DNA from: an uncultured Acidobacteriota bacterium
GTDB lineage: Bacteria > Acidobacteriota > Thermoanaerobaculia > Gp7-AA8
Length of the DNA: 64,000 nt
Direction of reading: 5' to 3'
Assembly: GCA_963822445.1 (NCBI GenBank)
Contig: CAWGHO010000003.1
Coordinates: forward strand, 1,376,001-1,440,000
Shown here in pieces: positions 1-64,000 of this stretch. The notes beneath the pieces are model-generated. The model made no database searches. It was not told the origin of the DNA and saw only the letters and a list, made by a program, of their open reading frames with translations. Position 1 is the first letter of the stretch; the number at the start of each line of letters is the position of its first letter. Position numbers and translations under genes: made by a program.

Positions 1-474
1 AAGCTGGGCCGCTTCCCGCGTCCGCTGCACTTCAAGGTCAGCTCGATGACGGAGCTGTTCGAGGAGTTCGGCAAGGTGCCGACGGCGGTGAAGTCGATGA
101 GCATCGTCTCGCTGCTCTTTCTCATCGTCTGCTCGCTGAACCTGGTCGGCCTCCTGCTCGGAAAGTTCCTGGCCCGCGTTCCCGAAGTCTCAGTTCGCCG
201 GGCCCTCGGCGCGAGCCGCTGGCAGGTCTTCGTGCAGCACGTCGTCGAATGTGAGCTCGTCGGAATCATCGGCGGCATCATCGGCCTCGTGCTGTCGCTC
301 GGGATCCTGGAGATGATCTCCAAGTTCCTCCCCAACGGCCACATCGTCGCCCTGGACATGGAGATGGTCGGCGTCTCGATCTTCCTCTCCCTCGTGGCCG
401 GCCTGCTGGCCGGCATTTACCCGTCGTGGCGCGTCTGCTCGATCGCGCCGGCAATGCAGCTCAAGGTTCAGTAG
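1..474 (+). CDS. MacB/FtsX-family ABC transporter permease, C-terminal part (5' end outside window)
   Basis: Open frame from base 1; 'EVSVRRALGASRWQV' FtsX motif plus TM helices and 'GIYPSWR' ending. Confidence 0.9.
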   Translation, partial: KLGRFPRPLHFKVSSMTELFEEFGKVPTAVKSMSIVSLLFLIVCSLNLVGLLLGKFLARVPEVSVRRALGASRWQVFVQHVVECELVGIIGGIIGLVLSLGILEMISKFLPNGHIVALDMEMVGVSIFLSLVAGLLAGIYPSWRVCSIAPAMQLKVQ

Positions 475-483
475 GAGACCGCC

Positions 484-1686
484 ATGCCCATCGGACCGAT
501 TCTTCGCTCCATGAAGCACAACCGCACGCGGTTCGCGCTCATCATTCTCGAGATCGCGATCACGCTGGCCATCGTCACGAACTGCGTGAACATGATCATG
601 GCCGAGCGCACGAAGATGCAGCAGAAGTCGGGCTTCGACGACGAGAACCTGCTGGCGGTGTCGCATGCACCGTTCGCGAAGGAGTTCGAGGACGACGGTT
701 TCAACGAAAACGTCGTGAACGCCGACCTCCGCGCGATCAAGGCCATGCCCGGCGTGAAGGCCGCGGCGGCCACGCGCTTCCTTCCGTGGCAGGGTGGCGG
801 CAGCTCGGGGATCTGGAAGACCGAGGGGTATTCGGACAAGTTCCAGGCGCAGCTTTATGCCGCTCGCGGGGGAGTGTTCGACGTGCTCGGCACGAAGATC
901 ACTCAAGGCCGCGACTTCACCGAGAACGACACGCCCGCCGATCCGAACGAATCGACGAAAGTCACGATCATCAGCCGCGCCCTGGCCAGGAAACTGTGGG
1001 GCGACGCGAATCCGATCGGCAAAGTGATCACCTCCGGCGATGGCGACACGCCGCGGCAGGTGATCGGCGTCATCGAAGAGTTCTTCAACCCGTACGCGTG
1101 GAACATCGGCGAGTACGTGCTGTTCACGCCGGGACGCTCGTACGGATCGTTCGGTGCGCGCTATCTGATCCGCACCGAGCCGGGCCAGATGAAGCAGGTC
1201 GCCTCGCAGATCGAAGCGCGCCTCCTCGGCGTGAACTCGGGCCGCGTCTTCCGCTCGCAGACCATCTCCGAGGTGAAGGATGGCTACTTCACCGCGGGCA
1301 AACTGATCATCCGCTCGATGACCGCCGTGATCGTGGTCCTGGTCTTCGTCACCGCGCTGGGCATCCTCGGCATCACGTCGCTGGCTGTGGCTGAGCGCAC
1401 GAAACAGATCGGCACTCGCCGCGCCCTCGGCGCGACAAAGGGAGACATCCTCAAACACTTCCTCACCGAAAACTGGATCGTCACCACCGCCGGCCTCCTC
1501 CTCGGCGTCGCCGCAACGTACGGCCTGAACTACTTCCTGGTCAGCCAGTTCACCGAGACGAAGATGCCCTGGTACCTGGTCGGAATCGGAATGGTCCTGC
1601 TCTGGCTCAACGGCCTGATCGCGACGATCCCGCCCGCGCTTCGCGCCGCGACCGTGTCGCCGGCGATCGCGACGAGATCTGTATAA
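484..1686 (+). CDS. MacB/FtsX-family ABC transporter permease
   Basis: SD (aggag), N-terminal TM, periplasmic domain, 'ERTKQIGTRRALGAT' motif, 3 C-terminal TMs. Confidence 0.92.
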   Translation: MPIGPILRSMKHNRTRFALIILEIAITLAIVTNCVNMIMAERTKMQQKSGFDDENLLAVSHAPFAKEFEDDGFNENVVNADLRAIKAMPGVKAAAATRFLPWQGGGSSGIWKTEGYSDKFQAQLYAARGGVFDVLGTKITQGRDFTENDTPADPNESTKVTIISRALARKLWGDANPIGKVITSGDGDTPRQVIGVIEEFFNPYAWNIGEYVLFTPGRSYGSFGARYLIRTEPGQMKQVASQIEARLLGVNSGRVFRSQTISEVKDGYFTAGKLIIRSMTAVIVVLVFVTALGILGITSLAVAERTKQIGTRRALGATKGDILKHFLTENWIVTTAGLLLGVAATYGLNYFLVSQFTETKMPWYLVGIGMVLLWLNGLIATIPPALRAATVSPAIATRSV

Positions 1687-1689
1687 ACC

Positions 1690-1766
1690 GGTTATCGGGT
1701 TGTCGAGTTGTCAGGTTGTCAGGTCGTTTTCACCCGACAACCCGATAACCTGACAACCCGACAACC
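1690..1766. repeat. Tandem 8-mer (GGTTGTCR) x4 + spacer + inverted copies x4
   Basis: ggttatcg ggttgtcg agttgtca ggttgtca ... cgacaacc cgataacc tgacaacc cgacaacc. Confidence 0.85.
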
Positions 1767-1771
1767 TACTT

Positions 1772-3090
<1,319 letters not shown>

Positions 3091-3091
<1 letters not shown>

Positions 3092-3174
3092 GTCGCAGAG
3101 TCTCAGAGTCGCAGAGTCTCGAAGAGGGCGTTTGCGAGATCTCTGAGACTTTGAGACTCTGCGACTTTGAGACT
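3091..3174. repeat. Tandem 8-mer (AGTCKCAG) x4 + spacer + inverted copies x4
   Basis: agtcgcag agtctcag agtcgcag agtctcga ... ctgagact ttgagact ctgcgact ttgagact. Confidence 0.85.
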
Positions 3175-4459
3175 CAGCACTCGCGCGGCATTGGCAATTC
3201 TCTTCAGCGTGGTCGTCGCGCTCGCGGCGGTGTTTCTCGCTTCCTTCTTCCTCCCTCCTTACGCGGCCTACGCCTTGGCATTGCTGGTGACCATCCCCTT
3301 GATCATCTGGGGGGCCATGCGCATCGATCATTACGTCACGCACGCGATGGCTGGTCTCGACGACGGCTTGCGCGCGTTCCGCGATTCCGACTTTGCGATG
3401 CGCCTCGCCGCGGAAGGCGTGGACGAGGTGTCGCATGTGAAGCGGGTCTACAACGACGTCGCCGACGTGCTGCGCACGCAACGCTCGGACATCTACCAGA
3501 AGGAACTGCTGCTCGACATGATTCTGCAGCGCACGCCGGTGGCCGTGCTGCTGATCAACGCAGCGGACCGCATCGTTTACTCGAACGCCGCCGCACGGGA
3601 GCTGTTCGCGACCGGCGCGCGACTGGATGGTCATCGCTTCACCGACATTGCGGACCGCGTTGCAGAACCGGTGCGCGAGGTTCTCGCGACGCGAGGCGAT
3701 GCGCTGGTCACGGTGCCGGGAGTCGATCAGGACGAGACCGTACACGTCACCCAGCGCACGTTCCGCATCAACACGCAGGAGCACCGGCTGGTCCTCGTCG
3801 AACGGCTGACCGCGGAGTTGCGCCGCCAGGAAGTGAGCATCTGGAAGAAAGCGATCCGGGTGCTCAATCACGAGTTGAACAACACCATCGCCCCGATCAG
3901 CTCACTCGTGCATTCGGCGAAGCTGGCCCAGGCCAACCCCGAACGGCACGACCGGCTCGAGGAGATCTACGAGACGATCGACGAGCGCCTGGCGTTCCTG
4001 CGGTCGTTCCTCGAGTCCTACGCGAAATTCGCGCGCCTTCCCGCGCCGCGAAAGGAGCAGACGGCATGGGAGGACGTGCTGGCGGACGTGCGCGCCATCT
4101 ACGACTTTCGCGTGGAAGGAGATCCGCGCGTGGAGTCGCTGATCGATCGCGCGCAGATGCAGCAGGTCCTGATCAACCTAGTCAAGAACGCACACGAATC
4201 AGGCAGCGATCCCGATGAAGTCGTCGTGGCCATTCAGCGCGTCCCCGATGGCACAGTCGTGCGCGTCTCCGACGCCGGCCCGGGAATGCCCGACGACGTC
4301 ATGCGCCAGGCCCTCCTCCCGTTCTACTCGACCAAAGCCGGCGGCTCCGGCGTCGGCCTCGCCCTCAGCAACGAGATCATCGAAGCGCATGGGGGACGGA
4401 TGCGGTTGCAACGACGGGAGACTGGGGGGACGGTTGTTACTTGTTGGTTGCCGGCCTAG
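3167..4459 (+). CDS. Membrane sensor histidine kinase (HAMP-PAS-HisKA-HATPase, NtrY-like)
   Basis: 2 TMs, H-box 'VLNHELNN', N-box 'QVLINLVKNA', 'DAGPG', 'PFYSTK', 'GSGVGL'; TTG start. Confidence 0.93.
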   Translation: MRLSTRAALAILFSVVVALAAVFLASFFLPPYAAYALALLVTIPLIIWGAMRIDHYVTHAMAGLDDGLRAFRDSDFAMRLAAEGVDEVSHVKRVYNDVADVLRTQRSDIYQKELLLDMILQRTPVAVLLINAADRIVYSNAAARELFATGARLDGHRFTDIADRVAEPVREVLATRGDALVTVPGVDQDETVHVTQRTFRINTQEHRLVLVERLTAELRRQEVSIWKKAIRVLNHELNNTIAPISSLVHSAKLAQANPERHDRLEEIYETIDERLAFLRSFLESYAKFARLPAPRKEQTAWEDVLADVRAIYDFRVEGDPRVESLIDRAQMQQVLINLVKNAHESGSDPDEVVVAIQRVPDGTVVRVSDAGPGMPDDVMRQALLPFYSTKAGGSGVGLALSNEIIEAHGGRMRLQRRETGGTVVTCWLPA

Positions 4460-5430
4460 CCGAAGACGTCGCGTCGCGTGAACAACGTATACGCCACGAC
4501 TAACGCCCCCACCGCCCACGCGCCGAGAAGTCCGATACAAAATGTCATCGACATTCCTTCGTACGGCGTGGCCTGGCCGGTGTAGTAATCGGCGAGGGGC
4601 AGGGCGCTGACGAAGAGGTATTTGCCGGCGGTCCAGTCGGGGCTGACGCGGGTGAGGATCGTGCCGCCGATCAGGGAGGCGAGCATCGTTCCGATCGATG
4701 CCGCGGATGACTTAAAGATCACCGACAGCATCAATGCGATCGAGGCCACGGTCAGCAGGGCGTACCACTCCAGGCCGTAGGCGAGGAGCATGTCGTGCCA
4801 GAGCGGGAGCTGGCGGATCGAATCGACCTTGAAGTTGTCGCCGCTGAATTGGAAGCCGTTGAAGGTCGGCGCGTCCCATCCGCCGGGTGGCAAAACCGGT
4901 GCGGTCACCGCGTACGAAACCAGCGCTCCGACGAGCAACGTCAATGACGCGAAGAGCCAGAGCGTCACCAGCTTCGCGCTGAGGATCTTCCAACGCCGCA
5001 CGGGGCGGGTCAGCAAGAGCTTGTCGGTGCCCTCCGCGTTTTCTGCCGAGACGATGTCGCTGCCGAGGACGGCGACGAGGAGGGGGAGGAGGAGGAAGCC
5101 GGCGGCGTTCGCGAACGTGCGCACGACCAGCGGTGCAGTCGGCTGCTCGGGATTGATGCCGCGATCGAGATAGAACTGCAGGCGCCGCACTTCGGCGCGC
5201 ATCGAGCGCAGCCACGATTCATTCATCCGCCCGCGGCGCATCCGGTTCTCGTAGCGCGCGATCCGCTCCTGCAGCTCCGCGCGCCAGTTCGCATTGCGCA
5301 GCTCGCGAAGCTGGCGGTACTGCGAGTAGGAGACGAGGGTGAGGATCACGAACATGATCCCCACCACGATCGCGAATCTCTTGCGACGCAGGAGCTTCAG
5401 CGTTTCGTTGCGGATGAGGGCGAGGAACAC
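4456..5430 (-). CDS. ABC-2 type transporter permease
   Basis: 'NETLKL' start, 'SDIVSAENAEGTDKLLLTRPVRRWKILSAK' motif, multiple TMs, 'FTRRDV' end. Confidence 0.9.
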   Translation of the reverse strand: MFLALIRNETLKLLRRKRFAIVVGIMFVILTLVSYSQYRQLRELRNANWRAELQERIARYENRMRRGRMNESWLRSMRAEVRRLQFYLDRGINPEQPTAPLVVRTFANAAGFLLLPLLVAVLGSDIVSAENAEGTDKLLLTRPVRRWKILSAKLVTLWLFASLTLLVGALVSYAVTAPVLPPGGWDAPTFNGFQFSGDNFKVDSIRQLPLWHDMLLAYGLEWYALLTVASIALMLSVIFKSSAASIGTMLASLIGGTILTRVSPDWTAGKYLFVSALPLADYYTGQATPYEGMSMTFCIGLLGAWAVGALVVAYTLFTRRDVFG

Positions 5431-5435
5431 GATCG

Positions 5436-5912
5436 TTATTTCGGCGCGTCGTGCCAGTGGCCGTGCTCGGGCGACCAGACCTTGCCCGGAGGAACCTCGC
5501 CGGGAGGCTGGGGCACGGCTCTTCGGTTGACCTGTACGTTGGTCGCCGGCTTCGTGCCCGGTGCGGCGCCCGGCGTGACCTGCACCGGCGCGGCGCCGCC
5601 GGCGGCAGGCACGTCATGCCAGTGCCCATGCTCGACCGACCAGACTTTGCCGGGAGGAGCGGGACCGGGCTGCGGTTTTCCGGGTTGCATCGGCGCGGAC
5701 GCGGGGGCCGCGGCGTTGGTACGCGCGCGCGTCGCCGAACCGTCGTCGCGACCGGTGATTGAGCCGATGATGCCGACCGCGGCGATGATGCCGATCGCGG
5801 CGAGCAGGGCGATCAACCCTTTCGACACTCCGCGCTGGGATTTCCCCGCGCAGCAGTTCTTGTACTTGAGATTGCTTCCACAGGGGCAGGGCTCGTTTCT
5901 TCCGATGGCCAT
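5436..5912 (-). CDS. SEC-C zinc-motif membrane protein with two PPGKVWSxEHGHWHD repeats
   Basis: N-terminal 'GRNEPCPCGSNLKYKNCC', one TM, Pro-rich region with duplicated His/Trp motif. Confidence 0.85.
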   Translation of the reverse strand: MAIGRNEPCPCGSNLKYKNCCAGKSQRGVSKGLIALLAAIGIIAAVGIIGSITGRDDGSATRARTNAAAPASAPMQPGKPQPGPAPPGKVWSVEHGHWHDVPAAGGAAPVQVTPGAAPGTKPATNVQVNRRAVPQPPGEVPPGKVWSPEHGHWHDAPK

Positions 5913-5921
5913 TGCCGATCC

Positions 5922-6422
5922 TTATAGCCGCAACGCCATTCGATGTTCAACGACGCTCTGGTTACCTTCGCGCAACGCATCGGGCTCCGTGCCCCAGACC
6001 TGGAAGCCCGCGCGCTCGTAAAGCCGCCGCGCGGCCGGGGCGGCGGAGGTGACGCCGAGGAAGACCCATTCGATGCCTTCCGTCGCGCGGCAATGATCGA
6101 GTGCGGCCTGCAGAAGTGCCGCGGCGACGCCGCGCCCGCGCGCGGACGGCGTGACGTACATGCCCCAGAGATGCATCTTGTGCGCGGCCTTGACGTGGCG
6201 GTCGCGAATGAGGCCGACCGTGCCGACTAGCCGGTCTTCGAACGCGCCAAAGATCATCCAGTCCGGCGCCTTCTTCAACTGCACGCTCAGGTCCTTCACC
6301 GACGACGCGAAGTCGTCGTCCGGCGACGCCGCGAACGCGAGCGGCGCATCGAGCAGCGCTTCGCGCCGGATGGCGACGTACGTGGGAAGGTCGTCGTCGG
6401 TGAGCGCGCGAATCATGGTCAT
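5922..6422 (-). CDS. GNAT family N-acetyltransferase
   Basis: Start MTMIRAL at ATGA overlap with upstream gene; 'MYVTPSARGRGVA' motif A and 'AARRLYERAGF'. Confidence 0.9.
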   Translation of the reverse strand: MTMIRALTDDDLPTYVAIRREALLDAPLAFAASPDDDFASSVKDLSVQLKKAPDWMIFGAFEDRLVGTVGLIRDRHVKAAHKMHLWGMYVTPSARGRGVAAALLQAALDHCRATEGIEWVFLGVTSAAPAARRLYERAGFQVWGTEPDALREGNQSVVEHRMALRL

Positions 6423-6933
6423 GCGGGCGAAGTCTCCGCAACGAAGCGCCGGCAGAGCGGAACCATCAGCTTCTGGAGCAGCAGCGTGTAAGGAATGAAC
6501 ATCGTCGCGACGACCACGCCGGAAACCAGCATGAGCTTCAGCGGATCGGGTTTGTATCCGAGGAGCTGGGCGCCGGCTTGCGCCAGCGGATACCACGATC
6601 CGAAAAACAGCAGCAGCCCGAACCAGATCCCGTTCCTGCCGAGAGCGTGGCGGAAGAGACCGGGATAGAGGATGGCGATGCCGCCACCCATCGCCGCGAA
6701 GACGAGCACGACTTCGATCGAGCCGCTGACGCTGATCCGCGGCGGCGCACTGGCGAAGAAGGCGACGACGCGCATAGCCATGCGCGCGGCGAGGCCCAAC
6801 CAGAGGCCGGCGAGCAACCCCGCGAGCGCCGCGGCCGGGATCTCGTACAACACGCGCACGCTCTCGCCGCGCTTGATCGCGATGGTGTAACGGATGGCGG
6901 TGACGGCGATTGCCGCGGCGAGGGTGTAGGCCA

Positions 6934-6934
<1 letters not shown>
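6419..6934 (-). CDS. Hypothetical multi-TM membrane protein
   Basis: Hydrophobic 171-aa ORF coupled by TGATG and ATGA overlaps to both neighbours. Confidence 0.7.
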
Positions 6935-7839
<905 letters not shown>

Positions 7840-7847
7840 ACGTCGTT

Positions 7848-7962
7848 CTTCAGTTTATCCCGCGCGTAGACGCGGGATCTCTTCGTGCACCGGCAGCAAA
7901 CGGGCCATGGTCCTCGTTCGTGCACCGGGAGATCCCGCGTCTTCGCGCGGGATAAACTGAAG
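7848..7962. repeat. 34-bp inverted repeat (1 mismatch) filling a divergent intergenic gap
   Basis: cttcagtttatcccgcgcgtagacgcgggatctc (7848-7881) vs gagatcccgcgtcttcgcgcgggataaactgaag (7929-7962). Confidence 0.85.
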
Positions 7963-7969
7963 CGCGATC

Positions 7970-8719
7970 ATGCGCCGGTTCCTGTTCTGGTATCTCCCGG
8001 TCTTCGCCTCCGTACTCGCCGCGTCGGTATTCGCGTACGGCTTTGCCGCTTATCTGCGCGGCGACACCGGCGAGCCGGTCGAGGTCGTGCGTCCGTCAGC
8101 GGTCGCGCCGACTCCCATCGCGCCGCAGAAACTGATCGCCCCGATCATCCTCGGCGACTCGCTCGCGCGCGGCGCGGGCGATGAGAAAGGGATGGGCATC
8201 GCCGGCCGGCTCGATCAGGAGCTGAAACGCCGCGGGGTCCGCGCGCGGCGCACGTTCAACATCGGCATCAACGGCGCGCGCACGGCAGATCTGCTCCGTC
8301 AGATCGAAGCGGCGAACGTGCAGGAGCTCCTTCGGCAGTCGAACGTGATTGTGATCTCCATCGGCGGCAACGATCTATGGGGCGGCGCCGACTGGCGCTC
8401 CGCACCGCCGAGCGATCCGGAAAAGGCGATGAGGGACGTGCTCGATCGCATCGCCACGGTCGTCGAGAAGGTGCGCGTTGCGAATCCCGGTGCGCGGATT
8501 TTCTTCGTGGGGTTGTACAGCCCGATGGGGAAGATGCTCTCGCCGTACGTGACGCGCTGGAACGCGCAGATGCTGGAGCGATTCGGGAGCGATGCTGATT
8601 TCACGCTCGTGCAGACGGCGGATTTGTTTTCGCACCGGGACAGGCTGTCGCTGGACCGGTTTCATCCGAGTGGGGAAGGGTACGAGTTGATCGCGCGGCG
8701 GATCGCCGACGCGTTGTAG
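7970..8719 (+). CDS. SGNH/GDSL hydrolase, membrane anchored
   Basis: 'LGDSL', 'ISIGGND', 'DRFHP' blocks; N-terminal TM. Confidence 0.92.
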   Translation: MRRFLFWYLPVFASVLAASVFAYGFAAYLRGDTGEPVEVVRPSAVAPTPIAPQKLIAPIILGDSLARGAGDEKGMGIAGRLDQELKRRGVRARRTFNIGINGARTADLLRQIEAANVQELLRQSNVIVISIGGNDLWGGADWRSAPPSDPEKAMRDVLDRIATVVEKVRVANPGARIFFVGLYSPMGKMLSPYVTRWNAQMLERFGSDADFTLVQTADLFSHRDRLSLDRFHPSGEGYELIARRIADAL

Positions 8720-8725
8720 GTCCGT

Positions 8726-8813
8726 TCTGGACTGCGGTGGCAAAGCCACCGCTCTTACTTGCCGCGGCTTAGCCGCGGCGTTGAGAGCGGCAGCTCTGCT
8801 GCCGCAGTCCAGA
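8726..8813. repeat. REP-like palindrome cluster (TGGA(C/G)TGCGG family)
   Basis: tctggactgcggtggcaaagccaccgct ... agcggcagctctgctgccgcagtccaga; relatives at 15467, 26430, 41061, 50678. Confidence 0.8.
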
Positions 8814-8817
8814 GTTG

Positions 8818-11232
8818 CTACCGCGTGCTGCGCCGTTTCGGACCTAGCGGCACCAGCTCCGCCCGCCACACCCCCCGCCCGTGCGTGAACGCGTAGACCG
8901 CGGGGCCGCGAGAGCCGTTCGCGACCAGCACGGTCTCCGTGACCGCCGGTGCGAAGCCGGTGTTCTCGACGGCCCAGGTCAGGCCGGCGTCGAGGGAGAC
9001 GAAGACGCCGAGGTCGGTGCCGAGGTAGAGGCGCTCGCGGCGAGTTGGATCGACGGCCAGCGAATGCACGGGCATGTCCGGCAGATTGCCGCTGCGCGGA
9101 GACCAGGTCTTGCCGCCGTCGATCGAGCGCCAGACGTGATCGCCGCCGAATCCCGCGTACGTCGCGTAGACCACGTTCGCGTCGACCGGATCGAACGTTA
9201 CCGACGTCACGAATCCAGCGCGCGGCAGGGTCGAGCTCCATTGCGAGTCGATGGTGGTTGTCGTCGCTACGTCGGAGCGGACGATGTGGCCGGTGTGCGT
9301 GCCGACGACGACCCGGTCCGACATCCCCGGTGCCACGGCCAGGGCGGAAACGCGCCCGGGCAGCATCGCGCTGGCCCGCTTCCAGAGCATCGCGCTGTTG
9401 TCCGTCCGCCACATCGACAAGCCGCCGGTCCAGAGCCGTTCGCGCTTGTTCGGATCGAGGATGAACACCGTTACGAAGAGGAAGGAGTCGCTCAGGCCCG
9501 TCGTCGCCGGGCGGAAATCGATCACGCCGGGGCCGCTCTTCAGAATGTTGCCCACCTGGCTCGACGCGTAAATGATCGTCTCGTCGACCGGATCGATCGC
9601 GACGTAGCAACCGTCGCCGCCGGCGATGCGCTGCCAGCCGTCGATGCCGTCGGTGGTGTTGCCCATGATCGTGCCGTTGTCCTGCGTGCCGCCGAGGAAG
9701 CGGCGGCCATCGCTGAAAACGGCACCGTGGTAGAACTGGGTCACGCCGTAGTTGCGATTCAGAGGCTCGAACACCAGCGAGGAGAGCTTCGGATCGCACA
9801 CCGCGCGATCGCCGGACGCGGTTGCAGCTCGCGCGTTGTTGGTGCGGAAGACCCCGCCGTCGTTGGCGACGAACATCGTCGCGTTTCCCACGCCGTCGTA
9901 TTGGGGATGGAACACGATCCGATGCTGGTCCGCGTGTACGAACGCCTTCTCGCTCTCCTCGGTCCACCAGTACGTCGCCGGACCCCAGGTTTGTCCGCCG
10001 TCATCGGAGCGGAAGAGATCGACGCCGCCGGCCCAGACCCGGTTCGGATCTTTCGGATCGACGGCGATGACGTTGCAATACCAGCCCATGTTGATGAACT
10101 GGTCCTTCGAGCTGACGCCGTTGCACTTGCGCAGCTGTCCGTAGATGGGATTGGCGAGGATGAGCGTCGCCGCATCCTGGTTGCCGGCGTCGTTCGTCAA
10201 CACCGGCTTCCACGATCCCGGCGCACCGGCTTCGTCGGAGCGAAAGACGCCGAGGAGGCCCTGCTGGTAGCTGCCGGTCTCGTTGCTTGCCGAAAGTGCG
10301 TAGATGACCGACTGATTCGAAGGAGCGACGGCCAGCGACGTGCGGCCCATGTTCGTTTCCGAAAGAACGCCGGTCCATGCATCGTCGCTGTTCGCGTTCG
10401 TGGTCCGGTAAACCGTCGCCTGTTCGAACGTGCCGCAGGACGCGAACAGGAAGTCGTCGCTGGTGTCGGTGCGCAACGCGAGATCGAGACAGCCGCCCAT
10501 CACCGTCGTGGTGACGACGCGCGTCCACGTTGCGCCGGCGTCGCGTGAGCGCCACACGCCGGTGCGCGTGGCCGCGTAGAGACGTGAGGAGTCATGCGGG
10601 CTGATGACGACGTCGTTCACCCAATGGAAGTTGTCGTTCGCCGTGGAGAGGAGCTGGCTCCAGGTCTCGCCGGCATCGCGCGTGACGTAGATGCCGTAGC
10701 CGCGCAGCGGCAGTCCGGTGCCGCGCACTTCTTCGCGGTAGTAACCCTCTCCGGTGCCGGCGTAGATGGTCTTGCGATCTTTGGGATCCATGACCAGCAC
10801 GTTCACCGCGAGATTGGTCAGCTCATCGCCGATCGCCCGCCAGCCTTCGCCGCCGGTCTCGCTCTTCCAGACGCCGCCGGAGACACCCGCGGCGTAAGCG
10901 AACCGCGGCTCGACCGGATCGAAGACCAGGGCGCGGGTTCGTCCGCCGATGTTGCCCGGTCCGAGGGGGACCCAGCGATCGAACGGGCGGCCGTCATCGA
11001 AGTCGTTCGACCCGATCCGTCCGCCGGCCAGGCGATCGCTGGCCGTCGAGTAGCGGGGCATGCGCTTCATCGCTTCGCGGGCGACGGCGTAGTCGCGATG
11101 GGGATCGTCGCTGCCCGCCCGGAGCATGGCGTGATACTCCGCGGCTGCGCCCGGCTCGTCGTTGCGCAACGGCGCGACAGACGAGCTACAGGCAAGGGTC
11201 AGAAGAATGAGGGGAAGTAGGAGCCGGGGCAT
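8818..11232 (-). CDS. Exported BNR/Asp-box beta-propeller (sortilin/GH74-like) protein, probable lipoprotein
   Basis: Start MPRLLLPLILLTLACSS (lipobox-like); 'GPGNIGGRTRAL', multiple SxDxGxTW repeats, 'HADQH', 'GGTQDNG'. Confidence 0.85.
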   Translation of the reverse strand: MPRLLLPLILLTLACSSSVAPLRNDEPGAAAEYHAMLRAGSDDPHRDYAVAREAMKRMPRYSTASDRLAGGRIGSNDFDDGRPFDRWVPLGPGNIGGRTRALVFDPVEPRFAYAAGVSGGVWKSETGGEGWRAIGDELTNLAVNVLVMDPKDRKTIYAGTGEGYYREEVRGTGLPLRGYGIYVTRDAGETWSQLLSTANDNFHWVNDVVISPHDSSRLYAATRTGVWRSRDAGATWTRVVTTTVMGGCLDLALRTDTSDDFLFASCGTFEQATVYRTTNANSDDAWTGVLSETNMGRTSLAVAPSNQSVIYALSASNETGSYQQGLLGVFRSDEAGAPGSWKPVLTNDAGNQDAATLILANPIYGQLRKCNGVSSKDQFINMGWYCNVIAVDPKDPNRVWAGGVDLFRSDDGGQTWGPATYWWTEESEKAFVHADQHRIVFHPQYDGVGNATMFVANDGGVFRTNNARAATASGDRAVCDPKLSSLVFEPLNRNYGVTQFYHGAVFSDGRRFLGGTQDNGTIMGNTTDGIDGWQRIAGGDGCYVAIDPVDETIIYASSQVGNILKSGPGVIDFRPATTGLSDSFLFVTVFILDPNKRERLWTGGLSMWRTDNSAMLWKRASAMLPGRVSALAVAPGMSDRVVVGTHTGHIVRSDVATTTTIDSQWSSTLPRAGFVTSVTFDPVDANVVYATYAGFGGDHVWRSIDGGKTWSPRSGNLPDMPVHSLAVDPTRRERLYLGTDLGVFVSLDAGLTWAVENTGFAPAVTETVLVANGSRGPAVYAFTHGRGVWRAELVPLGPKRRSTR

Positions 11233-11270
11233 GTTGGGTAATCTTACGGTTCGGATGAGGAGGGAAGCTG

Positions 11271-11489
11271 ATGCAACTCGGTAAAGATTCCTGCGCCTGC
11301 GGTCACGCGCTCGATCACCACGACGGCGGACGGGGCGGACCGTGCACTTACTGCGCATGCGCCGCGGGCGAGCCTCCCACGGCGTTTCAGGTGGGGATGA
11401 TCCACTCGCTGCACGAGATCACCCTGACGCTGGTGAGGCTGGTGAAGGAGATTCAGGGGCAGCGCGGCGGGACTCCGCCGGCGCAGTGA
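11271..11489 (+). CDS. Small Cys/His putative metal-binding protein (72 aa)
   Basis: Strong SD (gaggaggg); motif CxCGHx4Hx7CxxCxC followed by an amphipathic helix. Confidence 0.65.
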   Translation: MQLGKDSCACGHALDHHDGGRGGPCTYCACAAGEPPTAFQVGMIHSLHEITLTLVRLVKEIQGQRGGTPPAQ

Positions 11490-11548
11490 CGAGGTATGAG
11501 GTACGAGGTACGAGTGTTTTTAACTCGTACCTCGTACCTCGTTGCTCG
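11490..11548. repeat. Tandem 7-mer (GAGGTAC) x3 + inverted copies, between convergent genes
   Basis: gaggtat gaggtac gaggtac gagt ... actc gtacctc gtacctc gttgctc. Confidence 0.8.
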
Positions 11549-11549
11549 C

Positions 11550-13676
11550 TTACTTCTTCACAAACGCGTCAGGCTCGACGGCCGGATTGATCTCCACATT
11601 CGTGATCTTGAACGAGCCGCTCTGTTTTCCGCCGCGGAACTGCGTGGCGCTGGAGGCGATGGTGATCGGGCCGAACTTCGTCCACTCGTGGTAGTCCGTC
11701 ACGATCTCGCCGCCCTGCGGTCCCGCGACCGTGCGGGTGCTGCGGAGGATGCGCCCGTTCGAGGGATCGACGACCCAGCGGACGGAGCCGCTGCCCGGTG
11801 AGATATCGAGCACGCGGCCGGTCACGTCGCCAACCTTTTCCGTTCCACCGGCGCTGAAGACGTACTTCGGATCGTCGGCGTTCTTCAGGATGTGAATCAC
11901 GTCGGAGCGGATGTCGGCCGCGGCCGCGTCACGCTGCGAGCTCGGCAGGTCCTGCGTTCCCATCGGCGTGATGACGAAGGCCGCGTCGGCCGTGATGACC
12001 GAGGTCATCGTGCCCATGGGAAGCTTCATCTCCTGGCGGATGGAAAACGGATACTGCACGAGCGTCGAGTTCTCGGCCTGCATCTCGCCCTGCGGCGTGA
12101 TCATGGTGCGGGCGGACGTCACGCGGATCGCCTTGATGCCGTCGATCATGGCCTTGCCACCCATCGCGTCCATGACCTTGTTCAGCAGCGCTTTGCCTTC
12201 AGCGTTGCTTCCAGCCGGAACCGCGGCCTTCGCAGCCCCGGCATTCGCCTCGGGGATGGTGATGTCGATCGTCGTCACCGGGCCGAGCGTCGAGAGCGGC
12301 TTCTCGAATTTCTTCTCGTTGCCGACGACGAGCACCGCGAGCTGGTTCGGGTTCACGTACTTTTTCGCGACGCGCTGCACATCGTCCGCCGTGACCTTCT
12401 CGATCTGCGACGGGTACTTCACGAAGTAATCGGAAGGGAAGCCGTACAGCTCGAGCAGCACCTGCTGATTGAGGGCCTTGCCGCGCGTGTCCATGGTGAA
12501 GACGTACGCGTTGAGGATCGACTCCTTCGCCAGCGACAGCTCCTCGGCAGTGACCGGCGCGGTGATCAGCTTGTTGGCTTCATCCTTCAGCGCCTGGATC
12601 GATTCGAGCGTCGTTTCGCTCTTCGTGGCCATCTGCATGCGGAACAGGCCGGGGTAATCCCAGTTCGCGCCGACGCCGCCGCCCACGCCGTAGGTCAGGC
12701 CGCGCGCGGAGCGGAGGCTCTGCATCAGCCGGCCGGAGAAACCGCCGCCGAAGATCTCGTTCATGACCACCAGCGGGTAGTAGTCGGGGTTTTCGCGGGT
12801 CGTGCCGCCGTGAACCATGGCGATGTTGCCCTGGGTCACATCTTCCTTGTTGATGTAGTAGATGCCCGGCTTGGCCGTCGCCAGCGGGGCATTCGGCTTG
12901 GTGATCTGCGGACCCTTCGTCCAGGCGCCGAACGTGTCGCGGAGGCGCTTCTCCATCTTCGCGGCGTCGAAATCGCCGATGAACGAAATGATGATGTTGT
13001 TCGGATGAACGGTCTTGCGGTGGAACGCGATCAGGTCATCGCGGGTGATCGACGCGATCGTCGCGTACTCGGCCTGTTGCGCGTATGGCGAACTGGCGCC
13101 GTAGCCGAGCTTCGTCGACTCGCGTCCCAGGATGCCGCCCGGCTCGTCGTTGCGGCGGGAGATGCCGGTGTTCGCCTGCGTCTTGGCGAGGTCGATCTTC
13201 TCCTGGCGGAACGCGGGGTTGCGCAGGACGTCGACCCAGATCGGATAGACCGTGTCCAGATCGCCTTTGAGGATGTCCATCGACACGGAGGTGATGTCGA
13301 CGCCGCCGCCGGTCTCGACGCGCGCCGCGCGAGCCTCGAGCATCTCGTCGAGCTCATCGCCGGTCTTGGCAGCCGTGCCGCCGGTTCTCCAGGCGGAGGT
13401 GTAGATGCCGAGGAGGCCGGCCTTGTCGGACGGGACGTCGCGCGAGCCGCCGCGAATCGTGGCCGTGCCGCGGATCAGAGGCAGCTCTTTGTCTTCCTGA
13501 AGAAAGATGACCAACCCGTTCGGAAGCGCGATGCGCTTCGGCTGGGGGATGGAGAAGCTGCGCATCGGCGGGGTCTTGATGTCCTTCACGCTCGTGACCT
13601 GTCCCAGCGCCGCGCCGGTGGTCATGAGAACCGCGAGAGTCGTCGTAGCAAAGCGTTTCATTTCGCACCTGATCAT
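11550..13676 (-). CDS. M16 (pitrilysin-family) non-catalytic subunit with extra C-terminal domain; start could be 13661
   Basis: Signal peptide, 'LPNGL', 'NEIFGGGFSGRL..LRSARGLTY'; no HxxEH. Confidence 0.88.
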   Translation of the reverse strand: MIRCEMKRFATTTLAVLMTTGAALGQVTSVKDIKTPPMRSFSIPQPKRIALPNGLVIFLQEDKELPLIRGTATIRGGSRDVPSDKAGLLGIYTSAWRTGGTAAKTGDELDEMLEARAARVETGGGVDITSVSMDILKGDLDTVYPIWVDVLRNPAFRQEKIDLAKTQANTGISRRNDEPGGILGRESTKLGYGASSPYAQQAEYATIASITRDDLIAFHRKTVHPNNIIISFIGDFDAAKMEKRLRDTFGAWTKGPQITKPNAPLATAKPGIYYINKEDVTQGNIAMVHGGTTRENPDYYPLVVMNEIFGGGFSGRLMQSLRSARGLTYGVGGGVGANWDYPGLFRMQMATKSETTLESIQALKDEANKLITAPVTAEELSLAKESILNAYVFTMDTRGKALNQQVLLELYGFPSDYFVKYPSQIEKVTADDVQRVAKKYVNPNQLAVLVVGNEKKFEKPLSTLGPVTTIDITIPEANAGAAKAAVPAGSNAEGKALLNKVMDAMGGKAMIDGIKAIRVTSARTMITPQGEMQAENSTLVQYPFSIRQEMKLPMGTMTSVITADAAFVITPMGTQDLPSSQRDAAAADIRSDVIHILKNADDPKYVFSAGGTEKVGDVTGRVLDISPGSGSVRWVVDPSNGRILRSTRTVAGPQGGEIVTDYHEWTKFGPITIASSATQFRGGKQSGSFKITNVEINPAVEPDAFVKK

Positions 13677-15196
13677 TTGGCACCACCCTTCGGTGCCGCG
13701 TCGGCCCGTTCGATGCGGCCGATGGTCCGGTTGTTCGGGGTGAACGTCGCGTTGGCGACGCGACGGATGTCCGCCGCGGTCACTTTGTCGATCGCGTCGA
13801 CTTCGCGGAACAGCTCGCGCCAGTCGCCGTACAGGGTCTGATAGCTGGCGAGCTGCGTCGCCAGACCGGAGTTGCTGTCGAGGCGGCGGATCAGCCCGGC
13901 CTTGACGCGTGCTTTCACCGAGGCCAGTTCGTCGGCGGGAACGTCTTCATTCTTGAGCCGCTCCAGCTCCGCGTGGATGGCTTCCGCCGATTCATCGTTC
14001 GTGTGTCCCGGCGTGGGGACGGCCAGCAATGCGAAGAGGTTCGGGTACTTCTCGCCGGGGAAACCGTTGAAGCCCGACGCCTGCGCGGCGATCTTCTTGT
14101 CGCGAACGAGGAGCTTGTACAGCCGCGACGTGCGGCCGCTGGAGAGCAGCATGGCGATCACGTCGTAGGTAGCGCTGTCGGCGTGAAGGGCGGAAGGGCG
14201 ATGGTAGCCCTCGAGATAGATCGGCTGGGCGGTCTCGCGAAGGGTGACCGAGCGCTCGCCGCGCTGCGGCGGCTCGACGACGGCCAGCACTTCCGGCTGG
14301 GGAGCCTTGGGCAGACGTCCGAAGTACTTGTCGATCACCGGCCAGGCCTCGGCCGGATTCACGTCGCCGACGATGGCGATGACCATGTTCGACGGCACGT
14401 AGTACTTCGTGAAGAACTCATCCGCGTCCTGCGCGGAGAAGCTGGAGAGATCCGAAGGCCAGCCCACCGTGGCGAAGCCGTAGGGATGGGCGATGAACGC
14501 GGTGCCGAGGAACTCCTCGATGAGGCGGCCGACCGGGCTGCTCTCGGTGCGCATCCGGCGCTCTTCCGTCACCACGTCGCGTTCCTTGTAGAACTCGCGG
14601 AAGACCGGCTGGCGGAAGCGCTCCGACTCGACGAAGGCCCAGAGCTCGAAGCGGTTCGAGGGGAGGGAGAAGAAGTAGCCGGTCACGTCGGAGCTGGTGA
14701 AGGCGTTCATGCCCACGCCGCCGGCGCGGTCGATGATCGTGGAGAACTCGTTGTTGACCACGAACTTGTCCGCCGCGGCGATGCTGTCCTTCCAGGCCTT
14801 TTCGAGCTCGGCGATCTTCTTCTCGTCGCGGCCCGTCTCGGCGCGGCGCGCGGCGTCGTAGGCGGAGTAGGCCTCTTCGACGCGCTTGAGGGCGGCCTGC
14901 TCGGCGGGCCAGTCGGTCGTGCCGAGGCGGTCCGAGCCCTTGAAGGCCATGTGCTCGAACATGTGGGCGAGGCCGGTGATCCCGGGGGTTTCCTGGGCGG
15001 AACCGGCGTTGATGAATGTCGCGTACGAGAAGACGGGGGCGTCGTGGCGCTCGGTGATGATCACCGTGAGCCCGTTGGCGAGCTTGCGCATCGACGTCCG
15101 CTTCTCGAACGAGGCCAGGTCCTGCGCACTGATCGTGGCCGCGAAGGTCACGAGGATGAGGGCGAGGACAGGCAGTCTGAGGCGAGGTGCTCTCAT
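13673..15196 (-). CDS. M16 zinc metallopeptidase, catalytic subunit
   Basis: SD aggagg before MRAPRLR; signal peptide; 'GLAHMFEHMAFKG', 'NAFTS', 'ERDVVTEERR'. Confidence 0.93.
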   Translation of the reverse strand: MRAPRLRLPVLALILVTFAATISAQDLASFEKRTSMRKLANGLTVIITERHDAPVFSYATFINAGSAQETPGITGLAHMFEHMAFKGSDRLGTTDWPAEQAALKRVEEAYSAYDAARRAETGRDEKKIAELEKAWKDSIAAADKFVVNNEFSTIIDRAGGVGMNAFTSSDVTGYFFSLPSNRFELWAFVESERFRQPVFREFYKERDVVTEERRMRTESSPVGRLIEEFLGTAFIAHPYGFATVGWPSDLSSFSAQDADEFFTKYYVPSNMVIAIVGDVNPAEAWPVIDKYFGRLPKAPQPEVLAVVEPPQRGERSVTLRETAQPIYLEGYHRPSALHADSATYDVIAMLLSSGRTSRLYKLLVRDKKIAAQASGFNGFPGEKYPNLFALLAVPTPGHTNDESAEAIHAELERLKNEDVPADELASVKARVKAGLIRRLDSNSGLATQLASYQTLYGDWRELFREVDAIDKVTAADIRRVANATFTPNNRTIGRIERADAAPKGGAK

Positions 15197-15287
15197 GGAC
15201 TTCCTCCTGTTTAAGTGGTTGGTACTGCTTGAATGCGCGAATGGCGCGGGGCGGTATTGTATGTCGCCGAGAGTACGGAGGTGGAAA

Positions 15288-15455
15288 GTGGGGAAACGAG
15301 CTCTTCTGGTTCTGGCGATCATCGCGGTAATCCTCTGGATCGTCCAGAAAACGCCGATGGCCTTCCTCCCCGAGGACGGCATGGACTTCGTCGGCGGCGC
15401 GGCCATCGGACTCTGGATCGGGGTGGTGGTGAACTGGTTCGCGGGTCGGGAGTAG
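15288..15455 (+). CDS. Small 2-TM membrane protein (55 aa)
   Basis: GTG start after ggaggt SD; MGKRALLVLAIIAVILWIV...GAAIGLWIGVVVNWFAGRE. Confidence 0.65.
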   Translation: MGKRALLVLAIIAVILWIVQKTPMAFLPEDGMDFVGGAAIGLWIGVVVNWFAGRE

Positions 15456-15466
15456 GGGCGTCCGAC

Positions 15467-15501
15467 TCTGGACTGCGGCGGCTGTGCCACCGCAGTCCAG
15501 A
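15467..15501. repeat. Single REP-like hairpin
   Basis: tctggactgcggcggctgtgccaccgcagtccaga. Confidence 0.75.
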
Positions 15502-15561
15502 AATGACGTAACCATTCGCACGCCGCCCGAGTCGTAAGACAAAAATCTGCGAGGTGTCTGA

Positions 15562-16134
15562 ATGCGCCGTCTAGCCGTGCTGGTGTGTCTCGTGGTCGCG
15601 ATGCCGCTCGTTTCCCAGGAGCGGGAGCGTCGCATCCAAAGGTTCCCTCCGGACTGGGGCGTCGCTCTGCCGCAGTACGAAAAGCGGGTGCAGATGCTCA
15701 CTGCGGGCATCAAGCGCGACGCCTTCATCATCAGCCGGGTCACCCTGGCCGTCGGCGATCTGTCCGACGACTTTCAAAAGCTGTCCGCGATTCAGAAAGC
15801 ATTCGACCGAATCGAGGAAGCCACACTGCGCGCCGGACAGGACCCGCAGGCGAGCATGCGAACGCTGACCGCACTCAAGAAAATGACGGACAAGCTCGAC
15901 GACGGCCGCCGCCAGGGCACGATGGCCGACCTGGCCGATCTGCAACGATTCATCTCCCACCAGGGGTCGGGCATCCAGCGCGAGCTGTTCCAGCAACTCT
16001 CCGATGCCCGCGGCGAACGGCAGAACCTGGTCGACCTCCTCAACCGCGTGCAGATCATGAACGCCGATCTGGAAGCGGCGATGGTCGAAGCACTCGGATC
16101 CACCTTTGATTACATGGCCTCGGGAGGGAAGTGA
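15562..16134 (+). CDS. Hypothetical exported alpha-helical/coiled-coil protein
   Basis: SD gaggtg, signal peptide MRRLAVLVCLVVAMPLVS, helical heptad character. Confidence 0.7.
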   Translation: MRRLAVLVCLVVAMPLVSQERERRIQRFPPDWGVALPQYEKRVQMLTAGIKRDAFIISRVTLAVGDLSDDFQKLSAIQKAFDRIEEATLRAGQDPQASMRTLTALKKMTDKLDDGRRQGTMADLADLQRFISHQGSGIQRELFQQLSDARGERQNLVDLLNRVQIMNADLEAAMVEALGSTFDYMASGGK

Positions 16135-16146
16135 GAGCAGGCATCC

Positions 16147-16175
16147 TTGACGCCTCGCACGGCCGAACATATCTT
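16147..16175 (+). promoter_or_regulatory. Putative sigma70 promoter
   Basis: TTGACG-17 nt-TATCTT upstream of aaggagg SD and ATG 16192. Confidence 0.55.
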
Positions 16176-16191
16176 ACGGCAAGGAGGCGTT

Positions 16192-16539
16192 ATGGAAATC
16201 AGCCGAACGCGAGTATTGGCCGCAGCACTTTGCGCGATCCTCATGGCCCTGCCGACCAGTGCCGGCCCATGTAACCTGGAGACCGTCGACTACCAGTATT
16301 ACGACGGATGCACGAATCCCACGCTCATCGGGAACAATGGAGTCGGCTGCGACAAGGTTCCGTACTCTTATGGGACGAGCAGCGGCGCCGAGTGGCGCAT
16401 CATCGAACGATATGACTGTGAGCAAATCTGGCCGTGCGACGAGATTACGGAGAGCTTTACGATCGAATATCAGGCGTGGTGTGGCTCGAGCTGGGTGACG
16501 GTATCGGCCGAGGACTTCGGTACGGGATGCGCCTGCTAG
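16192..16539 (+). CDS. Small secreted Cys-rich protein (8 Cys in mature part)
   Basis: SD aaggagg, signal peptide ending ..PTSA, C-terminal GCAC. Confidence 0.75.
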   Translation: MEISRTRVLAAALCAILMALPTSAGPCNLETVDYQYYDGCTNPTLIGNNGVGCDKVPYSYGTSSGAEWRIIERYDCEQIWPCDEITESFTIEYQAWCGSSWVTVSAEDFGTGCAC

Positions 16540-16620
16540 CCGAACCCTCCGATTTCTGGCATTCCGGCAACTGACGCCGGCGCCATGTGGCCCGTGGGGG
16601 TAAGATTCCTCCACATCCTC

Positions 16621-17505
16621 ATGAAGAACAGGGTCGTCATCGCGCTCGCGATTCTGCTCGTCTGCATGCCCTCCGCGATGCTGGCGCAGGAAGAGGAGCC
16701 GCCGGCCCCGCGCGAGTTCTCGCTGATCGGCGGACTGTTCGCGTACGGATTCCTGCTGCAGATCGCGGCACTGATTCACTGGTCGCGCAAGCGGCCGGCC
16801 ATGTTCTGGATCTGGATCATCATCATCGGCGGATTCATCGGTGCGCTCGCTTATTTTCTGATTGAGGGCATGCCGGATTTTCAGAGCATCGGGCGGAGGC
16901 TGCAGGGGCCCGGGAGGCGGAGGAGAATCCGGATGCTCCGGGCCCTGGTGCTCGACAATCCGTCGGCCGGAAACTTCGAAGAGCTGGGCGAATTGCTCCT
17001 GCTCGAGAAGCGCTACGGGGAAGCGCGGGACGCGTACGACCGCGCGCTGGCGGTGCGAACCGATTCGATCGACCCGTTCTACCGCCGCGCACAGGCACTC
17101 TTCCAGCTTCGCGACTACGAGGCGGCCGCGCGAGATCTCAGGCACGTCACAACTGTCGATCCGAGATACGACTATTCCGGCGCGTTCTGTCTGTACGCAC
17201 GAACGCTTGGTCTGATGAACAGGACGGCCGAGGCATTGGCGGCCTTCGATGAGCTCATCGAGCGCTCCCACTCAGCCGAGACACTGTACGAGGCGGCGAA
17301 GTTCTACGCCGACAACGGCCGTGAGCCGGCCGCACGCGAGATCGTGGAGCGCATCGTGGCCCGCGAGATGACCATGCCTCTCTATCAGAAGCGCCGCGAC
17401 CGTGTCTGGTTGCGAAAGGCAAAAGCCCTCGGCCGTAAATTGCGTAAGAGCGCCGCTGCTGCCGAGGCATCCGGCGTTCGCGACCGTCGGCTCTCGTCCG
17501 GCTGA
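16621..17505 (+). CDS. Membrane-anchored tetratricopeptide-repeat protein
   Basis: Signal/TM segments 'WIWIIIIGGFIGALAYF' followed by TPR-like helices. Confidence 0.8.
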   Translation: MKNRVVIALAILLVCMPSAMLAQEEEPPAPREFSLIGGLFAYGFLLQIAALIHWSRKRPAMFWIWIIIIGGFIGALAYFLIEGMPDFQSIGRRLQGPGRRRRIRMLRALVLDNPSAGNFEELGELLLLEKRYGEARDAYDRALAVRTDSIDPFYRRAQALFQLRDYEAAARDLRHVTTVDPRYDYSGAFCLYARTLGLMNRTAEALAAFDELIERSHSAETLYEAAKFYADNGREPAAREIVERIVAREMTMPLYQKRRDRVWLRKAKALGRKLRKSAAAAEASGVRDRRLSSG

Positions 17506-17507
17506 CG

Positions 17508-17918
17508 TTACGCGTGACGAAACCAGCGATTCGAGTCCGGACGAAACACGAAGAACAGCCCTGCCGCGTTTAGGACCATCTGGAGCAGCGAAAGCGTGGC
17601 ACGGGCGGGGTCGACGACGATTTCAGCGCGCACGATGGGAATCGAAACCAGCAGGCCCACCGCCATCAAAACCGCGAACATGATTCGACCCCAGTTCTTG
17701 CCGGTGATGATCGAGGACAGGAATCCGACGGTCATGACGGTACCGAGCGCGAGCGAGACCGGCGAAGAGAGCCCTTCCGATGGAACCGACGTCACGCCGG
17801 CGCGCTGCAGCGCGAATTCGACGATTCGGATGATGAGGGCCGCGGCGAACAAGGCCACCGCAACCTTGACGTCCCGGGGTGCGCCTGGAGATGCCACTAC
17901 GGAGGTCGAAGCAGACAT
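17508..17918 (-). CDS. Hypothetical 4-TM membrane protein
   Basis: SD aaggag; 'GKNWGR' loop and 'SNRWF' end; four hydrophobic segments. Confidence 0.75.
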   Translation of the reverse strand: MSASTSVVASPGAPRDVKVAVALFAAALIIRIVEFALQRAGVTSVPSEGLSSPVSLALGTVMTVGFLSSIITGKNWGRIMFAVLMAVGLLVSIPIVRAEIVVDPARATLSLLQMVLNAAGLFFVFRPDSNRWFRHA

Positions 17919-17989
17919 ACACGCTCCTTTCAGTCTTTGAACGAAGCGCCCGCAGTGAGGTTTCAGCGGAAGCCGCCGCCGATGACCAG

Positions 17990-19303
17990 CTAGCCGCGGC
18001 GCGCGCGAAGCATCGCCGTAAGACTTGCGTGCACATCGGTCATCCGGCGCGGACGTTCCGCTACGTCCTCCGAGATCATGCTGAACACGAGGCTCCGAAG
18101 ATCATCCGACACGCGTGTGTTCTGCATGAAACCGAAAACGGTGTTGCGTCGCGGCCCGGCGAACAAGTGCGTCAACGTGATCCCCAGCCCATACACGTCA
18201 GTGGCCTGCGTTACGACGCCATGACGTTCCTGTTCCGGGGCCATGAATCCGGGCGTACCGCATGCGGCCGTGGAAGGGACAGGCTCGATGACCTGGGACG
18301 GCACTATGCGAGGGTCGATCAGCCGCTGAACGTCGACCTGGAGAAAGTCGATCACGCTGGGAGAACCGCGTTCGTCCACCAGAATGTTCGCGGGCTTGAG
18401 ATCCCCATGAAGAACTCCCTGCACTTGAAACCCGAATTCATCGATGTAAGTGGTCGCGTGGCACGTGGCGAGAGCGTCTGACAAGGCGAAGGCAACCTCG
18501 AGCCTCGCGATATGAGCTTGCTCGTCATCCCCGACCGTTGCCGACCAGTCGTCGAGCCGCCGTCCCTCCACGAAATCGGTGACCATGAAAGCGGTCCGCA
18601 GGCCGTCTATGTCGCAATACCCGCTATCGAGCAGAGTTGCGACGTTGGGATGACGCACCGCCTTGACGGCCCGAAATCCCCGTTCGAACAGGCCGATGAG
18701 GTGTCGATACCCTTGTTTGAGCGGAAAGAACAATTTGAATGCCAGGGATCGGCGCTGTTGCGGATGCGTTGCGACGTACACGCTTCCACTTCCACCGCTT
18801 CCGACGAGATCAGACAAGCCATAGCCATTGATGACCGTTCCGACGAGACGCTTCGGACTATCGAACGGCCCGACGGAAGCGACAGGCGTAACGTCGCCGC
18901 CAACCGCTCGCAGAATCTCCCGAACTACCACCGAGACACCATCAGACGTCGAGATCGCGAACCGGTCGGCCAGCAACGGCGCTTTGCGCAGCAGGGTTTC
19001 GTAGTCGAGGTCATGCAGGATCGGAAGGATGCGCTTTCCGTGTGTCATTTCCAGCGCCAGGATGGCCTCGAGCTCGCGTTGTGGCCATTCCTTCCCGAGA
19101 AATGCCGGACTGAGAATGACGACTCCAAAGCGCGCGTTCAGAAGGCCGTCCTCGATCCTGCGCCGAAGGCTGTCCCCGAGTCTCAGCTCCTCACGATCGA
19201 TCCAGACCTTCAGGCCCGCGGCAGCCAGGCCCTCCGCGACAGGCAGTGCGATCGACGACTTGTCTTCGCGCGCATGGCTCACAAACACGTCCCAAGTCGT
19301 CAT
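17990..19303 (-). CDS. TIR domain - Ser/Thr protein kinase fusion
   Basis: TIR 'WDVFVSHAREDK..VWID..GVVILSPAFLGKEWPQREL'; kinase 'GSGGSGSVY', 'AFKLF', 'HGDLKPANIL', 'DFL', 'GTPGFMAPE', 'DVYGLG'. Confidence 0.9.
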   Translation of the reverse strand: MTTWDVFVSHAREDKSSIALPVAEGLAAAGLKVWIDREELRLGDSLRRRIEDGLLNARFGVVILSPAFLGKEWPQRELEAILALEMTHGKRILPILHDLDYETLLRKAPLLADRFAISTSDGVSVVVREILRAVGGDVTPVASVGPFDSPKRLVGTVINGYGLSDLVGSGGSGSVYVATHPQQRRSLAFKLFFPLKQGYRHLIGLFERGFRAVKAVRHPNVATLLDSGYCDIDGLRTAFMVTDFVEGRRLDDWSATVGDDEQAHIARLEVAFALSDALATCHATTYIDEFGFQVQGVLHGDLKPANILVDERGSPSVIDFLQVDVQRLIDPRIVPSQVIEPVPSTAACGTPGFMAPEQERHGVVTQATDVYGLGITLTHLFAGPRRNTVFGFMQNTRVSDDLRSLVFSMISEDVAERPRRMTDVHASLTAMLRARRG

Positions 19304-19428
19304 GCGCTCACCATACACCCGGCGCGATTGCGCGTTTTGCCACTATGGACCGCGCCTCCACCCAAAGAGAGCATTCGCGGTCCATACAGTGACGTTCGCA
19401 GCAACTCAGTAACTCAGCGGCCCGGCAA

Positions 19429-19779
19429 TTACAAAATCACCACCGTACAGTGATCCGGAATCTGAATCCCGCCCGCATCCGTCAGCGTCTCGTCGATCCC
19501 CACTGAACCATCGATCGCCGTTCCCACGTGGCGGATCAGGGTGATGTCGAACTGCACGTCCGTGTTCTCCGGTCCCACCTCGTGCATGAAGGTGATGCTC
19601 TTCGAGGGCGTGCCGCTCGGCAGTTGAAACCAGATGTCGTGGCCGCCGGCCAGGCGGAACTCGCACACGACCTGCTCCACCTGCTGGTCCGAGATCATGG
19701 TCTGCTTCAGGTCGACGTTCCCGGGCACGCTCGTCTTGCGCGGCTTGGGCTCGAGATTCTTCACGATGCCGATGGCCAT
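19429..19779 (-). CDS. Hypothetical protein (116 aa, beta-rich)
   Basis: SD gaggag, typical codon usage, directly after 19794-21497. Confidence 0.7.
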   Translation of the reverse strand: MAIGIVKNLEPKPRKTSVPGNVDLKQTMISDQQVEQVVCEFRLAGGHDIWFQLPSGTPSKSITFMHEVGPENTDVQFDITLIRHVGTAIDGSVGIDETLTDAGGIQIPDHCTVVIL

Positions 19780-19793
19780 CTGATTCTCCTCAG

Positions 19794-21497
19794 CTACTGA
19801 AAAAGCTTTCCGACGCCGGCGAACTGCTTGGCGACGTTCCAGTCGAACGAGATCGAAACGTACGGGGCGGTGCCGATGACCGTGTTCGTGCCATCGAGCT
19901 TTTCGTAGACCAGCGCTCCGCCGCCGACGCGGAGGGCGTCCGTGACGCGGAAGCCGCCGCCGATGACCAGCGATTGATTGCCGAACAGATCCTGCCGGGT
20001 CTTGTTCGTGTCGGCGACCGACGTCGCAGTCATCCCGATGGTGAAGGACACGCGGCGCTTGATGCCGCCCTTGAGCCGCAACGGCGCGTCTTTGTTGATC
20101 GGGCGGAAGTAGACGTTTGCGCCGAGGTAGGGGACGGTGGTCTCGATGTTCGGGGCGTACGCGAAACCGGCATCGGCGGAGATGTACCAGTTCACGAACG
20201 TGTCGTAGGTGCCGACGGTGTCGGATCCGATGAGGCGAACCGCCCGAATCTCCTCGCGGACCTCGTCGGCGAGCGCGTTGACCCGCGAGTCGCGGGACGT
20301 CGAGTTTTCCGCGATGTTCCGCCCCGCATTGACCATCCGGAACGCTTCCGAGGCCGCGGCATCGATCGGATTGCCGCGGGCGGTGAGCGTTCGCAGGGCA
20401 GTGACCTGCTCGGCGGTGAGCTGATTCGTACGGGCGAGGTCATCGAACACACCGTCGCTGTCGAGTCGCTTGACCCACTGGCCGAGGCCGCGCAACGTGT
20501 CGCGGGTCTGGGTGAGATTCGTGACGCGAGTCGTGGCCGCGTCGGCAGTGATGTCGACGGTCATCGATTGCAGCGAGCGATCGGGGGACGTGATGGAGGC
20601 GCCCCGCGCAACGACTTCGAGCTGCGCCGGCGTGAGGGAGATCAACCGGATCTCGTCGGCGTGCGCGTCGAGGTCCGTGGCCACTTCGGGCTGCGTGCTG
20701 GCCAGTGTCCGCAGCCTGCGCACCAGCAGCGTCAGCGGCGCCTCGGCGATGGAATTCAGATTCGCGCGAAGCCGCGTCGCCCCTTCATTGAACGTCTCCA
20801 CGCCGTTCACCTTCTGCTGCTGGTCGTCGATGATCTCGGCGATGCTGGAGGTGAACTGCTCGTCGATGTCGGTGGACGGATCGAGGATGCTTCCGACCAC
20901 GACGCAAGGCGCGAGCGTGCGGACTTCGCTGATCAGATCGGCGCGCAGCGCGTCGAAGGCGGCCTGGGACTGGTTGGAATCGGTGAAGTTGCCGAGCCGG
21001 CGGGCGATGAGATCGCGCGCCCGCGGTTGAAAGGCCGCGGCCTGCGCGTCGGTCGGCGTTCCATGCACGTCGAAGAGGAAGACGTAAAGGCGCTGCGCGT
21101 CGAGGGCGTCGATGGGAAGAGAGAAGCGGGGCGCGGCGCCGGCTGCCGGCGCGGTGAGGGCGTCGCGCTCCCAGACCAGGGCTTGCGGTGGCCGCCAGGC
21201 GTTGCGATCGTCGAGGACCGGAGTGCAGTTCTCATCGCGCCGGATCGAACCGGGCCGCGGACAATCGCTGCGTTTGCATTCGCGGTAAACGAGCTCGATG
21301 CGATCGACGCGATCTGGCACGTCGCCGACCATCTCGAAGGGAACGTCGAAGGGAACCGTGCCCGTGGCCGCGGTGCTGCGCAGGTCGACCTCGATGCGGG
21401 CGCGCGAGGGCACCGTGCCCTGCTGCTGTTGCTGTGCCGCGGACGGGGCCGCAGGCAGGAACGCGGCACACGCGAGGAGGATCGCCATCCGTTTCAT
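19794..21497 (-). CDS. Exported protein: N-terminal beta domain, helical/coiled-coil middle, C-terminal amphipathic beta strands
   Basis: SD aaggag, signal peptide, alternating pattern in 'YISADAGFAY..YLGANVYF..VSFTIGM..YVSISFDW'. Confidence 0.75.
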   Translation of the reverse strand: MKRMAILLACAAFLPAAPSAAQQQQQGTVPSRARIEVDLRSTAATGTVPFDVPFEMVGDVPDRVDRIELVYRECKRSDCPRPGSIRRDENCTPVLDDRNAWRPPQALVWERDALTAPAAGAAPRFSLPIDALDAQRLYVFLFDVHGTPTDAQAAAFQPRARDLIARRLGNFTDSNQSQAAFDALRADLISEVRTLAPCVVVGSILDPSTDIDEQFTSSIAEIIDDQQQKVNGVETFNEGATRLRANLNSIAEAPLTLLVRRLRTLASTQPEVATDLDAHADEIRLISLTPAQLEVVARGASITSPDRSLQSMTVDITADAATTRVTNLTQTRDTLRGLGQWVKRLDSDGVFDDLARTNQLTAEQVTALRTLTARGNPIDAAASEAFRMVNAGRNIAENSTSRDSRVNALADEVREEIRAVRLIGSDTVGTYDTFVNWYISADAGFAYAPNIETTVPYLGANVYFRPINKDAPLRLKGGIKRRVSFTIGMTATSVADTNKTRQDLFGNQSLVIGGGFRVTDALRVGGGALVYEKLDGTNTVIGTAPYVSISFDWNVAKQFAGVGKLFQ

Positions 21498-21573
21498 CCG
21501 GACTCCTTATCGTCGCTTTTCTCTCTCAGGGGATCGACGCGTAAGGATACGCGAACTGCGGAACGGCGAGGCG

Positions 21574-21606
21574 GCGGACCCGCCGGTCAGAAACCGGCGG
21601 GTCCGC
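21574..21606 (-). terminator. Strong 14-bp hairpin downstream of 21616-22449, possible terminator or RNA-stability element
   Basis: gcggacccgccggt-cagaa-accggcgggtccgc; no clear U-tract. Confidence 0.45.
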
Positions 21607-21615
21607 GTTGCGACT

Positions 21616-22449
21616 TCAGGGGAAGCGAACCTCGATCGTGCCGGCGTACGACACGATGCACGGCTGATACGGATATTCGGGACTGCTCCAGCAATCGTAG
21701 AAGCGCTGCGTGATCGAGGCTTCCGATTTCACGACGGCGCTGAACGAGGAGCTCTTCGCGTACACGACCGGGTGCGACGTCTGGCAGAGAACACCACCGC
21801 CCGAGTAGTCACTGCACGTTTTGCTGTAGCCGTACGGATCGAAATACGGGCCACCGGTCGGTCCCCATACGAGATTGCTGGACTGTTTCGCGCGGACAGT
21901 GGCCCTGCTGTAGCCGGTTGCCTCGCACCAGACGGTCGTTCCCACACCGTACTGATATTCCGTCGACGTGACGTTGACGTAACGCCAGGTCTCCAGGTAG
22001 CTGCCGTCGTCGAACCAGAGATAGATGTACTGGGTCGACGCGGCGTTCGGAGCAATGCCGAAAGCATTGGCCGCCACGCGATCCTTCGGTTCCTGCGGAT
22101 TGGCGACGAAGCGGCGCTCGGCGTCCGGAGTGGTCTGCCGTGCCGCGGCGATGGCGACGCGGGCTTTGGTGAACGCTGACTCGGGGGCATAGGCGAAGAC
22201 CAACGCCTGTCCCGGCCCGCTCGCCGGCGCATCCTCGGCCAGCGATCCGTCGATCTTCCGAAGATAGAACCGGACGCCGGCCGGAACCACGGTTCCCTCG
22301 GGAACGAGAGCGCGACCCGTTTCCGGATCGGCAATGGCAATGAACGCATTGGGGGCGAGGTCCGCGACCGGCTCGGCGGCGAAACCGGAGATCGCGATCA
22401 TCGCGATCATGAACACAAAGAGACTCCTGACTGAAGCTCGCATCAGCAC
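21616..22449 (-). CDS. Hypothetical secreted protein with Tyr/Cys-rich C-terminal domain
   Basis: Signal peptide ..AISGFA; start 22449 or 22443. Confidence 0.7.
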   Translation of the reverse strand: MLMRASVRSLFVFMIAMIAISGFAAEPVADLAPNAFIAIADPETGRALVPEGTVVPAGVRFYLRKIDGSLAEDAPASGPGQALVFAYAPESAFTKARVAIAAARQTTPDAERRFVANPQEPKDRVAANAFGIAPNAASTQYIYLWFDDGSYLETWRYVNVTSTEYQYGVGTTVWCEATGYSRATVRAKQSSNLVWGPTGGPYFDPYGYSKTCSDYSGGGVLCQTSHPVVYAKSSSFSAVVKSEASITQRFYDCWSSPEYPYQPCIVSYAGTIEVRFP

Positions 22450-22579
22450 CTTCCTGATTTGGTGTATTTGGAAATAATTGTGGACGGGGAAGACGCGGCA
22501 CTTTAGAGGTGCGATGCTGGGTTGTCAACGACGCAAAGCAGACCGGCCGGCCGGTGAATGCTGATCCTGACGATTCGCT

Positions 22580-22894
22580 CTAAAAGCATTCAGCAATACC
22601 GAATCGTGCCGAAAGAACTACAGCTGTGGAGAGGTCTTCCGGCGCTGCGGCGCGCGCGGTGTCGGCAACCGCAGGTTGGTGATGGCCCATCGGCTCGCTC
22701 CACGAAAAGCGAAAGGACGTTTCGGCCGCGTTGTCCCGATTCGCATCGAGATCCGCACGCACGGTTCGGCCGAAATACCGGTGAGTTCTCATCGTCATGC
22801 CGTATTGGTGGGAAGTCGAGGAGCCGAACAGCCACCACGCCAGCGCTGGTACAGCGAGGAGGATCAGCAGGAGAGTTGCTCGCCGCGCGGTCAC
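22580..22894 (-). CDS. Small hypothetical membrane-anchored protein
   Basis: GTGA overlap with upstream methylase; N-terminal TM. Confidence 0.45.
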   Translation of the reverse strand: MTARRATLLLILLAVPALAWWLFGSSTSHQYGMTMRTHRYFGRTVRADLDANRDNAAETSFRFSWSEPMGHHQPAVADTARAAAPEDLSTAVVLSARFGIAECF

Positions 22895-23733
22895 GCGCTC
22901 GGCTCCGCGGGCACGTTGCCGGGCGGAAAGCCGAAGCTGAGACGGACCGCGGAGTATTCGGGATCGACGGAGCCGTCGCGTTTGCGGATGGTGAGTGGCG
23001 GCTCGCGGAACGCCTGAAAGGTCGTCGGAATGTCCTCGGCCCTTGACGCGGCGAAGAGCGTGACCAGCGGCGGATCGCCTTCGCGGAAGATGACGTCGCG
23101 GCGGCGGATGAGAATCAATCCGGCGCCGGTGACAGCCTCCAACGCGCGATCGAGTTGCACCGTCGGAAAGACGAACGCGAACAAACCGCCGGGCGCGAGG
23201 ATGCGCGCCGCTGTTTGCGCGTAATCGGCAATCGATCCCCGCACTTCGATCCGCGCCGGAATCGCCTGCGGATGTTCGGCCACGGTCGCGGTTCCCGCGG
23301 GCCAGTAGGGTGGCGAGCCGGTGACGAGATCGAACGGCCTTTCTTTGTCAAGAATTGACACGTCCCGTAGATCGCCGTGGTAGAGCGTGAACCGCGATTC
23401 GAGGCCGTTGAAGCGCACGCTCTTGCGCGCGAGGGCGATGGACATCTCCTGCGCTTCGACGGTGCAGAACGTCGCGCCGGGAAGCCGCCACGCGGAGATC
23501 AAAGCGACGGAGCCGATGCCCGATCCGAGGTCGCAGGCTCGGTCGACGCGAGGTGCGTGGGTGGTTCCGTACCACGCGGTGATCACGTCGTCCGTCGAGT
23601 AGCGATGACCTTTGGCGTACTGAAAGATGCGGAAGCGGCCGCAGAGAAAATCGAGGGTCTCGCCGGGTTCCGGCTCGATTCCGCCGGGAGGCTCGGGGCC
23701 GGGGCGGCGCCACCCGCGGTAGTACTCGTCCAT
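22891..23733 (-). CDS. SAM-dependent methyltransferase, TrmN6/YfiC (tRNA1Val A37 N6) family-like
   Basis: 'IFQYAKGHRYSTDD', 'DLGSGIG', 'VEAQ', 'FDLVTGSPPY'. Confidence 0.85.
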   Translation of the reverse strand: MDEYYRGWRRPGPEPPGGIEPEPGETLDFLCGRFRIFQYAKGHRYSTDDVITAWYGTTHAPRVDRACDLGSGIGSVALISAWRLPGATFCTVEAQEMSIALARKSVRFNGLESRFTLYHGDLRDVSILDKERPFDLVTGSPPYWPAGTATVAEHPQAIPARIEVRGSIADYAQTAARILAPGGLFAFVFPTVQLDRALEAVTGAGLILIRRRDVIFREGDPPLVTLFAASRAEDIPTTFQAFREPPLTIRKRDGSVDPEYSAVRLSFGFPPGNVPAEPSA

Positions 23734-23799
23734 CGTGTAGTGTGGGCCTCTGGCCTACGTCTTCGAACCGGAGGTAGGCCGGAGGCCCACACTACACGA
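23733..23799. repeat. REP-like long palindrome (GT(A/G)GTG..GCCTC.GGCCT family)
   Basis: tcgtgtagtgtgggcctctggcctac ... gtaggccggaggcccacactacacga; related to 39911-39979. Confidence 0.8.
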
Positions 23800-23812
23800 G
23801 GAGACTCGTTGC

Positions 23813-24140
23813 ATGACATCGAAAACTGGTCTGGACCAGCGATCCCGAGGCCGCGAGACGGTTGCGCGAGGAGGGGAAGCTCGATCCGGCAAAAGACGCC
23901 GAGCCTTCGAAGCAGACGATTCGCGTCGTTGCCGATCGGAAGCGTCGCGCGGGCAAGACCGTCACCGTTGCGAGCGGCTTCGAGCACACGCCGGAGTCGC
24001 TGGTGAAGCTCGCCGCATCGCTGAAGAAAAAGTGTGGCAGCGGCGGAACGGCGAAGGATGCGGAGATCGAGATCCAGGGCGACCATGTGGCGAAGATCGC
24101 CGATGAGTTGAGGAAGCTCGGGTACCGCGTCAAGCCGTAA
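23813..24140 (+). CDS. yciH: SUI1/YciH translation-factor family protein; apparent 1-nt frameshift near the 5' end (in-frame TTG alternative at 23862)
   Basis: 'RRAGKTVTV..LKKKCGSGGTAKDAEIEIQGDH'; the SD-preceded ATG 23813 is out of frame by one A with 'KLVWTSDPE'. Confidence 0.85.
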
Positions 24141-24192
24141 GGCGCGTTGCTATACTTCGTCCGGTTCAAATCAACAAACGCCGGAGGGTTTC

Positions 24193-26424
24193 ATGGCGCG
24201 AAGCCGTGTTCGCATTACCACTGGTGCGGCGGTGGCCCTGGGCTCCGCGCTCCTTCCGCAAGCCGCGGACGCGGCGACGTTCACCGTCTCCAACACGAAC
24301 GATACCGGCGCGGGAAGCCTGCGCGCCGCGATCGCCGATGCGAACGCGACCGCCGGCGCGGACACGATCAACTTCACCACCAGCGGCACGATCGTCCTCA
24401 CCACTGGCGAACTGACGATCACCGACTCGGTGACCATCGACGGGCCGGGCCCGGAAACGCTCACCGTCAGCGCCAACAACGCCTCGCGCGTCCTGACCAT
24501 CGACGACGGTGTCGACGGAACGCTGCGCGACGTCACGCTCGAAGGACTGACCATCACCGGCGGCGAAACGGCGGGCGAGGGCGGCGGCATCGTCTCGCGC
24601 GAGAACCTGACCCTGACCGGCGTAGTCCTCACGCAGAACCAGGCCCACCAGGCCGGCGGGATGAAGCACGAGATCGGTTCGCTCACGCTCACGGACGTCG
24701 ACGTCCTTGCGAACGAAACCACGCAGTACTACGCAGGAATGAAGGTCGCCACCTGCCCGAGCGTGTCCTTCTTCAACGTCCGTGTCGTCGACAACGTGTC
24801 GTTTCTCGGCGCAGGCGGCGGCGTGCAGCTCGAGGACATCGGGACGCTCGTGATCGAAGACAGCACGATCTCCGGCAACAGCGCGCAGAACATCGCCGGG
24901 CTCTGGATCTACCACGGCTCCCTGGCCGATCCGGCGGTCATCCGCCGCACCACGATCTCCGGGAACTACGCGACGATCAGTTGGGCCGGCGGTCTCATTT
25001 GCTGGGACACGGAGCTGACCGTCGAGAACTCCACCATCAGCGGCAACAACGCCGTCACCTCGGGCGGTGGGCTGTATCTCTACGGCAGCCAGGTCACTCT
25101 CGTGAACACCACGGTCACGGGAAATACCGGAGGAAACGACGGCGGCAACGTCGTCCTGTACAGCAACGCCGACCTGATCCTCGAGAACTCGATCATCGCC
25201 AACGGCGTCGCCGGGGCGGAACCCGACATCATCAGCGTGCACGGGGGAAACAGCGTTGTCGCGGATCATGCCCTCATCGAAACTCTGCCGACGACGACCA
25301 CCGTCACCGGCTCGGACATCATCACCGGCGTCGATCCGGAGCTCGGTGTGTTGCAGAACAACGGCGGCCTCACCGCGACGCACAAGCCGGCGGGCACGAG
25401 CCCGGTCGTCGACGCCGGCGATCCTTTGTGCGACTGCGCGATCACCGACCAGCGCGGCCTGACTCGCGTTGCGGGAGAGCAGGTCGATCTCGGTTCGGTG
25501 GAGTTGCAGCCGGGGACGTTGTCGGTCTCGCCGGCGACATACAACGTGGCCGAGGATGGGGGGACGGTCACTGTGACGGTGAGTCGCACCGGCGGCAGCG
25601 ACCGCGCGGTCTCCGTTCAATACGCGACGGTCAGCGGCACGGCGACGGCCGGCGCCGATTACACCGCGGCATCGGGAACGCTGTCCTGGGCCGCGGGCGA
25701 AACGGCGTCGAAGTCGGTCAACGTGACCATCCTCAATGACGCGACTGCCGAGCTGTCGGAGACGTTCGAGCTCGTGCTGTCGTCGCCCACGGGCGGCGCG
25801 GCGCTGGGAACGATGAACGCGGCGATCACCATCGCCGAGAACGATCTGCCGCCGTTCGGCCCCCCAGCGAACGTCACCGCGACTGCAACCGGCGCGAGCT
25901 CGGTATCGGTGAGCTGGTCGCCGGTCAGCGACGCGACGGGATACGAAGTCTTCCGCGCGACCTCGCTCACTTCCGGTTACACCTCCCTCGGAACGACGGG
26001 CACCACGGGATTCACCGATTCATCGGCAAGCGCGAACACGACCTATCTGTACAAGGTGCGCACCCTTGGCACCGGCGCACCTTCGGACTACAGCGCGATC
26101 GACGTGGCCACGACCGTGGTCATGACCGATGCGATTCTGAACAGCGCGATCCCGATCAAGGCGATCCATCTCACCGAGTTGCGCACGGCCGTAAACGCCA
26201 TGCGCGCCGCGGCAGGATTGAGCGCGGCGACGTTCACCGACCCGTCGCCGACGTCGGCGACGCTGATCAAGCGCGTGCACATCGTCGAGCTGCGCTCGGC
26301 TCTCGATGAGGCGCGGGCGGCGCTTGGATTGCCGGCGATCAGCTACACCGATCCGACGATCACGCAGAACGTGACGACCGCGAAGGCCGCGCACTGGATG
26401 GAGCTGCGGGGTGGGGTGGGCTAG
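24193..26424 (+). CDS. Secreted beta-helix (polymorphic/choice-of-anchor Q) + Calx-beta + FN3 + triple-repeat C-terminal domain protein
   Basis: 'TFTVSNTNDTGAGSLRAAI', 'NSTISGN..GGG' repeats, 'NNGGLT..SPVVDAG..DQRG..DLGSVE', Calx-beta 'GTATAGADY'. Confidence 0.88.
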   Translation: MARSRVRITTGAAVALGSALLPQAADAATFTVSNTNDTGAGSLRAAIADANATAGADTINFTTSGTIVLTTGELTITDSVTIDGPGPETLTVSANNASRVLTIDDGVDGTLRDVTLEGLTITGGETAGEGGGIVSRENLTLTGVVLTQNQAHQAGGMKHEIGSLTLTDVDVLANETTQYYAGMKVATCPSVSFFNVRVVDNVSFLGAGGGVQLEDIGTLVIEDSTISGNSAQNIAGLWIYHGSLADPAVIRRTTISGNYATISWAGGLICWDTELTVENSTISGNNAVTSGGGLYLYGSQVTLVNTTVTGNTGGNDGGNVVLYSNADLILENSIIANGVAGAEPDIISVHGGNSVVADHALIETLPTTTTVTGSDIITGVDPELGVLQNNGGLTATHKPAGTSPVVDAGDPLCDCAITDQRGLTRVAGEQVDLGSVELQPGTLSVSPATYNVAEDGGTVTVTVSRTGGSDRAVSVQYATVSGTATAGADYTAASGTLSWAAGETASKSVNVTILNDATAELSETFELVLSSPTGGAALGTMNAAITIAENDLPPFGPPANVTATATGASSVSVSWSPVSDATGYEVFRATSLTSGYTSLGTTGTTGFTDSSASANTTYLYKVRTLGTGAPSDYSAIDVATTVVMTDAILNSAIPIKAIHLTELRTAVNAMRAAAGLSAATFTDPSPTSATLIKRVHIVELRSALDEARAALGLPAISYTDPTITQNVTTAKAAHWMELRGGVG

Positions 26425-26429
26425 CGAAG

Positions 26430-26520
26430 CTCTGGAGTGCGGCAGCAGAGCTGCCGCTTTCTACCGCGGCGGCGATGCCGCCGCGAGTGAGAGCGGTGGC
26501 TGTGCCACCGCAGTCCAGAG
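26430..26520. repeat. REP-like palindrome cluster (same family as 8726)
   Basis: ctctggagtgcggcagcagagctgccgct ... agcggtggctgtgccaccgcagtccagag. Confidence 0.8.
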
Positions 26521-26528
26521 AGCTTTGC

Positions 26529-26960
26529 TTACTTGATCTCCACCAGCTCCAGCTCGAACGTCAGCGTCTTCCCGGCCAGCGGATGATTCGCGTCGAGCGT
26601 CACTCCCTCGTCATCCAGCCCGACGACCTGCATCGACGCGGCCTTGCCGTCGGGCAGGGTCACGCGGACGTAGTCGCCGACCTCGACTTCGAGCCCGCCC
26701 TGCAACGAGGACCGCGGGACGTGAAATACGAGCTGCTCCTCGCGGTCGCCGTATGCCTGTTCGGCGGGGATGTTTTCGGTCTTCTTCTCGCCGGCAGCCA
26801 TGCCGAGAATCGCGTTCTCGAACCCATCGATCACCTCGTGAGCGCCGATGGTGAACTCGATGGGGTCGCTGCCCTCCGACGAGTCGAAGACCGACCCGTC
26901 GTCGAGCGTTCCCTTGTAATGCACGGTGACCGTGTCGCCCTGTCCGGCTGTGCTTTTCAT
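26529..26960 (-). CDS. FKBP-type peptidyl-prolyl isomerase (SlyD/FkpB-like, no His tail)
   Basis: 'VHYKGTLDDGSVFDSS', 'AYG', 'LDANHPLAGKTLTFELE'. Confidence 0.95.
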   Translation of the reverse strand: MKSTAGQGDTVTVHYKGTLDDGSVFDSSEGSDPIEFTIGAHEVIDGFENAILGMAAGEKKTENIPAEQAYGDREEQLVFHVPRSSLQGGLEVEVGDYVRVTLPDGKAASMQVVGLDDEGVTLDANHPLAGKTLTFELELVEIK

Positions 26961-29710
26961 CGGATCGGATTCCCGTCGGCGTCGAGCTTGATCACTTCGC
27001 CGAGGTTCAGCTCGCGGACGCCGGCCTCGATCTTTTTCAGATCGCCGATGATCAGCCAGATCATTTCATCGGGCCGGACGTACGCCTTTGCCGCCGAGTT
27101 CAGCGTTTCTTCGTTCAGCGCCCGAACGCTCGACGCGTATTTCGCGAAGTAATCGTCGGGATATCCGAGGTTCGTGAGGCGGATGGCTGCGTTCTGCAGC
27201 GAGCCCAGAGTCTCGTACGCGCCCGGCAGACGGAGGGTCTGGTTGCGCATCACGCTCTGGAACTCCTCGCCGGCCAGCGGACGCTCGCCCGCAACGCCGC
27301 GCACTTCCTTGACCACTTCGAGAATCGATTCTTTGGTCTTGTCGGTTTGCACCGGCGCGACCACGAGGAACGGACGCTGGCCACGAGTCTCCACGATCTG
27401 ACCCTGCGTGCCGTAGCTCCAGTGCTTGTCGAGGCGGAGGTTGCGATTGAGGCGGGAGGTGGCGATGCCGCCGAAGTTGCGCATCACCGTTTCCACCGCC
27501 AGGTCTTCCGCACGGCCGCCGGTTTCGGACAGATGCGCGGCCACGATCACCGACTGCGGCGCGTCGGGCTTGTCGATGAGGTAGACCTTCTTGCCGGCGG
27601 TGCGGGGAAGGGTGTCGAGCTGTTTCTTCGGCGCCTGGCCGGGCTTCCACGAGCCGAACGCGCGCTCGAGCTCGGGCTCGAGCTTGTCCATGGTGATGTC
27701 GCCCGCGACGATCAGCGTGGCGTTGTTCGGAACGAACCAGCTCTTGTGCCATTCGGCGAGATCGGCGCGCGTCAGCGGCGTGACTGTCTCGACGTAACCC
27801 GTTCCGGTAAGCGGCTTGGCGTACGCGTGATCCGCGCCGTACAGCAGGCGCGGGAAGATGCGGTTCACATTCGCCGTCGGGCTGGCTTTCTCCTGCGCGA
27901 TGCGGGCGATGCGCTGCCGCTTGGAGAGCGCGACCATGTCCGTCGCGAACGCGGGATTGAGAATGACGTCGGCGTAGATGTCGAGCGACTTGCCGAGGTT
28001 CATCGGCAGCGCGGAGAGGTTGACGAAGGACATGTCCAGCGAGTTGCCGGTGTTGATCGTCGCGCCGAGGGAGTCGAGCTGGTTGACGATGGCGAAGGTG
28101 TCGCGGGTGGCAGTGCCTTCGTCCAGCACGTCGAGTGCGAGGCCCGCGAGTCCCGCGCGCGACGCGGGATCGGACGCGTAACCGGCGTCGAGGGCGAGGG
28201 TCATGTTCACGATCGGCGCGGAGTGACGCTCGAGGAGCATGACCTTCAGGCCATTGGAAAGCGTGGTGCGCTGCACCGGAGGGAACTTGACCTCCGGCGC
28301 GTCGCCGAGCGACGGCAGGATCTTGCGGTCGATGGTGGACTTGCCCGGCGCGAGCGTCGGGAAGGGCTTGACCAGCAGGGTGTAGTGATTCGTGTCGAGC
28401 CAGGTCTTGGCGACTTTCTGGATGTCCGCCGGGGTCGCGGTCTGCGCGACTTCGAGCGAGCGGAGATAGAACTCGGGATCGCCGCCGAAGGTCATGCTCT
28501 CGGCGAGCACGTCCGAGCGCCCGCCGAAGCCGCCGAGGCGCTCGATGCCGCGTACGAAGCCGGCAATCTGCCGGCTCTGCGCGCGCTGCAGCTCCTCGGC
28601 TTTCGGTCCGTTCTTGATGACGTCGGCGATGATCGCGTCGATCTCTTTCTCGGCGACCGCGGGATCGACGCCCGGCTTGACCGTGCCCTGCACGATGAAG
28701 GAGCTGGCGAGCTCGCGATCCCAGACGAACGCTCCGACGTCGGTCAGCAGCTCTTTTTCGTAAACCAGCGCCCGGTCCAGCCGCGCGCTTTTCGATCCGC
28801 TCAAAACCTCGGACAGAAGGTTCATGTACTGGAGCTGCTTATCGCGCCACGCCGGCGCGTGATAGACGCGATAGATGCGCGTCTGGGGAACGCGGTCCTG
28901 CATCTCGTCCCGGATGTTCCGATCGAACTTCGGAATCCACTCCTCGGTGCTCGACAGCGGCGGTCCCGGCGGGATCGCGCCGAAGTACTTCTTCACCAGC
29001 TCCAGCGCGCGCTCGGCGGTGATATCCCCGGCCAGCGCGAGCACGGCGTTGTTCGGGCCGTAGTAGGTGCTGTACCACTCCTTCACGTCCTCGAGCGACG
29101 CGGCGTTGAGGTCTTCCATCGAGCCGATCGTGGACCAGGAGTAGGGATGTGAGTAGGGGAAGATCGTTTCGACGACGCGGCCGAAGACGCGGCCGTAGGG
29201 CTGGTTTTCGCCCTGGCGCTTTTCGTTCTGCACGACGCCGCGCTCGCGCTCGAGCATTTCCTTGGAGATGTTGCCGGCCAGGAAGCCCATGCGATCGGCC
29301 TCGAGGTAGAGCGTGCGCTCGAGCGCGGAGACGGGGACGTCCTCGAAGAAATTCGTGCGATCGGTGCTCGTCGTGCCGTTGCGGTTGTTCGCGCCGAGGT
29401 CGTCCATGGCCTCGCGGAAGCCGTGCGGGTAGTTCTCCGAGCCGTTGAAGAAGAAGTGCTCGAAGAGATGCGCGAACCCGGTCTTGCCGCGCTTCTCGTT
29501 GCGCGAGCCGACGTGGTACCAGGAGTTGACCGCGACGATGGGGACGCTGTGATCGGTGTGAACGATCAGCGTCAGTCCGTTGTCGAGGACGAATTTCTGG
29601 TGGGGAATGGCCAGCTTCGATTTGTCGAAGGCGGGTTTCGCGGGGGTTTTGGTTTGCGCGAAGGTGTTGAGGGCGAGGAGGGAGCAGAGGACGAGCAGGG
29701 CTCTCTTCAT
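26957..29710 (-). CDS. Full-length two-module M16 zinc peptidase (PqqL-like)
   Basis: Signal peptide MKRALLVL; 'WYHVGS', 'GFAHLFEH', 'SRLNRNLR'. Confidence 0.93.
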   Translation of the reverse strand: MKRALLVLCSLLALNTFAQTKTPAKPAFDKSKLAIPHQKFVLDNGLTLIVHTDHSVPIVAVNSWYHVGSRNEKRGKTGFAHLFEHFFFNGSENYPHGFREAMDDLGANNRNGTTSTDRTNFFEDVPVSALERTLYLEADRMGFLAGNISKEMLERERGVVQNEKRQGENQPYGRVFGRVVETIFPYSHPYSWSTIGSMEDLNAASLEDVKEWYSTYYGPNNAVLALAGDITAERALELVKKYFGAIPPGPPLSSTEEWIPKFDRNIRDEMQDRVPQTRIYRVYHAPAWRDKQLQYMNLLSEVLSGSKSARLDRALVYEKELLTDVGAFVWDRELASSFIVQGTVKPGVDPAVAEKEIDAIIADVIKNGPKAEELQRAQSRQIAGFVRGIERLGGFGGRSDVLAESMTFGGDPEFYLRSLEVAQTATPADIQKVAKTWLDTNHYTLLVKPFPTLAPGKSTIDRKILPSLGDAPEVKFPPVQRTTLSNGLKVMLLERHSAPIVNMTLALDAGYASDPASRAGLAGLALDVLDEGTATRDTFAIVNQLDSLGATINTGNSLDMSFVNLSALPMNLGKSLDIYADVILNPAFATDMVALSKRQRIARIAQEKASPTANVNRIFPRLLYGADHAYAKPLTGTGYVETVTPLTRADLAEWHKSWFVPNNATLIVAGDITMDKLEPELERAFGSWKPGQAPKKQLDTLPRTAGKKVYLIDKPDAPQSVIVAAHLSETGGRAEDLAVETVMRNFGGIATSRLNRNLRLDKHWSYGTQGQIVETRGQRPFLVVAPVQTDKTKESILEVVKEVRGVAGERPLAGEEFQSVMRNQTLRLPGAYETLGSLQNAAIRLTNLGYPDDYFAKYASSVRALNEETLNSAAKAYVRPDEMIWLIIGDLKKIEAGVRELNLGEVIKLDADGNPIR

Positions 29711-29751
29711 ATTGCGCGGATTGTACGGAAAAGGGGGAGGGTGGGTTTTGT

Positions 29752-29852
29752 GGAGCGCCGGCGTCCCGCCGGCTGTTGCGCCGGCGTCCACGCCGGCTTG
29801 TCTTCGGCCGGCGGGACGCCGGCGCAACAGCCGCCGCGGACGGCGGCGCTCC
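29752..29852. repeat. GC-rich nested palindrome (REP-like, third family)
   Basis: ggagcgccggcgtcccgccggc ... gccggcgggacgccggcgc ... gcgctcc. Confidence 0.65.
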
Positions 29853-29853
29853 G

Positions 29854-31098
29854 CTACTTCTTCGCGCTAGCCTCCGCGGCCCGCGCCGCCGCCTCGGTCA
29901 ACTCCTGCTCCTGTTTGTTCGACATGGGCGGGTTGTAGGCGGCGATGCCGGTCACGGTCTGGCCGATGACCAGGTTGTGGATGTCGTGCGTGCCCTCGTA
30001 TGTCTTCACCGACTCGAGGTTCATCATGTGCCGCACCACCGGGTACTCGTCCGACACGCCGTTCGCGCCGAGCATGTCCCGGGCGATGCGCGCGCATTCG
30101 AGGGCGATGTTGCAGTTGTTCATCTTCGCCATCGACACGTGCTGCGGCTTGAGGCGGCCCTGATCCTTCATCCGCCCGCACTGCACGGCCAGGAGCTGGC
30201 CTTTGGTGATCTCGGTGATCATCCAGGCGAGCTTGTTCTGCACGAGCTGATGGGAGGCGATCGGCTGCCCGCCGAACTGGATGCGCGACTTCGCGTACTC
30301 GTTCGCGGTGTGGAAGACGCCCATGGCTGCGCCGAGGACGCCCCAGGCGATGCCGTAGCGGGCCTGGGTCAGACAGGAGAGCGGATATTTGAGGCCGTTC
30401 GTTTCCGGAAGCACGTTCTCGAGCGGAATGCGGCAGTCCTCGAAGAACAGCTGTGAAGTGACCGAGGCGCGGAGCGAGAACTTGCCCATGTGCAGGGCCG
30501 TGGAAAAGCCGGGCGTGTCCTTTTCGACGAGGAACCCGCGGATGGTCCCTTCGCACTTCGCCCAGACCACGGCCACGTCGGCGATCGAGCCGTTGGTGAT
30601 CCAGGCCTTCGCGCCGTTGAGGACCCAGGAATCGCCGTCCTTGCGGGCGTGCGTGCGCATGCCGGCGGGGTTCGAGCCGAAATCCGGCTCGGTCAGACCG
30701 AAGCAGCCGATCTTCTCGCCGGCGGCCATCTTCGGGATCCAGTAGTCGCGCTGTTCCTTCGAGCCGTACGCGTTGATGGGGAACATCACCAGGCCGGACT
30801 GCACGGAGGCGAAGGAGCGGAGGCCGGAATCGCCCCGCTCCAGCTCCTGCATGATCAGGCCGTAGGCCACGTGATTGAGGCCGGGGAGGTCGTACTCCTT
30901 GATGGTGGCGCCGAAGAGGCCCATCTCGGCCATCTTCGGGATGAGGTGCATGGGGAACTTCTCTTCGCGATTCGCATGCTCGATGATGGGGATCACTTCC
31001 TCATCGACGAAGTCGCGAACGGTCTGCCTTACCATCAGCTCTTCTTCACTGAAGAGCGAGTCGATTTCAAGATAGTCGACGCCAGGGAAACTGGGCAC
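29854..31098 (-). CDS. gcdH: Acyl-CoA dehydrogenase, glutaryl-CoA dehydrogenase-like
   Basis: GTG start after aaggag; 'ELERGDSGLRSFASVQS', 'GCFGLTEPDFGS', 'NLESVKTYEGTHDIH'. Confidence 0.8.
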   Translation of the reverse strand: MPSFPGVDYLEIDSLFSEEELMVRQTVRDFVDEEVIPIIEHANREEKFPMHLIPKMAEMGLFGATIKEYDLPGLNHVAYGLIMQELERGDSGLRSFASVQSGLVMFPINAYGSKEQRDYWIPKMAAGEKIGCFGLTEPDFGSNPAGMRTHARKDGDSWVLNGAKAWITNGSIADVAVVWAKCEGTIRGFLVEKDTPGFSTALHMGKFSLRASVTSQLFFEDCRIPLENVLPETNGLKYPLSCLTQARYGIAWGVLGAAMGVFHTANEYAKSRIQFGGQPIASHQLVQNKLAWMITEITKGQLLAVQCGRMKDQGRLKPQHVSMAKMNNCNIALECARIARDMLGANGVSDEYPVVRHMMNLESVKTYEGTHDIHNLVIGQTVTGIAAYNPPMSNKQEQELTEAAARAAEASAKK

Positions 31099-31157
31099 GG
31101 GATACTCCTTCTTTGCAGCTGAAAACGTTGAGATTCGAGGGCCGGCAATCATACCCG

Positions 31158-32378
31158 ATGCGAATCGGGCTTTTCATCGCGGCCCTGGTGATCCGGGTCG
31201 CGGCGATCGAGATCACCGGCGCGACGACGATGGCCTTCGGCGACGCGGGCGATTACGTGGCCACGGCCCAGTCGATCTGCAGCCAGCATGTCTATCCGGA
31301 ACGGGGCAATCTGCCCTTTTTCCGCCCTCCAGGGTTGCCGTTTTTCATCGCCGGGGTGACGCTCTGCGAGCCGTCCCGGACGCGGGTGATCAAGTACGCC
31401 CTGGCGGCCACGGACGCAGCGACGGTGGTGGTGATTTTCGAGCTCGCGGCGATGCTTTTCGGCGGCTTTGCGGGGTTGCTCGCCGGGATCGGCGCGGCTT
31501 GCTATCCCTTCTTCATCTTCTCGACGACGGACCTTCGCAGCGAGCCGCTGTTCATGCTCCTGCTCACCCTGGCCATCCTGCTGCTGCTGCGCGGCAACGC
31601 TCCAGGCTCGGGGGTGGCGCTGGCGCTCGCCGCGCTCACGCGGCCGACGGCGTTGCTCTGCCTGCCGCTCTTCGCGCTGTTCGTGGGGCGGAAGAAAGCC
31701 GTCCCGCTGCTGATCGCGGGAGCGTTGACGCTCGCGCCGTGGATGGCGCGGAACTACCTCCGCTTCGGCGAGATCATCGTGGTCAACGACGCCGGGAGCT
31801 ACAGCGTCTGGCACGCGTCGCATCCGGAGACGCGGCGGATTTACGCCGCGGAGACACGCGAGGAGTTCAAGCGACGCGAGCTGGAGTTCGAGACGAAGAC
31901 CATTCACACGGTCGCGGCGCAGGTCGAGGCGCGGGCGAGCTCGCCGAATACGCGCGACGCCGAATGGCGGCGGATGGCCATCGAGGACCTTCGCCGCGAG
32001 CCCGCTGAATCGCTGCGGTTCATGCTGCGCAAGGCCGGCTACTACTGGCGGCCCTGGCTCAATCCGATCGAGCATGGCCGCGGAGCGGTCATCGCCAGCG
32101 CGATCATTCTCATCACGCTGTACGTGCTCGGATTCATCGGCATCTTCCGGCATCGCCTGCGCTGGGCGGTGCTCACTTACTTCGTGGTGATCTGGCTCGC
32201 CCACGTGCCGCATCAGGTGGTGATGCGCTACCGCATCCCCTTCACCGATCCGCTGCTGCTCGCCTTCGCCGCGTACACGATATGCGGATGGGGATATCCG
32301 AAATCGATCCGCGAGGACGAGACCTCCGCGAATCCGATGCGCGCGAGCCTCGCCGCGAACACTTCACGCGACTCGTAG
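31158..32378 (+). CDS. GT-C fold (ArnT/PMT-like) membrane glycosyltransferase
   Basis: 'DAGDY', 'RPPGLPFF', 'SEPLF', 'ALAALTRP', 'PWMARNY', 'RYRIP'; many TMs. Confidence 0.82.
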   Translation: MRIGLFIAALVIRVAAIEITGATTMAFGDAGDYVATAQSICSQHVYPERGNLPFFRPPGLPFFIAGVTLCEPSRTRVIKYALAATDAATVVVIFELAAMLFGGFAGLLAGIGAACYPFFIFSTTDLRSEPLFMLLLTLAILLLLRGNAPGSGVALALAALTRPTALLCLPLFALFVGRKKAVPLLIAGALTLAPWMARNYLRFGEIIVVNDAGSYSVWHASHPETRRIYAAETREEFKRRELEFETKTIHTVAAQVEARASSPNTRDAEWRRMAIEDLRREPAESLRFMLRKAGYYWRPWLNPIEHGRGAVIASAIILITLYVLGFIGIFRHRLRWAVLTYFVVIWLAHVPHQVVMRYRIPFTDPLLLAFAAYTICGWGYPKSIREDETSANPMRASLAANTSRDS

Positions 32379-32872
32379 TTGAAGGTCTCGGCCATGGTGA
32401 TGCCGAGGAGGCGCGTGGAGAGGGCTTCCTGAAATGCGTTCCAGCGGTTCTTCAGTTTCACGGCCGGATCCATCTCCTTGACCAGCAGCACGCCGCCGGG
32501 ATTCAGCCGCTCCAGCGCACGCCGCAGGATGTCGTCCCACGCCGCGACGGGAATGGCGTACAGGACGTCGACGATGGCCACGACATCGAACCGGCCGCGC
32601 ACGGCCTGATCGAACGCGGCGACGTAGCGCACGCCCTCGACCGCGCCGATCTTCCTCACGTCGGGCTCCACCGCCACCGCGCGAATACCCCGCGCCGCGA
32701 CCAGTCGCGAAAAGAGCCCATGCCCCGCGCCGATCTCGAGCATCGACCGCGCCTCTCGCGGCACGAACCGCAACAACCGCCCGAACGGACAGGTGAGATA
32801 GCGGATGAGGATGTGCAGCCGCGTCCCGGGCGGGCGGCGGCGGTAGGTGCGGTGGAGGAGGCGAAGGCTCAA
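32228..32872 (-). CDS. Class I SAM-dependent methyltransferase
   Basis: 'LEIGAGHG', 'VEPD', 'LNPGGVLLVKEMD', 'GYPHPH'; paralog of 35317-35964. Confidence 0.88.
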   Translation of the reverse strand: MSLRLLHRTYRRRPPGTRLHILIRYLTCPFGRLLRFVPREARSMLEIGAGHGLFSRLVAARGIRAVAVEPDVRKIGAVEGVRYVAAFDQAVRGRFDVVAIVDVLYAIPVAAWDDILRRALERLNPGGVLLVKEMDPAVKLKNRWNAFQEALSTRLLGITMAETFNYESREVFAARLARIGFAEVSSSRIDFGYPHPHIVYAAKASSSGSVKGMR

Positions 32873-32959
32873 AGGCGCAGAGGCTCAAAGGCTCAAAGGA
32901 GCTTGTGAGACTATGCCATAACGCTTTGAGCCCTTGAGCCTTTGCGCCTTTGAGCCTTG
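32864..32959. repeat. Tandem 8-mer (AGGCTCAA) x4 + spacer + inverted copies; contains TTG starts of both flanking genes
   Basis: aggctcaa aggcgcag aggctcaa aggctcaa ... ctttgagc ccttgagc ctttgcgc ctttgagc cttg. Confidence 0.85.
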
Positions 32960-33688
32960 AAAGTCCGCCCCTTCCTCCCCCTTCTCGCTATCGCCCTCCC
33001 CATCGCCATCGTCGCGGTGCTGCTGGCGAACATGCAGCGGCTGACGTTTGCGCGGGAGGGGATGGAGTTGATGCGGGGGATGGGCGGGGAGTGGTGGGCG
33101 ATTCCGCTCTTCCTTGCGCTGTACGTGCTCTTCGCGCTGGTGCTCATGCCCGTGGGCATTCTCTCCGCGGCCGCGGCACTGGCCTGGGGCTGGGAGGTTG
33201 GCGGGTTGCTCGATCTTCTCGGATGCACGCTCGCTTCGCTGCCGCCGTACTTCATCGCGAAACGTGGACTGCCGAAGCGGGTGAGCGCGTATTTCGAGCG
33301 GCATGGCATCGCCTTCAACGCCACGCCCGAGTTTTTTCCGCTGCTCATCCTGCGCATCGTGCCGATCTTTCCGTACGTCGCGCTCAACTACGTCGCCGGC
33401 GTGGCCCGCTACCGTCTCCGCGACTACATCGCCGCGACGTTCCTCGGCTCGATTCCCAGCGTTTTCCTCTTCGCCTACTTCATCGACACCCTCGGCGACT
33501 CGGCAATGGGCGGCGCCACGCAGCTGCGGATCCTCGGCGCCTGCGTGGCCATCGCCGTGCTGGCGATCATCGGCCGGTGGGGAGTCCGGTTCGCAATTCG
33601 TACAGCTCGACCGCAAGCCGCCGGCGATCCCCGCTCCGCAGCGACGGAACTTCCGCCGGAACGAAACTCCGCTCCGCCACGAGCCTGA
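32957..33688 (+). CDS. DedA/TVP38 (VTT domain) membrane protein
   Basis: 'LRIVPIFPYVALNYVAG..YIAATFLGSIP' signature. Confidence 0.88.
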   Translation: MKVRPFLPLLAIALPIAIVAVLLANMQRLTFAREGMELMRGMGGEWWAIPLFLALYVLFALVLMPVGILSAAAALAWGWEVGGLLDLLGCTLASLPPYFIAKRGLPKRVSAYFERHGIAFNATPEFFPLLILRIVPIFPYVALNYVAGVARYRLRDYIAATFLGSIPSVFLFAYFIDTLGDSAMGGATQLRILGACVAIAVLAIIGRWGVRFAIRTARPQAAGDPRSAATELPPERNSAPPRA

Positions 33689-35291
33689 TCAGCGGCGCAC
33701 CTGTGGGAACGTCGACCGTGATGTTCGTGCCCCGTGAGCGCTCCACGCGCGCTTTTGCGGTCTCGACGTCGTTGACGGCGATGGTGATCGTATTGGCCTC
33801 GATCGCCGCCGCATGCGGGAGTCCGATTCTCAGCCACAGAGAACGCGCCGGCCCGGGCGGCAACTGAATCGTTGCGGCCGGCGTCAACCACCGCCACTCC
33901 CGTCCGTCCTGATCGCGCTCGGGCGGAAAGACCCCTTCGACGATCCGGAAACGCCGCTCCGGCGGCAGAGGGATGACCGAGGTTGCGCGATAGTGATTGC
34001 GGGTCAGCTTGATGTAGGCGTCGCTCGGCTTCCATCGAAAGACCCGCGCGTCCGGCCGCGCCGTCGCACCATCGGCGTAGATGAACAGCGGCACATCGGG
34101 CCGGTTCCAGAATTTCGCGAGGCCGTCGTCGACTCGATGCGGATTGCGGTTAGCGAGAAAGTACGTCGCGTGAGGCCAGAGCGGGAGCTCGTACAGCACC
34201 ACCGCGTTCGGCGGGTAGGCGGCCCGCGCGAACTGTGCCGCGCGCACGGGCGGCGAAGCGCTGCTGCGCCGCTGGGCGAGGAGGGTGCCCGTGTACAGGA
34301 GGAACGCCACTCCGCCGATCGCCGCGGCCTGATACGGCCACTTCCGTACTCCCGCTCCGGCGAAGAAAGCCGTGACCAGAACGAACGGAATCGCGTAACG
34401 AACTCCGTCCGCCGGGTCCATGACCCAGAGAGCGAAGCTGATGTAGATCGCTCCGGCCGCGATCAGGGGCCAGGCGGCGCGGTTGCGGGCGGTGAGGAAG
34501 AAGCCGTACGCCGCAAGCGCGAGGGCAATCAACGCCATCGGTTCGGTGCCCCAGGGCCGGCCGATGAATCGGAAGGCGATCCGGGCCGGCGTCCATCCCG
34601 TACGCGACTGAGCGGCGTCGTGGGCTACCAAGTATTTGCCCTGGCCGGTCTCGAACTCGATCAGCCCTTCCAGGCTGCCAATCGCGGTCGTCAGTGGCGA
34701 GAGCCAGAGGAGACAGACGACGGTGAAGATGCCGAGCGCCATCAATCGATCGCGCCAGGTTCGCATCGTCGCCACATACGCGAGGAAGAGCGGCACGACG
34801 AAAATCGCGTACTGCATGCGCCAGCCCACCGTGAGAGCCGCGAAGACGGCGAACCATTCCCACCGCGACCGCGTGGCGCAGTAGAGCGCTGCCGCCAGCA
34901 ACGCCAGCGCCCCCGGCTCCGAGATCGGTAACGTCGAATGAATGAGCAACGCCGGCGACCAGTAGAAAAACATCGCGCCGGCCAGACCGGTGGCGAGATC
35001 GCCGGTCAGATTCCGAAAGGCCAGGGCGAGCAGCGCGAACCCTGTCGCCGAGGCGATGACGCTGAGGGCGACCAGCGTCGCGAAGTCGCTGGGAACGAAC
35101 AGGCGCACGACCTGTGCGAAATAAATGAAGACCGGATAGCCCGGCGGCGGCGGATGGTGGGCGAGGGGGTCGTACTTGTGCAGGGCCTGGAAGAAGAGCG
35201 GCTCGTCGAACTCCCACGGGCTGGCCGGCATCACACAAAGCAGCAGGACGACGTGCGCGGCGAGAGCGACAAGAAACGAACGCGACTTCAC
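33567..35291 (-). CDS. GT-C-like polytopic membrane protein with C-terminal extracytoplasmic beta domain
   Basis: 'EFDE..HHPPPPGYPVF', 'SEPG', 'GWR', 'RYAIP'; multiple TMs. Confidence 0.75.
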   Translation of the reverse strand: MKSRSFLVALAAHVVLLLCVMPASPWEFDEPLFFQALHKYDPLAHHPPPPGYPVFIYFAQVVRLFVPSDFATLVALSVIASATGFALLALAFRNLTGDLATGLAGAMFFYWSPALLIHSTLPISEPGALALLAAALYCATRSRWEWFAVFAALTVGWRMQYAIFVVPLFLAYVATMRTWRDRLMALGIFTVVCLLWLSPLTTAIGSLEGLIEFETGQGKYLVAHDAAQSRTGWTPARIAFRFIGRPWGTEPMALIALALAAYGFFLTARNRAAWPLIAAGAIYISFALWVMDPADGVRYAIPFVLVTAFFAGAGVRKWPYQAAAIGGVAFLLYTGTLLAQRRSSASPPVRAAQFARAAYPPNAVVLYELPLWPHATYFLANRNPHRVDDGLAKFWNRPDVPLFIYADGATARPDARVFRWKPSDAYIKLTRNHYRATSVIPLPPERRFRIVEGVFPPERDQDGREWRWLTPAATIQLPPGPARSLWLRIGLPHAAAIEANTITIAVNDVETAKARVERSRGTNITVDVPTGAPLIRLVAERSFVPAEVPSLRSGDRRRLAVELYELRTGLPTGR

Positions 35292-35297
35292 CTACTC

Positions 35298-35305
35298 ACT
35301 ATAAT
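35298..35305. promoter_or_regulatory. Overlapping divergent -10 boxes in a 25-bp gap
   Basis: TATAAT (+, 35300-35305) 11 nt before ATG 35317; TATAGT (-, 35303-35298) 6 nt before GTG 35291. Confidence 0.5.
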
Positions 35306-35316
35306 CCGCGCGCCCG

Positions 35317-35964
35317 ATGTCCATGTCCTGCCTCGCCGCGGCGCGTTTCCTCCGCCGCGTTTATCGCGACTATCCGCGCGCCCACCGCCTGCACGTGCTG
35401 GTGCGCTACGTCACCTGTCCGTTCGTGCGCACGCTCGACGACCTTCCAACCGGCGGGCGGATGCTGGAGATCGGCGCGGGGCACGGCATCTACTCCTATC
35501 TCGCGACGAACGATTCCTCGCGCCGCGTATACGCCGTCGAGCCGGATCTGCGCAAAGCCCTGCATCCGGAACATGCGCCGGGCGTGCAATGGATCGCGGG
35601 CTTCGACGAGGCCGTGCGGGGCACGTTCGACACGATCGTGATCTACGACGCGACCTACCGCATGGCCATCGCCTACCGCACCGAGCTCTATCGGCGCGTC
35701 TTCGATCGCCTTCGCCCCGGCGGCACGTTCATCCTCAAAGACATGGATCCCGGCCACCGCTGGAAGATGAAGTGGGCCCGCTTCCAGGAGTGGCTTTCCG
35801 ACACGTTCCTGAAGGTGAGCATCGGCGAGGGCTTCATCTACCAGACCCGCGCCGAAGTCGAAACGACGCTGCGCGGCATCGGCTTCGACAACTTTCGCGC
35901 GCGGGCCATCGATGCGGGGTATCCGCATCCGCATGTCCTTTATTCAGCGCGCAAACCGCGCTGA
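35317..35964 (+). CDS. Class I SAM-dependent methyltransferase
   Basis: 'RYVTCPF', 'LEIGAGHG', 'LRPGGTFILKDMD', 'GYPHPH'. Confidence 0.88.
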   Translation: MSMSCLAAARFLRRVYRDYPRAHRLHVLVRYVTCPFVRTLDDLPTGGRMLEIGAGHGIYSYLATNDSSRRVYAVEPDLRKALHPEHAPGVQWIAGFDEAVRGTFDTIVIYDATYRMAIAYRTELYRRVFDRLRPGGTFILKDMDPGHRWKMKWARFQEWLSDTFLKVSIGEGFIYQTRAEVETTLRGIGFDNFRARAIDAGYPHPHVLYSARKPR

Positions 35965-35973
35965 ATAAAGGAC

Positions 35974-36066
35974 AAATGCAGAATGCAGAATGCAAAATGC
36001 AGAAAGGGTTGAACGCGCGGTTTCGCGGGGCCTTTTCTGCATTCTGCATTTTGCATTCTGCATTTT
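35974..36066. repeat. Tandem 7-mer (AATGCAR) x4 + spacer + inverted copies x4
   Basis: aaatgcagaatgcagaatgcaaaatgcag ... ctgcattctgcattttgcattctgcatttt. Confidence 0.88.
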
Positions 36067-36097
36067 CTAGCGGCGCCAGCCGCTAGAATCGCCGCCC

Positions 36098-36811
36098 ATG
36101 CGCCGTCCATCCGTCTCCCTGGTCATCCCGATGTACAACGAGGAGCTCAACATCGAGCACGCTGTCGCGGCTGCCGTGGAGTCTCTTCAAAAGTACTCGG
36201 ACGACTACGAGATCATCATCGTCGACGACGCCTCGACCGATGACTCGCCGCAGTTGGCCGCGAAGCTGGCTCGCGAGAATCCGCGCATCAGGGTGATCAC
36301 GCACACGCGCAATCAGAAGCTCGGCGCGACGCTGCGCAGTGGCTTCGCGGCCACGACCAAAGAGCTGATCTTCTACATGGACGCCGACATCCCCTTCGAC
36401 CCCGAGGTCCTCGGCAACGCCATCCGGGCCATGCACGTCACCGGCGCGGACATGATCGCCGCGTACCGCCACGACCGGACGATGGAAGGGGCGCGGCGCG
36501 CGGTTTACACGCTGCTCTACAACTGGCTGATCGGGGTCCTCTTCGGCTGGCCGCACCGCGACATCAACTTCTCCTTCAAGTTGATGAAGCGGAAAGTGCT
36601 GGAAGCGATCGAGCTGAAGTCGGAGGGCTCGCTGATCGATGCGGAGCTCGTGGTGAAAGCGAAGAACCGCGGCTTCGCTATCCAGCAGATGGGCATCGAC
36701 TACTTTCCACGCATCCGCGGCACGTCGAATCTCGCTTCGGTCGGCGTGATCCTGAAGATCATCCGCGAGCTGGTGAAGCTCTATCCGGAAATGCGCGCGA
36801 AGCACCGATGA
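36098..36811 (+). CDS. GT2 glycosyltransferase (polyprenol-phosphate sugar synthase-like)
   Basis: 'VIPMYNEE', 'IIVDDASTD', 'MDAD', 'DINFSFKL'. Confidence 0.92.
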   Translation: MRRPSVSLVIPMYNEELNIEHAVAAAVESLQKYSDDYEIIIVDDASTDDSPQLAAKLARENPRIRVITHTRNQKLGATLRSGFAATTKELIFYMDADIPFDPEVLGNAIRAMHVTGADMIAAYRHDRTMEGARRAVYTLLYNWLIGVLFGWPHRDINFSFKLMKRKVLEAIELKSEGSLIDAELVVKAKNRGFAIQQMGIDYFPRIRGTSNLASVGVILKIIRELVKLYPEMRAKHR

Positions 36812-37578
36812 CGCGCCGCACGCTCATCGTCACCGCGGACGACATCGGATTGCATCCGGGCATGACCGAAGGAGCGATCCGCGCGCATCGCGAGGGCATC
36901 GTCACGGCCTGCAGCATCGTCGCGAACGGTGCCGCGTTCGACGACGCCGTGTCGCGACTGCGCGAGGTGCCGTCGCTGGAAGTGGGCGTGCATCTGACGC
37001 TGGTCGAAGAGCGGCCGCTGACGGCGATCCGTTTCCCGAAAAAGTACACGTCGTTCGTGCCGTTGTACCTGGCGCGGGTGATCGGCATCGGCGACATCGA
37101 GCGCGAGTTGCGCGCGCAGATCGAGCGGGTGATGGCGACGGGCCTGCGGGTCACGCATCTGAACGGGCACCAGCATCTGCATCTGCTGCCGCGCATTTTT
37201 CGGGTGGTGGTGAGGCTGGCGCGCGAGTATTCGATTCCGTACGTGCGGATCGTGGATGACCGCGGCGGCACAGCAAGAGGTCTCCCCATCGCCGCCCTCA
37301 GCTTGCTCGGCCGCCGAGGGCGAACCGCGGGGCTGACGAACGATCGCACCATCGGCGTTGCCGGTGCCGGCCATCTCGACGACGTCGTTCCGCTCCTTGA
37401 TCACGTCGAGGGCGTCACCGAGCTGGTCACCCATCCTGGCGTCGGCGTGAGCGGCTACGACTGGGGGTACGCGTGGGACGCCGAGACGCGCGCGCTTTGC
37501 GATCCCCGCCTGCGTGACGAGCTGGCCAAGCGCGGGATCGAGCTCAGTGCACCGTCACGCGCATCACAGCGCGGCTGA
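36808..37578 (+). CDS. YdjC/ChbG/HpnK-family carbohydrate deacetylase
   Basis: 'LIVTADDIG', 'VGVHLTL', 'THLNGHQHLH', 'ELVTHPG'; ATGA overlap with GT2. Confidence 0.92.
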   Translation: MTRRTLIVTADDIGLHPGMTEGAIRAHREGIVTACSIVANGAAFDDAVSRLREVPSLEVGVHLTLVEERPLTAIRFPKKYTSFVPLYLARVIGIGDIERELRAQIERVMATGLRVTHLNGHQHLHLLPRIFRVVVRLAREYSIPYVRIVDDRGGTARGLPIAALSLLGRRGRTAGLTNDRTIGVAGAGHLDDVVPLLDHVEGVTELVTHPGVGVSGYDWGYAWDAETRALCDPRLRDELAKRGIELSAPSRASQRG

Positions 37579-37601
37579 CGCGGTAGCCCCACATTCGTTT
37601 C

Positions 37602-39911
37602 ATGCGCGTCCTTCTGGCTTTCCTTCTTTGCGCCAATGCGTCCGCGGCCATCGACGTGCCGTTGCGCGTCCGTGAAACCGCGGGCGTGACGCGCGCCGGC
37701 GAGGTCATTCGCTCGGGCATCCCCATTCCGCGGAACGCCGTCCTTCTCTCGACTACAGCTCTGTCGATCGTCGGACCGAACGGCGCCGCCGTCCCCGCTC
37801 AGTTTCGCGTGCTCGCACGCTGGAACGCGGGGCGAGCCGATGCGAACGCGCCCATTCAGTGGTTGCTGGTTTCCTTTCCCGCGAGCGTGAGCGCGAATGC
37901 GACCGCGACCTATCGCCTCGTCTCGGGCGTCAACCCCGCGTCGCCGTCACCGCTGCGTCTGACGCGCGACGGCAATCGCGTGATCGTCGACACGGGCGCC
38001 GCGAGCTTCACCATCGACGGCGCGGCTTCCTCGCTTTTTGAGGAGATTCGTTTCGGAACCGCGCCCGTCGTGACCGGTGGGTCGCTGACCGCACGGATCG
38101 AGAACGCCGAATCGCGTTACGCGAGCCTGCGGCGTCTCTCGATCGAAGAGGCCGGCCCGGTCAGCGCCGTCGTGGTCGTGGAAGGAACGTACGACACGCC
38201 CCAGGTCAGTTCCCAGCGGCGCTACACGTTCGGCGCCGGCTCGTCGACCGTGACCATCCGGCAGACGCTGGCCTGGGAAGGGAACCGTTGCGAGACCGCC
38301 GGTGCAATCCGCTGCGGAAACGCCATTAACGCCCTTCGCGTCCAGCAGATTCGCGACACGTTGCGGACTACGACTGGCGCCACGGTCGCGGTCGCACTCC
38401 AGGACATGCATCACTACGGCCCGCAGGCCGTGCGAACACTCGACGACGGTTCGATCGCCATCGACATCGCCGCCGATCAAGTCTGGCTCGGCGCGCGGCA
38501 GGCACTCTTTGTGACCATGGCCATCGGTGCGACGCCGGAAACGGTAGGAGCGGAGCTGAATCACCCGCTGCGCGCATGGCCCGACGCGTCGTGGTTCGCC
38601 GCTTCGGATGCTGTCGATCCGTTCCCCGCGGGCGCGGTCGCGCCGGAGCATTCCGATTACGACGCCGCCGTTCGCGGTGTGCTCGATCGCACGATCGCCA
38701 GGCGCGAAGAGCTCGGGATCCACGGCCTGATGACGTTCGGACTCTATCCGCGCATCTGGGGCAATCCGATTTACTCGGACGAAGTCGTGTGCGGTGACGA
38801 TCCGACGCCCGGCGAGTCGTGGGACGACCTCTATTGGTGTGCGACCTGGACCGACTACCACAACACCACGTACGCCGCCGCCGCGCGGGCGATGCGAACA
38901 GGGGAGGTGCAGTGGCTCGACGAGATCACGCGACCCGCGGCGCTGCGCGTGCTGTACACGCAGATCTTTCAGTGCTCCCCCGATGACGGCTATTTCTACT
39001 GCGGCCAGGCCCCGGCGGGCTACGGCGGGTATCGCGGGGATTTCAACTCATCGCATGCCTATTTCGACAACCTCCAGCTCTATTACTGGCTGACCGGCGA
39101 CTCGGCGGTCGTCGAGACGCTGGAGCGCGGATCGCGCTCGATGCGCGACTACCTGTGCGAGCGCCGTCCGGCCGCGCCCTGCCAGCCGCACGATGCGCCG
39201 ACCGACGAATACGCGAATCTCACCGGCCGCGTGGCCTCGCAGTGGATCGGTACCTTTCGATTCGTCGGACTGGCGAGCGACGACGCGAGCTTCCTCGAGG
39301 ACTACCGGAACAACCTCGCCCGCGCGGTGACGCAGCAATACGTGCAGGCCAGCGGCTTCGGCTTCATCCTCGCCGGCTGGCGTCCGGTGACCGCGGCCGG
39401 ACGCGTTACCACCGACCAGCTCTGGATGTCCGCTCTCTACGACATGAAGAATCTCGATCGTCTGCGCCGGGACACCGCCGATGCTCCGATCGGCGATCCG
39501 CCCGTGCGGCCGAGCGAGGTCATCGCCGCATACGCGCGAAGTATCGAGCGCTACGCGCCCGCCCGCTCCTGGCCGAACTCATTTGATGTGACCTGGAGCG
39601 GCCCACGACTCGGCGGGACGCTGATCGCTGTCGACGCCACGCCGGGCGGCAGCGACCCGTTCCTCTACGACACCGGCCGCTCGACGCTGGCTGGCCCGCT
39701 CGCGGCCGCGGCGGCGCTGACCGGCGATCCGGCGCTGCAAGCCTTCGCGCGGGAGGCGACGCGCTTCGCGATCGCCGCGTCGATCGCCGATGGCTCGCCG
39801 CTGGGAAAGCTCCAGGGCGAATACCTGGCCCGGCTTCACGCCGCCGTGGCCATGCTCGCGCCGCCGCAGCGGGAGGAATCAGCGCAGCGCCGCCGCGCGG
39901 TGAGGCATTAG
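37602..39911 (+). CDS. Large secreted protein, N-terminus resembling YetA/PL26 (rhamnogalacturonan lyase)-like proteins; C-terminal RRRAVRH
   Basis: Signal peptide; 'VRETAGVTR..SGIPIP..AQFRVLARW..IQWLLVSF', 'YYWLTGD'; family assignment tentative. Confidence 0.7.
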   Translation: MRVLLAFLLCANASAAIDVPLRVRETAGVTRAGEVIRSGIPIPRNAVLLSTTALSIVGPNGAAVPAQFRVLARWNAGRADANAPIQWLLVSFPASVSANATATYRLVSGVNPASPSPLRLTRDGNRVIVDTGAASFTIDGAASSLFEEIRFGTAPVVTGGSLTARIENAESRYASLRRLSIEEAGPVSAVVVVEGTYDTPQVSSQRRYTFGAGSSTVTIRQTLAWEGNRCETAGAIRCGNAINALRVQQIRDTLRTTTGATVAVALQDMHHYGPQAVRTLDDGSIAIDIAADQVWLGARQALFVTMAIGATPETVGAELNHPLRAWPDASWFAASDAVDPFPAGAVAPEHSDYDAAVRGVLDRTIARREELGIHGLMTFGLYPRIWGNPIYSDEVVCGDDPTPGESWDDLYWCATWTDYHNTTYAAAARAMRTGEVQWLDEITRPAALRVLYTQIFQCSPDDGYFYCGQAPAGYGGYRGDFNSSHAYFDNLQLYYWLTGDSAVVETLERGSRSMRDYLCERRPAAPCQPHDAPTDEYANLTGRVASQWIGTFRFVGLASDDASFLEDYRNNLARAVTQQYVQASGFGFILAGWRPVTAAGRVTTDQLWMSALYDMKNLDRLRRDTADAPIGDPPVRPSEVIAAYARSIERYAPARSWPNSFDVTWSGPRLGGTLIAVDATPGGSDPFLYDTGRSTLAGPLAAAAALTGDPALQAFAREATRFAIAASIADGSPLGKLQGEYLARLHAAVAMLAPPQREESAQRRRAVRH

Positions 39912-39979
39912 GTGTGGTGCAGGCCTCCGGCCTGCCTCTGTCCACCGCCCAGAGGCAGGCCGGAGGCCTACACCACACC
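39911..39979. repeat. REP-like long palindrome (same family as 23733)
   Basis: ggtgtggtgcaggcctccggcctgcctctg ... cagaggcaggccggaggcctacaccacacc. Confidence 0.8.
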
Positions 39980-40006
39980 GGCACGACACCTATAATCCGC
40001 GCCCGC

Positions 40007-41062
40007 ATGGCAAAGAAGATTGCAGTAGTCCCCGGCGACGGAATCGGTCCTGAAGTGATCGACGCCGGATTGAAAGTGCTCAGCCGGGTCAGTGAAGCCC
40101 GCGGTCTCGGTCTCCAGTTCGTCCATTTCGGCTGGAATGCCGACGAGTACCTCCGCACGGGCATCTCCATGCCCGACGGCGCGATGGACGACATCCGCGT
40201 GAACTACGACGCCGTCTACCTCGGCGCATTCGGCGACCCCCGCGTCCCCGACATGAAGCACGCCGCGGACATCCTCCTCGGCATGCGCTTCCAGCTCGAT
40301 CTCTACGTCAACTACCGGCCGGTCAAGCTCCTCGACGAGCGCCTCTCGCCGCTGAAAAATAAAGGGGTGGCCGACATCGACTTCGTGATCTTCCGCGAGA
40401 ACACGGAAGGCGCGTACGTGGGCATGGGCGGCAATTTCAAGAAGGGGACGATGGACGAGATCGCGGTGCAGGAAGACGTCTCCACGCGCCGCGGCGTGGA
40501 GCGGATCATCCGCTACGCGTTCGAGTACGCGAAGAAGACCGGCCGCAAGTCGGTGTGCATGTCGGACAAGAACAACGTCATGCGCTTCGGCGGCGATCTC
40601 TGGCTGCGCACGTTCGAGGAAGTGGCGAAGGAGTACCCGGACATGGAGCACTTCCACATGTTCGTCGACGCGCTGACCATGCAGATGGTGCGCGCGCCGG
40701 AGATGTTCGAGGTGATCGTGACCAACAACATGTTCGGCGACATCGTCACCGACCTCGGCGCCGCACTGCAGGGCGGCCTCGGCGTCGCCGCATCAGGCAA
40801 CATCCACCCCGGCCGCGTCTCACTCTTCGAGCCCATTCACGGCAGCGCGCCGAAATACGCCGGGAAAGACGTCGCCAACCCCGCCGGCGCGATTCTCACC
40901 GCCGGGATGATGCTCGAGTACCTCGGACATGCGGACGAGGCTCGGATCATCGAAGACGCCGTGACCGAGGCCATTCGTGCGGAGGAAACGACGAAGGACC
41001 TGGGTGGGAGCCTGGGGACTCGCGCTGCCGGAGATGCGATTCTGAACCGACTGCAGGTTTAG
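40007..41062 (+). CDS. Isocitrate/isopropylmalate/tartrate dehydrogenase family protein (LeuB-like)
   Basis: 'PGDGIGPEV', 'RENTEG', 'NMFGDIVTD', 'EPIHGSAP'; TATAAT at 39991-39996. Confidence 0.92.
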   Translation: MAKKIAVVPGDGIGPEVIDAGLKVLSRVSEARGLGLQFVHFGWNADEYLRTGISMPDGAMDDIRVNYDAVYLGAFGDPRVPDMKHAADILLGMRFQLDLYVNYRPVKLLDERLSPLKNKGVADIDFVIFRENTEGAYVGMGGNFKKGTMDEIAVQEDVSTRRGVERIIRYAFEYAKKTGRKSVCMSDKNNVMRFGGDLWLRTFEEVAKEYPDMEHFHMFVDALTMQMVRAPEMFEVIVTNNMFGDIVTDLGAALQGGLGVAASGNIHPGRVSLFEPIHGSAPKYAGKDVANPAGAILTAGMMLEYLGHADEARIIEDAVTEAIRAEETTKDLGGSLGTRAAGDAILNRLQV

Positions 41063-41090
41063 GAGAGCGGCGGCAGAGCCGCCGCACTCC
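41061..41090. repeat. 30-bp palindromic unit, left boundary of CHAT island
   Basis: aggagagcggcggcagagccgccgcactcc; 28/30 identical to 50678-50707. Confidence 0.8.
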
Positions 41091-41202
41091 ACGTCGTTTC
41101 TCGACGCTTGATGAAGCTGCTCGCTCGGGATGCATCACAACGAACCAGCGCAACCCGTGTCTATGTCCCTCGAGGTGGTGATCGCCACCCTTGGGAGGTG
41201 CC

Positions 41203-42102
41203 ATGAACAATCGGATCGCCGTCGCAGTGCTGTCGTCTCTCTTCGCGCTTTCGCTCCACGCGCAACCCCAGCCGCAGACGCTCATTCAACCGACCCCTCA
41301 GGCGAGACAGCAGCTCACGAAAACGTTGCAGGAGTATCGGGCGGCCAAGGACCGTCATGGTGAAGCGGTCACGCTCCTGAAGCTGGGGTTCACCGAGGCG
41401 GGACTCGGGAATGTCAATGGGGCGCGAAGCAACCTCGCAGAAGCTGTCGAGAAAATGCGCGCGCAGAGCGACCTCGTGGGGGCATGGATGGCGCTCCTCG
41501 TCCTCTCTCAAATCGAAGTCGCAGCGGGACGGCCGGCGGAAGCGCTTCCCCACGCCGAACGAGCATTGAGCACGCTGAACGAGGCGAAGGCTTCGACCGC
41601 ACCGTTCTCGCTCAAGACCTTGATGGCCCTTGGCGCAGTCTCCGGACTTCCACCGGAGATGGGCCAATTGCTCGAAGGCCCGAATGTGGGCGCGATCAAG
41701 TCGCTGATGATTCAGTACTCGTTGGAGCCGATGACGCACGACTTCTACGGCAGTGTGCTGACGGAAGTTGGACAGCTCGAGAAGGCCGAGGCGGAGCTGA
41801 AAGCGGCGGCAGCCGGCGCGATCTACGCGCAGGGCATGTACGACTTCTCGATCGAGTCGCATTTCGGCGATCTCCGATTCCGGCAACAGCGCTACGACGA
41901 AGCGCGGACACACTACGTGAAGGCGTTGAACGCCTCGTCGACGGCAGCGACGATGCTTCCCATGGGCGGCGGTCAGCAGATCCAGGCGGGCCTCTACGAT
42001 CGCCTGGTGCGCCTCGAGACGGTCACGGGTCATCCCGAGGAAGCGAAACGCTGGTCGCAGAAGGCGCGGGAGCTTGGCAGAAAACGGCCGGAAACCCGCT
42101 AA
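41203..42102 (+). CDS. Secreted TPR-like protein, stand-alone paralog of the N-terminal module of the downstream CHAT protein
   Basis: SD ggaggt, signal peptide; colinear motifs with 42109 (DRxGEA, GAW, GRP, YG..L..VG.LE.AE, GDLR.RQ.R.DEAR.HY). Confidence 0.85.
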   Translation: MNNRIAVAVLSSLFALSLHAQPQPQTLIQPTPQARQQLTKTLQEYRAAKDRHGEAVTLLKLGFTEAGLGNVNGARSNLAEAVEKMRAQSDLVGAWMALLVLSQIEVAAGRPAEALPHAERALSTLNEAKASTAPFSLKTLMALGAVSGLPPEMGQLLEGPNVGAIKSLMIQYSLEPMTHDFYGSVLTEVGQLEKAEAELKAAAAGAIYAQGMYDFSIESHFGDLRFRQQRYDEARTHYVKALNASSTAATMLPMGGGQQIQAGLYDRLVRLETVTGHPEEAKRWSQKARELGRKRPETR

Positions 42103-42108
42103 AGACGG

Positions 42109-45100
42109 ATGTGTCTCTCGCGATTTGCGTCTGCGATGGCGGCTTGCCTCGCCCTCCTCGTGTCCCTCCCCGCGATCGCCGATGATTCGCTCGCCGGCAT
42201 CGGTGAGTTGATCATGACGGATCGTGCGGCGGAAGCGCGCGCGCGACTCATCAGCGCGCGTGATTCCTTCGTTACACAGGGTGACCGATCGGGCGAAGCA
42301 TCCACCGAGCTCCTCCTCGGCCTCGCCGAAACGGCGCTGGGTGATTCGACCGCGGCGCGTTCGCATCTCGACCGAGCCGCGTCGATGTTCCTCGCGATCG
42401 AGGAGCATTTCGGCGCGTGGCTCTCGATGACGACACTGGCCCAGTTCGAGACACAGAGCGGCCGCCCGCGCGACGCGATCGCGTTGCACGAGCGATCGCT
42501 CCAACTGCTCGACGCTGCGGCCGATCCGCAATCGCGACTCTCGGTCACAACGATCGAGGTCCTCGGCATCGTATTCGGCGCATCGCCGGAACAGATTCAA
42601 ATGCTCACCGCGGCTCCGGAGCTGACGAGAACGCTGAGGATTTCGCTCGCCGAGTTCACGAGCCGGATTGCTTACGGGCAGACTCTATTGGCGGTGGGAG
42701 AGCTGGAGAACGCGGAAGACCAGCTCACGCAGGCCACGACGATGGGGGCGATGTTCGGCAACCTGCTCGATGGAATGCTGGCGACACCGATGGGCGATCT
42801 CCGGAAGCGGCAGTGGCGATTCGACGAGGCGCGGCAGCATTACGAGACCGCGCTCACGACGGGTGTGATGCCGGGACGGGTGATTTTCGTTCGGCCTGCA
42901 TCAGTCCAGATCGATTTGCTCGGGAAGCTCGCAGAGATCGACGTGCTTACGGGGCACGTCGACGAAGCCCTCGCGCGGAACGACCTGGAACGAACGCTCG
43001 CCCGCGATTCCGAGCCGGCGCGTGAGCCGTGGATTTGGATCGAGCGCGGTTCTCTGCTCCAGAAGGCCGGCCGTGTCCGCGACGCGGAGAAAGCGTATGG
43101 CGAAGCGCTGGTGGCTGCCGAAAAGCGTCGCGAACGTCATCCCGTTGGTGCGGTTCACAGCGAGCTCGGGTTGCTCTACTTCTACGCCGGAAACTACGGA
43201 AAGGCTGCGGCCGACTTCGCGAAGGCGATCGAAATCTTTCAAGAGCTGAAGGAGGGCAAAGCAGAGTCCGTGCTGTGGACGCTGCTGGCGGACGTACACA
43301 TGGCGATCGACTCTCACGTCAGCGCCGCCGAGGCGATCGCGCGGGCGAAGGAGTTCGCGAAGACCAGTAACTTTTCCATGGCCGGCACGATCGCCGATTT
43401 CCTCGACGCGACGCTGAAATGGAGACAGGGTGAGCACGCCGACGTGCGCGGTGCCTTCGCAGCATTGTTGGCGGTCCGGGAAGACTACGGGCTGGTGATC
43501 AGCGACGAGGCGAAGCGGTTCATGACGGAGGTCGTCTCGATGAACATCGCAATGACGCCGCCCGACCCCGCGCGCATCTCCGGAGACGGTGTGGAACTAC
43601 TCCCATCGATGGCGCTGATGATGAGCGGTGTTCCTCTCGCGGCGCGTGGCGACTACGCGGAAGCCCGTGAAATCTGGAGCAAGGCGAAGGAGCTTCTCCA
43701 AAGCCGCGACGCGCAGGCGATCTTCGAGCAATTGATCGCTGGTACGTACTGGCGCGAAGGCAAGATCGAGGATGCGATTCGCCATTTCAAGAGCTCCACG
43801 GAAATCCTCGAGAGCGTCGCGACGGACGTTCCTGTCGAAGAGATGCTGATGAGTTACCTCGGTGCAAGGCACTCGCTGTACGAACACTTTGTGGAGGTGC
43901 TCTTGCGCGAGGGGCGCACGGTCGAGGCTTTCGAGGAGAGCGAGCGTGCGCGGGCCCGCGCGTTTCTCCAGATGATCGGAAACCGGCGTGTCGGCGCTCG
44001 CCGCGCCGATCCGCACCTGGTTCAACAAGCGGACATTCAGCGACGGCGCATCAGCGCGATGGATCAGTCCATCCGAACCGCTGCCTCCTACGAGGAAAAG
44101 GCGCTTCTGAAACGCGAGCGCGTCGCGGCTCGCCGCGAATACGAGGCGTTGATGGTCCGCGTGAAGATCTCGAATCCGGAATACGCGGCGCTCACGAGCG
44201 TCGAGACCGTGCCTGTCGATGTCATCCAGAACGAGCTGCCCGACGGTACGACGATGATCGACTATTTCGTTACAGGCACCGGCGTGCATGCATGGGTCAT
44301 CGACCGCGGATCGGTCGATTACGTACGGCTTCCGATCGATGCGACCGCGTTGCGCCGCATCACCTGTTGGGCAAGACAATTCAGCCCGCCCGACGACGAT
44401 GTCAACTCTCGCGGCGTGATTGTGCGGGCCGGCACTTGCAGCGACCGCGCAACCGCTGATGAAGCGTACGCGATGCTCATAGCGCCACTGCGCGCGATGA
44501 TCCGCCATCAGCGTCTCGTGATCGTGCCCCACCGCGAGCTGCACTACGTTCCTTTCGCCGCGCTGCACGACGCGGAACGCAATTGCTATCTGATCGAGGA
44601 TGCCACGATCGTCTATGCGCCGAGTGCGACCGCGTGGCGATTCCTCCGGCGTGACGAGCCGCCGGTCTCAGGTCGGGCGCTGGTCCTTGGCGATCCCGCC
44701 GGGTCGATGGGCGCCCTGGAGTTTGCCAGGCGCGAGGCGGAGATGGTGGCCAGCCGGCTCGGCACGAAGGCGCTGCTCGGTACCGACGCGTGCGAACGTC
44801 TCATTCGCGACCTCGATCCGACGGTCGATCTGCTGCACATCGCCGCGCATGCCCTGTACAACGGCGCCAATCCGCTCTTCAGTTTCATCGCGCTCGCCGC
44901 GGATGGGGAGGAGTACGACGGCAATCTCGAAGCGCAGGAGATTCTTGCGGATGTCGATCTGACAGGCGTGAATCTCGTCGTGGTCTCGGCGTGCAGCACA
45001 GCCGCCGGAAAACCGAGCGCCGGGGATGAAATCGTCGGCCTGACGCGAGCACTTCTTTACGCGGGCACGCCTGCTGTGCTCTCGACGCTCTGGGAGATCG

Positions 45101-45291
45101 ACGACATGGCGTCGGCGGCGCTGATGGATGCGTTCTACGAACGGTTGGTGTCGGGTGTTCCCGTCGCGGACGCACTGCGCGAGGCGCAACTGTCCATGCT
45201 GCATACGGAAGTATTCGCGTCGCCGAGGCTCTGGGCCGCGTTCTCGCTACATGGAGATCCCCAGGGAACGTGGCGGCAGGGGGCGCCGTGA
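42109..45291 (+). CDS. Exported TPR-CHAT domain (caspase-like) protease
   Basis: Signal peptide, TPRs, 'SERARAR', 'VPHRELHYVPFAAL', catalytic 'LLHIAAHA' and 'VVVSACST', 'STLWEIDD', 'WAAF'. Confidence 0.92.
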   Translation: MCLSRFASAMAACLALLVSLPAIADDSLAGIGELIMTDRAAEARARLISARDSFVTQGDRSGEASTELLLGLAETALGDSTAARSHLDRAASMFLAIEEHFGAWLSMTTLAQFETQSGRPRDAIALHERSLQLLDAAADPQSRLSVTTIEVLGIVFGASPEQIQMLTAAPELTRTLRISLAEFTSRIAYGQTLLAVGELENAEDQLTQATTMGAMFGNLLDGMLATPMGDLRKRQWRFDEARQHYETALTTGVMPGRVIFVRPASVQIDLLGKLAEIDVLTGHVDEALARNDLERTLARDSEPAREPWIWIERGSLLQKAGRVRDAEKAYGEALVAAEKRRERHPVGAVHSELGLLYFYAGNYGKAAADFAKAIEIFQELKEGKAESVLWTLLADVHMAIDSHVSAAEAIARAKEFAKTSNFSMAGTIADFLDATLKWRQGEHADVRGAFAALLAVREDYGLVISDEAKRFMTEVVSMNIAMTPPDPARISGDGVELLPSMALMMSGVPLAARGDYAEAREIWSKAKELLQSRDAQAIFEQLIAGTYWREGKIEDAIRHFKSSTEILESVATDVPVEEMLMSYLGARHSLYEHFVEVLLREGRTVEAFEESERARARAFLQMIGNRRVGARRADPHLVQQADIQRRRISAMDQSIRTAASYEEKALLKRERVAARREYEALMVRVKISNPEYAALTSVETVPVDVIQNELPDGTTMIDYFVTGTGVHAWVIDRGSVDYVRLPIDATALRRITCWARQFSPPDDDVNSRGVIVRAGTCSDRATADEAYAMLIAPLRAMIRHQRLVIVPHRELHYVPFAALHDAERNCYLIEDATIVYAPSATAWRFLRRDEPPVSGRALVLGDPAGSMGALEFARREAEMVASRLGTKALLGTDACERLIRDLDPTVDLLHIAAHALYNGANPLFSFIALAADGEEYDGNLEAQEILADVDLTGVNLVVVSACSTAAGKPSAGDEIVGLTRALLYAGTPAVLSTLWEIDDMASAALMDAFYERLVSGVPVADALREAQLSMLHTEVFASPRLWAAFSLHGDPQGTWRQGAP

Positions 45292-45680
45292 GACGGCGCC
45301 TCATTGAGGACAACAGCAGAGACAAGAAAGCCGTCGAAATGGCGGCTACTACTCGCTCGTGGACGAGCCGATCGCGGCCGAGGTCTCTTGGGCGGTGCGC
45401 TCGCATCCCAGCCCGACGTGTGGGTGCTCGAGTTCACCCGCGGCGCGATGCCGAGGAACCTCGCCGGTGACTTCGACTCGGACGTCGGACCGGGCATCGG
45501 CGGCCCATACCCGCCGTGGCCGCGCCGTCGACGCGATTTTGCCGTCCCAGATGATGGGCGGAGTAGTGATGTGGCTTCATGGACGGCATCGTGGCAGAGA
45601 CGGGACGGATGCTTCGATGGGAACGAATGGTTGCAACTAAATCGGCGCGGCGGTGTCTTTCCCGTATGGGAGGCGACTTC

Positions 45681-45818
45681 ATGCTGGTCTGTGTTCGTTG
45701 CGGGAAGAAGATCACCGAGGCGGCGTACTGGTGTCCTTCATGCCGGTGGCATCTCTCCTGGTATTGCTCGAATGGGGGACGGTGTCACAAGTGCGGGAGT
45801 TCCTTGCAGAAGGTCTGA
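45681..45818 (+). CDS. 45-aa zinc-finger (RING-like/double ribbon) mini-protein
   Basis: SD gggagg; MLVCVRCGKKITEAAYWCPSCRWHLSWYCSNGGRCHKCGSSLQKV. Confidence 0.7.
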   Translation: MLVCVRCGKKITEAAYWCPSCRWHLSWYCSNGGRCHKCGSSLQKV

Positions 45819-45832
45819 GAAAGGGAAATGCG

Positions 45833-46273
45833 ATGGGTCTGTTCGACAAGCTTCGTGGTTCCAGCACAGTCACGTTCAATCCGCAGCAAGCTCTCATGAC
45901 GATCGTCGTCGCGGCGGTCAAAGCCGATGGTCATGTTTCCGACGATGAGATTCGTCGGATCCGCTCCCTTTGTGCTTTGAATCCTCTCTTCTCGACCAAC
46001 TCGACGGAGCAGGACAACGTGGTCCTGCGCTTCGCCGACAACACCACACATCAACTCGGGGAGCAGGCGGTCGCGCTGGCCGCGGCGGCACTTCCGCCGG
46101 CATTGCGGGAGACGGCGTTCGCGTATGCCTGCGACATGGTGCTCGCCGACGGCATCGTCACCACCGACGAGGAACACACGATCATCGATCTCGCGAAGAC
46201 GCTCGGGGTCTCCGAGGAACTGGCGCATGCGATTGTCACAACGACGCTCGTGCGCAATCGCGGAAACGAATAG
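45833..46273 (+). CDS. TerB-family (tellurite resistance-like) protein
   Basis: 'AAVKADGHVSDDE', 'LRETAFAYACDMVLADGIV..E', 'LAKTLGVS'. Confidence 0.85.
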   Translation: MGLFDKLRGSSTVTFNPQQALMTIVVAAVKADGHVSDDEIRRIRSLCALNPLFSTNSTEQDNVVLRFADNTTHQLGEQAVALAAAALPPALRETAFAYACDMVLADGIVTTDEEHTIIDLAKTLGVSEELAHAIVTTTLVRNRGNE

Positions 46274-46289
46274 ATAGGAGAGAAATCCG

Positions 46290-46430
46290 ATGGCCAGCCG
46301 AACTTGCGACAATTGTGGCAAATCGAAAGACACCGCCGGCGGGAAGTCCTGTGAGAAGGGGCATTTCGTGTGTCACTCGTGCACGAGCCGGCACATTCAC
46401 TGTCCGCTCTGCCGACACACGTTGCGCTAG
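46290..46430 (+). CDS. 46-aa stand-alone C3HC4 RING-finger-like protein (not in ORF track)
   Basis: SD aggag; hand translation MASRTCDNCGKSKDTAGGKSCEKGHFVCHSCTSRHIHCPLCRHTLR*. Confidence 0.75.
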   Translation: MASRTCDNCGKSKDTAGGKSCEKGHFVCHSCTSRHIHCPLCRHTLR

Positions 46431-46828
46431 CGAATGGCCGCTTCCTGTCTGTGTCGAACGATCGCCGTAACCTCGTCGACAGCAACAAGCGTGACAGGAG
46501 GGCGTTCTAACGGGCCAGAGCGATGTTGGAAGGCCTTGATACACAGGCATCCCGGGCGTGAAGGGCGGAGCGGCAGCTTTTGGCCCTACGAGCCGTGTCG
46601 GAACGTTCCGTGGCGAAGGCACGCTGACGGTTGACGCTAGCTGGCAACAAGGTGGTACAGGCGGGACCGGTGGACCCGGCGGTGGCGGGAGTGACGGCTG
46701 CGACGGGCACATCAGCTCTGCACCGCGGTGTATTCTTTCCGTCCAGCTTCAGCAGTTTCAGCACGGTCCAGAAGTCGAACGTATTGCGGAATCACCGATC
46801 CATGTCCCTCTGATCATGGGGAGCACGG

Positions 46829-49800
46829 ATGTCAGGAGAGGCATTGCTGCCACGAGCGCATCGACGATTGCTTTTGGGGTCAGTGCCGCTGATTGCGATC
46901 GCGATCGCCGGTATTTTCGCCGTACGGTTACGGACCGACTCCACCGAAGCGTTCTCGATTACGCGTTTCCTGCCCCCGTCGTTGTTGCGCACCCGTCCAG
47001 TCGAGGCCCGCGTCAGCGGACTACCCTGGGCGCCCTTTGTTCGTAAGGTGCCCGCAGCAGTTCAAAACACCGCCGTCGCCACTCGCGGGGAGTCGTTCGA
47101 TACGGAAGGACAGCGCCAAGGTCTGATCGAGCTGCTCACCGGCGACCCGCGTGACGCGGTCGCAATGCTCGAGACCGCGTCGGCCGCGAACCAGCCGGCC
47201 GTCTGGAGCGATCTCGCCGCCGCGTACTACGAGGCCGCGGTTCGGCATGACGCGCCGGAGCTTCTCGCGAGCGCGCTTGCCGCCGTCGATCGCGCCCTCG
47301 CGTTGGAACCCGATCGCGCCGAAGCGCTCTTCAATCGAGCGCTGATTCTCGATCGCCTCGGCCTTCGCATCGATGGACGCGCCGCGTGGTCCCGCTATCT
47401 GGCGACCGATCCCGAAAGCGGGTGGAGCGACGAGGCGCGGAAGCATCTCGCGGCGCTTCCGCCCGAGCGGCCGTTTCTCGAGGTCCTCGATGCCGAGTAT
47501 GACCGCGTCCTCCGCGATCCCTCTGCCGCGGAAGCGCTGTACGCACGTGATCCATTTGGCGCTCGCGGACAAGGCGTCGTCGAAGTCCTGGGACGCTGGG
47601 GCCATGCGATGGTGCGCGGTGACGAGCGCGAGGCCGCGCGGCATCTCAGCGTGGCCAGAAGACTTGGAGATGTAGTCGCTCGCGGCGGCGATCGGACGCT
47701 GCAAAAGGCCGTCGCCGCCATCGATCGCGCGCCCGACCGTCGCGCCCTTGCCGCTGCACATGCCGACTTTCACAAGGGCATGAAGACGATTCACGACTCG
47801 CTCGAACAGGCTGAGGTTTTGCTCCTGCGGGCGTCGGCCGCGTTCCGCGAGGCGGGGAGTCCGATGACCTTTCCCGCAGCGCACTTCGCCGCGGCGTGTG
47901 CGTACATGGCCGGACGCCGCGACGAAGCGGCCCAGCGGCTTGAAGCGCTGCTGGCCGCAACACCGTCCGACTTTCCGGCCTATCGCGGCTTCATGTTGTG
48001 GCAGCTCGCCAATTACCGGGACACGCGCGGCGAATGGGGTGCGGCGATCGAGCTCTTCGAACAGAGCGCTGCGCTTTTCGAGCGCATCGGCGAGCGTGGC
48101 AATGTCGCGACCATCCGCCAGATCCTCGCCGCGATCTACGACAAGACCGGTGATCCGGAGACTGCCTGGAAGAACCGCATTGCCGCCCTCGGCGGCCCGG
48201 GCATGCGCGCTGGGAAGATCGATGAGCTGAAGGTCTGGTTCATCGTTGAAGCAGCGATCCTTCGCCGCGAATGGCACGTGGCCGTGTCGTTCCTCTCGGT
48301 GTATGTCGAGCTCGCACGTCGGGCCGATAGCGACGTCGTGCTCGCCAACGCATTGCTGATGCGCGCCGTCGTCCACGATCGTCTCGACGACCGGCGACGG
48401 GCCAGCGAAGACGTCGAAGAAGGAAGGCTCATCGCGTCGCGCCTCGCGGACGCGACGTATCGCGACAAGTTGCACGCAGCAGAATGGCGCTCCCTGGGGA
48501 TGCTGCGCTCCACGCCTCCCGCAACGGCGGATGCGATGCTCACCCGAGCGATTGAGTACGAGTCGACGGTCGGCCAGGCGAGTGCAGTTCCGGGACTGCT
48601 GTTGCTGCGCGCGCGGGCGCGCCGTCTCCAGGAGAACATTTCCGCCGCGCTGGAAGATGTCGAGCGCGGCATCCAGCAGTTGGAGCGCTACCGCGAGTCT
48701 CTGCCGGAAGGCGCCGCCAGATGGGGGGCATTCCACGCCGCCGAGGAATTGTTCGAAGAGGCAGTCGATCTGGCGATGGTTGCCGGCGACGGAGAAGCAG
48801 CCTTCCGTTTTTCGGAGAAAGCCCGCGCGCGGTCGCTACTCGACTCGTACGGCGCCACGTCGCATGCGGACATCCGTGCGATTCCGGCGGGAACGGTCAT
48901 CGTCGAGTACGTGACGCTTCCCGCCAGCGTCGTCATCTTCGTGGCCGACAGGAACGGCGTTCACGCCGTGCGAGCGCCTTCGTCGCGTGATGCGCTGGCT
49001 TCTGAGATTCGCGCATTCACTGCTGCCCTTCGGAAGGATCAATCTTCCGAAGCGTCGCGCCGGGCAGCCTTGCTGTATGGCTATCTCCTGGCACCGGTCA
49101 CATCGCGAATCACTGGTGCCGCGACCGTGGTCTTCGTGCCGGACGCCACGCTCTCCACGGTTCCATTCGGCGCTCTCGTGAATGGCGAGGGCGAATATCT
49201 CTTGGAGCGCCACGCCGTCGTCGTTGCACCGAGTGCTGCCACCTTCAACGTCGCGAACGAACGCCGCCGTCAACGGTCCGCTCCGCGTTCGGTACTCGTG
49301 GTCGCTGCGTCCGCACCGACGGCTGATGGGGCAAGCCTCAGGTTCGTCGCCAGGGAAGCGAAAAGGATTGCGGAGAAGTATCGAAGCGCGTTCAGCCTCG
49401 GCGAAGCCTCCTCTCAGTACGACGAGCTGGCGAAATGGGCATCTGCCGCCGACGTCATTCACTTCGGCGGCCATGCCGTCGGTGATCCCCGTGGGTACGA
49501 GCCTGCGTCGATTGTGTTGCGCAACCAGGGCGTCGAGCGGCGCGTCGGCGTCGCGGAGATCGCGAAGTTGCGTCTCGATCGCGCGGCGGTCGTCGTGCTC
49601 GCGGGCTGCAGCACGGCGCGCGGCGAGCATCGCGCTGCCGAAGGCGTGATGAGCGTCGCGCACGGATTCCTTGCGGCGGGGGCGCCATCCGCTGTGGCGA
49701 CGTTGTGGCCGATTTCTGACGAAGCAGCGGCGCGATTTTTCCCGCGCCTGCACGAAAAGCTGGCCGCCGGACTGTCGCCGGCCGAAGCGCTGCGTGAGAC

Positions 49801-49873
49801 GCAACGCGATGCGATCCGCGACGGCAACATACCGCTGTCGCTCTGGGCGGCGGTTCAACTGATTGGGAGTTGA
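46829..49873 (+). CDS. Membrane-anchored TPR-CHAT domain (caspase-like) protease
   Basis: N-terminal TM, 'EARVSG', 'WSDLAAAY', 'EALFNRAL', 'SEKARAR', catalytic 'VIHFGGHA' and 'VVLAGCST', 'ATLWPISD'. Confidence 0.92.
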   Translation: MSGEALLPRAHRRLLLGSVPLIAIAIAGIFAVRLRTDSTEAFSITRFLPPSLLRTRPVEARVSGLPWAPFVRKVPAAVQNTAVATRGESFDTEGQRQGLIELLTGDPRDAVAMLETASAANQPAVWSDLAAAYYEAAVRHDAPELLASALAAVDRALALEPDRAEALFNRALILDRLGLRIDGRAAWSRYLATDPESGWSDEARKHLAALPPERPFLEVLDAEYDRVLRDPSAAEALYARDPFGARGQGVVEVLGRWGHAMVRGDEREAARHLSVARRLGDVVARGGDRTLQKAVAAIDRAPDRRALAAAHADFHKGMKTIHDSLEQAEVLLLRASAAFREAGSPMTFPAAHFAAACAYMAGRRDEAAQRLEALLAATPSDFPAYRGFMLWQLANYRDTRGEWGAAIELFEQSAALFERIGERGNVATIRQILAAIYDKTGDPETAWKNRIAALGGPGMRAGKIDELKVWFIVEAAILRREWHVAVSFLSVYVELARRADSDVVLANALLMRAVVHDRLDDRRRASEDVEEGRLIASRLADATYRDKLHAAEWRSLGMLRSTPPATADAMLTRAIEYESTVGQASAVPGLLLLRARARRLQENISAALEDVERGIQQLERYRESLPEGAARWGAFHAAEELFEEAVDLAMVAGDGEAAFRFSEKARARSLLDSYGATSHADIRAIPAGTVIVEYVTLPASVVIFVADRNGVHAVRAPSSRDALASEIRAFTAALRKDQSSEASRRAALLYGYLLAPVTSRITGAATVVFVPDATLSTVPFGALVNGEGEYLLERHAVVVAPSAATFNVANERRRQRSAPRSVLVVAASAPTADGASLRFVAREAKRIAEKYRSAFSLGEASSQYDELAKWASAADVIHFGGHAVGDPRGYEPASIVLRNQGVERRVGVAEIAKLRLDRAAVVVLAGCSTARGEHRAAEGVMSVAHGFLAAGAPSAVATLWPISDEAAARFFPRLHEKLAAGLSPAEALRETQRDAIRDGNIPLSLWAAVQLIGS

Positions 49874-49887
49874 AAGGAGGTAGGCAA

Positions 49888-50658
49888 GTGAAGGTCTACA
49901 TGACGGGACTCATCTACCTGAACGGCTGTAACGGAGATGTGCGCGCGTACGCGACGCAGGCGGAGGGGCATCACGCGAGCCTGTGGGTCGAGCCGGATGA
50001 TTTGAACGAAAGCCAGACGTCGTGGTGGGAGGGTCTGAGGCGCGACCCGCGTAGCGTTGGCAAAGACCAGATGGTCATCGAGTTCGAGATCCCCGGTCCG
50101 GCCGACATCAAGTTCCCTGGCTCAGGCGAGGTCACGTGCTCCGGTCTCGAGGATGGACTTCCAAAGCTGAAGAAGCAGAAAGCGAAGCAAAAGGCCGACG
50201 ATCCGGACGAACCGGTGCAGGCATTTCAGGTCACTCCCGGAGCGGCACTGACGAATGCGGAGGTGGCCGTCGAGGGAGGGTCGATCACGCCGCGTCGTTT
50301 CAAGGAGGTCACGCTCGTCGAATGGACGATCACTGACCCGGGTCTCGCGATCGTCGTCACATCACGCGACGACCCCGCCGATTCACGGACGATCACGCTG
50401 AATAATGCTGACGCCGAGGTGCTCTTCCTGAACATGCATGAGCTGCCCGAGAAGCATGGCGAGCAAGACACGCGTGCTGGCGATCATGTGCATCACCACC
50501 AGAATCTCAATCCTGACCCGAGCGTGACCGTCTTCGCCGTCGACGCGAAAGCGCCCGGTCGCGTGGGCCAACTCGCAAGCGTCCGTTCAGCAGCTCTCAA
50601 CTTCATCAGAGACGGCGGGTGCTCGTGCGGATCGTCGACTTGCTGTTGCGATAATTAG
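49888..50658 (+). CDS. Hypothetical CHAT-associated protein with His patch and Cys-rich tail
   Basis: GTG after aaggagg; 'HVHHHQN', C-terminus GGCSCGSSTCCCDN. Confidence 0.75.
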   Translation: MKVYMTGLIYLNGCNGDVRAYATQAEGHHASLWVEPDDLNESQTSWWEGLRRDPRSVGKDQMVIEFEIPGPADIKFPGSGEVTCSGLEDGLPKLKKQKAKQKADDPDEPVQAFQVTPGAALTNAEVAVEGGSITPRRFKEVTLVEWTITDPGLAIVVTSRDDPADSRTITLNNADAEVLFLNMHELPEKHGEQDTRAGDHVHHHQNLNPDPSVTVFAVDAKAPGRVGQLASVRSAALNFIRDGGCSCGSSTCCCDN

Positions 50659-50677
50659 CCGCCACGACTGAAAGTCC

Positions 50678-50707
50678 AGGAGTGCGGCGGCAGAGACGCC
50701 GCACTCC
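50678..50707. repeat. 30-bp palindromic unit, right boundary of CHAT island
   Basis: aggagtgcggcggcagagacgccgcactcc. Confidence 0.8.
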
Positions 50708-50709
50708 TG

Positions 50710-51909
50710 TCACCCCGCCCGCAACGCATCCACCGGATCCATCCGCGCCGCGTGTCGCGCGGGAATCACTCCCGCCACCAGCCCCACCGTAACGGCGATG
50801 CTCTCCGCAAGCAGCGCGAACCACCACGGCGTGCTCACCGGGAGCGCGGGAAACACGAGCGTGAGCAGTTGCGCGATCAGCACGCCGAGCGCGAATCCGG
50901 CGGCACCTCCGACGGCCGCCAGTAGCGCGGCTTCGCCGAGAAACATCAGCACGATCTGCTGTTGCGTGGTTCCGATTGCTCGAAGCAGGCCGATCTCCGC
51001 GGTGCGTTCGCTGACGGCGATGGTCATGATCGTGAGGATGCCGACGCCGCCGACGAGCAGGGAGATGCTCCCAAGCGCGCCGACGGCGAAGGTGAGGACG
51101 CCGAGGACCGAGCCGAGGACGTCGATCATCTGCTCCTGGGTGATGATCGTGATGTCGTCGCGGCCGTGACGCGCGGCAATCACGCGGCGGATTCCGGAGG
51201 TCACCTCGTCGACATCCGCCTCGGGGTCATATGACGCGTGAAAGCCCGTGCATCCCTCGCGGTTGAACAACTCCATCGCGCGCGCGGTCGGGATCATCAC
51301 CATGTCGTCGAGATCCATCCCCACGAACTGCCCCTGCGTCTCCATCACCCCGACGATGTGAAAGCGCATGCCGCCGACGTCGAGTTGCTTGCCGAGCGGA
51401 TTGGCCGTGCCGAACAGCTCTTCCTTCGACTTCGAGCCGAGCACCGCCAGGGGTCGCGGAGCGTGCGGATCGTCATTCGGAAGAAACGATCCCGTCTTGA
51501 TCCGCATGCCGGTGATGGTCATCCACGCCGGGGTCATGCCGTAGACGTTGACGCGACGGCGGCGGCCATTTGCGGAGATCTCGGCGTTGCCGTCGGTCGT
51601 CGGATTCGTGGTGATGACGTGGCGCACGCGGCGCACGGCGATGGCGTCGTCGATGGTCAGCGGACGAACCGTGCCGAAGACGCCGATGGACACTCCGGCC
51701 GTGGCCACTTTCCCCGGCGTGACGATGATCAGGTTCGTGCCGAAGTGGCTGAACTCGGACAGCACGAAGTCGTGCAGCCCCTGGCCGATCGACGTCAGCA
51801 GGATGACCGAGGCGATGCCGACGGCGATGCCGAGCGCGGCGAGGATCGTGCGCATTCGATGTGCGCGCAGCGCGCCGAAGGTCAGCCGGATGAAGTCACT
51901 CGGCGCCAC
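50710..51909 (-). CDS. MacB-family ABC permease
   Basis: 'GIAVGIASVI', 'SISLLVGGVGILTIM..ERTAEIGLLRAIG', 'PARHAARMDPVDALR'. Confidence 0.93.
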   Translation of the reverse strand: MAPSDFIRLTFGALRAHRMRTILAALGIAVGIASVILLTSIGQGLHDFVLSEFSHFGTNLIIVTPGKVATAGVSIGVFGTVRPLTIDDAIAVRRVRHVITTNPTTDGNAEISANGRRRRVNVYGMTPAWMTITGMRIKTGSFLPNDDPHAPRPLAVLGSKSKEELFGTANPLGKQLDVGGMRFHIVGVMETQGQFVGMDLDDMVMIPTARAMELFNREGCTGFHASYDPEADVDEVTSGIRRVIAARHGRDDITIITQEQMIDVLGSVLGVLTFAVGALGSISLLVGGVGILTIMTIAVSERTAEIGLLRAIGTTQQQIVLMFLGEAALLAAVGGAAGFALGVLIAQLLTLVFPALPVSTPWWFALLAESIAVTVGLVAGVIPARHAARMDPVDALRAG

Positions 51910-51910
51910 G

Positions 51911-53119
51911 TCATCTCCTGTTCAGCGCGAGCGCGGGGTCGAGTGCGGCCGCCCGCCGTGCCGGAAGGACGCTGAAGGCGACGCCGCTGAGGATGGCGAT
52001 GGTGAACGCCGCGATCACCGCCCAGCCCGGCGCGAATGCGGGGATGGCTGGATAGATCCGGCGGATGAGCAGACTGCCGAGCTGGCCGAGGATCGATCCG
52101 GCGATGCCGCCCACGCCGGCGAGCACGATCGCCTCGGAAACGAAGATTCGCCGGATTTGCGAAGGCGATGCACCGATGGCTTTGAGCAGGCCGATCTCAC
52201 CGGTGCGTTGCGAGACGGCGATCAGCATCACGTTCATGATCAGGATTCCGGCGACGGCCAGGCTGATCGAGGCGATGCCGCCGAGGGCCAGGGTCAGCGC
52301 GAGCAGGATCCGGTCGAACGTCTTCACCACCGCATCCTCGGTGATGATGGTGACGTCCTCCTCGCCGCCGTGCCGCGCGGCAATCGTGCGGCGGACTTCC
52401 TCCTTCACCCGGTTCACCTGCTCGCGCGTGTTGGTTTCGACGCCGAGGCGCAGCAGCGAGGTGAGATTGAAGGTGACCTGTGCCGCCGCGATGGGGATGA
52501 TCGTTACTTCGTCGACGTTGACCCCGAGCATCTCGCCGCGCGGCGCGAGGACGCCGATGACGCGGAAGCGGCGGTCGCCGACGCGCACCCATTGACCGAG
52601 GGCTGCGCGCGAGCCGAACAGCTCGCGGCGGACATTCGTGCCGATCACGCAGACCCAGGTGACTTTTCGAGGGTCCTGCAGCGGAAGAAAGCGGCCCTGG
52701 GCCATGGAGAGGTTCCAGAGCGAGAACAGCGCGTCGGTCGTGCCGATCACCGGCACATCGCGGCGGCGGCCGTTCGCGGTGACCTCGCCGGAAACGAGAT
52801 TGACCGGCGCGACGCGCTGGACGCCGCGGATGCGATAGAGGGCGAGGGCGTCGTCGAGGGTGAGATCGCGCGGCGTGCGGCCGGAGATCATCCCGCCGAC
52901 GCCACCGACCGTCTCGGCGCGGCCGGGGAGAATCATCATGATGTTCGAGCCGAGGGCCTCGAACTGATTGCGGACGTAGCGGCGCGCGCCTTCGCCGAGG
53001 GAGGTGAGGACGACAACCGCGGCGACGCCGATCGAGGTGGCGAGGATCATCAGCAGCGTGCGGAGGCGGTAACCCCAGAGCGCGCGCCAGGCGAAGGTGG
53101 TGAGGTCGCGGGAAGTCAT
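51911..53119 (-). CDS. MacB-family ABC permease
   Basis: 'SISLAVAGILIMNVM..QRTGEIGLLKAIGA', 'PARRAAALDP'. Confidence 0.93.
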   Translation of the reverse strand: MTSRDLTTFAWRALWGYRLRTLLMILATSIGVAAVVVLTSLGEGARRYVRNQFEALGSNIMMILPGRAETVGGVGGMISGRTPRDLTLDDALALYRIRGVQRVAPVNLVSGEVTANGRRRDVPVIGTTDALFSLWNLSMAQGRFLPLQDPRKVTWVCVIGTNVRRELFGSRAALGQWVRVGDRRFRVIGVLAPRGEMLGVNVDEVTIIPIAAAQVTFNLTSLLRLGVETNTREQVNRVKEEVRRTIAARHGGEEDVTIITEDAVVKTFDRILLALTLALGGIASISLAVAGILIMNVMLIAVSQRTGEIGLLKAIGASPSQIRRIFVSEAIVLAGVGGIAGSILGQLGSLLIRRIYPAIPAFAPGWAVIAAFTIAILSGVAFSVLPARRAAALDPALALNRR

Positions 53120-53784
53120 GCGTCGCTCTCCACCCTCCCATCGATCATCTGAATCTGCCTCTTCGCCCGCCCGCCCAGCAGCGGATCGTGCGTGACCATG
53201 ATCAGAGTCATGCCGCGCGTGTGCAGTTCTTCGAGCAGCGCCAGCACTTCCTTGCCGGTGTGCTGATCGAGATTGCCGGTCGGTTCGTCGGCGAGGATTG
53301 CCGCCGGTTTCATGACCATGGCCCGGGCGATGGCCACGCGCTGGCGCTCGCCGCCGGAGAGCTGGTCGGGACGATGGCGCGAGCGGTGGGCGATGCCGAA
53401 TTCCTCGAGCAAGCGCGCGACGCGCGGCGCACGCTCCGCTGGCGGAACGCCGGCGAGGACCAGCGGCAGCTCGACGTTTTCCGCGGCAGAGAGACGCGGG
53501 ACGAGGTGGAAGAACTGAAAGACGAAGCCGATCTTCTCGCGCCTCACGCGCGACTGCTCCTCGTCGCTGAGCGCGGTCACGTCTTCGTCGTCGAGCCGGT
53601 ACACGCCCTCCGTCGGACGATCGAGCAGACCGATGATGTTGAGCATCGTCGACTTGCCCGAGCCGGACGGGCCCATGATCGAGACGTATTCGCCGGCGCC
53701 GATCTCCAGGCTCACGTCGCGCAGGGCGTGCACGTCTTCATCGCCGACGTGAAACATCCGGCGGACGCGATCGAGATGGATCAT
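53116..53784 (-). CDS. ABC transporter ATP-binding protein (MacB/LolD-like)
   Basis: Start MIHLDRV at ATGA overlap; 'GPSGSGKST', '[14 protein letters not shown]', '[10 protein letters not shown]'. Confidence 0.95.
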
Positions 53785-54938
53785 TTCTTCGGTGCTGCTT
53801 CGGCAATCGCTCGCGCGCCGGCGACCACGCCTTCGCGCTCGACCGACAGCACGACCTTGTCGCCCGGCTCCAGGCCCGAGCGCACTTCGGTGTACTCCCA
53901 GTTCGAAAGGCCGGTCTCGATCTGCCGCTCGACGAGCTTCGCGTCGTCGGCTGTGTAGACGAGCACGCGATTGCCTTCCATCACCGCCTGCGTCGGCACG
54001 CGCACCACGTTCGCGCGTGTCTCGAGAATGATCTCGACATCCGCGCTGTAGCCGACGAGCAGTGCTTTCGCGTCTTCGGGATTGGTGAGCTCGATCTCGA
54101 CGTCGACGGTGCGGGCCTGCTTTTCGAGATCGAGCACGAACGGCGCGACGCGGCGAACGCGGCCCGGAAACTTGCGATCGGGAATGGCCTCGATGGTGAT
54201 GTTGCCGGGCTGCCCGACGCGCACGCGAGCGACGTCGACCTCGTCGATCGGCGCGGTGACGTAGAGACAGGTGTCGTCGATCAGATCGACGGCGGGCGGG
54301 GTAGGGATGCCGGGCGGGGAAGGGGTGGTGAACTCGCCCATCTCGCCGGTGATCTTGGCGACGACGCCCGCGAACGGCGCGCGCAGGACGGTGCGGGTAA
54401 GACTTGCCCGAACGACATCCACCCGCGCGCGGCTCTGCAGCAATTCGGCGCGTGTGGCATCGCACGCCGCGCGAAGCGTTTTCGCAGATGAGACCGCGCG
54501 ATCGAACTGCTCTTCGGGAACGAGACCGTCCGCGTGCAATTTTCGCGAGCGCGCAGCCTCCCGCTCGGCAACGTCGGCGCGCGAGCACGACTCTTCGGTC
54601 CGCAAAGCCGCGCTGCGAACCTGTTCATCGGCGACGCGAGCCTGGGCGACCGTATCGTCGTTCCACAACTCGAGCAGCACCTGCCCCGCGCGCACGCGAT
54701 CGCCTTCCTTGACCGGCAATCCGACGATCTGCCCGCCCGATGGCGGCGCGAGCTTCGCGCGCCGGCAGGCGTTGACCGTTCCCGCGCGGGTATTGGCGAC
54801 GGAACGCTCGACAGATCCGCGGTCGACGGTGGCAATGGCGACGCTCACCGCGTCCGATTGCATGGAGCGCCAGATCAAAAACGACCCGACCGCAGCGATG
54901 ACCGCGACGATCACAATCCGGCGGACCAGACGACTCAC
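53781..54938 (-). CDS. Efflux periplasmic adaptor (MacA/HlyD family)
   Basis: N-terminal TM, 'VKEGDRVRAGQVL', coiled coil, 'LRAPFAGVV', 'IDEVD'. Confidence 0.92.
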   Translation of the reverse strand: MSRLVRRIVIVAVIAAVGSFLIWRSMQSDAVSVAIATVDRGSVERSVANTRAGTVNACRRAKLAPPSGGQIVGLPVKEGDRVRAGQVLLELWNDDTVAQARVADEQVRSAALRTEESCSRADVAEREAARSRKLHADGLVPEEQFDRAVSSAKTLRAACDATRAELLQSRARVDVVRASLTRTVLRAPFAGVVAKITGEMGEFTTPSPPGIPTPPAVDLIDDTCLYVTAPIDEVDVARVRVGQPGNITIEAIPDRKFPGRVRRVAPFVLDLEKQARTVDVEIELTNPEDAKALLVGYSADVEIILETRANVVRVPTQAVMEGNRVLVYTADDAKLVERQIETGLSNWEYTEVRSGLEPGDKVVLSVEREGVVAGARAIAEAAPKK

Positions 54939-54988
54939 CCGGCTAGATTACGCGAACTGCAGCTATTCTTGTGCAGCAGGGGGAAGAG

Positions 54989-56167
54989 ATGATCCGTCCA
55001 ATCATCACGGTCCTGGTTCTCATCGTGTCTTCAGCGGTCCATGCGGCAACGACGCTCGCTCCATGCGGCGCGGAGCAGGCCGTGGCCGGCGTGACCACGC
55101 CGGCGGCAAATCCGCCGCGGGTGTTCTATCTATCCGATTACCTCACCGTTCACGTCTGCCATCTGAACGACTTCTTGGCCGAAGCAGAGCGCCAGCAGCA
55201 GACGGTGACGCTCTATCTCGACGGCGTCGACACGAAGAACTTCCCCGTGGCCGTGAATCGCGAAGAGGGCTCGATCACGTTCGTCGCCGATCGCAACGAC
55301 GCGAACAAGCAGCTCTGGCGGAACTGGCTGTACGACCCGCTGCAGGAGTCACGGCAGGAATTGCGGGTCAGCATCGGCCGCGGCGGCGACAGGCCGCTGC
55401 CGCGAGTGCCGAGCGCGAACACGAAAGTGCACCTCCACAAGATCTACGTGGACTGGTTCACGTGGCTTCTGGCGATCATCGTCGGCGGCATGGTCCTCGG
55501 CGTGCTCCTGGCTGGCAAACACACGGACATGCTTCGCGACGGCCCTTCCCTCGGCCCGATCCGGCAGACGTTCAGCCTGGCCCGCGCGCAGATGGCCTGG
55601 TGGTTCGTGCTCATTCTTCTCGGGTATGTCTTCGTCTGGCTGATCACCGGCGATCGCGACACCATCCCGGCGTCGCTCCTCGGATTGATGGGCATCAGCG
55701 CGGCCACGGCCGTCGCGGCGGTGTCGATCACTTCGGGAACGGCGAATCGCGCGGAGTCGCTGCGTGCGTCGCTGGACGCCGACATCGCGGCGATCGACGC
55801 GTCGCTCGAGCGGATCAATGTCTCGATGTCGACGAATCCCACGCTCGTGCCGGTGCTGGAGAAGAAGCGGGACGAACAGCAGCGCGCGCGCAACGCGCTC
55901 GTCGCGCGGTCGGCGAGCGTCACCGCGATCGTTCCTTCGCGAGGCTGGTGGCGGGACCTGATCAGCGACGACCGCGGCGGCGTGGCCCTCGACCGCGTTC
56001 AGATCCTGGTCTGGACGACGGTCCTCGGCATCATCTTTCTGAGCTCGGTGATTCTCGAGCTGACCATGCCCGAGTTCAGCGGAACGCTTCTGTCGCTGAT
56101 GGGAATCAGCTCCGGCACGTACATCGGATTCAAGATGCCGGCGGCGAAGAACAACGACGGAGCGTAA
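54989..56167 (+). CDS. Hypothetical exported-domain + duplicated TM-hairpin membrane protein
   Basis: Signal peptide; internal repeat 'SLARAQMAWW..LLGLMGISAAT' / 'ALDRVQILVW..LLSLMGISSGT' around a coiled coil. Confidence 0.8.
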   Translation: MIRPIITVLVLIVSSAVHAATTLAPCGAEQAVAGVTTPAANPPRVFYLSDYLTVHVCHLNDFLAEAERQQQTVTLYLDGVDTKNFPVAVNREEGSITFVADRNDANKQLWRNWLYDPLQESRQELRVSIGRGGDRPLPRVPSANTKVHLHKIYVDWFTWLLAIIVGGMVLGVLLAGKHTDMLRDGPSLGPIRQTFSLARAQMAWWFVLILLGYVFVWLITGDRDTIPASLLGLMGISAATAVAAVSITSGTANRAESLRASLDADIAAIDASLERINVSMSTNPTLVPVLEKKRDEQQRARNALVARSASVTAIVPSRGWWRDLISDDRGGVALDRVQILVWTTVLGIIFLSSVILELTMPEFSGTLLSLMGISSGTYIGFKMPAAKNNDGA

Positions 56168-56170
56168 GGA

Positions 56171-56422
56171 TTACCGCAACCTGCCGCCGCCGAAGAAGCG
56201 AATCGATCGGTAATGAAGATCGAAGTATTCGGCGGCGGCGCGGAGCGCGCTGCTGACCACCGATTCCTCCCGCTTCACGATTCCCTCGAGCGGCAGCCGC
56301 ATGTGGGCCGGCAGCTTGAAACGGCACCGGCGGCAGAGTGCGGTGCCATCGGTCTTTTCCAGATTGCATCGCGGACAGCTGCGGCGTTTGGCCAGTCTTT
56401 CGATCTGTTGTCTCGACAACAT
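56171..56422 (-). CDS. Small C4 zinc-finger protein (83 aa)
   Basis: SD ggagg; 'CPRC..LCRRCRFKLP' followed by helices. Confidence 0.7.
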   Translation of the reverse strand: MLSRQQIERLAKRRSCPRCNLEKTDGTALCRRCRFKLPAHMRLPLEGIVKREESVVSSALRAAAEYFDLHYRSIRFFGGGRLR

Positions 56423-56460
56423 CCCATCCTCCCTCTCTCCCGTTGATCGAGCACGTAGCG

Positions 56461-56496
56461 AAAAAAAAGAAAGGCCGGGCGAGCACCCGGCCTTTC
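56461..56496 (-). terminator. Rho-independent terminator upstream of the zinc-finger gene
   Basis: minus strand: gaaaggccggg-tgctcg-cccggcctttc followed by T8. Confidence 0.75.
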
Positions 56497-56522
56497 GATC
56501 TGCACATGTTGTTGTGCACGGC

Positions 56523-56552
56523 AGGATAGAGGACGGTCCTGGAATCCGTCAA
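56523..56552 (-). promoter_or_regulatory. Putative sigma70 promoter
   Basis: minus strand TTGACG-18 nt-TATCCT. Confidence 0.5.
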
Positions 56553-56580
56553 CGGCATATCTCTGGCAGCGGCCGAACGC

Positions 56581-57684
56581 ATGAAACGCATTCGCTATGC
56601 AGTCATGGGCCTCGGCCACATCGCCCAGCAGGCGGTCCTCCCTTCGTTCGCCCACGCCAAAGGCAGCTCCACGCTCGCGGCGCTCATCTCAAGCGATCCG
56701 AAAAAACTGCGCGCGCTGGGCCGCAGGTATGGCGTCGAGCGGCTGTACAGCTACGACAAGTTCGATGAATGCATGAGCAGCGGCGAGGTCGATGCGCTCT
56801 ACATCGCCCTGCCCAATCACCTGCACGCGGAGTACACCGTTCGCGCGGCGCGGCATGGAATTCACGTGCTCTGTGAAAAGCCGATGGCCATGACGTCGAA
56901 GGATTGTCTGGCCATGATCCGGGCCTGCGAGAAGAACGACGTGCGGCTGATGATTGCCTACCGTCTGCACTTCGAGAAGGCGAACCTCTCCACGATCGAC
57001 ATGGTGCGGCGCGGCCGCATCGGCGAGCCGCGCCTCTTCAACTCGACGTTCACCATGGACGTAACCGCGGGGGACATCCGCCTGCGCGACGAGACCGGTG
57101 GCGGCACGCTCTGGGACATCGGCATCTACTGCATCAACGCCGCTCGTTATCTGTTTCGCGACGAGCCGGTCGAAGTCACCGGATTTTCAGCGAGCGGCGA
57201 GCAGGCGCGGTTCGGCGAGGTGGAAGAGATGTTCAGCGCCACGCTGCGCTTTCCGAAGGAGCGGCTCGCTTCGTTCGTCTGCAGCTTCGGCGCTTCGGAT
57301 TGCGCCGAGTACAGGATCGTCGGGACGAAAGGGGACATCCGTCTCGATCCAGCGTACGAATACGCGGTCGCGCTCGAGCAATTCGTGACCACCGGTGGCA
57401 AGCCGCGCGAGAAGACGTTCGCCAAGCGCGACCAGTTCGCGCCGGAGCTCGCCTATTTTTCGGACTGCATCAACCGCGGCGTCGAGCCGGAGCCGTCCGG
57501 CTGGGAAGGTCTCGCCGACGTGCGCATCATCGAGGCCGCCTATCGCGCGGCGAAGAAAGGGAAGGCCGTGTCTCTGCCTCCGTTCGAGAAGAGGGTTCGT
57601 CCGGCGGGCCGGCAGGAGATCCACCGTCCGCCCGTGCAACGGCCTCCGAAGACCATCAACGCGAAGCGGCCGACGCGGGACTAG
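56581..57684 (+). CDS. Gfo/Idh/MocA oxidoreductase (glucose-fructose oxidoreductase-like)
   Basis: 'YAVMGLG', 'YIALPNHLH', 'HVLCEKPMA', 'GGGTLWDIGIYCIN'. Confidence 0.93.
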   Translation: MKRIRYAVMGLGHIAQQAVLPSFAHAKGSSTLAALISSDPKKLRALGRRYGVERLYSYDKFDECMSSGEVDALYIALPNHLHAEYTVRAARHGIHVLCEKPMAMTSKDCLAMIRACEKNDVRLMIAYRLHFEKANLSTIDMVRRGRIGEPRLFNSTFTMDVTAGDIRLRDETGGGTLWDIGIYCINAARYLFRDEPVEVTGFSASGEQARFGEVEEMFSATLRFPKERLASFVCSFGASDCAEYRIVGTKGDIRLDPAYEYAVALEQFVTTGGKPREKTFAKRDQFAPELAYFSDCINRGVEPEPSGWEGLADVRIIEAAYRAAKKGKAVSLPPFEKRVRPAGRQEIHRPPVQRPPKTINAKRPTRD

Positions 57685-57827
57685 TCCCGAGCTCGCGACT
57701 GTACGCGGCAATCATCCGGTAACGGAGCCTTCCCCGGTGACTGGGCTCACCCTCCGGTAGCGATTCGCCGTGCAAGATGCCCGGACTTATCGATCCCCGT
57801 CGACTTCATCTCAGGAGTGCTCTCTCA

Positions 57828-60617
57828 GTGAAAAAGTGGTTTGTTCCCGGCCTGATCGGCGTGTGTCTGGTCTCCGCGGCGTTGGCGAAGGAGCCGCGGA
57901 CGGACAACGTCGCGCTGCCGAACCCGATCCTGTTCGTGGGGCAGGTTCCCCTTCCCGACGATTTCACCACCGTCGCCTCGACCTTCGGCAATCACCGCGG
58001 ACATCAGACCTCCGCCCCGCGCGGCGGCGATCTCTTCATCCTCTACCCGAGCGGCACGCTCAAGAACGTGACCCGGACCGCGGGCTTCGGAAACAGCGGC
58101 TTCCAGGGAGCGAGCTCCATCGCCGTGCGCGAGCCGAGCGTGCACTGGTCGGGCACCAAAGCCCTCTTCAGCATGGTCATCGGCGCGCCGACGCAGCAGT
58201 ACCAGGTGGCGACCTTCTTCTGGCAGATCTACGAGGTCACGAACCTCGGCGAGACCCAGACGCCGGTCATCACCAAGGTCGCCAACCAGCCGGCGAACTT
58301 CAACAACATCTCGCCGATCTACGGGACCGACGACCGGATCATCTTCACGACCGACCGCCCCCGCAACGGGCAGGCGCACCTTTATCCACAACTCGACGAA
58401 TACGAAGAGGCGCCGACGGTCACCGGCATCTGGAGCCTCAATCCGCTCAACGGCGACCTGCGGCTCCTCAATCACGCACCGTCCGGCGCCTTTACGCCGT
58501 CCATCGACAGCTTCGGCCGGCTGATCTTCACCCGCTGGGATCACCTCCAGCGCGATCAGCAGGCCGACGCCGACGCCGAGACTCCGGGCGAGTACGGCAC
58601 GTTCGATTTCTCCGACGAGAGCGCGGCCGCGCTGAAGCTCAATCAGCGCGTCGAGATCTTCCCGGAGCCGCGCGCGAGCAGTCTCCCTCCGGGCAGTAAT
58701 CTCGCCGGAAACAGCATCAATCACTTCTTCCCCTGGATGATGAACGAGGACGGCACGTCCGAAGAGACGCTCAACCACATCGGCCGTCACGAGCTGCACA
58801 ACTACTTCAGCAGGTCGTTCACCGACGATCCGGCGGTCATCGACTTCGGCTACTTCGACGGCATCCGTTTCAACACCAATCAGGCCGACGGCACGTTTCA
58901 GATCCGCGAGGATCCCGTGACGGCGGGTCGCTACTACGCGGTCGATTCCGTGGAGTTCGATTCCCACGCGGCGGGGCAGATCGTCAGCTTCTTCGCGCCG
59001 CCGAGCCAGAACCCCGATCAGATTCAGATCGACTACATCACCCCGCGCTCGACGAAGTTCTTCAGCGATCCGCCGGCGCCGGCCGATCACTCCGGCCACT
59101 ATCGCGATCCGCTGCCGCTGTCGAACGGCACGCTCGTCGCCGCGCACACGGCGGAAACGCGAGACGACACGAACATCGGCACCGGTGCGAATCCGCAGTC
59201 GCGCTACGACTTCCGCCTCAAGCCGATGACCCTGCAGGCGAGCGGCTTCTATCTTCCCGGCGCGCCCCTGACGGGCGGCATTCCCGCGACCATCTCGTAC
59301 TGGAGTCCCGACGTCCTCGTCTCCTGGACCGGGACGTTGTGGGAGATGAGCGCGGTGGAGATTCGCGCGCGAACGATCCCGGGGACCGCCACCACGCCGC
59401 TCGAACAGCCCGAGGTCAATGCCTTCGCCCAGGCGAACGTCGACGTGCAGCAGTTCCGGCAGTACCTCGCCGAAAACGACCTGGCCCTGATCGTGACGCG
59501 CAACGTCACGACCCGCGACAAGGCCGACAAGCAGCAGCCCGTGAATCTGCGCGTGCCCGGCGGTGTCAGCAGCATCGTCAATCCCTCGCAGAAGATCTAC
59601 GACGTGAGCCGGTTGCAGCTCTATCAGGCCGATCAGCTCCGCGGCATCGGCAGCTCGCCGCATCCCGCCGATCCGGCGCTCGTCACGGGCGGCCGGCAGG
59701 GGCGGCGTGTGCTCGCGCGGACGATGCACGATCCGGCGGCGATGGCCGCCAATCCCCCGGCCACGGTCAGCGCGCAGGGAAGCGTGCAGGTCGCACTGGA
59801 CGGCTCGGCCGCCGCGTTCGTGCCGGCGCGCCGGGCCATGACCTGGCAGCTCGCCGATCCGAATCACACCGGCGTCGTGCGCGAGCGCTACTGGCTCACG
59901 TTCCAGCCCGGAGAGGTGAGGGTGTGCGGCTCGTGCCACGGCGCAAACACCAAGACCCAGCTCGATCAGGATCCGCCGGTGAACACGCCGTCCGCGCTCA
60001 CCGTGCTGCTGCAGTTCTGGAAGGCGAAGCAGGCCACGATTCCTGCCGCGCCGGCGAATTTCAGCGCAACGACCACCTCGACGACGACCATCGGTCTGTC
60101 CTGGACCGCGTCCGCCGGCGCCACGCCGAGCACACAGTACGAGATCGCCCGCGCCTCGGCCTCGAGCCCGTTCGTGACGATCCACACCACATCCGCGACG
60201 AGCTTCACCGACAGCGTCACCGCCGGAACGGCGCACGTGTACAAAGTGCGAGCAATCGATCCGGCCGGGAACTCGCCGTATTCGTCACCCGACGTCGCGA
60301 CCACGTTCTTCTTCACCGACGACCCGCTCATTGCGCAGGCAACACGGATCAAAGCGCTTCACATCACCGAGCTTCGCCAGGCCGTGAACGTCTTCCGGGC
60401 CGCGGCCGGCCTGCCACCGGCGACGTTCACCGATCCAACGGTGTCCACCGCGATCGCGATCAAAGCCTCGCACTTCCGCGAGCTGCGCCTCGCCCTCAAT
60501 CAGGCGCGAGTCCCTCTGGGCCTGAGCAGCGTGACGTTCACCGACGCCACGCTGACGGAAGGAGCGACGCAGGTGCGCGCCGTTCACCTCGGCGAGCTGC
60601 GGGATGGGGTGAAGTAG
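57828..60617 (+). CDS. Secreted beta-propeller/HzsA-related protein with one CxxCH, FN3 and triple-repeat C-terminal domain
   Basis: GTG after aggag; signal peptide; 'GRLIFTRWDH', 'HYRDPLPL', 'WLTFQPGEVRVCGSCHG'. Confidence 0.8.
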   Translation: MKKWFVPGLIGVCLVSAALAKEPRTDNVALPNPILFVGQVPLPDDFTTVASTFGNHRGHQTSAPRGGDLFILYPSGTLKNVTRTAGFGNSGFQGASSIAVREPSVHWSGTKALFSMVIGAPTQQYQVATFFWQIYEVTNLGETQTPVITKVANQPANFNNISPIYGTDDRIIFTTDRPRNGQAHLYPQLDEYEEAPTVTGIWSLNPLNGDLRLLNHAPSGAFTPSIDSFGRLIFTRWDHLQRDQQADADAETPGEYGTFDFSDESAAALKLNQRVEIFPEPRASSLPPGSNLAGNSINHFFPWMMNEDGTSEETLNHIGRHELHNYFSRSFTDDPAVIDFGYFDGIRFNTNQADGTFQIREDPVTAGRYYAVDSVEFDSHAAGQIVSFFAPPSQNPDQIQIDYITPRSTKFFSDPPAPADHSGHYRDPLPLSNGTLVAAHTAETRDDTNIGTGANPQSRYDFRLKPMTLQASGFYLPGAPLTGGIPATISYWSPDVLVSWTGTLWEMSAVEIRARTIPGTATTPLEQPEVNAFAQANVDVQQFRQYLAENDLALIVTRNVTTRDKADKQQPVNLRVPGGVSSIVNPSQKIYDVSRLQLYQADQLRGIGSSPHPADPALVTGGRQGRRVLARTMHDPAAMAANPPATVSAQGSVQVALDGSAAAFVPARRAMTWQLADPNHTGVVRERYWLTFQPGEVRVCGSCHGANTKTQLDQDPPVNTPSALTVLLQFWKAKQATIPAAPANFSATTTSTTTIGLSWTASAGATPSTQYEIARASASSPFVTIHTTSATSFTDSVTAGTAHVYKVRAIDPAGNSPYSSPDVATTFFFTDDPLIAQATRIKALHITELRQAVNVFRAAAGLPPATFTDPTVSTAIAIKASHFRELRLALNQARVPLGLSSVTFTDATLTEGATQVRAVHLGELRDGVK

Positions 60618-60621
60618 CGAG

Positions 60622-62871
60622 CTACTTGACGGCGGTCCGCAGCTCGTTGAAGTGCGCCGCTTTGATGGTCGTTGAAAAGGCGGTGATGCTCGGATCGGTG
60701 TAGCTGAGCTCGACCAGTCCCAGTGCGGCGCGGGAAGCGTTCAGATTCGCGCGCAGCTCGTCGACGTGAGTCTTCTTGACCGGCACGAGCGGGCCGATGG
60801 AGTCGGTGAAGGTGGCCGCGCCGAGTTGCGCGAGCACGCGGGTCGCGTTCACTGCCGTCCGGAGCTCCGTCATGTGCACTCCCTGGACGACGCCCGTCCC
60901 GGCAACGGCCGGATCCCCGGTGAAGATGATCGTCGTGGCGAGATCGGTCGGGCCGAACGCGCCCGTAGTTGCCGCGCCGTCGCGGGCAGCGACTCGATAG
61001 AGATAAGAGGTGTTTGCCAGCGGCGTCGTGTCGGTGAACAGAGCTCCCGCCGGAGTTCCGACGATTGCGTAGGCCACGGTGTCGGCGCTTCGTTCCACCG
61101 CATAACTCGCCGCGCCGGCGACGGCGGTCCACGAAAGCTGGACGGAAGTCGAAGTCGCGGCTGTGGCGACGAGATTCGCCGGCGGGCCGAGGGTTGTGGC
61201 GCACTGCGACGTCGTGGCGAAGGATCGCGTGATCTTGCAGCCCTTCTCGTTCGCGATGGAAAAGGTCAGTGTCAAAGCGGCAGCGTTTGGTGTGAATGAG
61301 ATCGAGGTGCCCGTCGTCGATCCCTGAATGGAGCCGCCCGAGATCGCCCAGGAGTACGTGCACTCCAGCCCCGCGCAACCACCGTCCTCGGACGCAGTCT
61401 GTCCGGCCGAGCAGGGGAGGTTGGTGCCGACGATGATGGAGTTGGTCGACAATGCGTATTCGAGCTTGTCGGTCAGGATCTCGAGGATCTTCTGGCTCGG
61501 TTTCCCCAACTCCCCCAGGACGTATCTGCTCTCGGGATAACCCGAGGCCCGGGTCTGCAGGTAGCAGTAGCTCATGATCGTGCCCTTCTCGAAGGGCACG
61601 CTGGTGCTGCCGGAAAAGCAGCCGGGATTGCTCTCGACGAAGCAGAGGTCGACGTAGTCCCGGGTGACGTTGTAGGCGGTCTTCTCCGCCGGCGTCAGAT
61701 CGGTGCAGTGGGTGTGGTTGGAGCCGATCACGTGTCCGAGCTCGTGGGCGAATCCCTGCAACATCAAGTGGTTGATGCCGAGGCCGTACACGACGCCGTC
61801 CACGGTCGCGTTCGGGTTGGGAACCGTCGTTTCGCCGACGGAGCCGTTCACGGCGTAGGCGCCGCTCCAGCAATTCAGACCGCACCCGCGATCGATGTCG
61901 CAGATTCTGTCGGTGTGTGCGGCGCCGCCGTTCACCCTGCCGCTGAGCATGATGGTTGCAGACCGTGGGACGCCCGGTGGCGTTTCCGGATCGTCATCGG
62001 GGAGCTTGTAGTTGGCATTCCAGTACGTGCCCAGCTCCTGGAGGACCTGCGGGTGGCCGGTGGCCACGAAGGGATCCTCTACGTTGCTCGGCCTGATGTT
62101 GACCAGCCCGATGTTCAGGGTGGTATTCAGATCGCGCATGTAGATCACGGACGTCTGCGCGACGAGGTCGCCGATATACGTACTGACCGCGGCGTCGGTC
62201 GTGCTGTTCGCCGCGCCGAAGGTGGCGTAGAACTCGTTGTCCGATTCGATCGCGATCCGCAGCTCGTACGCGGCGTCCGTCACAGAGAGCGTCACCGGTC
62301 TGGCAGGCAGCGACAGTTTCCCGTGCGGCAGGGTCACGTTCTCGGTGGCACATTCGAACGAGGTTCCGGCGAAGCCTTCCCGGGACGCATCGACGACGTC
62401 GATGAAGATCGGCGCCTCCTTCCGGGCCTTCGGGCCGCTCCGGCCGGGCAGTTGCCGGCCCTGCCGGATCGTGAACGTCTTCTCGCCGATGAGGATCAGG
62501 CCGGACACGTCGGAACTGTCCGTCGCGGTCGAGAAGAAGACCGTGGCCGCCGGCTGGCCGGCCACGCGGCCTTTGAAATAGCGCCGGGCGGGAAGGGCCA
62601 TTCTTCGGGGCGGGTCGGAGTCGTAAACGACGATCGTGGCATCCGGCGCCCAGACCGCGAACTCCTCGAGCTCGATGGAGACCGTGTCGGTATCGGAGAG
62701 GACGACGTTCGGCAGGACGATGGTCGCGCTCTTCCGCGCGCTGCGAATGCTCGAGAGCGTGCTGCGGTCGAGCTCCCGCACGGGACTGGCCGCCAACGCG
62801 ACCGGGCCGAGGAAGAACATCACCGCGAATGCGAAATGAGAAAAGCGCCGCCGCCCCGCGTGTTGGAACAT
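60622..62871 (-). CDS. Secreted M12B/reprolysin-like zinc metalloprotease with prodomain, FN3 and triple-repeat C-terminal domain
   Basis: Signal peptide; 'IAIESDNEF', zinc motif 'AHELGHVIGSNHTH', Met-turn 'TIMSY'. Confidence 0.88.
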   Translation of the reverse strand: MFQHAGRRRFSHFAFAVMFFLGPVALAASPVRELDRSTLSSIRSARKSATIVLPNVVLSDTDTVSIELEEFAVWAPDATIVVYDSDPPRRMALPARRYFKGRVAGQPAATVFFSTATDSSDVSGLILIGEKTFTIRQGRQLPGRSGPKARKEAPIFIDVVDASREGFAGTSFECATENVTLPHGKLSLPARPVTLSVTDAAYELRIAIESDNEFYATFGAANSTTDAAVSTYIGDLVAQTSVIYMRDLNTTLNIGLVNIRPSNVEDPFVATGHPQVLQELGTYWNANYKLPDDDPETPPGVPRSATIMLSGRVNGGAAHTDRICDIDRGCGLNCWSGAYAVNGSVGETTVPNPNATVDGVVYGLGINHLMLQGFAHELGHVIGSNHTHCTDLTPAEKTAYNVTRDYVDLCFVESNPGCFSGSTSVPFEKGTIMSYCYLQTRASGYPESRYVLGELGKPSQKILEILTDKLEYALSTNSIIVGTNLPCSAGQTASEDGGCAGLECTYSWAISGGSIQGSTTGTSISFTPNAAALTLTFSIANEKGCKITRSFATTSQCATTLGPPANLVATAATSTSVQLSWTAVAGAASYAVERSADTVAYAIVGTPAGALFTDTTPLANTSYLYRVAARDGAATTGAFGPTDLATTIIFTGDPAVAGTGVVQGVHMTELRTAVNATRVLAQLGAATFTDSIGPLVPVKKTHVDELRANLNASRAALGLVELSYTDPSITAFSTTIKAAHFNELRTAVK

Positions 62872-63108
62872 GAGCTTTCCCTGGCTGTTTGAGCCGTCGG
62901 AATTGGCGGCAGATGTGGAAGAACGTCCACTATACGCCTTGGCTCGAGCTGCGGTGGGGTGAAGCAGGGGAAGAGGTGCAGCGCCTCGCGGTGGAAGGCG
63001 ACCGGAGTACGTCCCGCGCAGGACGCGAGCAGGAACGTGAGAGCGGCGGCGGGTACGGCGATGGTGCGCCATGGCGCTGCTGTATCATCCCGAGATCCGG
63101 TCAATCGA

Positions 63109-64000
63109 ATGGCCCAAGTGTTCCTGAGTTACGCGCGGGAAGATCGCGAGTGCGCGGAGATCCTTGCGCGTGCGCTGACGAACCACGGCTGGTCGGTGTG
63201 GTGGGACCGCCTCATCGATGTCGGGGGCCGGTTTTCCGCGGTCATCGAGCGCGAGCTCTCGCAGGCCAAGTGCGTCATCGTTCTCTGGTCACGCCATTCA
63301 GTGCAGTCGGACTGGGTTCAGAGCGAGGCCTCCGATGCCAGCCAGCGGGAGATCCTCGTGCCGGTGCGGATCGACGATGTCCGCCTGCCGCTCGAGTTTC
63401 GCCGTCTTCAGACCGCGGACCTCTGCGACTGGCGCAAGGGGTTCGACAGTCCCGAGTTCAAGTCGTGCCTGGCCTCGGTGGAGAAGCTCGTTCGCAGGAA
63501 AACTCTCCCCGGTGTTCCGTTTCCCGAACCGGAGCTCGAGCCGAAGCCGGAACCGAAACCTGCGCCGGTCGACGAACGGTTGGATGACGTCTGGATCATG
63601 CAGGATGGTCAGCGGTTCTGCGCGCCGGATCCGAACACCTTGCGCAAGTGGGCCAAGGAAGGGCGTGTCCGGGCCGATAGCCAGATCTATGACCCGGCGG
63701 TTGCCGATTGGGTCCCTGCCCGCGAAGTTCCTGTATTGCGGGGTGTCTATCCCGCGCCGACGCCGACGCCGACTCCGACTTCGCTTCCGCATCCCGCGCC
63801 TCAGCCTCCAGCCACCGGCATCCGCTGGCCGCTCATCGCCGCGGTCGTCGGCGGACTCGGATTGCTGGCCCTCCTGCTCGTAGCCGTCGTCATGAACCTG
63901 CCGAGCCCATCTCCCCAGGTGTACGACCCGGTACTCACCCGCACGACAGAAACCGCCCCGGTGACGAAAACGACGGAGACGGTGGTCACGCCTCCGCCAG
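63109..64000 (+). CDS. TIR - GYF_2-like - Pro-rich - TM protein (3' end outside window; not in ORF track)
   Basis: Hand translation MAQVFLSYAREDR..SVWWDR..CVIVLWSRHSVQSDWVQSEA; 'LRKWAKEGRVRADSQIY..WVPA'; TM 'WPLIAAVVGGLGLLALLLVAVV'. Confidence 0.88.
   Translation, partial: MAQVFLSYAREDRECAEILARALTNHGWSVWWDRLIDVGGRFSAVIERELSQAKCVIVLWSRHSVQSDWVQSEASDASQREILVPVRIDDVRLPLEFRRLQTADLCDWRKGFDSPEFKSCLASVEKLVRRKTLPGVPFPEPELEPKPEPKPAPVDERLDDVWIMQDGQRFCAPDPNTLRKWAKEGRVRADSQIYDPAVADWVPAREVPVLRGVYPAPTPTPTPTSLPHPAPQPPATGIRWPLIAAVVGGLGLLALLLVAVVMNLPSPSPQVYDPVLTRTTETAPVTKTTETVVTPPP

Follow-up and report, generated by a model that had tools for sequence, protein, structure and literature searches.

Craspase is composed of the type III-E Cas7-11 together with Csx29, a TPR-CHAT protease that cleaves Csx30, and the TerB domain is known from TerB of the ter operon and from the N-terminal domain of DjlA. 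In Myxococcus, the anti-sigma factor DdvA, whose sigma partner is DdvS, carries a periplasmic TPR-CHAT. In the part of the DdvA paper available to us, DdvA-like proteins are reported only from Myxococcota and one Comamonas, and a term search of its Table S7 returned 0 entries for Acidobacteri and 0 for Thermoanaerobaculia. Bacterial gasdermins, according to the sections at hand of the study by Johnson et al. (bioRxiv 10.1101/2021.06.07.447441), are adjoined by CHAT (n=23) and Peptidase C14 (n=15) proteases, and the fungal ones by subtilases. Here, these systems are compared with a locus of an uncultured soil bacterium of the Thermoanaerobaculia (Acidobacteriota), located within a 64,000-nucleotide stretch of its genome that is referred to below as the window.

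The locus consists of seven genes on the + strand, with a LeuB-like gene on the left and a MacB-type operon on the - strand on the right; gene content, gene order and coordinates as given by the first-pass annotation agree with the Pfam matches and the flanks. The LeuB-like gene (39914–41062, +; Iso_dh E 1e-99), a member of the isopropylmalate/tartrate dehydrogenase family that scores 407 bits against NF002898 (cut-off 393), has an orthologue in 35 of 35 genus genomes, with 82–88% amino acid and 82–87% nucleotide identity. The right flank comprises two MacB-type permeases and an ABC ATPase (50710–54588, -), after which comes an HlyD-type gene (53781–54938). In the congener G008, the LeuB-like gene directly abuts the MacB operon in convergent orientation with a spacer of ~50 nt, and the empty site that had been anticipated thus does exist, but the single repeat that was expected to remain there does not, as no repeat copy is found at this site.

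To the right of the LeuB-like gene, the genus is diverse. Twenty congener loci were fetched, one of which was too short, and of the 19 informative ones, nine pass from the LeuB-like gene to a TonB receptor without intervening genes, nine have 1–6 other predicted genes in between (gene calls in the relatives are crude, being made with a GC3 filter), and in one, 19 kb from the LeuB-like gene onwards are free of a TonB receptor. Proteins of the island were found at the LeuB flank in 0 of the 20 loci. GC3 is 0.72–0.77 in the island genes versus 0.86–0.88 in the flanks. The 3' flank of LeuB is a variable spot across the genus with the LeuB-like gene as its conserved anchor, and the 9.6 kb found there in the window are a real insert of accessory DNA.

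Two direct repeats had been regarded as the brackets of this insert. Both are present, the left one (41048–41090, +) overlapping the stop codon of the LeuB-like gene and the right one at 50665–50707 (+), and they share 86% identity over 43 nt, but they are not specific to the island. With up to two mismatches, their 24-nt core occurs in 70 copies in the 6.0-Mb genome (reversed control, 0), 35 on each strand, which are distributed over 44 loci, 26 of them multi-copy. The family is made up of GC-rich hairpins of ~30 nt that are intergenic and mostly arranged as inverted pairs ~63 nt apart; REP/BIME and REPIN families are likewise many dispersed imperfect palindromes, often in inverted pairs, and nothing about the present family is unusual by comparison. 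Because the flanking repeats are two of 70 ordinary, genome-wide REP copies, they mark no island boundary. A site-specific island is recognized by island-specific att repeats and a recombinase; the repeats here are of the dispersed kind, and no integrase, transposase or other recombinase domain is present in the seven genes. The flanking copies both consist of a single hairpin, of the 'GGAGT-footed' form. Upstream of the REP foot, left and right copies also agree at 8 of the adjoining 10 nt.

By comparison with its nearest relatives, the insert appears to be a mosaic of three unrelated cassettes with separate histories, each with its own relatives, divergence and genomes. Nucleotide identity to the nearest relative is 91% for a triple of small genes around TerB and 86% for the TPR gene TPR303 (both on contig C143 of genome G030), 79–80% for the first protease gene, CHAT1 (contig C193 of G030, and G003), and 69% for the second, CHAT2 (G010). 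No TerB, finger, CHAT2 or partner gene is found near the orthologues of CHAT1 and TPR303 in G003 and G030:C193, and no TerB or CHAT1 gene near the relatives of CHAT2 and its partner in 14 fetched loci; the neighbourhoods of the three groups do not recur as one set. The first-pass annotation had favoured one integrated conflict or signalling system of seven genes, triggered by proteolysis and moving as one piece delimited by the two repeats, a view with which the common orientation and compactness of the genes, a GC3 uniformly below that of the flanks, the empty site in G008 and the renewed adjacency of the TerB triple to TPR303 and a CHAT gene in G030 would be in line. However, the repeats are 2 of 70 REP copies, and REP pairs less than 10 kb apart are common (5 neighbouring loci seen versus 2.9 expected); the empty site is devoid of a repeat; integrase and transposase genes are absent from the seven; gaps of 390 and 398 nt divide the block into three units; and the cassettes, whose nearest relatives differ (69–91% nucleotide identity), occur apart from each other. 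The single-system view is largely refuted by this distribution, and we consider it very improbable. What matches the data is the alternative that the same annotation had held in reserve, an accretion of two or three independent cassettes at a REP site, the number being three. On balance, the locus is probably best described as a mosaic insert that carries a predicted DdvA-type protease devoid of its sigma factor, together with a protease-linked partner.

The first cassette joins TPR303 (41191–42102, +; TPR_12 E 4.6e-13), a stand-alone TPR protein, to CHAT1 (42109–45291, +; CHAT E 8.3e-66, TPR_12 E 4.6e-25), a TPR-CHAT protease of 1060 aa. Both have signal-peptide-like N-termini, as judged by eye, and are apparently exported by Sec. 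TPR303 shares 33% identity with residues 42–305 of CHAT1 and is, as its sequence suggests, a paralogue of the N-terminal third (the TPR module) of CHAT1-type proteins, presumably a duplicated copy. Its orthologues are 70% (G003 and G030:C193) and 81% (G030:C143) identical, and over the 80 nt upstream of the gene, identity to the G030:C143 copy is 84%; orthologues of CHAT1 reach 75% in G030:C193 and G003:C1, with the next best match at 45%. As in Craspase, a TPR-CHAT protease stands here with a dedicated neighbouring gene, whereas the island is free of CRISPR genes and its proteins look exported or membrane-anchored. CHAT1 has a weak NCBIfam match to Csx29 of 33 bits, and since the cut-off is 300 bits, it is not a member of that family.

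The second cassette is a triple of short genes. ZnR45 (45681–45818, +) is a double zinc-ribbon-like protein of 45 aa with a DZR score of 26.4 bits, just below the cut-off of 27.3; the following gene (45833–46273, +) encodes a stand-alone TerB-domain protein of 146 aa (PF05099, 43.5 bits, above the cut-off of 24.4) that also matches DjlA weakly; and ZnF46 (46290–46430, +) is a Cys/His finger of 46 aa. The last of these had been called a RING gene. Its spacing, C-x2-C-x11-C-x3-H-x2-C-x2-C-x6-C-x2-C, is RING-like and, as we take it, fits the cross-brace C3HC4 pattern, but its only model match, Sina_RING, is sub-threshold (E 5e-4; 20.6 bits, cut-off 29.3). The three products would be small cytoplasmic metal-binding proteins, whose genes seem to move as an 860-nt unit. 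Among 35 genomes in the genus, only one other, G030, has the triple intact, with ZnR45 at 93% amino acid identity and every Cys retained, TerB at 90%, and codon differences in ZnF46 that are synonymous in eight cases and non-synonymous in one. Broken copies of TerB are present in G029 and G098, and a 56% homologue of ZnF46 in G017 adjoins a TerB-like gene. The Pfam TerB domain, above cut-off, is shared with known TerB-domain proteins, but unlike in the ter operon, TerB stands alone between two mini zinc-finger genes, with no other ter genes; a literature search found no paper on a pairing of TerB with a RING-like finger. In G030, the triple lies directly upstream of the TPR303 orthologue and a CHAT gene, and because it touches TPR/CHAT genes in both genomes where it is intact, there is some room for a functional link.

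The third cassette begins with CHAT2 (46829–49873, +; CHAT E 8.5e-53), in which a short tail of ~13 residues precedes a hydrophobic segment at approximately residues 14–32, read by eye, and then the TPR and CHAT regions. A phmmer search against PDB sequences gave a single match, 8rot_B (E 2.1e-7), in two stretches covering the juxtamembrane region and the CHAT domain, and 8ROT was confirmed to be DdvA-DdvS. CHAT2 resembles DdvA in its length of ~1000 aa, its single TM segment (by eye in CHAT2), the juxtamembrane linker, the TPR region, the C-terminal CHAT domain and the His-Cys dyad. This dyad (H878/H882 and C927), which the first-pass annotation had pointed out, is the same in all 15 relatives that were aligned, and the 15 aligned clade members, CHAT2 included, share more than 100 invariant positions. 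In addition, congeneric relatives of CHAT2 have, as DdvA/DdvS does, a ZAS head, and a sigma-like gene lies upstream of them: zf-HC2 was found in all five longer relatives scanned, two of them above the cut-off of 22.2 bits (L070, 27.3; L071, 31.3) and three at 19–21 bits (L072, L073 and L076), and the genes upstream of CHAT2 relatives match sigma70 r2 or r4 in five of six cases, all below cut-off. The same three-gene layout (sigma-like gene, ZAS-TM-TPR-CHAT, partner) is present in another genus (G098).

Unlike DdvA, CHAT2 itself has neither the ZAS head, with no Pfam match to zf-HC2, nor an adjacent sigma gene; the island contains no sigma gene, and the 398 nt upstream of CHAT2 hold no gene and have no homology to any fetched sequence. 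CHAT2 further differs in having a conserved downstream partner gene, none being mentioned for ddvA in the available part of the DdvA paper, and there are no CBASS or CRISPR genes near it. On these grounds, CHAT2 is classified as a predicted DdvA-type protein without the ZAS anti-sigma head and without the sigma gene. Both CHAT proteins look envelope-directed, as had been claimed, on N-terminal segments that were read by eye; for the CHAT2 clade, homology to the periplasmic TPR-CHAT of DdvA backs this, and the catalytic domain of CHAT2 would accordingly face the periplasm.

The fuller layout of the clade may be pictured as a sigma-like gene, a protein with a ZAS (zf-HC2) head, one TM segment and a periplasmic TPR-CHAT, and then the partner gene, which would amount to the Myxococcus DdvA/DdvS arrangement with a gene added. 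In CHAT2 and its closest relatives, the ZAS head and the sigma gene would have disappeared, and the TM segment, the TPR-CHAT with its intact dyad, and the partner would have been kept; CHAT2 may now be a membrane-tethered periplasmic protease or sensor from which sigma control has gone. The missing head and sigma gene, together with the unmatched 398-nt gap and the visible decay of other cassette remnants (TerB in G029 and G098), could also be taken to mean that CHAT2 and the partner are what is left of a sigma/anti-sigma module in decay, without any function today. Such decay is highly improbable in view of two intact ORFs, the conservation of dyad and invariant positions in all 15 aligned clade members, the near-invariant family residues, every one of which the partner retains, and the five other ZAS-less relatives, which share the same layout and point to a stable sub-type rather than a one-off truncation.

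The partner (49900–50658, +), a β-rich protein of 252 aa without a signal peptide, belongs to an unnamed family of 321 clusters at 50% identity that has no Pfam model, and its near-invariant residues include H24, H196 and a C-terminal Cys-Cys. It has no match in Pfam, NCBIfam or PADLOC, and 14 further family members have none in Pfam. Its structural model is of high quality (pLDDT 91.5, pTM 0.90), with the N-terminus as a confidently modelled strand; against the PDB, the best Foldseek match is at E 0.054 and TM 0.11, and VIA-align returned 0 of 48,161 chains at Z≥2 and, at a second look, 0 of 997. Of 33 partner-like matches in 21 other genomes of the genus, 26 follow a CHAT2-type gene of the same strand at a distance of less than 250 nt (two of them known from G002, an unpublished genome), two are beside a cytoplasmic-looking Peptidase_C14 caspase gene and one is beside an S8 subtilase, while the others are a tandem second copy, a fused 635-aa ORF and two copies cut by contig ends. 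At three of the CHAT2-type loci, a further S8 gene follows the partner. With a linkage of 26 in 33, the relation between protease and neighbour that had been suggested for the locus becomes plausible, for the CHAT2-partner pair only.

A dedicated protease may gate the activity of the partner or be coupled to it, and the partner is maybe a substrate or pro-effector, less likely an inhibitor. Like bacterial gasdermins, it is β-rich, of ~250 aa and encoded directly beside a caspase-fold protease, and, as with gasdermins, the genes next to members of its family encode CHAT, C14 and S8 proteases. No gasdermin match was obtained in Pfam or PADLOC, and unlike bacterial gasdermins, the partner lacks a conserved Cys at position 3–4, its hallmark being the C-terminal Cys-Cys, and the protease with which it is mostly associated is predicted to reside in the periplasm rather than in the cytoplasm. 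With a partner that lacks a signal peptide and a CHAT2 that would face the periplasm, direct cleavage would require some export route for the partner; the C14 neighbours look cytoplasmic, in agreement with a partner in the cytoplasm, and the CHAT2 case is all the harder to explain. That the family is a new class of protease-gated effectors, which act in place of gasdermins but have another fold, is a tentative and rather unlikely proposal.

The same topology would be in line with a different role, in which the partner is no protease substrate but acts in the cytoplasm as an output or accessory protein; it might, for instance, bind metal through H24, H196 and the C-terminal Cys-Cys, as these near-invariant residues suggest. 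It would have been co-expressed under a sigma factor controlled by the anti-sigma CHAT, the fuller relatives being sigma/anti-sigma operons whose downstream gene would be autoregulated, and here it would be a leftover neighbour. Yet the partner is retained beside the TM-TPR-CHAT after loss of ZAS and sigma (L063, L065, L066, L069 and the window), and where a CHAT2-type gene is missing, its neighbour is a protease of another family, C14 twice and S8 once. Recurrence across three protease families matches protease-gated effectors, such as bacterial gasdermins as described in the sections of the gasdermin study at hand, and a role apart from proteolysis is likewise doubtful. If the protease-gated proposal is true, and the pair does serve in defence or signalling, the partner would become active only on processing by its dedicated protease, of the caspase fold (CHAT or C14) or of the subtilisin type, and the sigma/anti-sigma(CHAT)/partner operons of Thermoanaerobaculia would represent a DdvA-type envelope alarm with a direct connection to its own effector.

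Seven genes, all on the + strand, lie between a LeuB-like dehydrogenase gene (39914-41062) on the left and a MacB/MacB/ABC operon on the - strand on the right. The first two, TPR303 (41191-42102) and CHAT1 (42109-45291), carry TPR and CHAT (caspase-like protease) domains, respectively, and both matches exceed the Pfam cut-off, as do those of TerB (45833-46273) to its namesake family and of CHAT2 (46829-49873) to CHAT. Next to TerB are two small genes: ZnR45 (45681-45818), a zinc ribbon slightly under the Pfam cut-off, and ZnF46 (46290-46430), called from a sub-threshold 'RING' match and a C3HC4-like spacing read from the sequence. The last gene (49900-50658), here called the partner, encodes a 252-aa protein assigned to no Pfam family; a TTG start at 49870 is also possible, but nine homologues have starts that differ from the ATG at 49900 by no more than a few residues. 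The block is split by gaps of 390 and 398 nt into three units, TPR303 with CHAT1, the triple ZnR45-TerB-ZnF46, and CHAT2 with the partner. Within these gaps (45292-45680 and 46431-46828), no homology to the island proteins or to the rest of the genome was found; about 100 nt upstream of ZnR45 are the exception, being common to the source genome (G000) and two congeners, G030 and G029. Rfam gave no match over 40000-52000 at E values up to 0.1, and the count from a promoter and terminator scan was not above that of shuffled sequences. On the island, PADLOC returned weak BovA, TPR and PDC-S48 matches only, and PHROGs the TerB family and two families without known function, nothing else.

The block is an insert. 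An orthologue of the LeuB-like gene (82-88% aa) is present in 35 of 35 genomes of the genus, a count that includes the unpublished G002 and G025. When the downstream flank was fetched from 20 of these genomes, up to 20 kb each, the seven island proteins were absent from all of them. The empty site proposed by the first-pass annotation does exist in G008, where the LeuB-like gene is convergent with the genes MacB_a, MacB_b and ABC and about 50 nt separate them, but the single repeat expected there is missing, as no copy of the repeat occurs at that site. Nineteen flanks were informative, with genes delimited by our own crude GC3-based calls: the LeuB-like gene is followed directly by a TonB-dependent receptor gene in 9 of 19 loci, one to six other predicted genes intervene in another 9, and no such receptor lies within 19 kb in the remaining one. 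The intervening genes encode hydrolases, a WD40 protein, a PBP, oxidoreductases and, in G008, the MacAB operon; the flank is therefore a general variable region rather than a defence island. GC3 is 0.72-0.77 in the island genes versus 0.86-0.88 in the flanks. At two relatives' loci, L065 (G028:C190) and L066 (G029:C3), an operon of a CHAT2-type gene, a partner and an S8 subtilase gene stands upstream of the LeuB-like gene at a distance of about 8 kb, so that the same chromosomal neighbourhood hosts such cassettes in a different arrangement.

The direct repeats at the two ends had been taken as the boundaries of the island. They extend over 43 nt (41048-41090 and 50665-50707) at 86% identity, and, with up to 2 mismatches allowed, the 6.0-Mb genome has 70 copies of their 24-nt hairpin core, 35 per strand, compared with 0 copies of a reversed-pattern control. 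At up to 3 mismatches there are 113 core matches, mostly inverted pairs about 63 nt apart; a third core in the window, more diverged (3 mismatches), lies at 15470-15493 on the - strand. Grouped into 44 loci, copies of this genome-wide hairpin repeat (REP) have a neighbour at less than 10 kb in five cases, against 2.9 expected at random, and these five include the pair at the island. Other REP copies likewise have the 'AGGAG(T/A)' foot to the left of the core. Only the 10 nt left of the foot (41038-41057 and 50655-50674) are particular to the two flanking copies, with 8 of 10 identical; this may be fortuitous or a relic of duplication. The pair flanking the island is thus a coincidence of a 70-copy REP family and does not bound it. 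What stands of the original description is the row of + strand genes, the repeat and the insert; the repeats are not island-specific and the 'RING' is sub-threshold.

The three units have separate histories. Their nearest relatives stand at 91% nucleotide identity for the triple, 86% for TPR303, 80% for CHAT1 and 69% for CHAT2, and the LeuB-like gene at 82-87%. Orthologues of CHAT1 at 75% occur at G030:C193 and G003:C1 only, the next best match being at 45%; at both loci a TPR303 orthologue (70%) adjoins, and no TerB, finger, CHAT2 or partner gene was found. An intact triple is present in one other genome of the genus, at G030:C143, with 93, 90 and 98% aa identity for ZnR45, TerB and ZnF46 and 91% nt identity over window positions 45577-46432; just downstream of it come a TPR303 orthologue (81%), a CHAT gene with only 35% identity to CHAT1, and fragments that match CHAT1 at 89% identity. 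Between G000 and G030, ZnF46 shows 8 synonymous versus 1 non-synonymous codon differences, and it is therefore a real gene under selection.

Elsewhere, G029 has a frameshifted version of the triple, and no CHAT match lies within 10 kb of it; in G098, a genome of another genus, the triple is scrambled. The TerB/ZnF46 remnant of the latter (L093, G098:C114:26433-29660) retains about 90% nt identity and contains an internal inversion of about 147 nt; such identity across genera hints at recent transfer of the TerB cassette. A 13-kb contig of G017 carries homologues of ZnF46 (56%) and TerB (27%) together with a further small Cys-rich ORF, and no CHAT match was found on it. TerB at comparable similarity is rare: the genus has it in 4 of its 35 genomes, a class sample in 2 of 151 and a phylum sample in 5 of 401, where three of the five are at about 30% and lack fingers. 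The triple is thus a small, patchily spread and often decaying unit, for which the TerB family name would suggest, as an ordinary guess, a metal- or stress-linked role. In the literature, no paper joining TerB with CHAT was found, and nothing relevant on TerB with RING or treble-clef. CHAT2 has its nearest relative in G010 (66% aa, 69% nt), where a partner gene (41% aa) again lies downstream. One repeat-bounded system of seven genes is consequently not supported, the repeats being REP copies and the cassettes having their own relatives in different genomes; the fallback, accretion of independent cassettes, is the reading supported by their distribution across genomes.

TPR303 and CHAT1 have N-termini that, read by eye, resemble Sec signal peptides. 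TPR303 shares 33% identity with the TPR region at the N-terminus of CHAT1 and, among the loci examined, stands alone only in G000, G003 and G030; as a guess, it may be a recent duplicate that competes with or assists the TPR module. The CHAT model has 11 matches in G000, and most of the CHAT proteins inspected there have a hydrophobic N-terminal segment, so that exported TPR-CHAT proteins form an expanded family in this genome.

CHAT2 can be placed more precisely. Searched against all PDB sequences, it matched a sole entry, 8rot_B (E 2.1e-7), over its juxtamembrane residues 56-210 and the CHAT domain (900-994); 8ROT was confirmed to be the DdvA-DdvS complex of M. xanthus. According to the DdvA paper, this transmembrane anti-sigma factor combines a cytoplasmic zinc-binding anti-sigma (ZAS) head with a periplasmic TPR-CHAT part, self-cleavage of the linker by CHAT is proposed to set off regulated intramembrane proteolysis, and DdvA-like proteins are assigned to Myxococcota and one Comamonas only; in Table S7 of that paper, a term search gave 0 matches for Acidobacteri and 0 for Thermoanaerobaculia. 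Distant CHAT2 relatives (L070-L077, 38-43% aa) open with the motif H-x3-C-x2-C ahead of a TM segment, and zf-HC2, the ZAS family, was matched in 5 of 5 longer relatives scanned, 2 of them above cut-off. A gene of about 300 aa precedes each of the L070-L077 CHAT genes with overlapping stop and start codons, and sigma70 r2 or r4 was matched in 5 of 6 such genes scanned, all below cut-off. The same layout, sigma-like gene, ZAS-TM-TPR-CHAT and partner, recurs in G098. In CHAT2 and the five proteins closest to it (L063, L065, L066, L068 and L069), in contrast, the TM is preceded only by a short basic stretch, and their immediate neighbourhoods yielded no sigma-like gene. Having neither the ZAS head nor the sigma gene of DdvA, yet sharing its TM and TPR-CHAT, CHAT2 is, as judged from sequence, a sigma-less DdvA-like protein.

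The first-pass annotation had described exported CHATs that keep their catalytic dyad. The His/Cys dyad (H878/H882, C927) is indeed invariant in 15 of 15 aligned proteins of the CHAT2 clade, while the N-terminal signal or TM is a reading by eye. Equally invariant (15 of 15) is a juxtamembrane motif, R-x2-E-x-R-x5-W-x-P (R56, E59, R61, W67 and P69; window 46994-47035). Residues 56-69 align with the DdvA linker region, and by analogy with the self-cleavage proposed for DdvA, this motif would be a cleavage site in the clade.

The sigma-like/ZAS-CHAT/partner operons have further neighbours. Just upstream of three of them, Tubulin_2 (PF13809) proteins of 1340-1447 aa are encoded (L072:12915-17258, L073:2263-6456 and L074:8058-12080, in G016, G026 and G018), and on the other side are a divergent trypsin-like (Nal1_C) gene, a 73-aa gene and a MotA/ExbB-like gene; these surroundings may be a larger conserved neighbourhood. 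In three loci (L070:4824-6260, L071:13289-14725 and L077:12975-14411), the gene immediately ahead of the sigma-like gene codes for a CHAT-only protein of 478 aa that lacks TPR, and these operons thus have two CHAT proteases.

The partner matched no Pfam, NCBIfam, PADLOC or PHROG family, and a Pfam scan of 14 further members of its family found nothing. A word-based search retrieved 10 proteins, the partner itself included, among 5.8 billion, and a profile search 321 clusters at E up to 1e-3 (230 at 1e-10) among 1.84 billion representatives. Looking up the clusters of 20 members gave 'hypothetical protein' only, with taxon labels for 2 (Thermoanaerobaculia and Candidatus Synoicihabitans). In 104 aligned members, G3, P19, G21, H24, W43, G127, N178, H196 and L203 are near-invariant, and so is a Cys-Cys pair that lies two to three residues before the C-terminal end. 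AlphaFold with this alignment gave a mostly beta model (pLDDT 91.5, pTM 0.90) without a match in the PDB by Foldseek (best E 0.054) or VIA-align (0 of 48,161 chains at Z >= 2), or among the BFVD viral structures. A predicted model of such confidence with no structural match is unusual, although a new fold is not proven by that. For a first model (pLDDT 67.5), the best VIA Z was 2.4 and Foldseek found nothing; the ESM Atlas held no usable match, and designed Ig proteins, the best PDB match of the 104-member profile (E 0.026), were taken as noise. A signal peptide is absent, the N-terminus being a modelled strand. Reading the protein as a lipoprotein through 'L-x-G-C' at residues 7-10 was rejected because the Cys is not conserved family-wide and a charged n-region is lacking, and a K-rich loop (KLKKKKK) was rejected as a conserved cleavage site of the family because the insertion is confined to the closest 10 sequences.

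The partner family is present in 22 of 35 genus genomes, and its linkage was counted over 33 partner-like copies outside G000 within the genus. Twenty-six of these follow a same-strand CHAT2-type gene at a distance of less than 250 nt (2 of the 26 in the unpublished G002), one is a tandem second copy and two are cut by contig ends; around the other 4, a CHAT2-clade profile found nothing on the DNA. A Peptidase_C14 gene without signal peptide follows two of these four (E 5.5e-19 and 7.2e-19), an S8 subtilase precedes one, and the last makes up the C-terminal portion of a 635-aa ORF. At three of the closest CHAT2-type loci, a membrane-anchored S8 gene comes after the partner. Outside the genus, partner contexts comprise 1 locus from a genome-contig scan and one 1252-nt contig from a metagenome scan. 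That 635-aa ORF (L040:655-2559, G014:C463) has the partner-family domain at 399-629, preceded by about 400 residues without a Pfam match; it may represent a fusion, or its frame may extend too far. One in-frame TGA interrupts a partner-like gene in G016 (C89:16977-17693); the gene may be a pseudogene, or the codon may reflect a sequencing error or recoding.

Bacterial gasdermins have the same kind of protease neighbour set: according to a preprint, 43 of 50 adjoin proteases, mostly CHAT and C14 (bioRxiv 10.1101/2021.06.07.447441). Because of these gasdermin-like neighbours, a role of the partner as a protease-gated or protease-coupled protein is favoured by analogy. Its topology is an obstacle to protease gating, since the CHAT domain would be periplasmic and the partner is apparently cytoplasmic, and the rival reading makes the partner a cytoplasmic output under shared regulation, possibly a metal protein with His/Cys ligands.

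For the earlier view of the island the main lesson is negative, namely a REP coincidence and seven genes that are not one system. Still of interest is the pairing of a sigma-less DdvA-type protease with a conserved, protease-linked partner of an undescribed family. The DdvA architecture is common in this Thermoanaerobaculia genus, both with and without the sigma-binding head, and it comes with a conserved extra gene from that family, which elsewhere pairs with cytoplasmic-looking C14 caspases and with subtilases. The C14-paired partners offer a simpler cytoplasmic system, and the partner is a concrete, testable candidate for what DdvA-type proteases act on or with.
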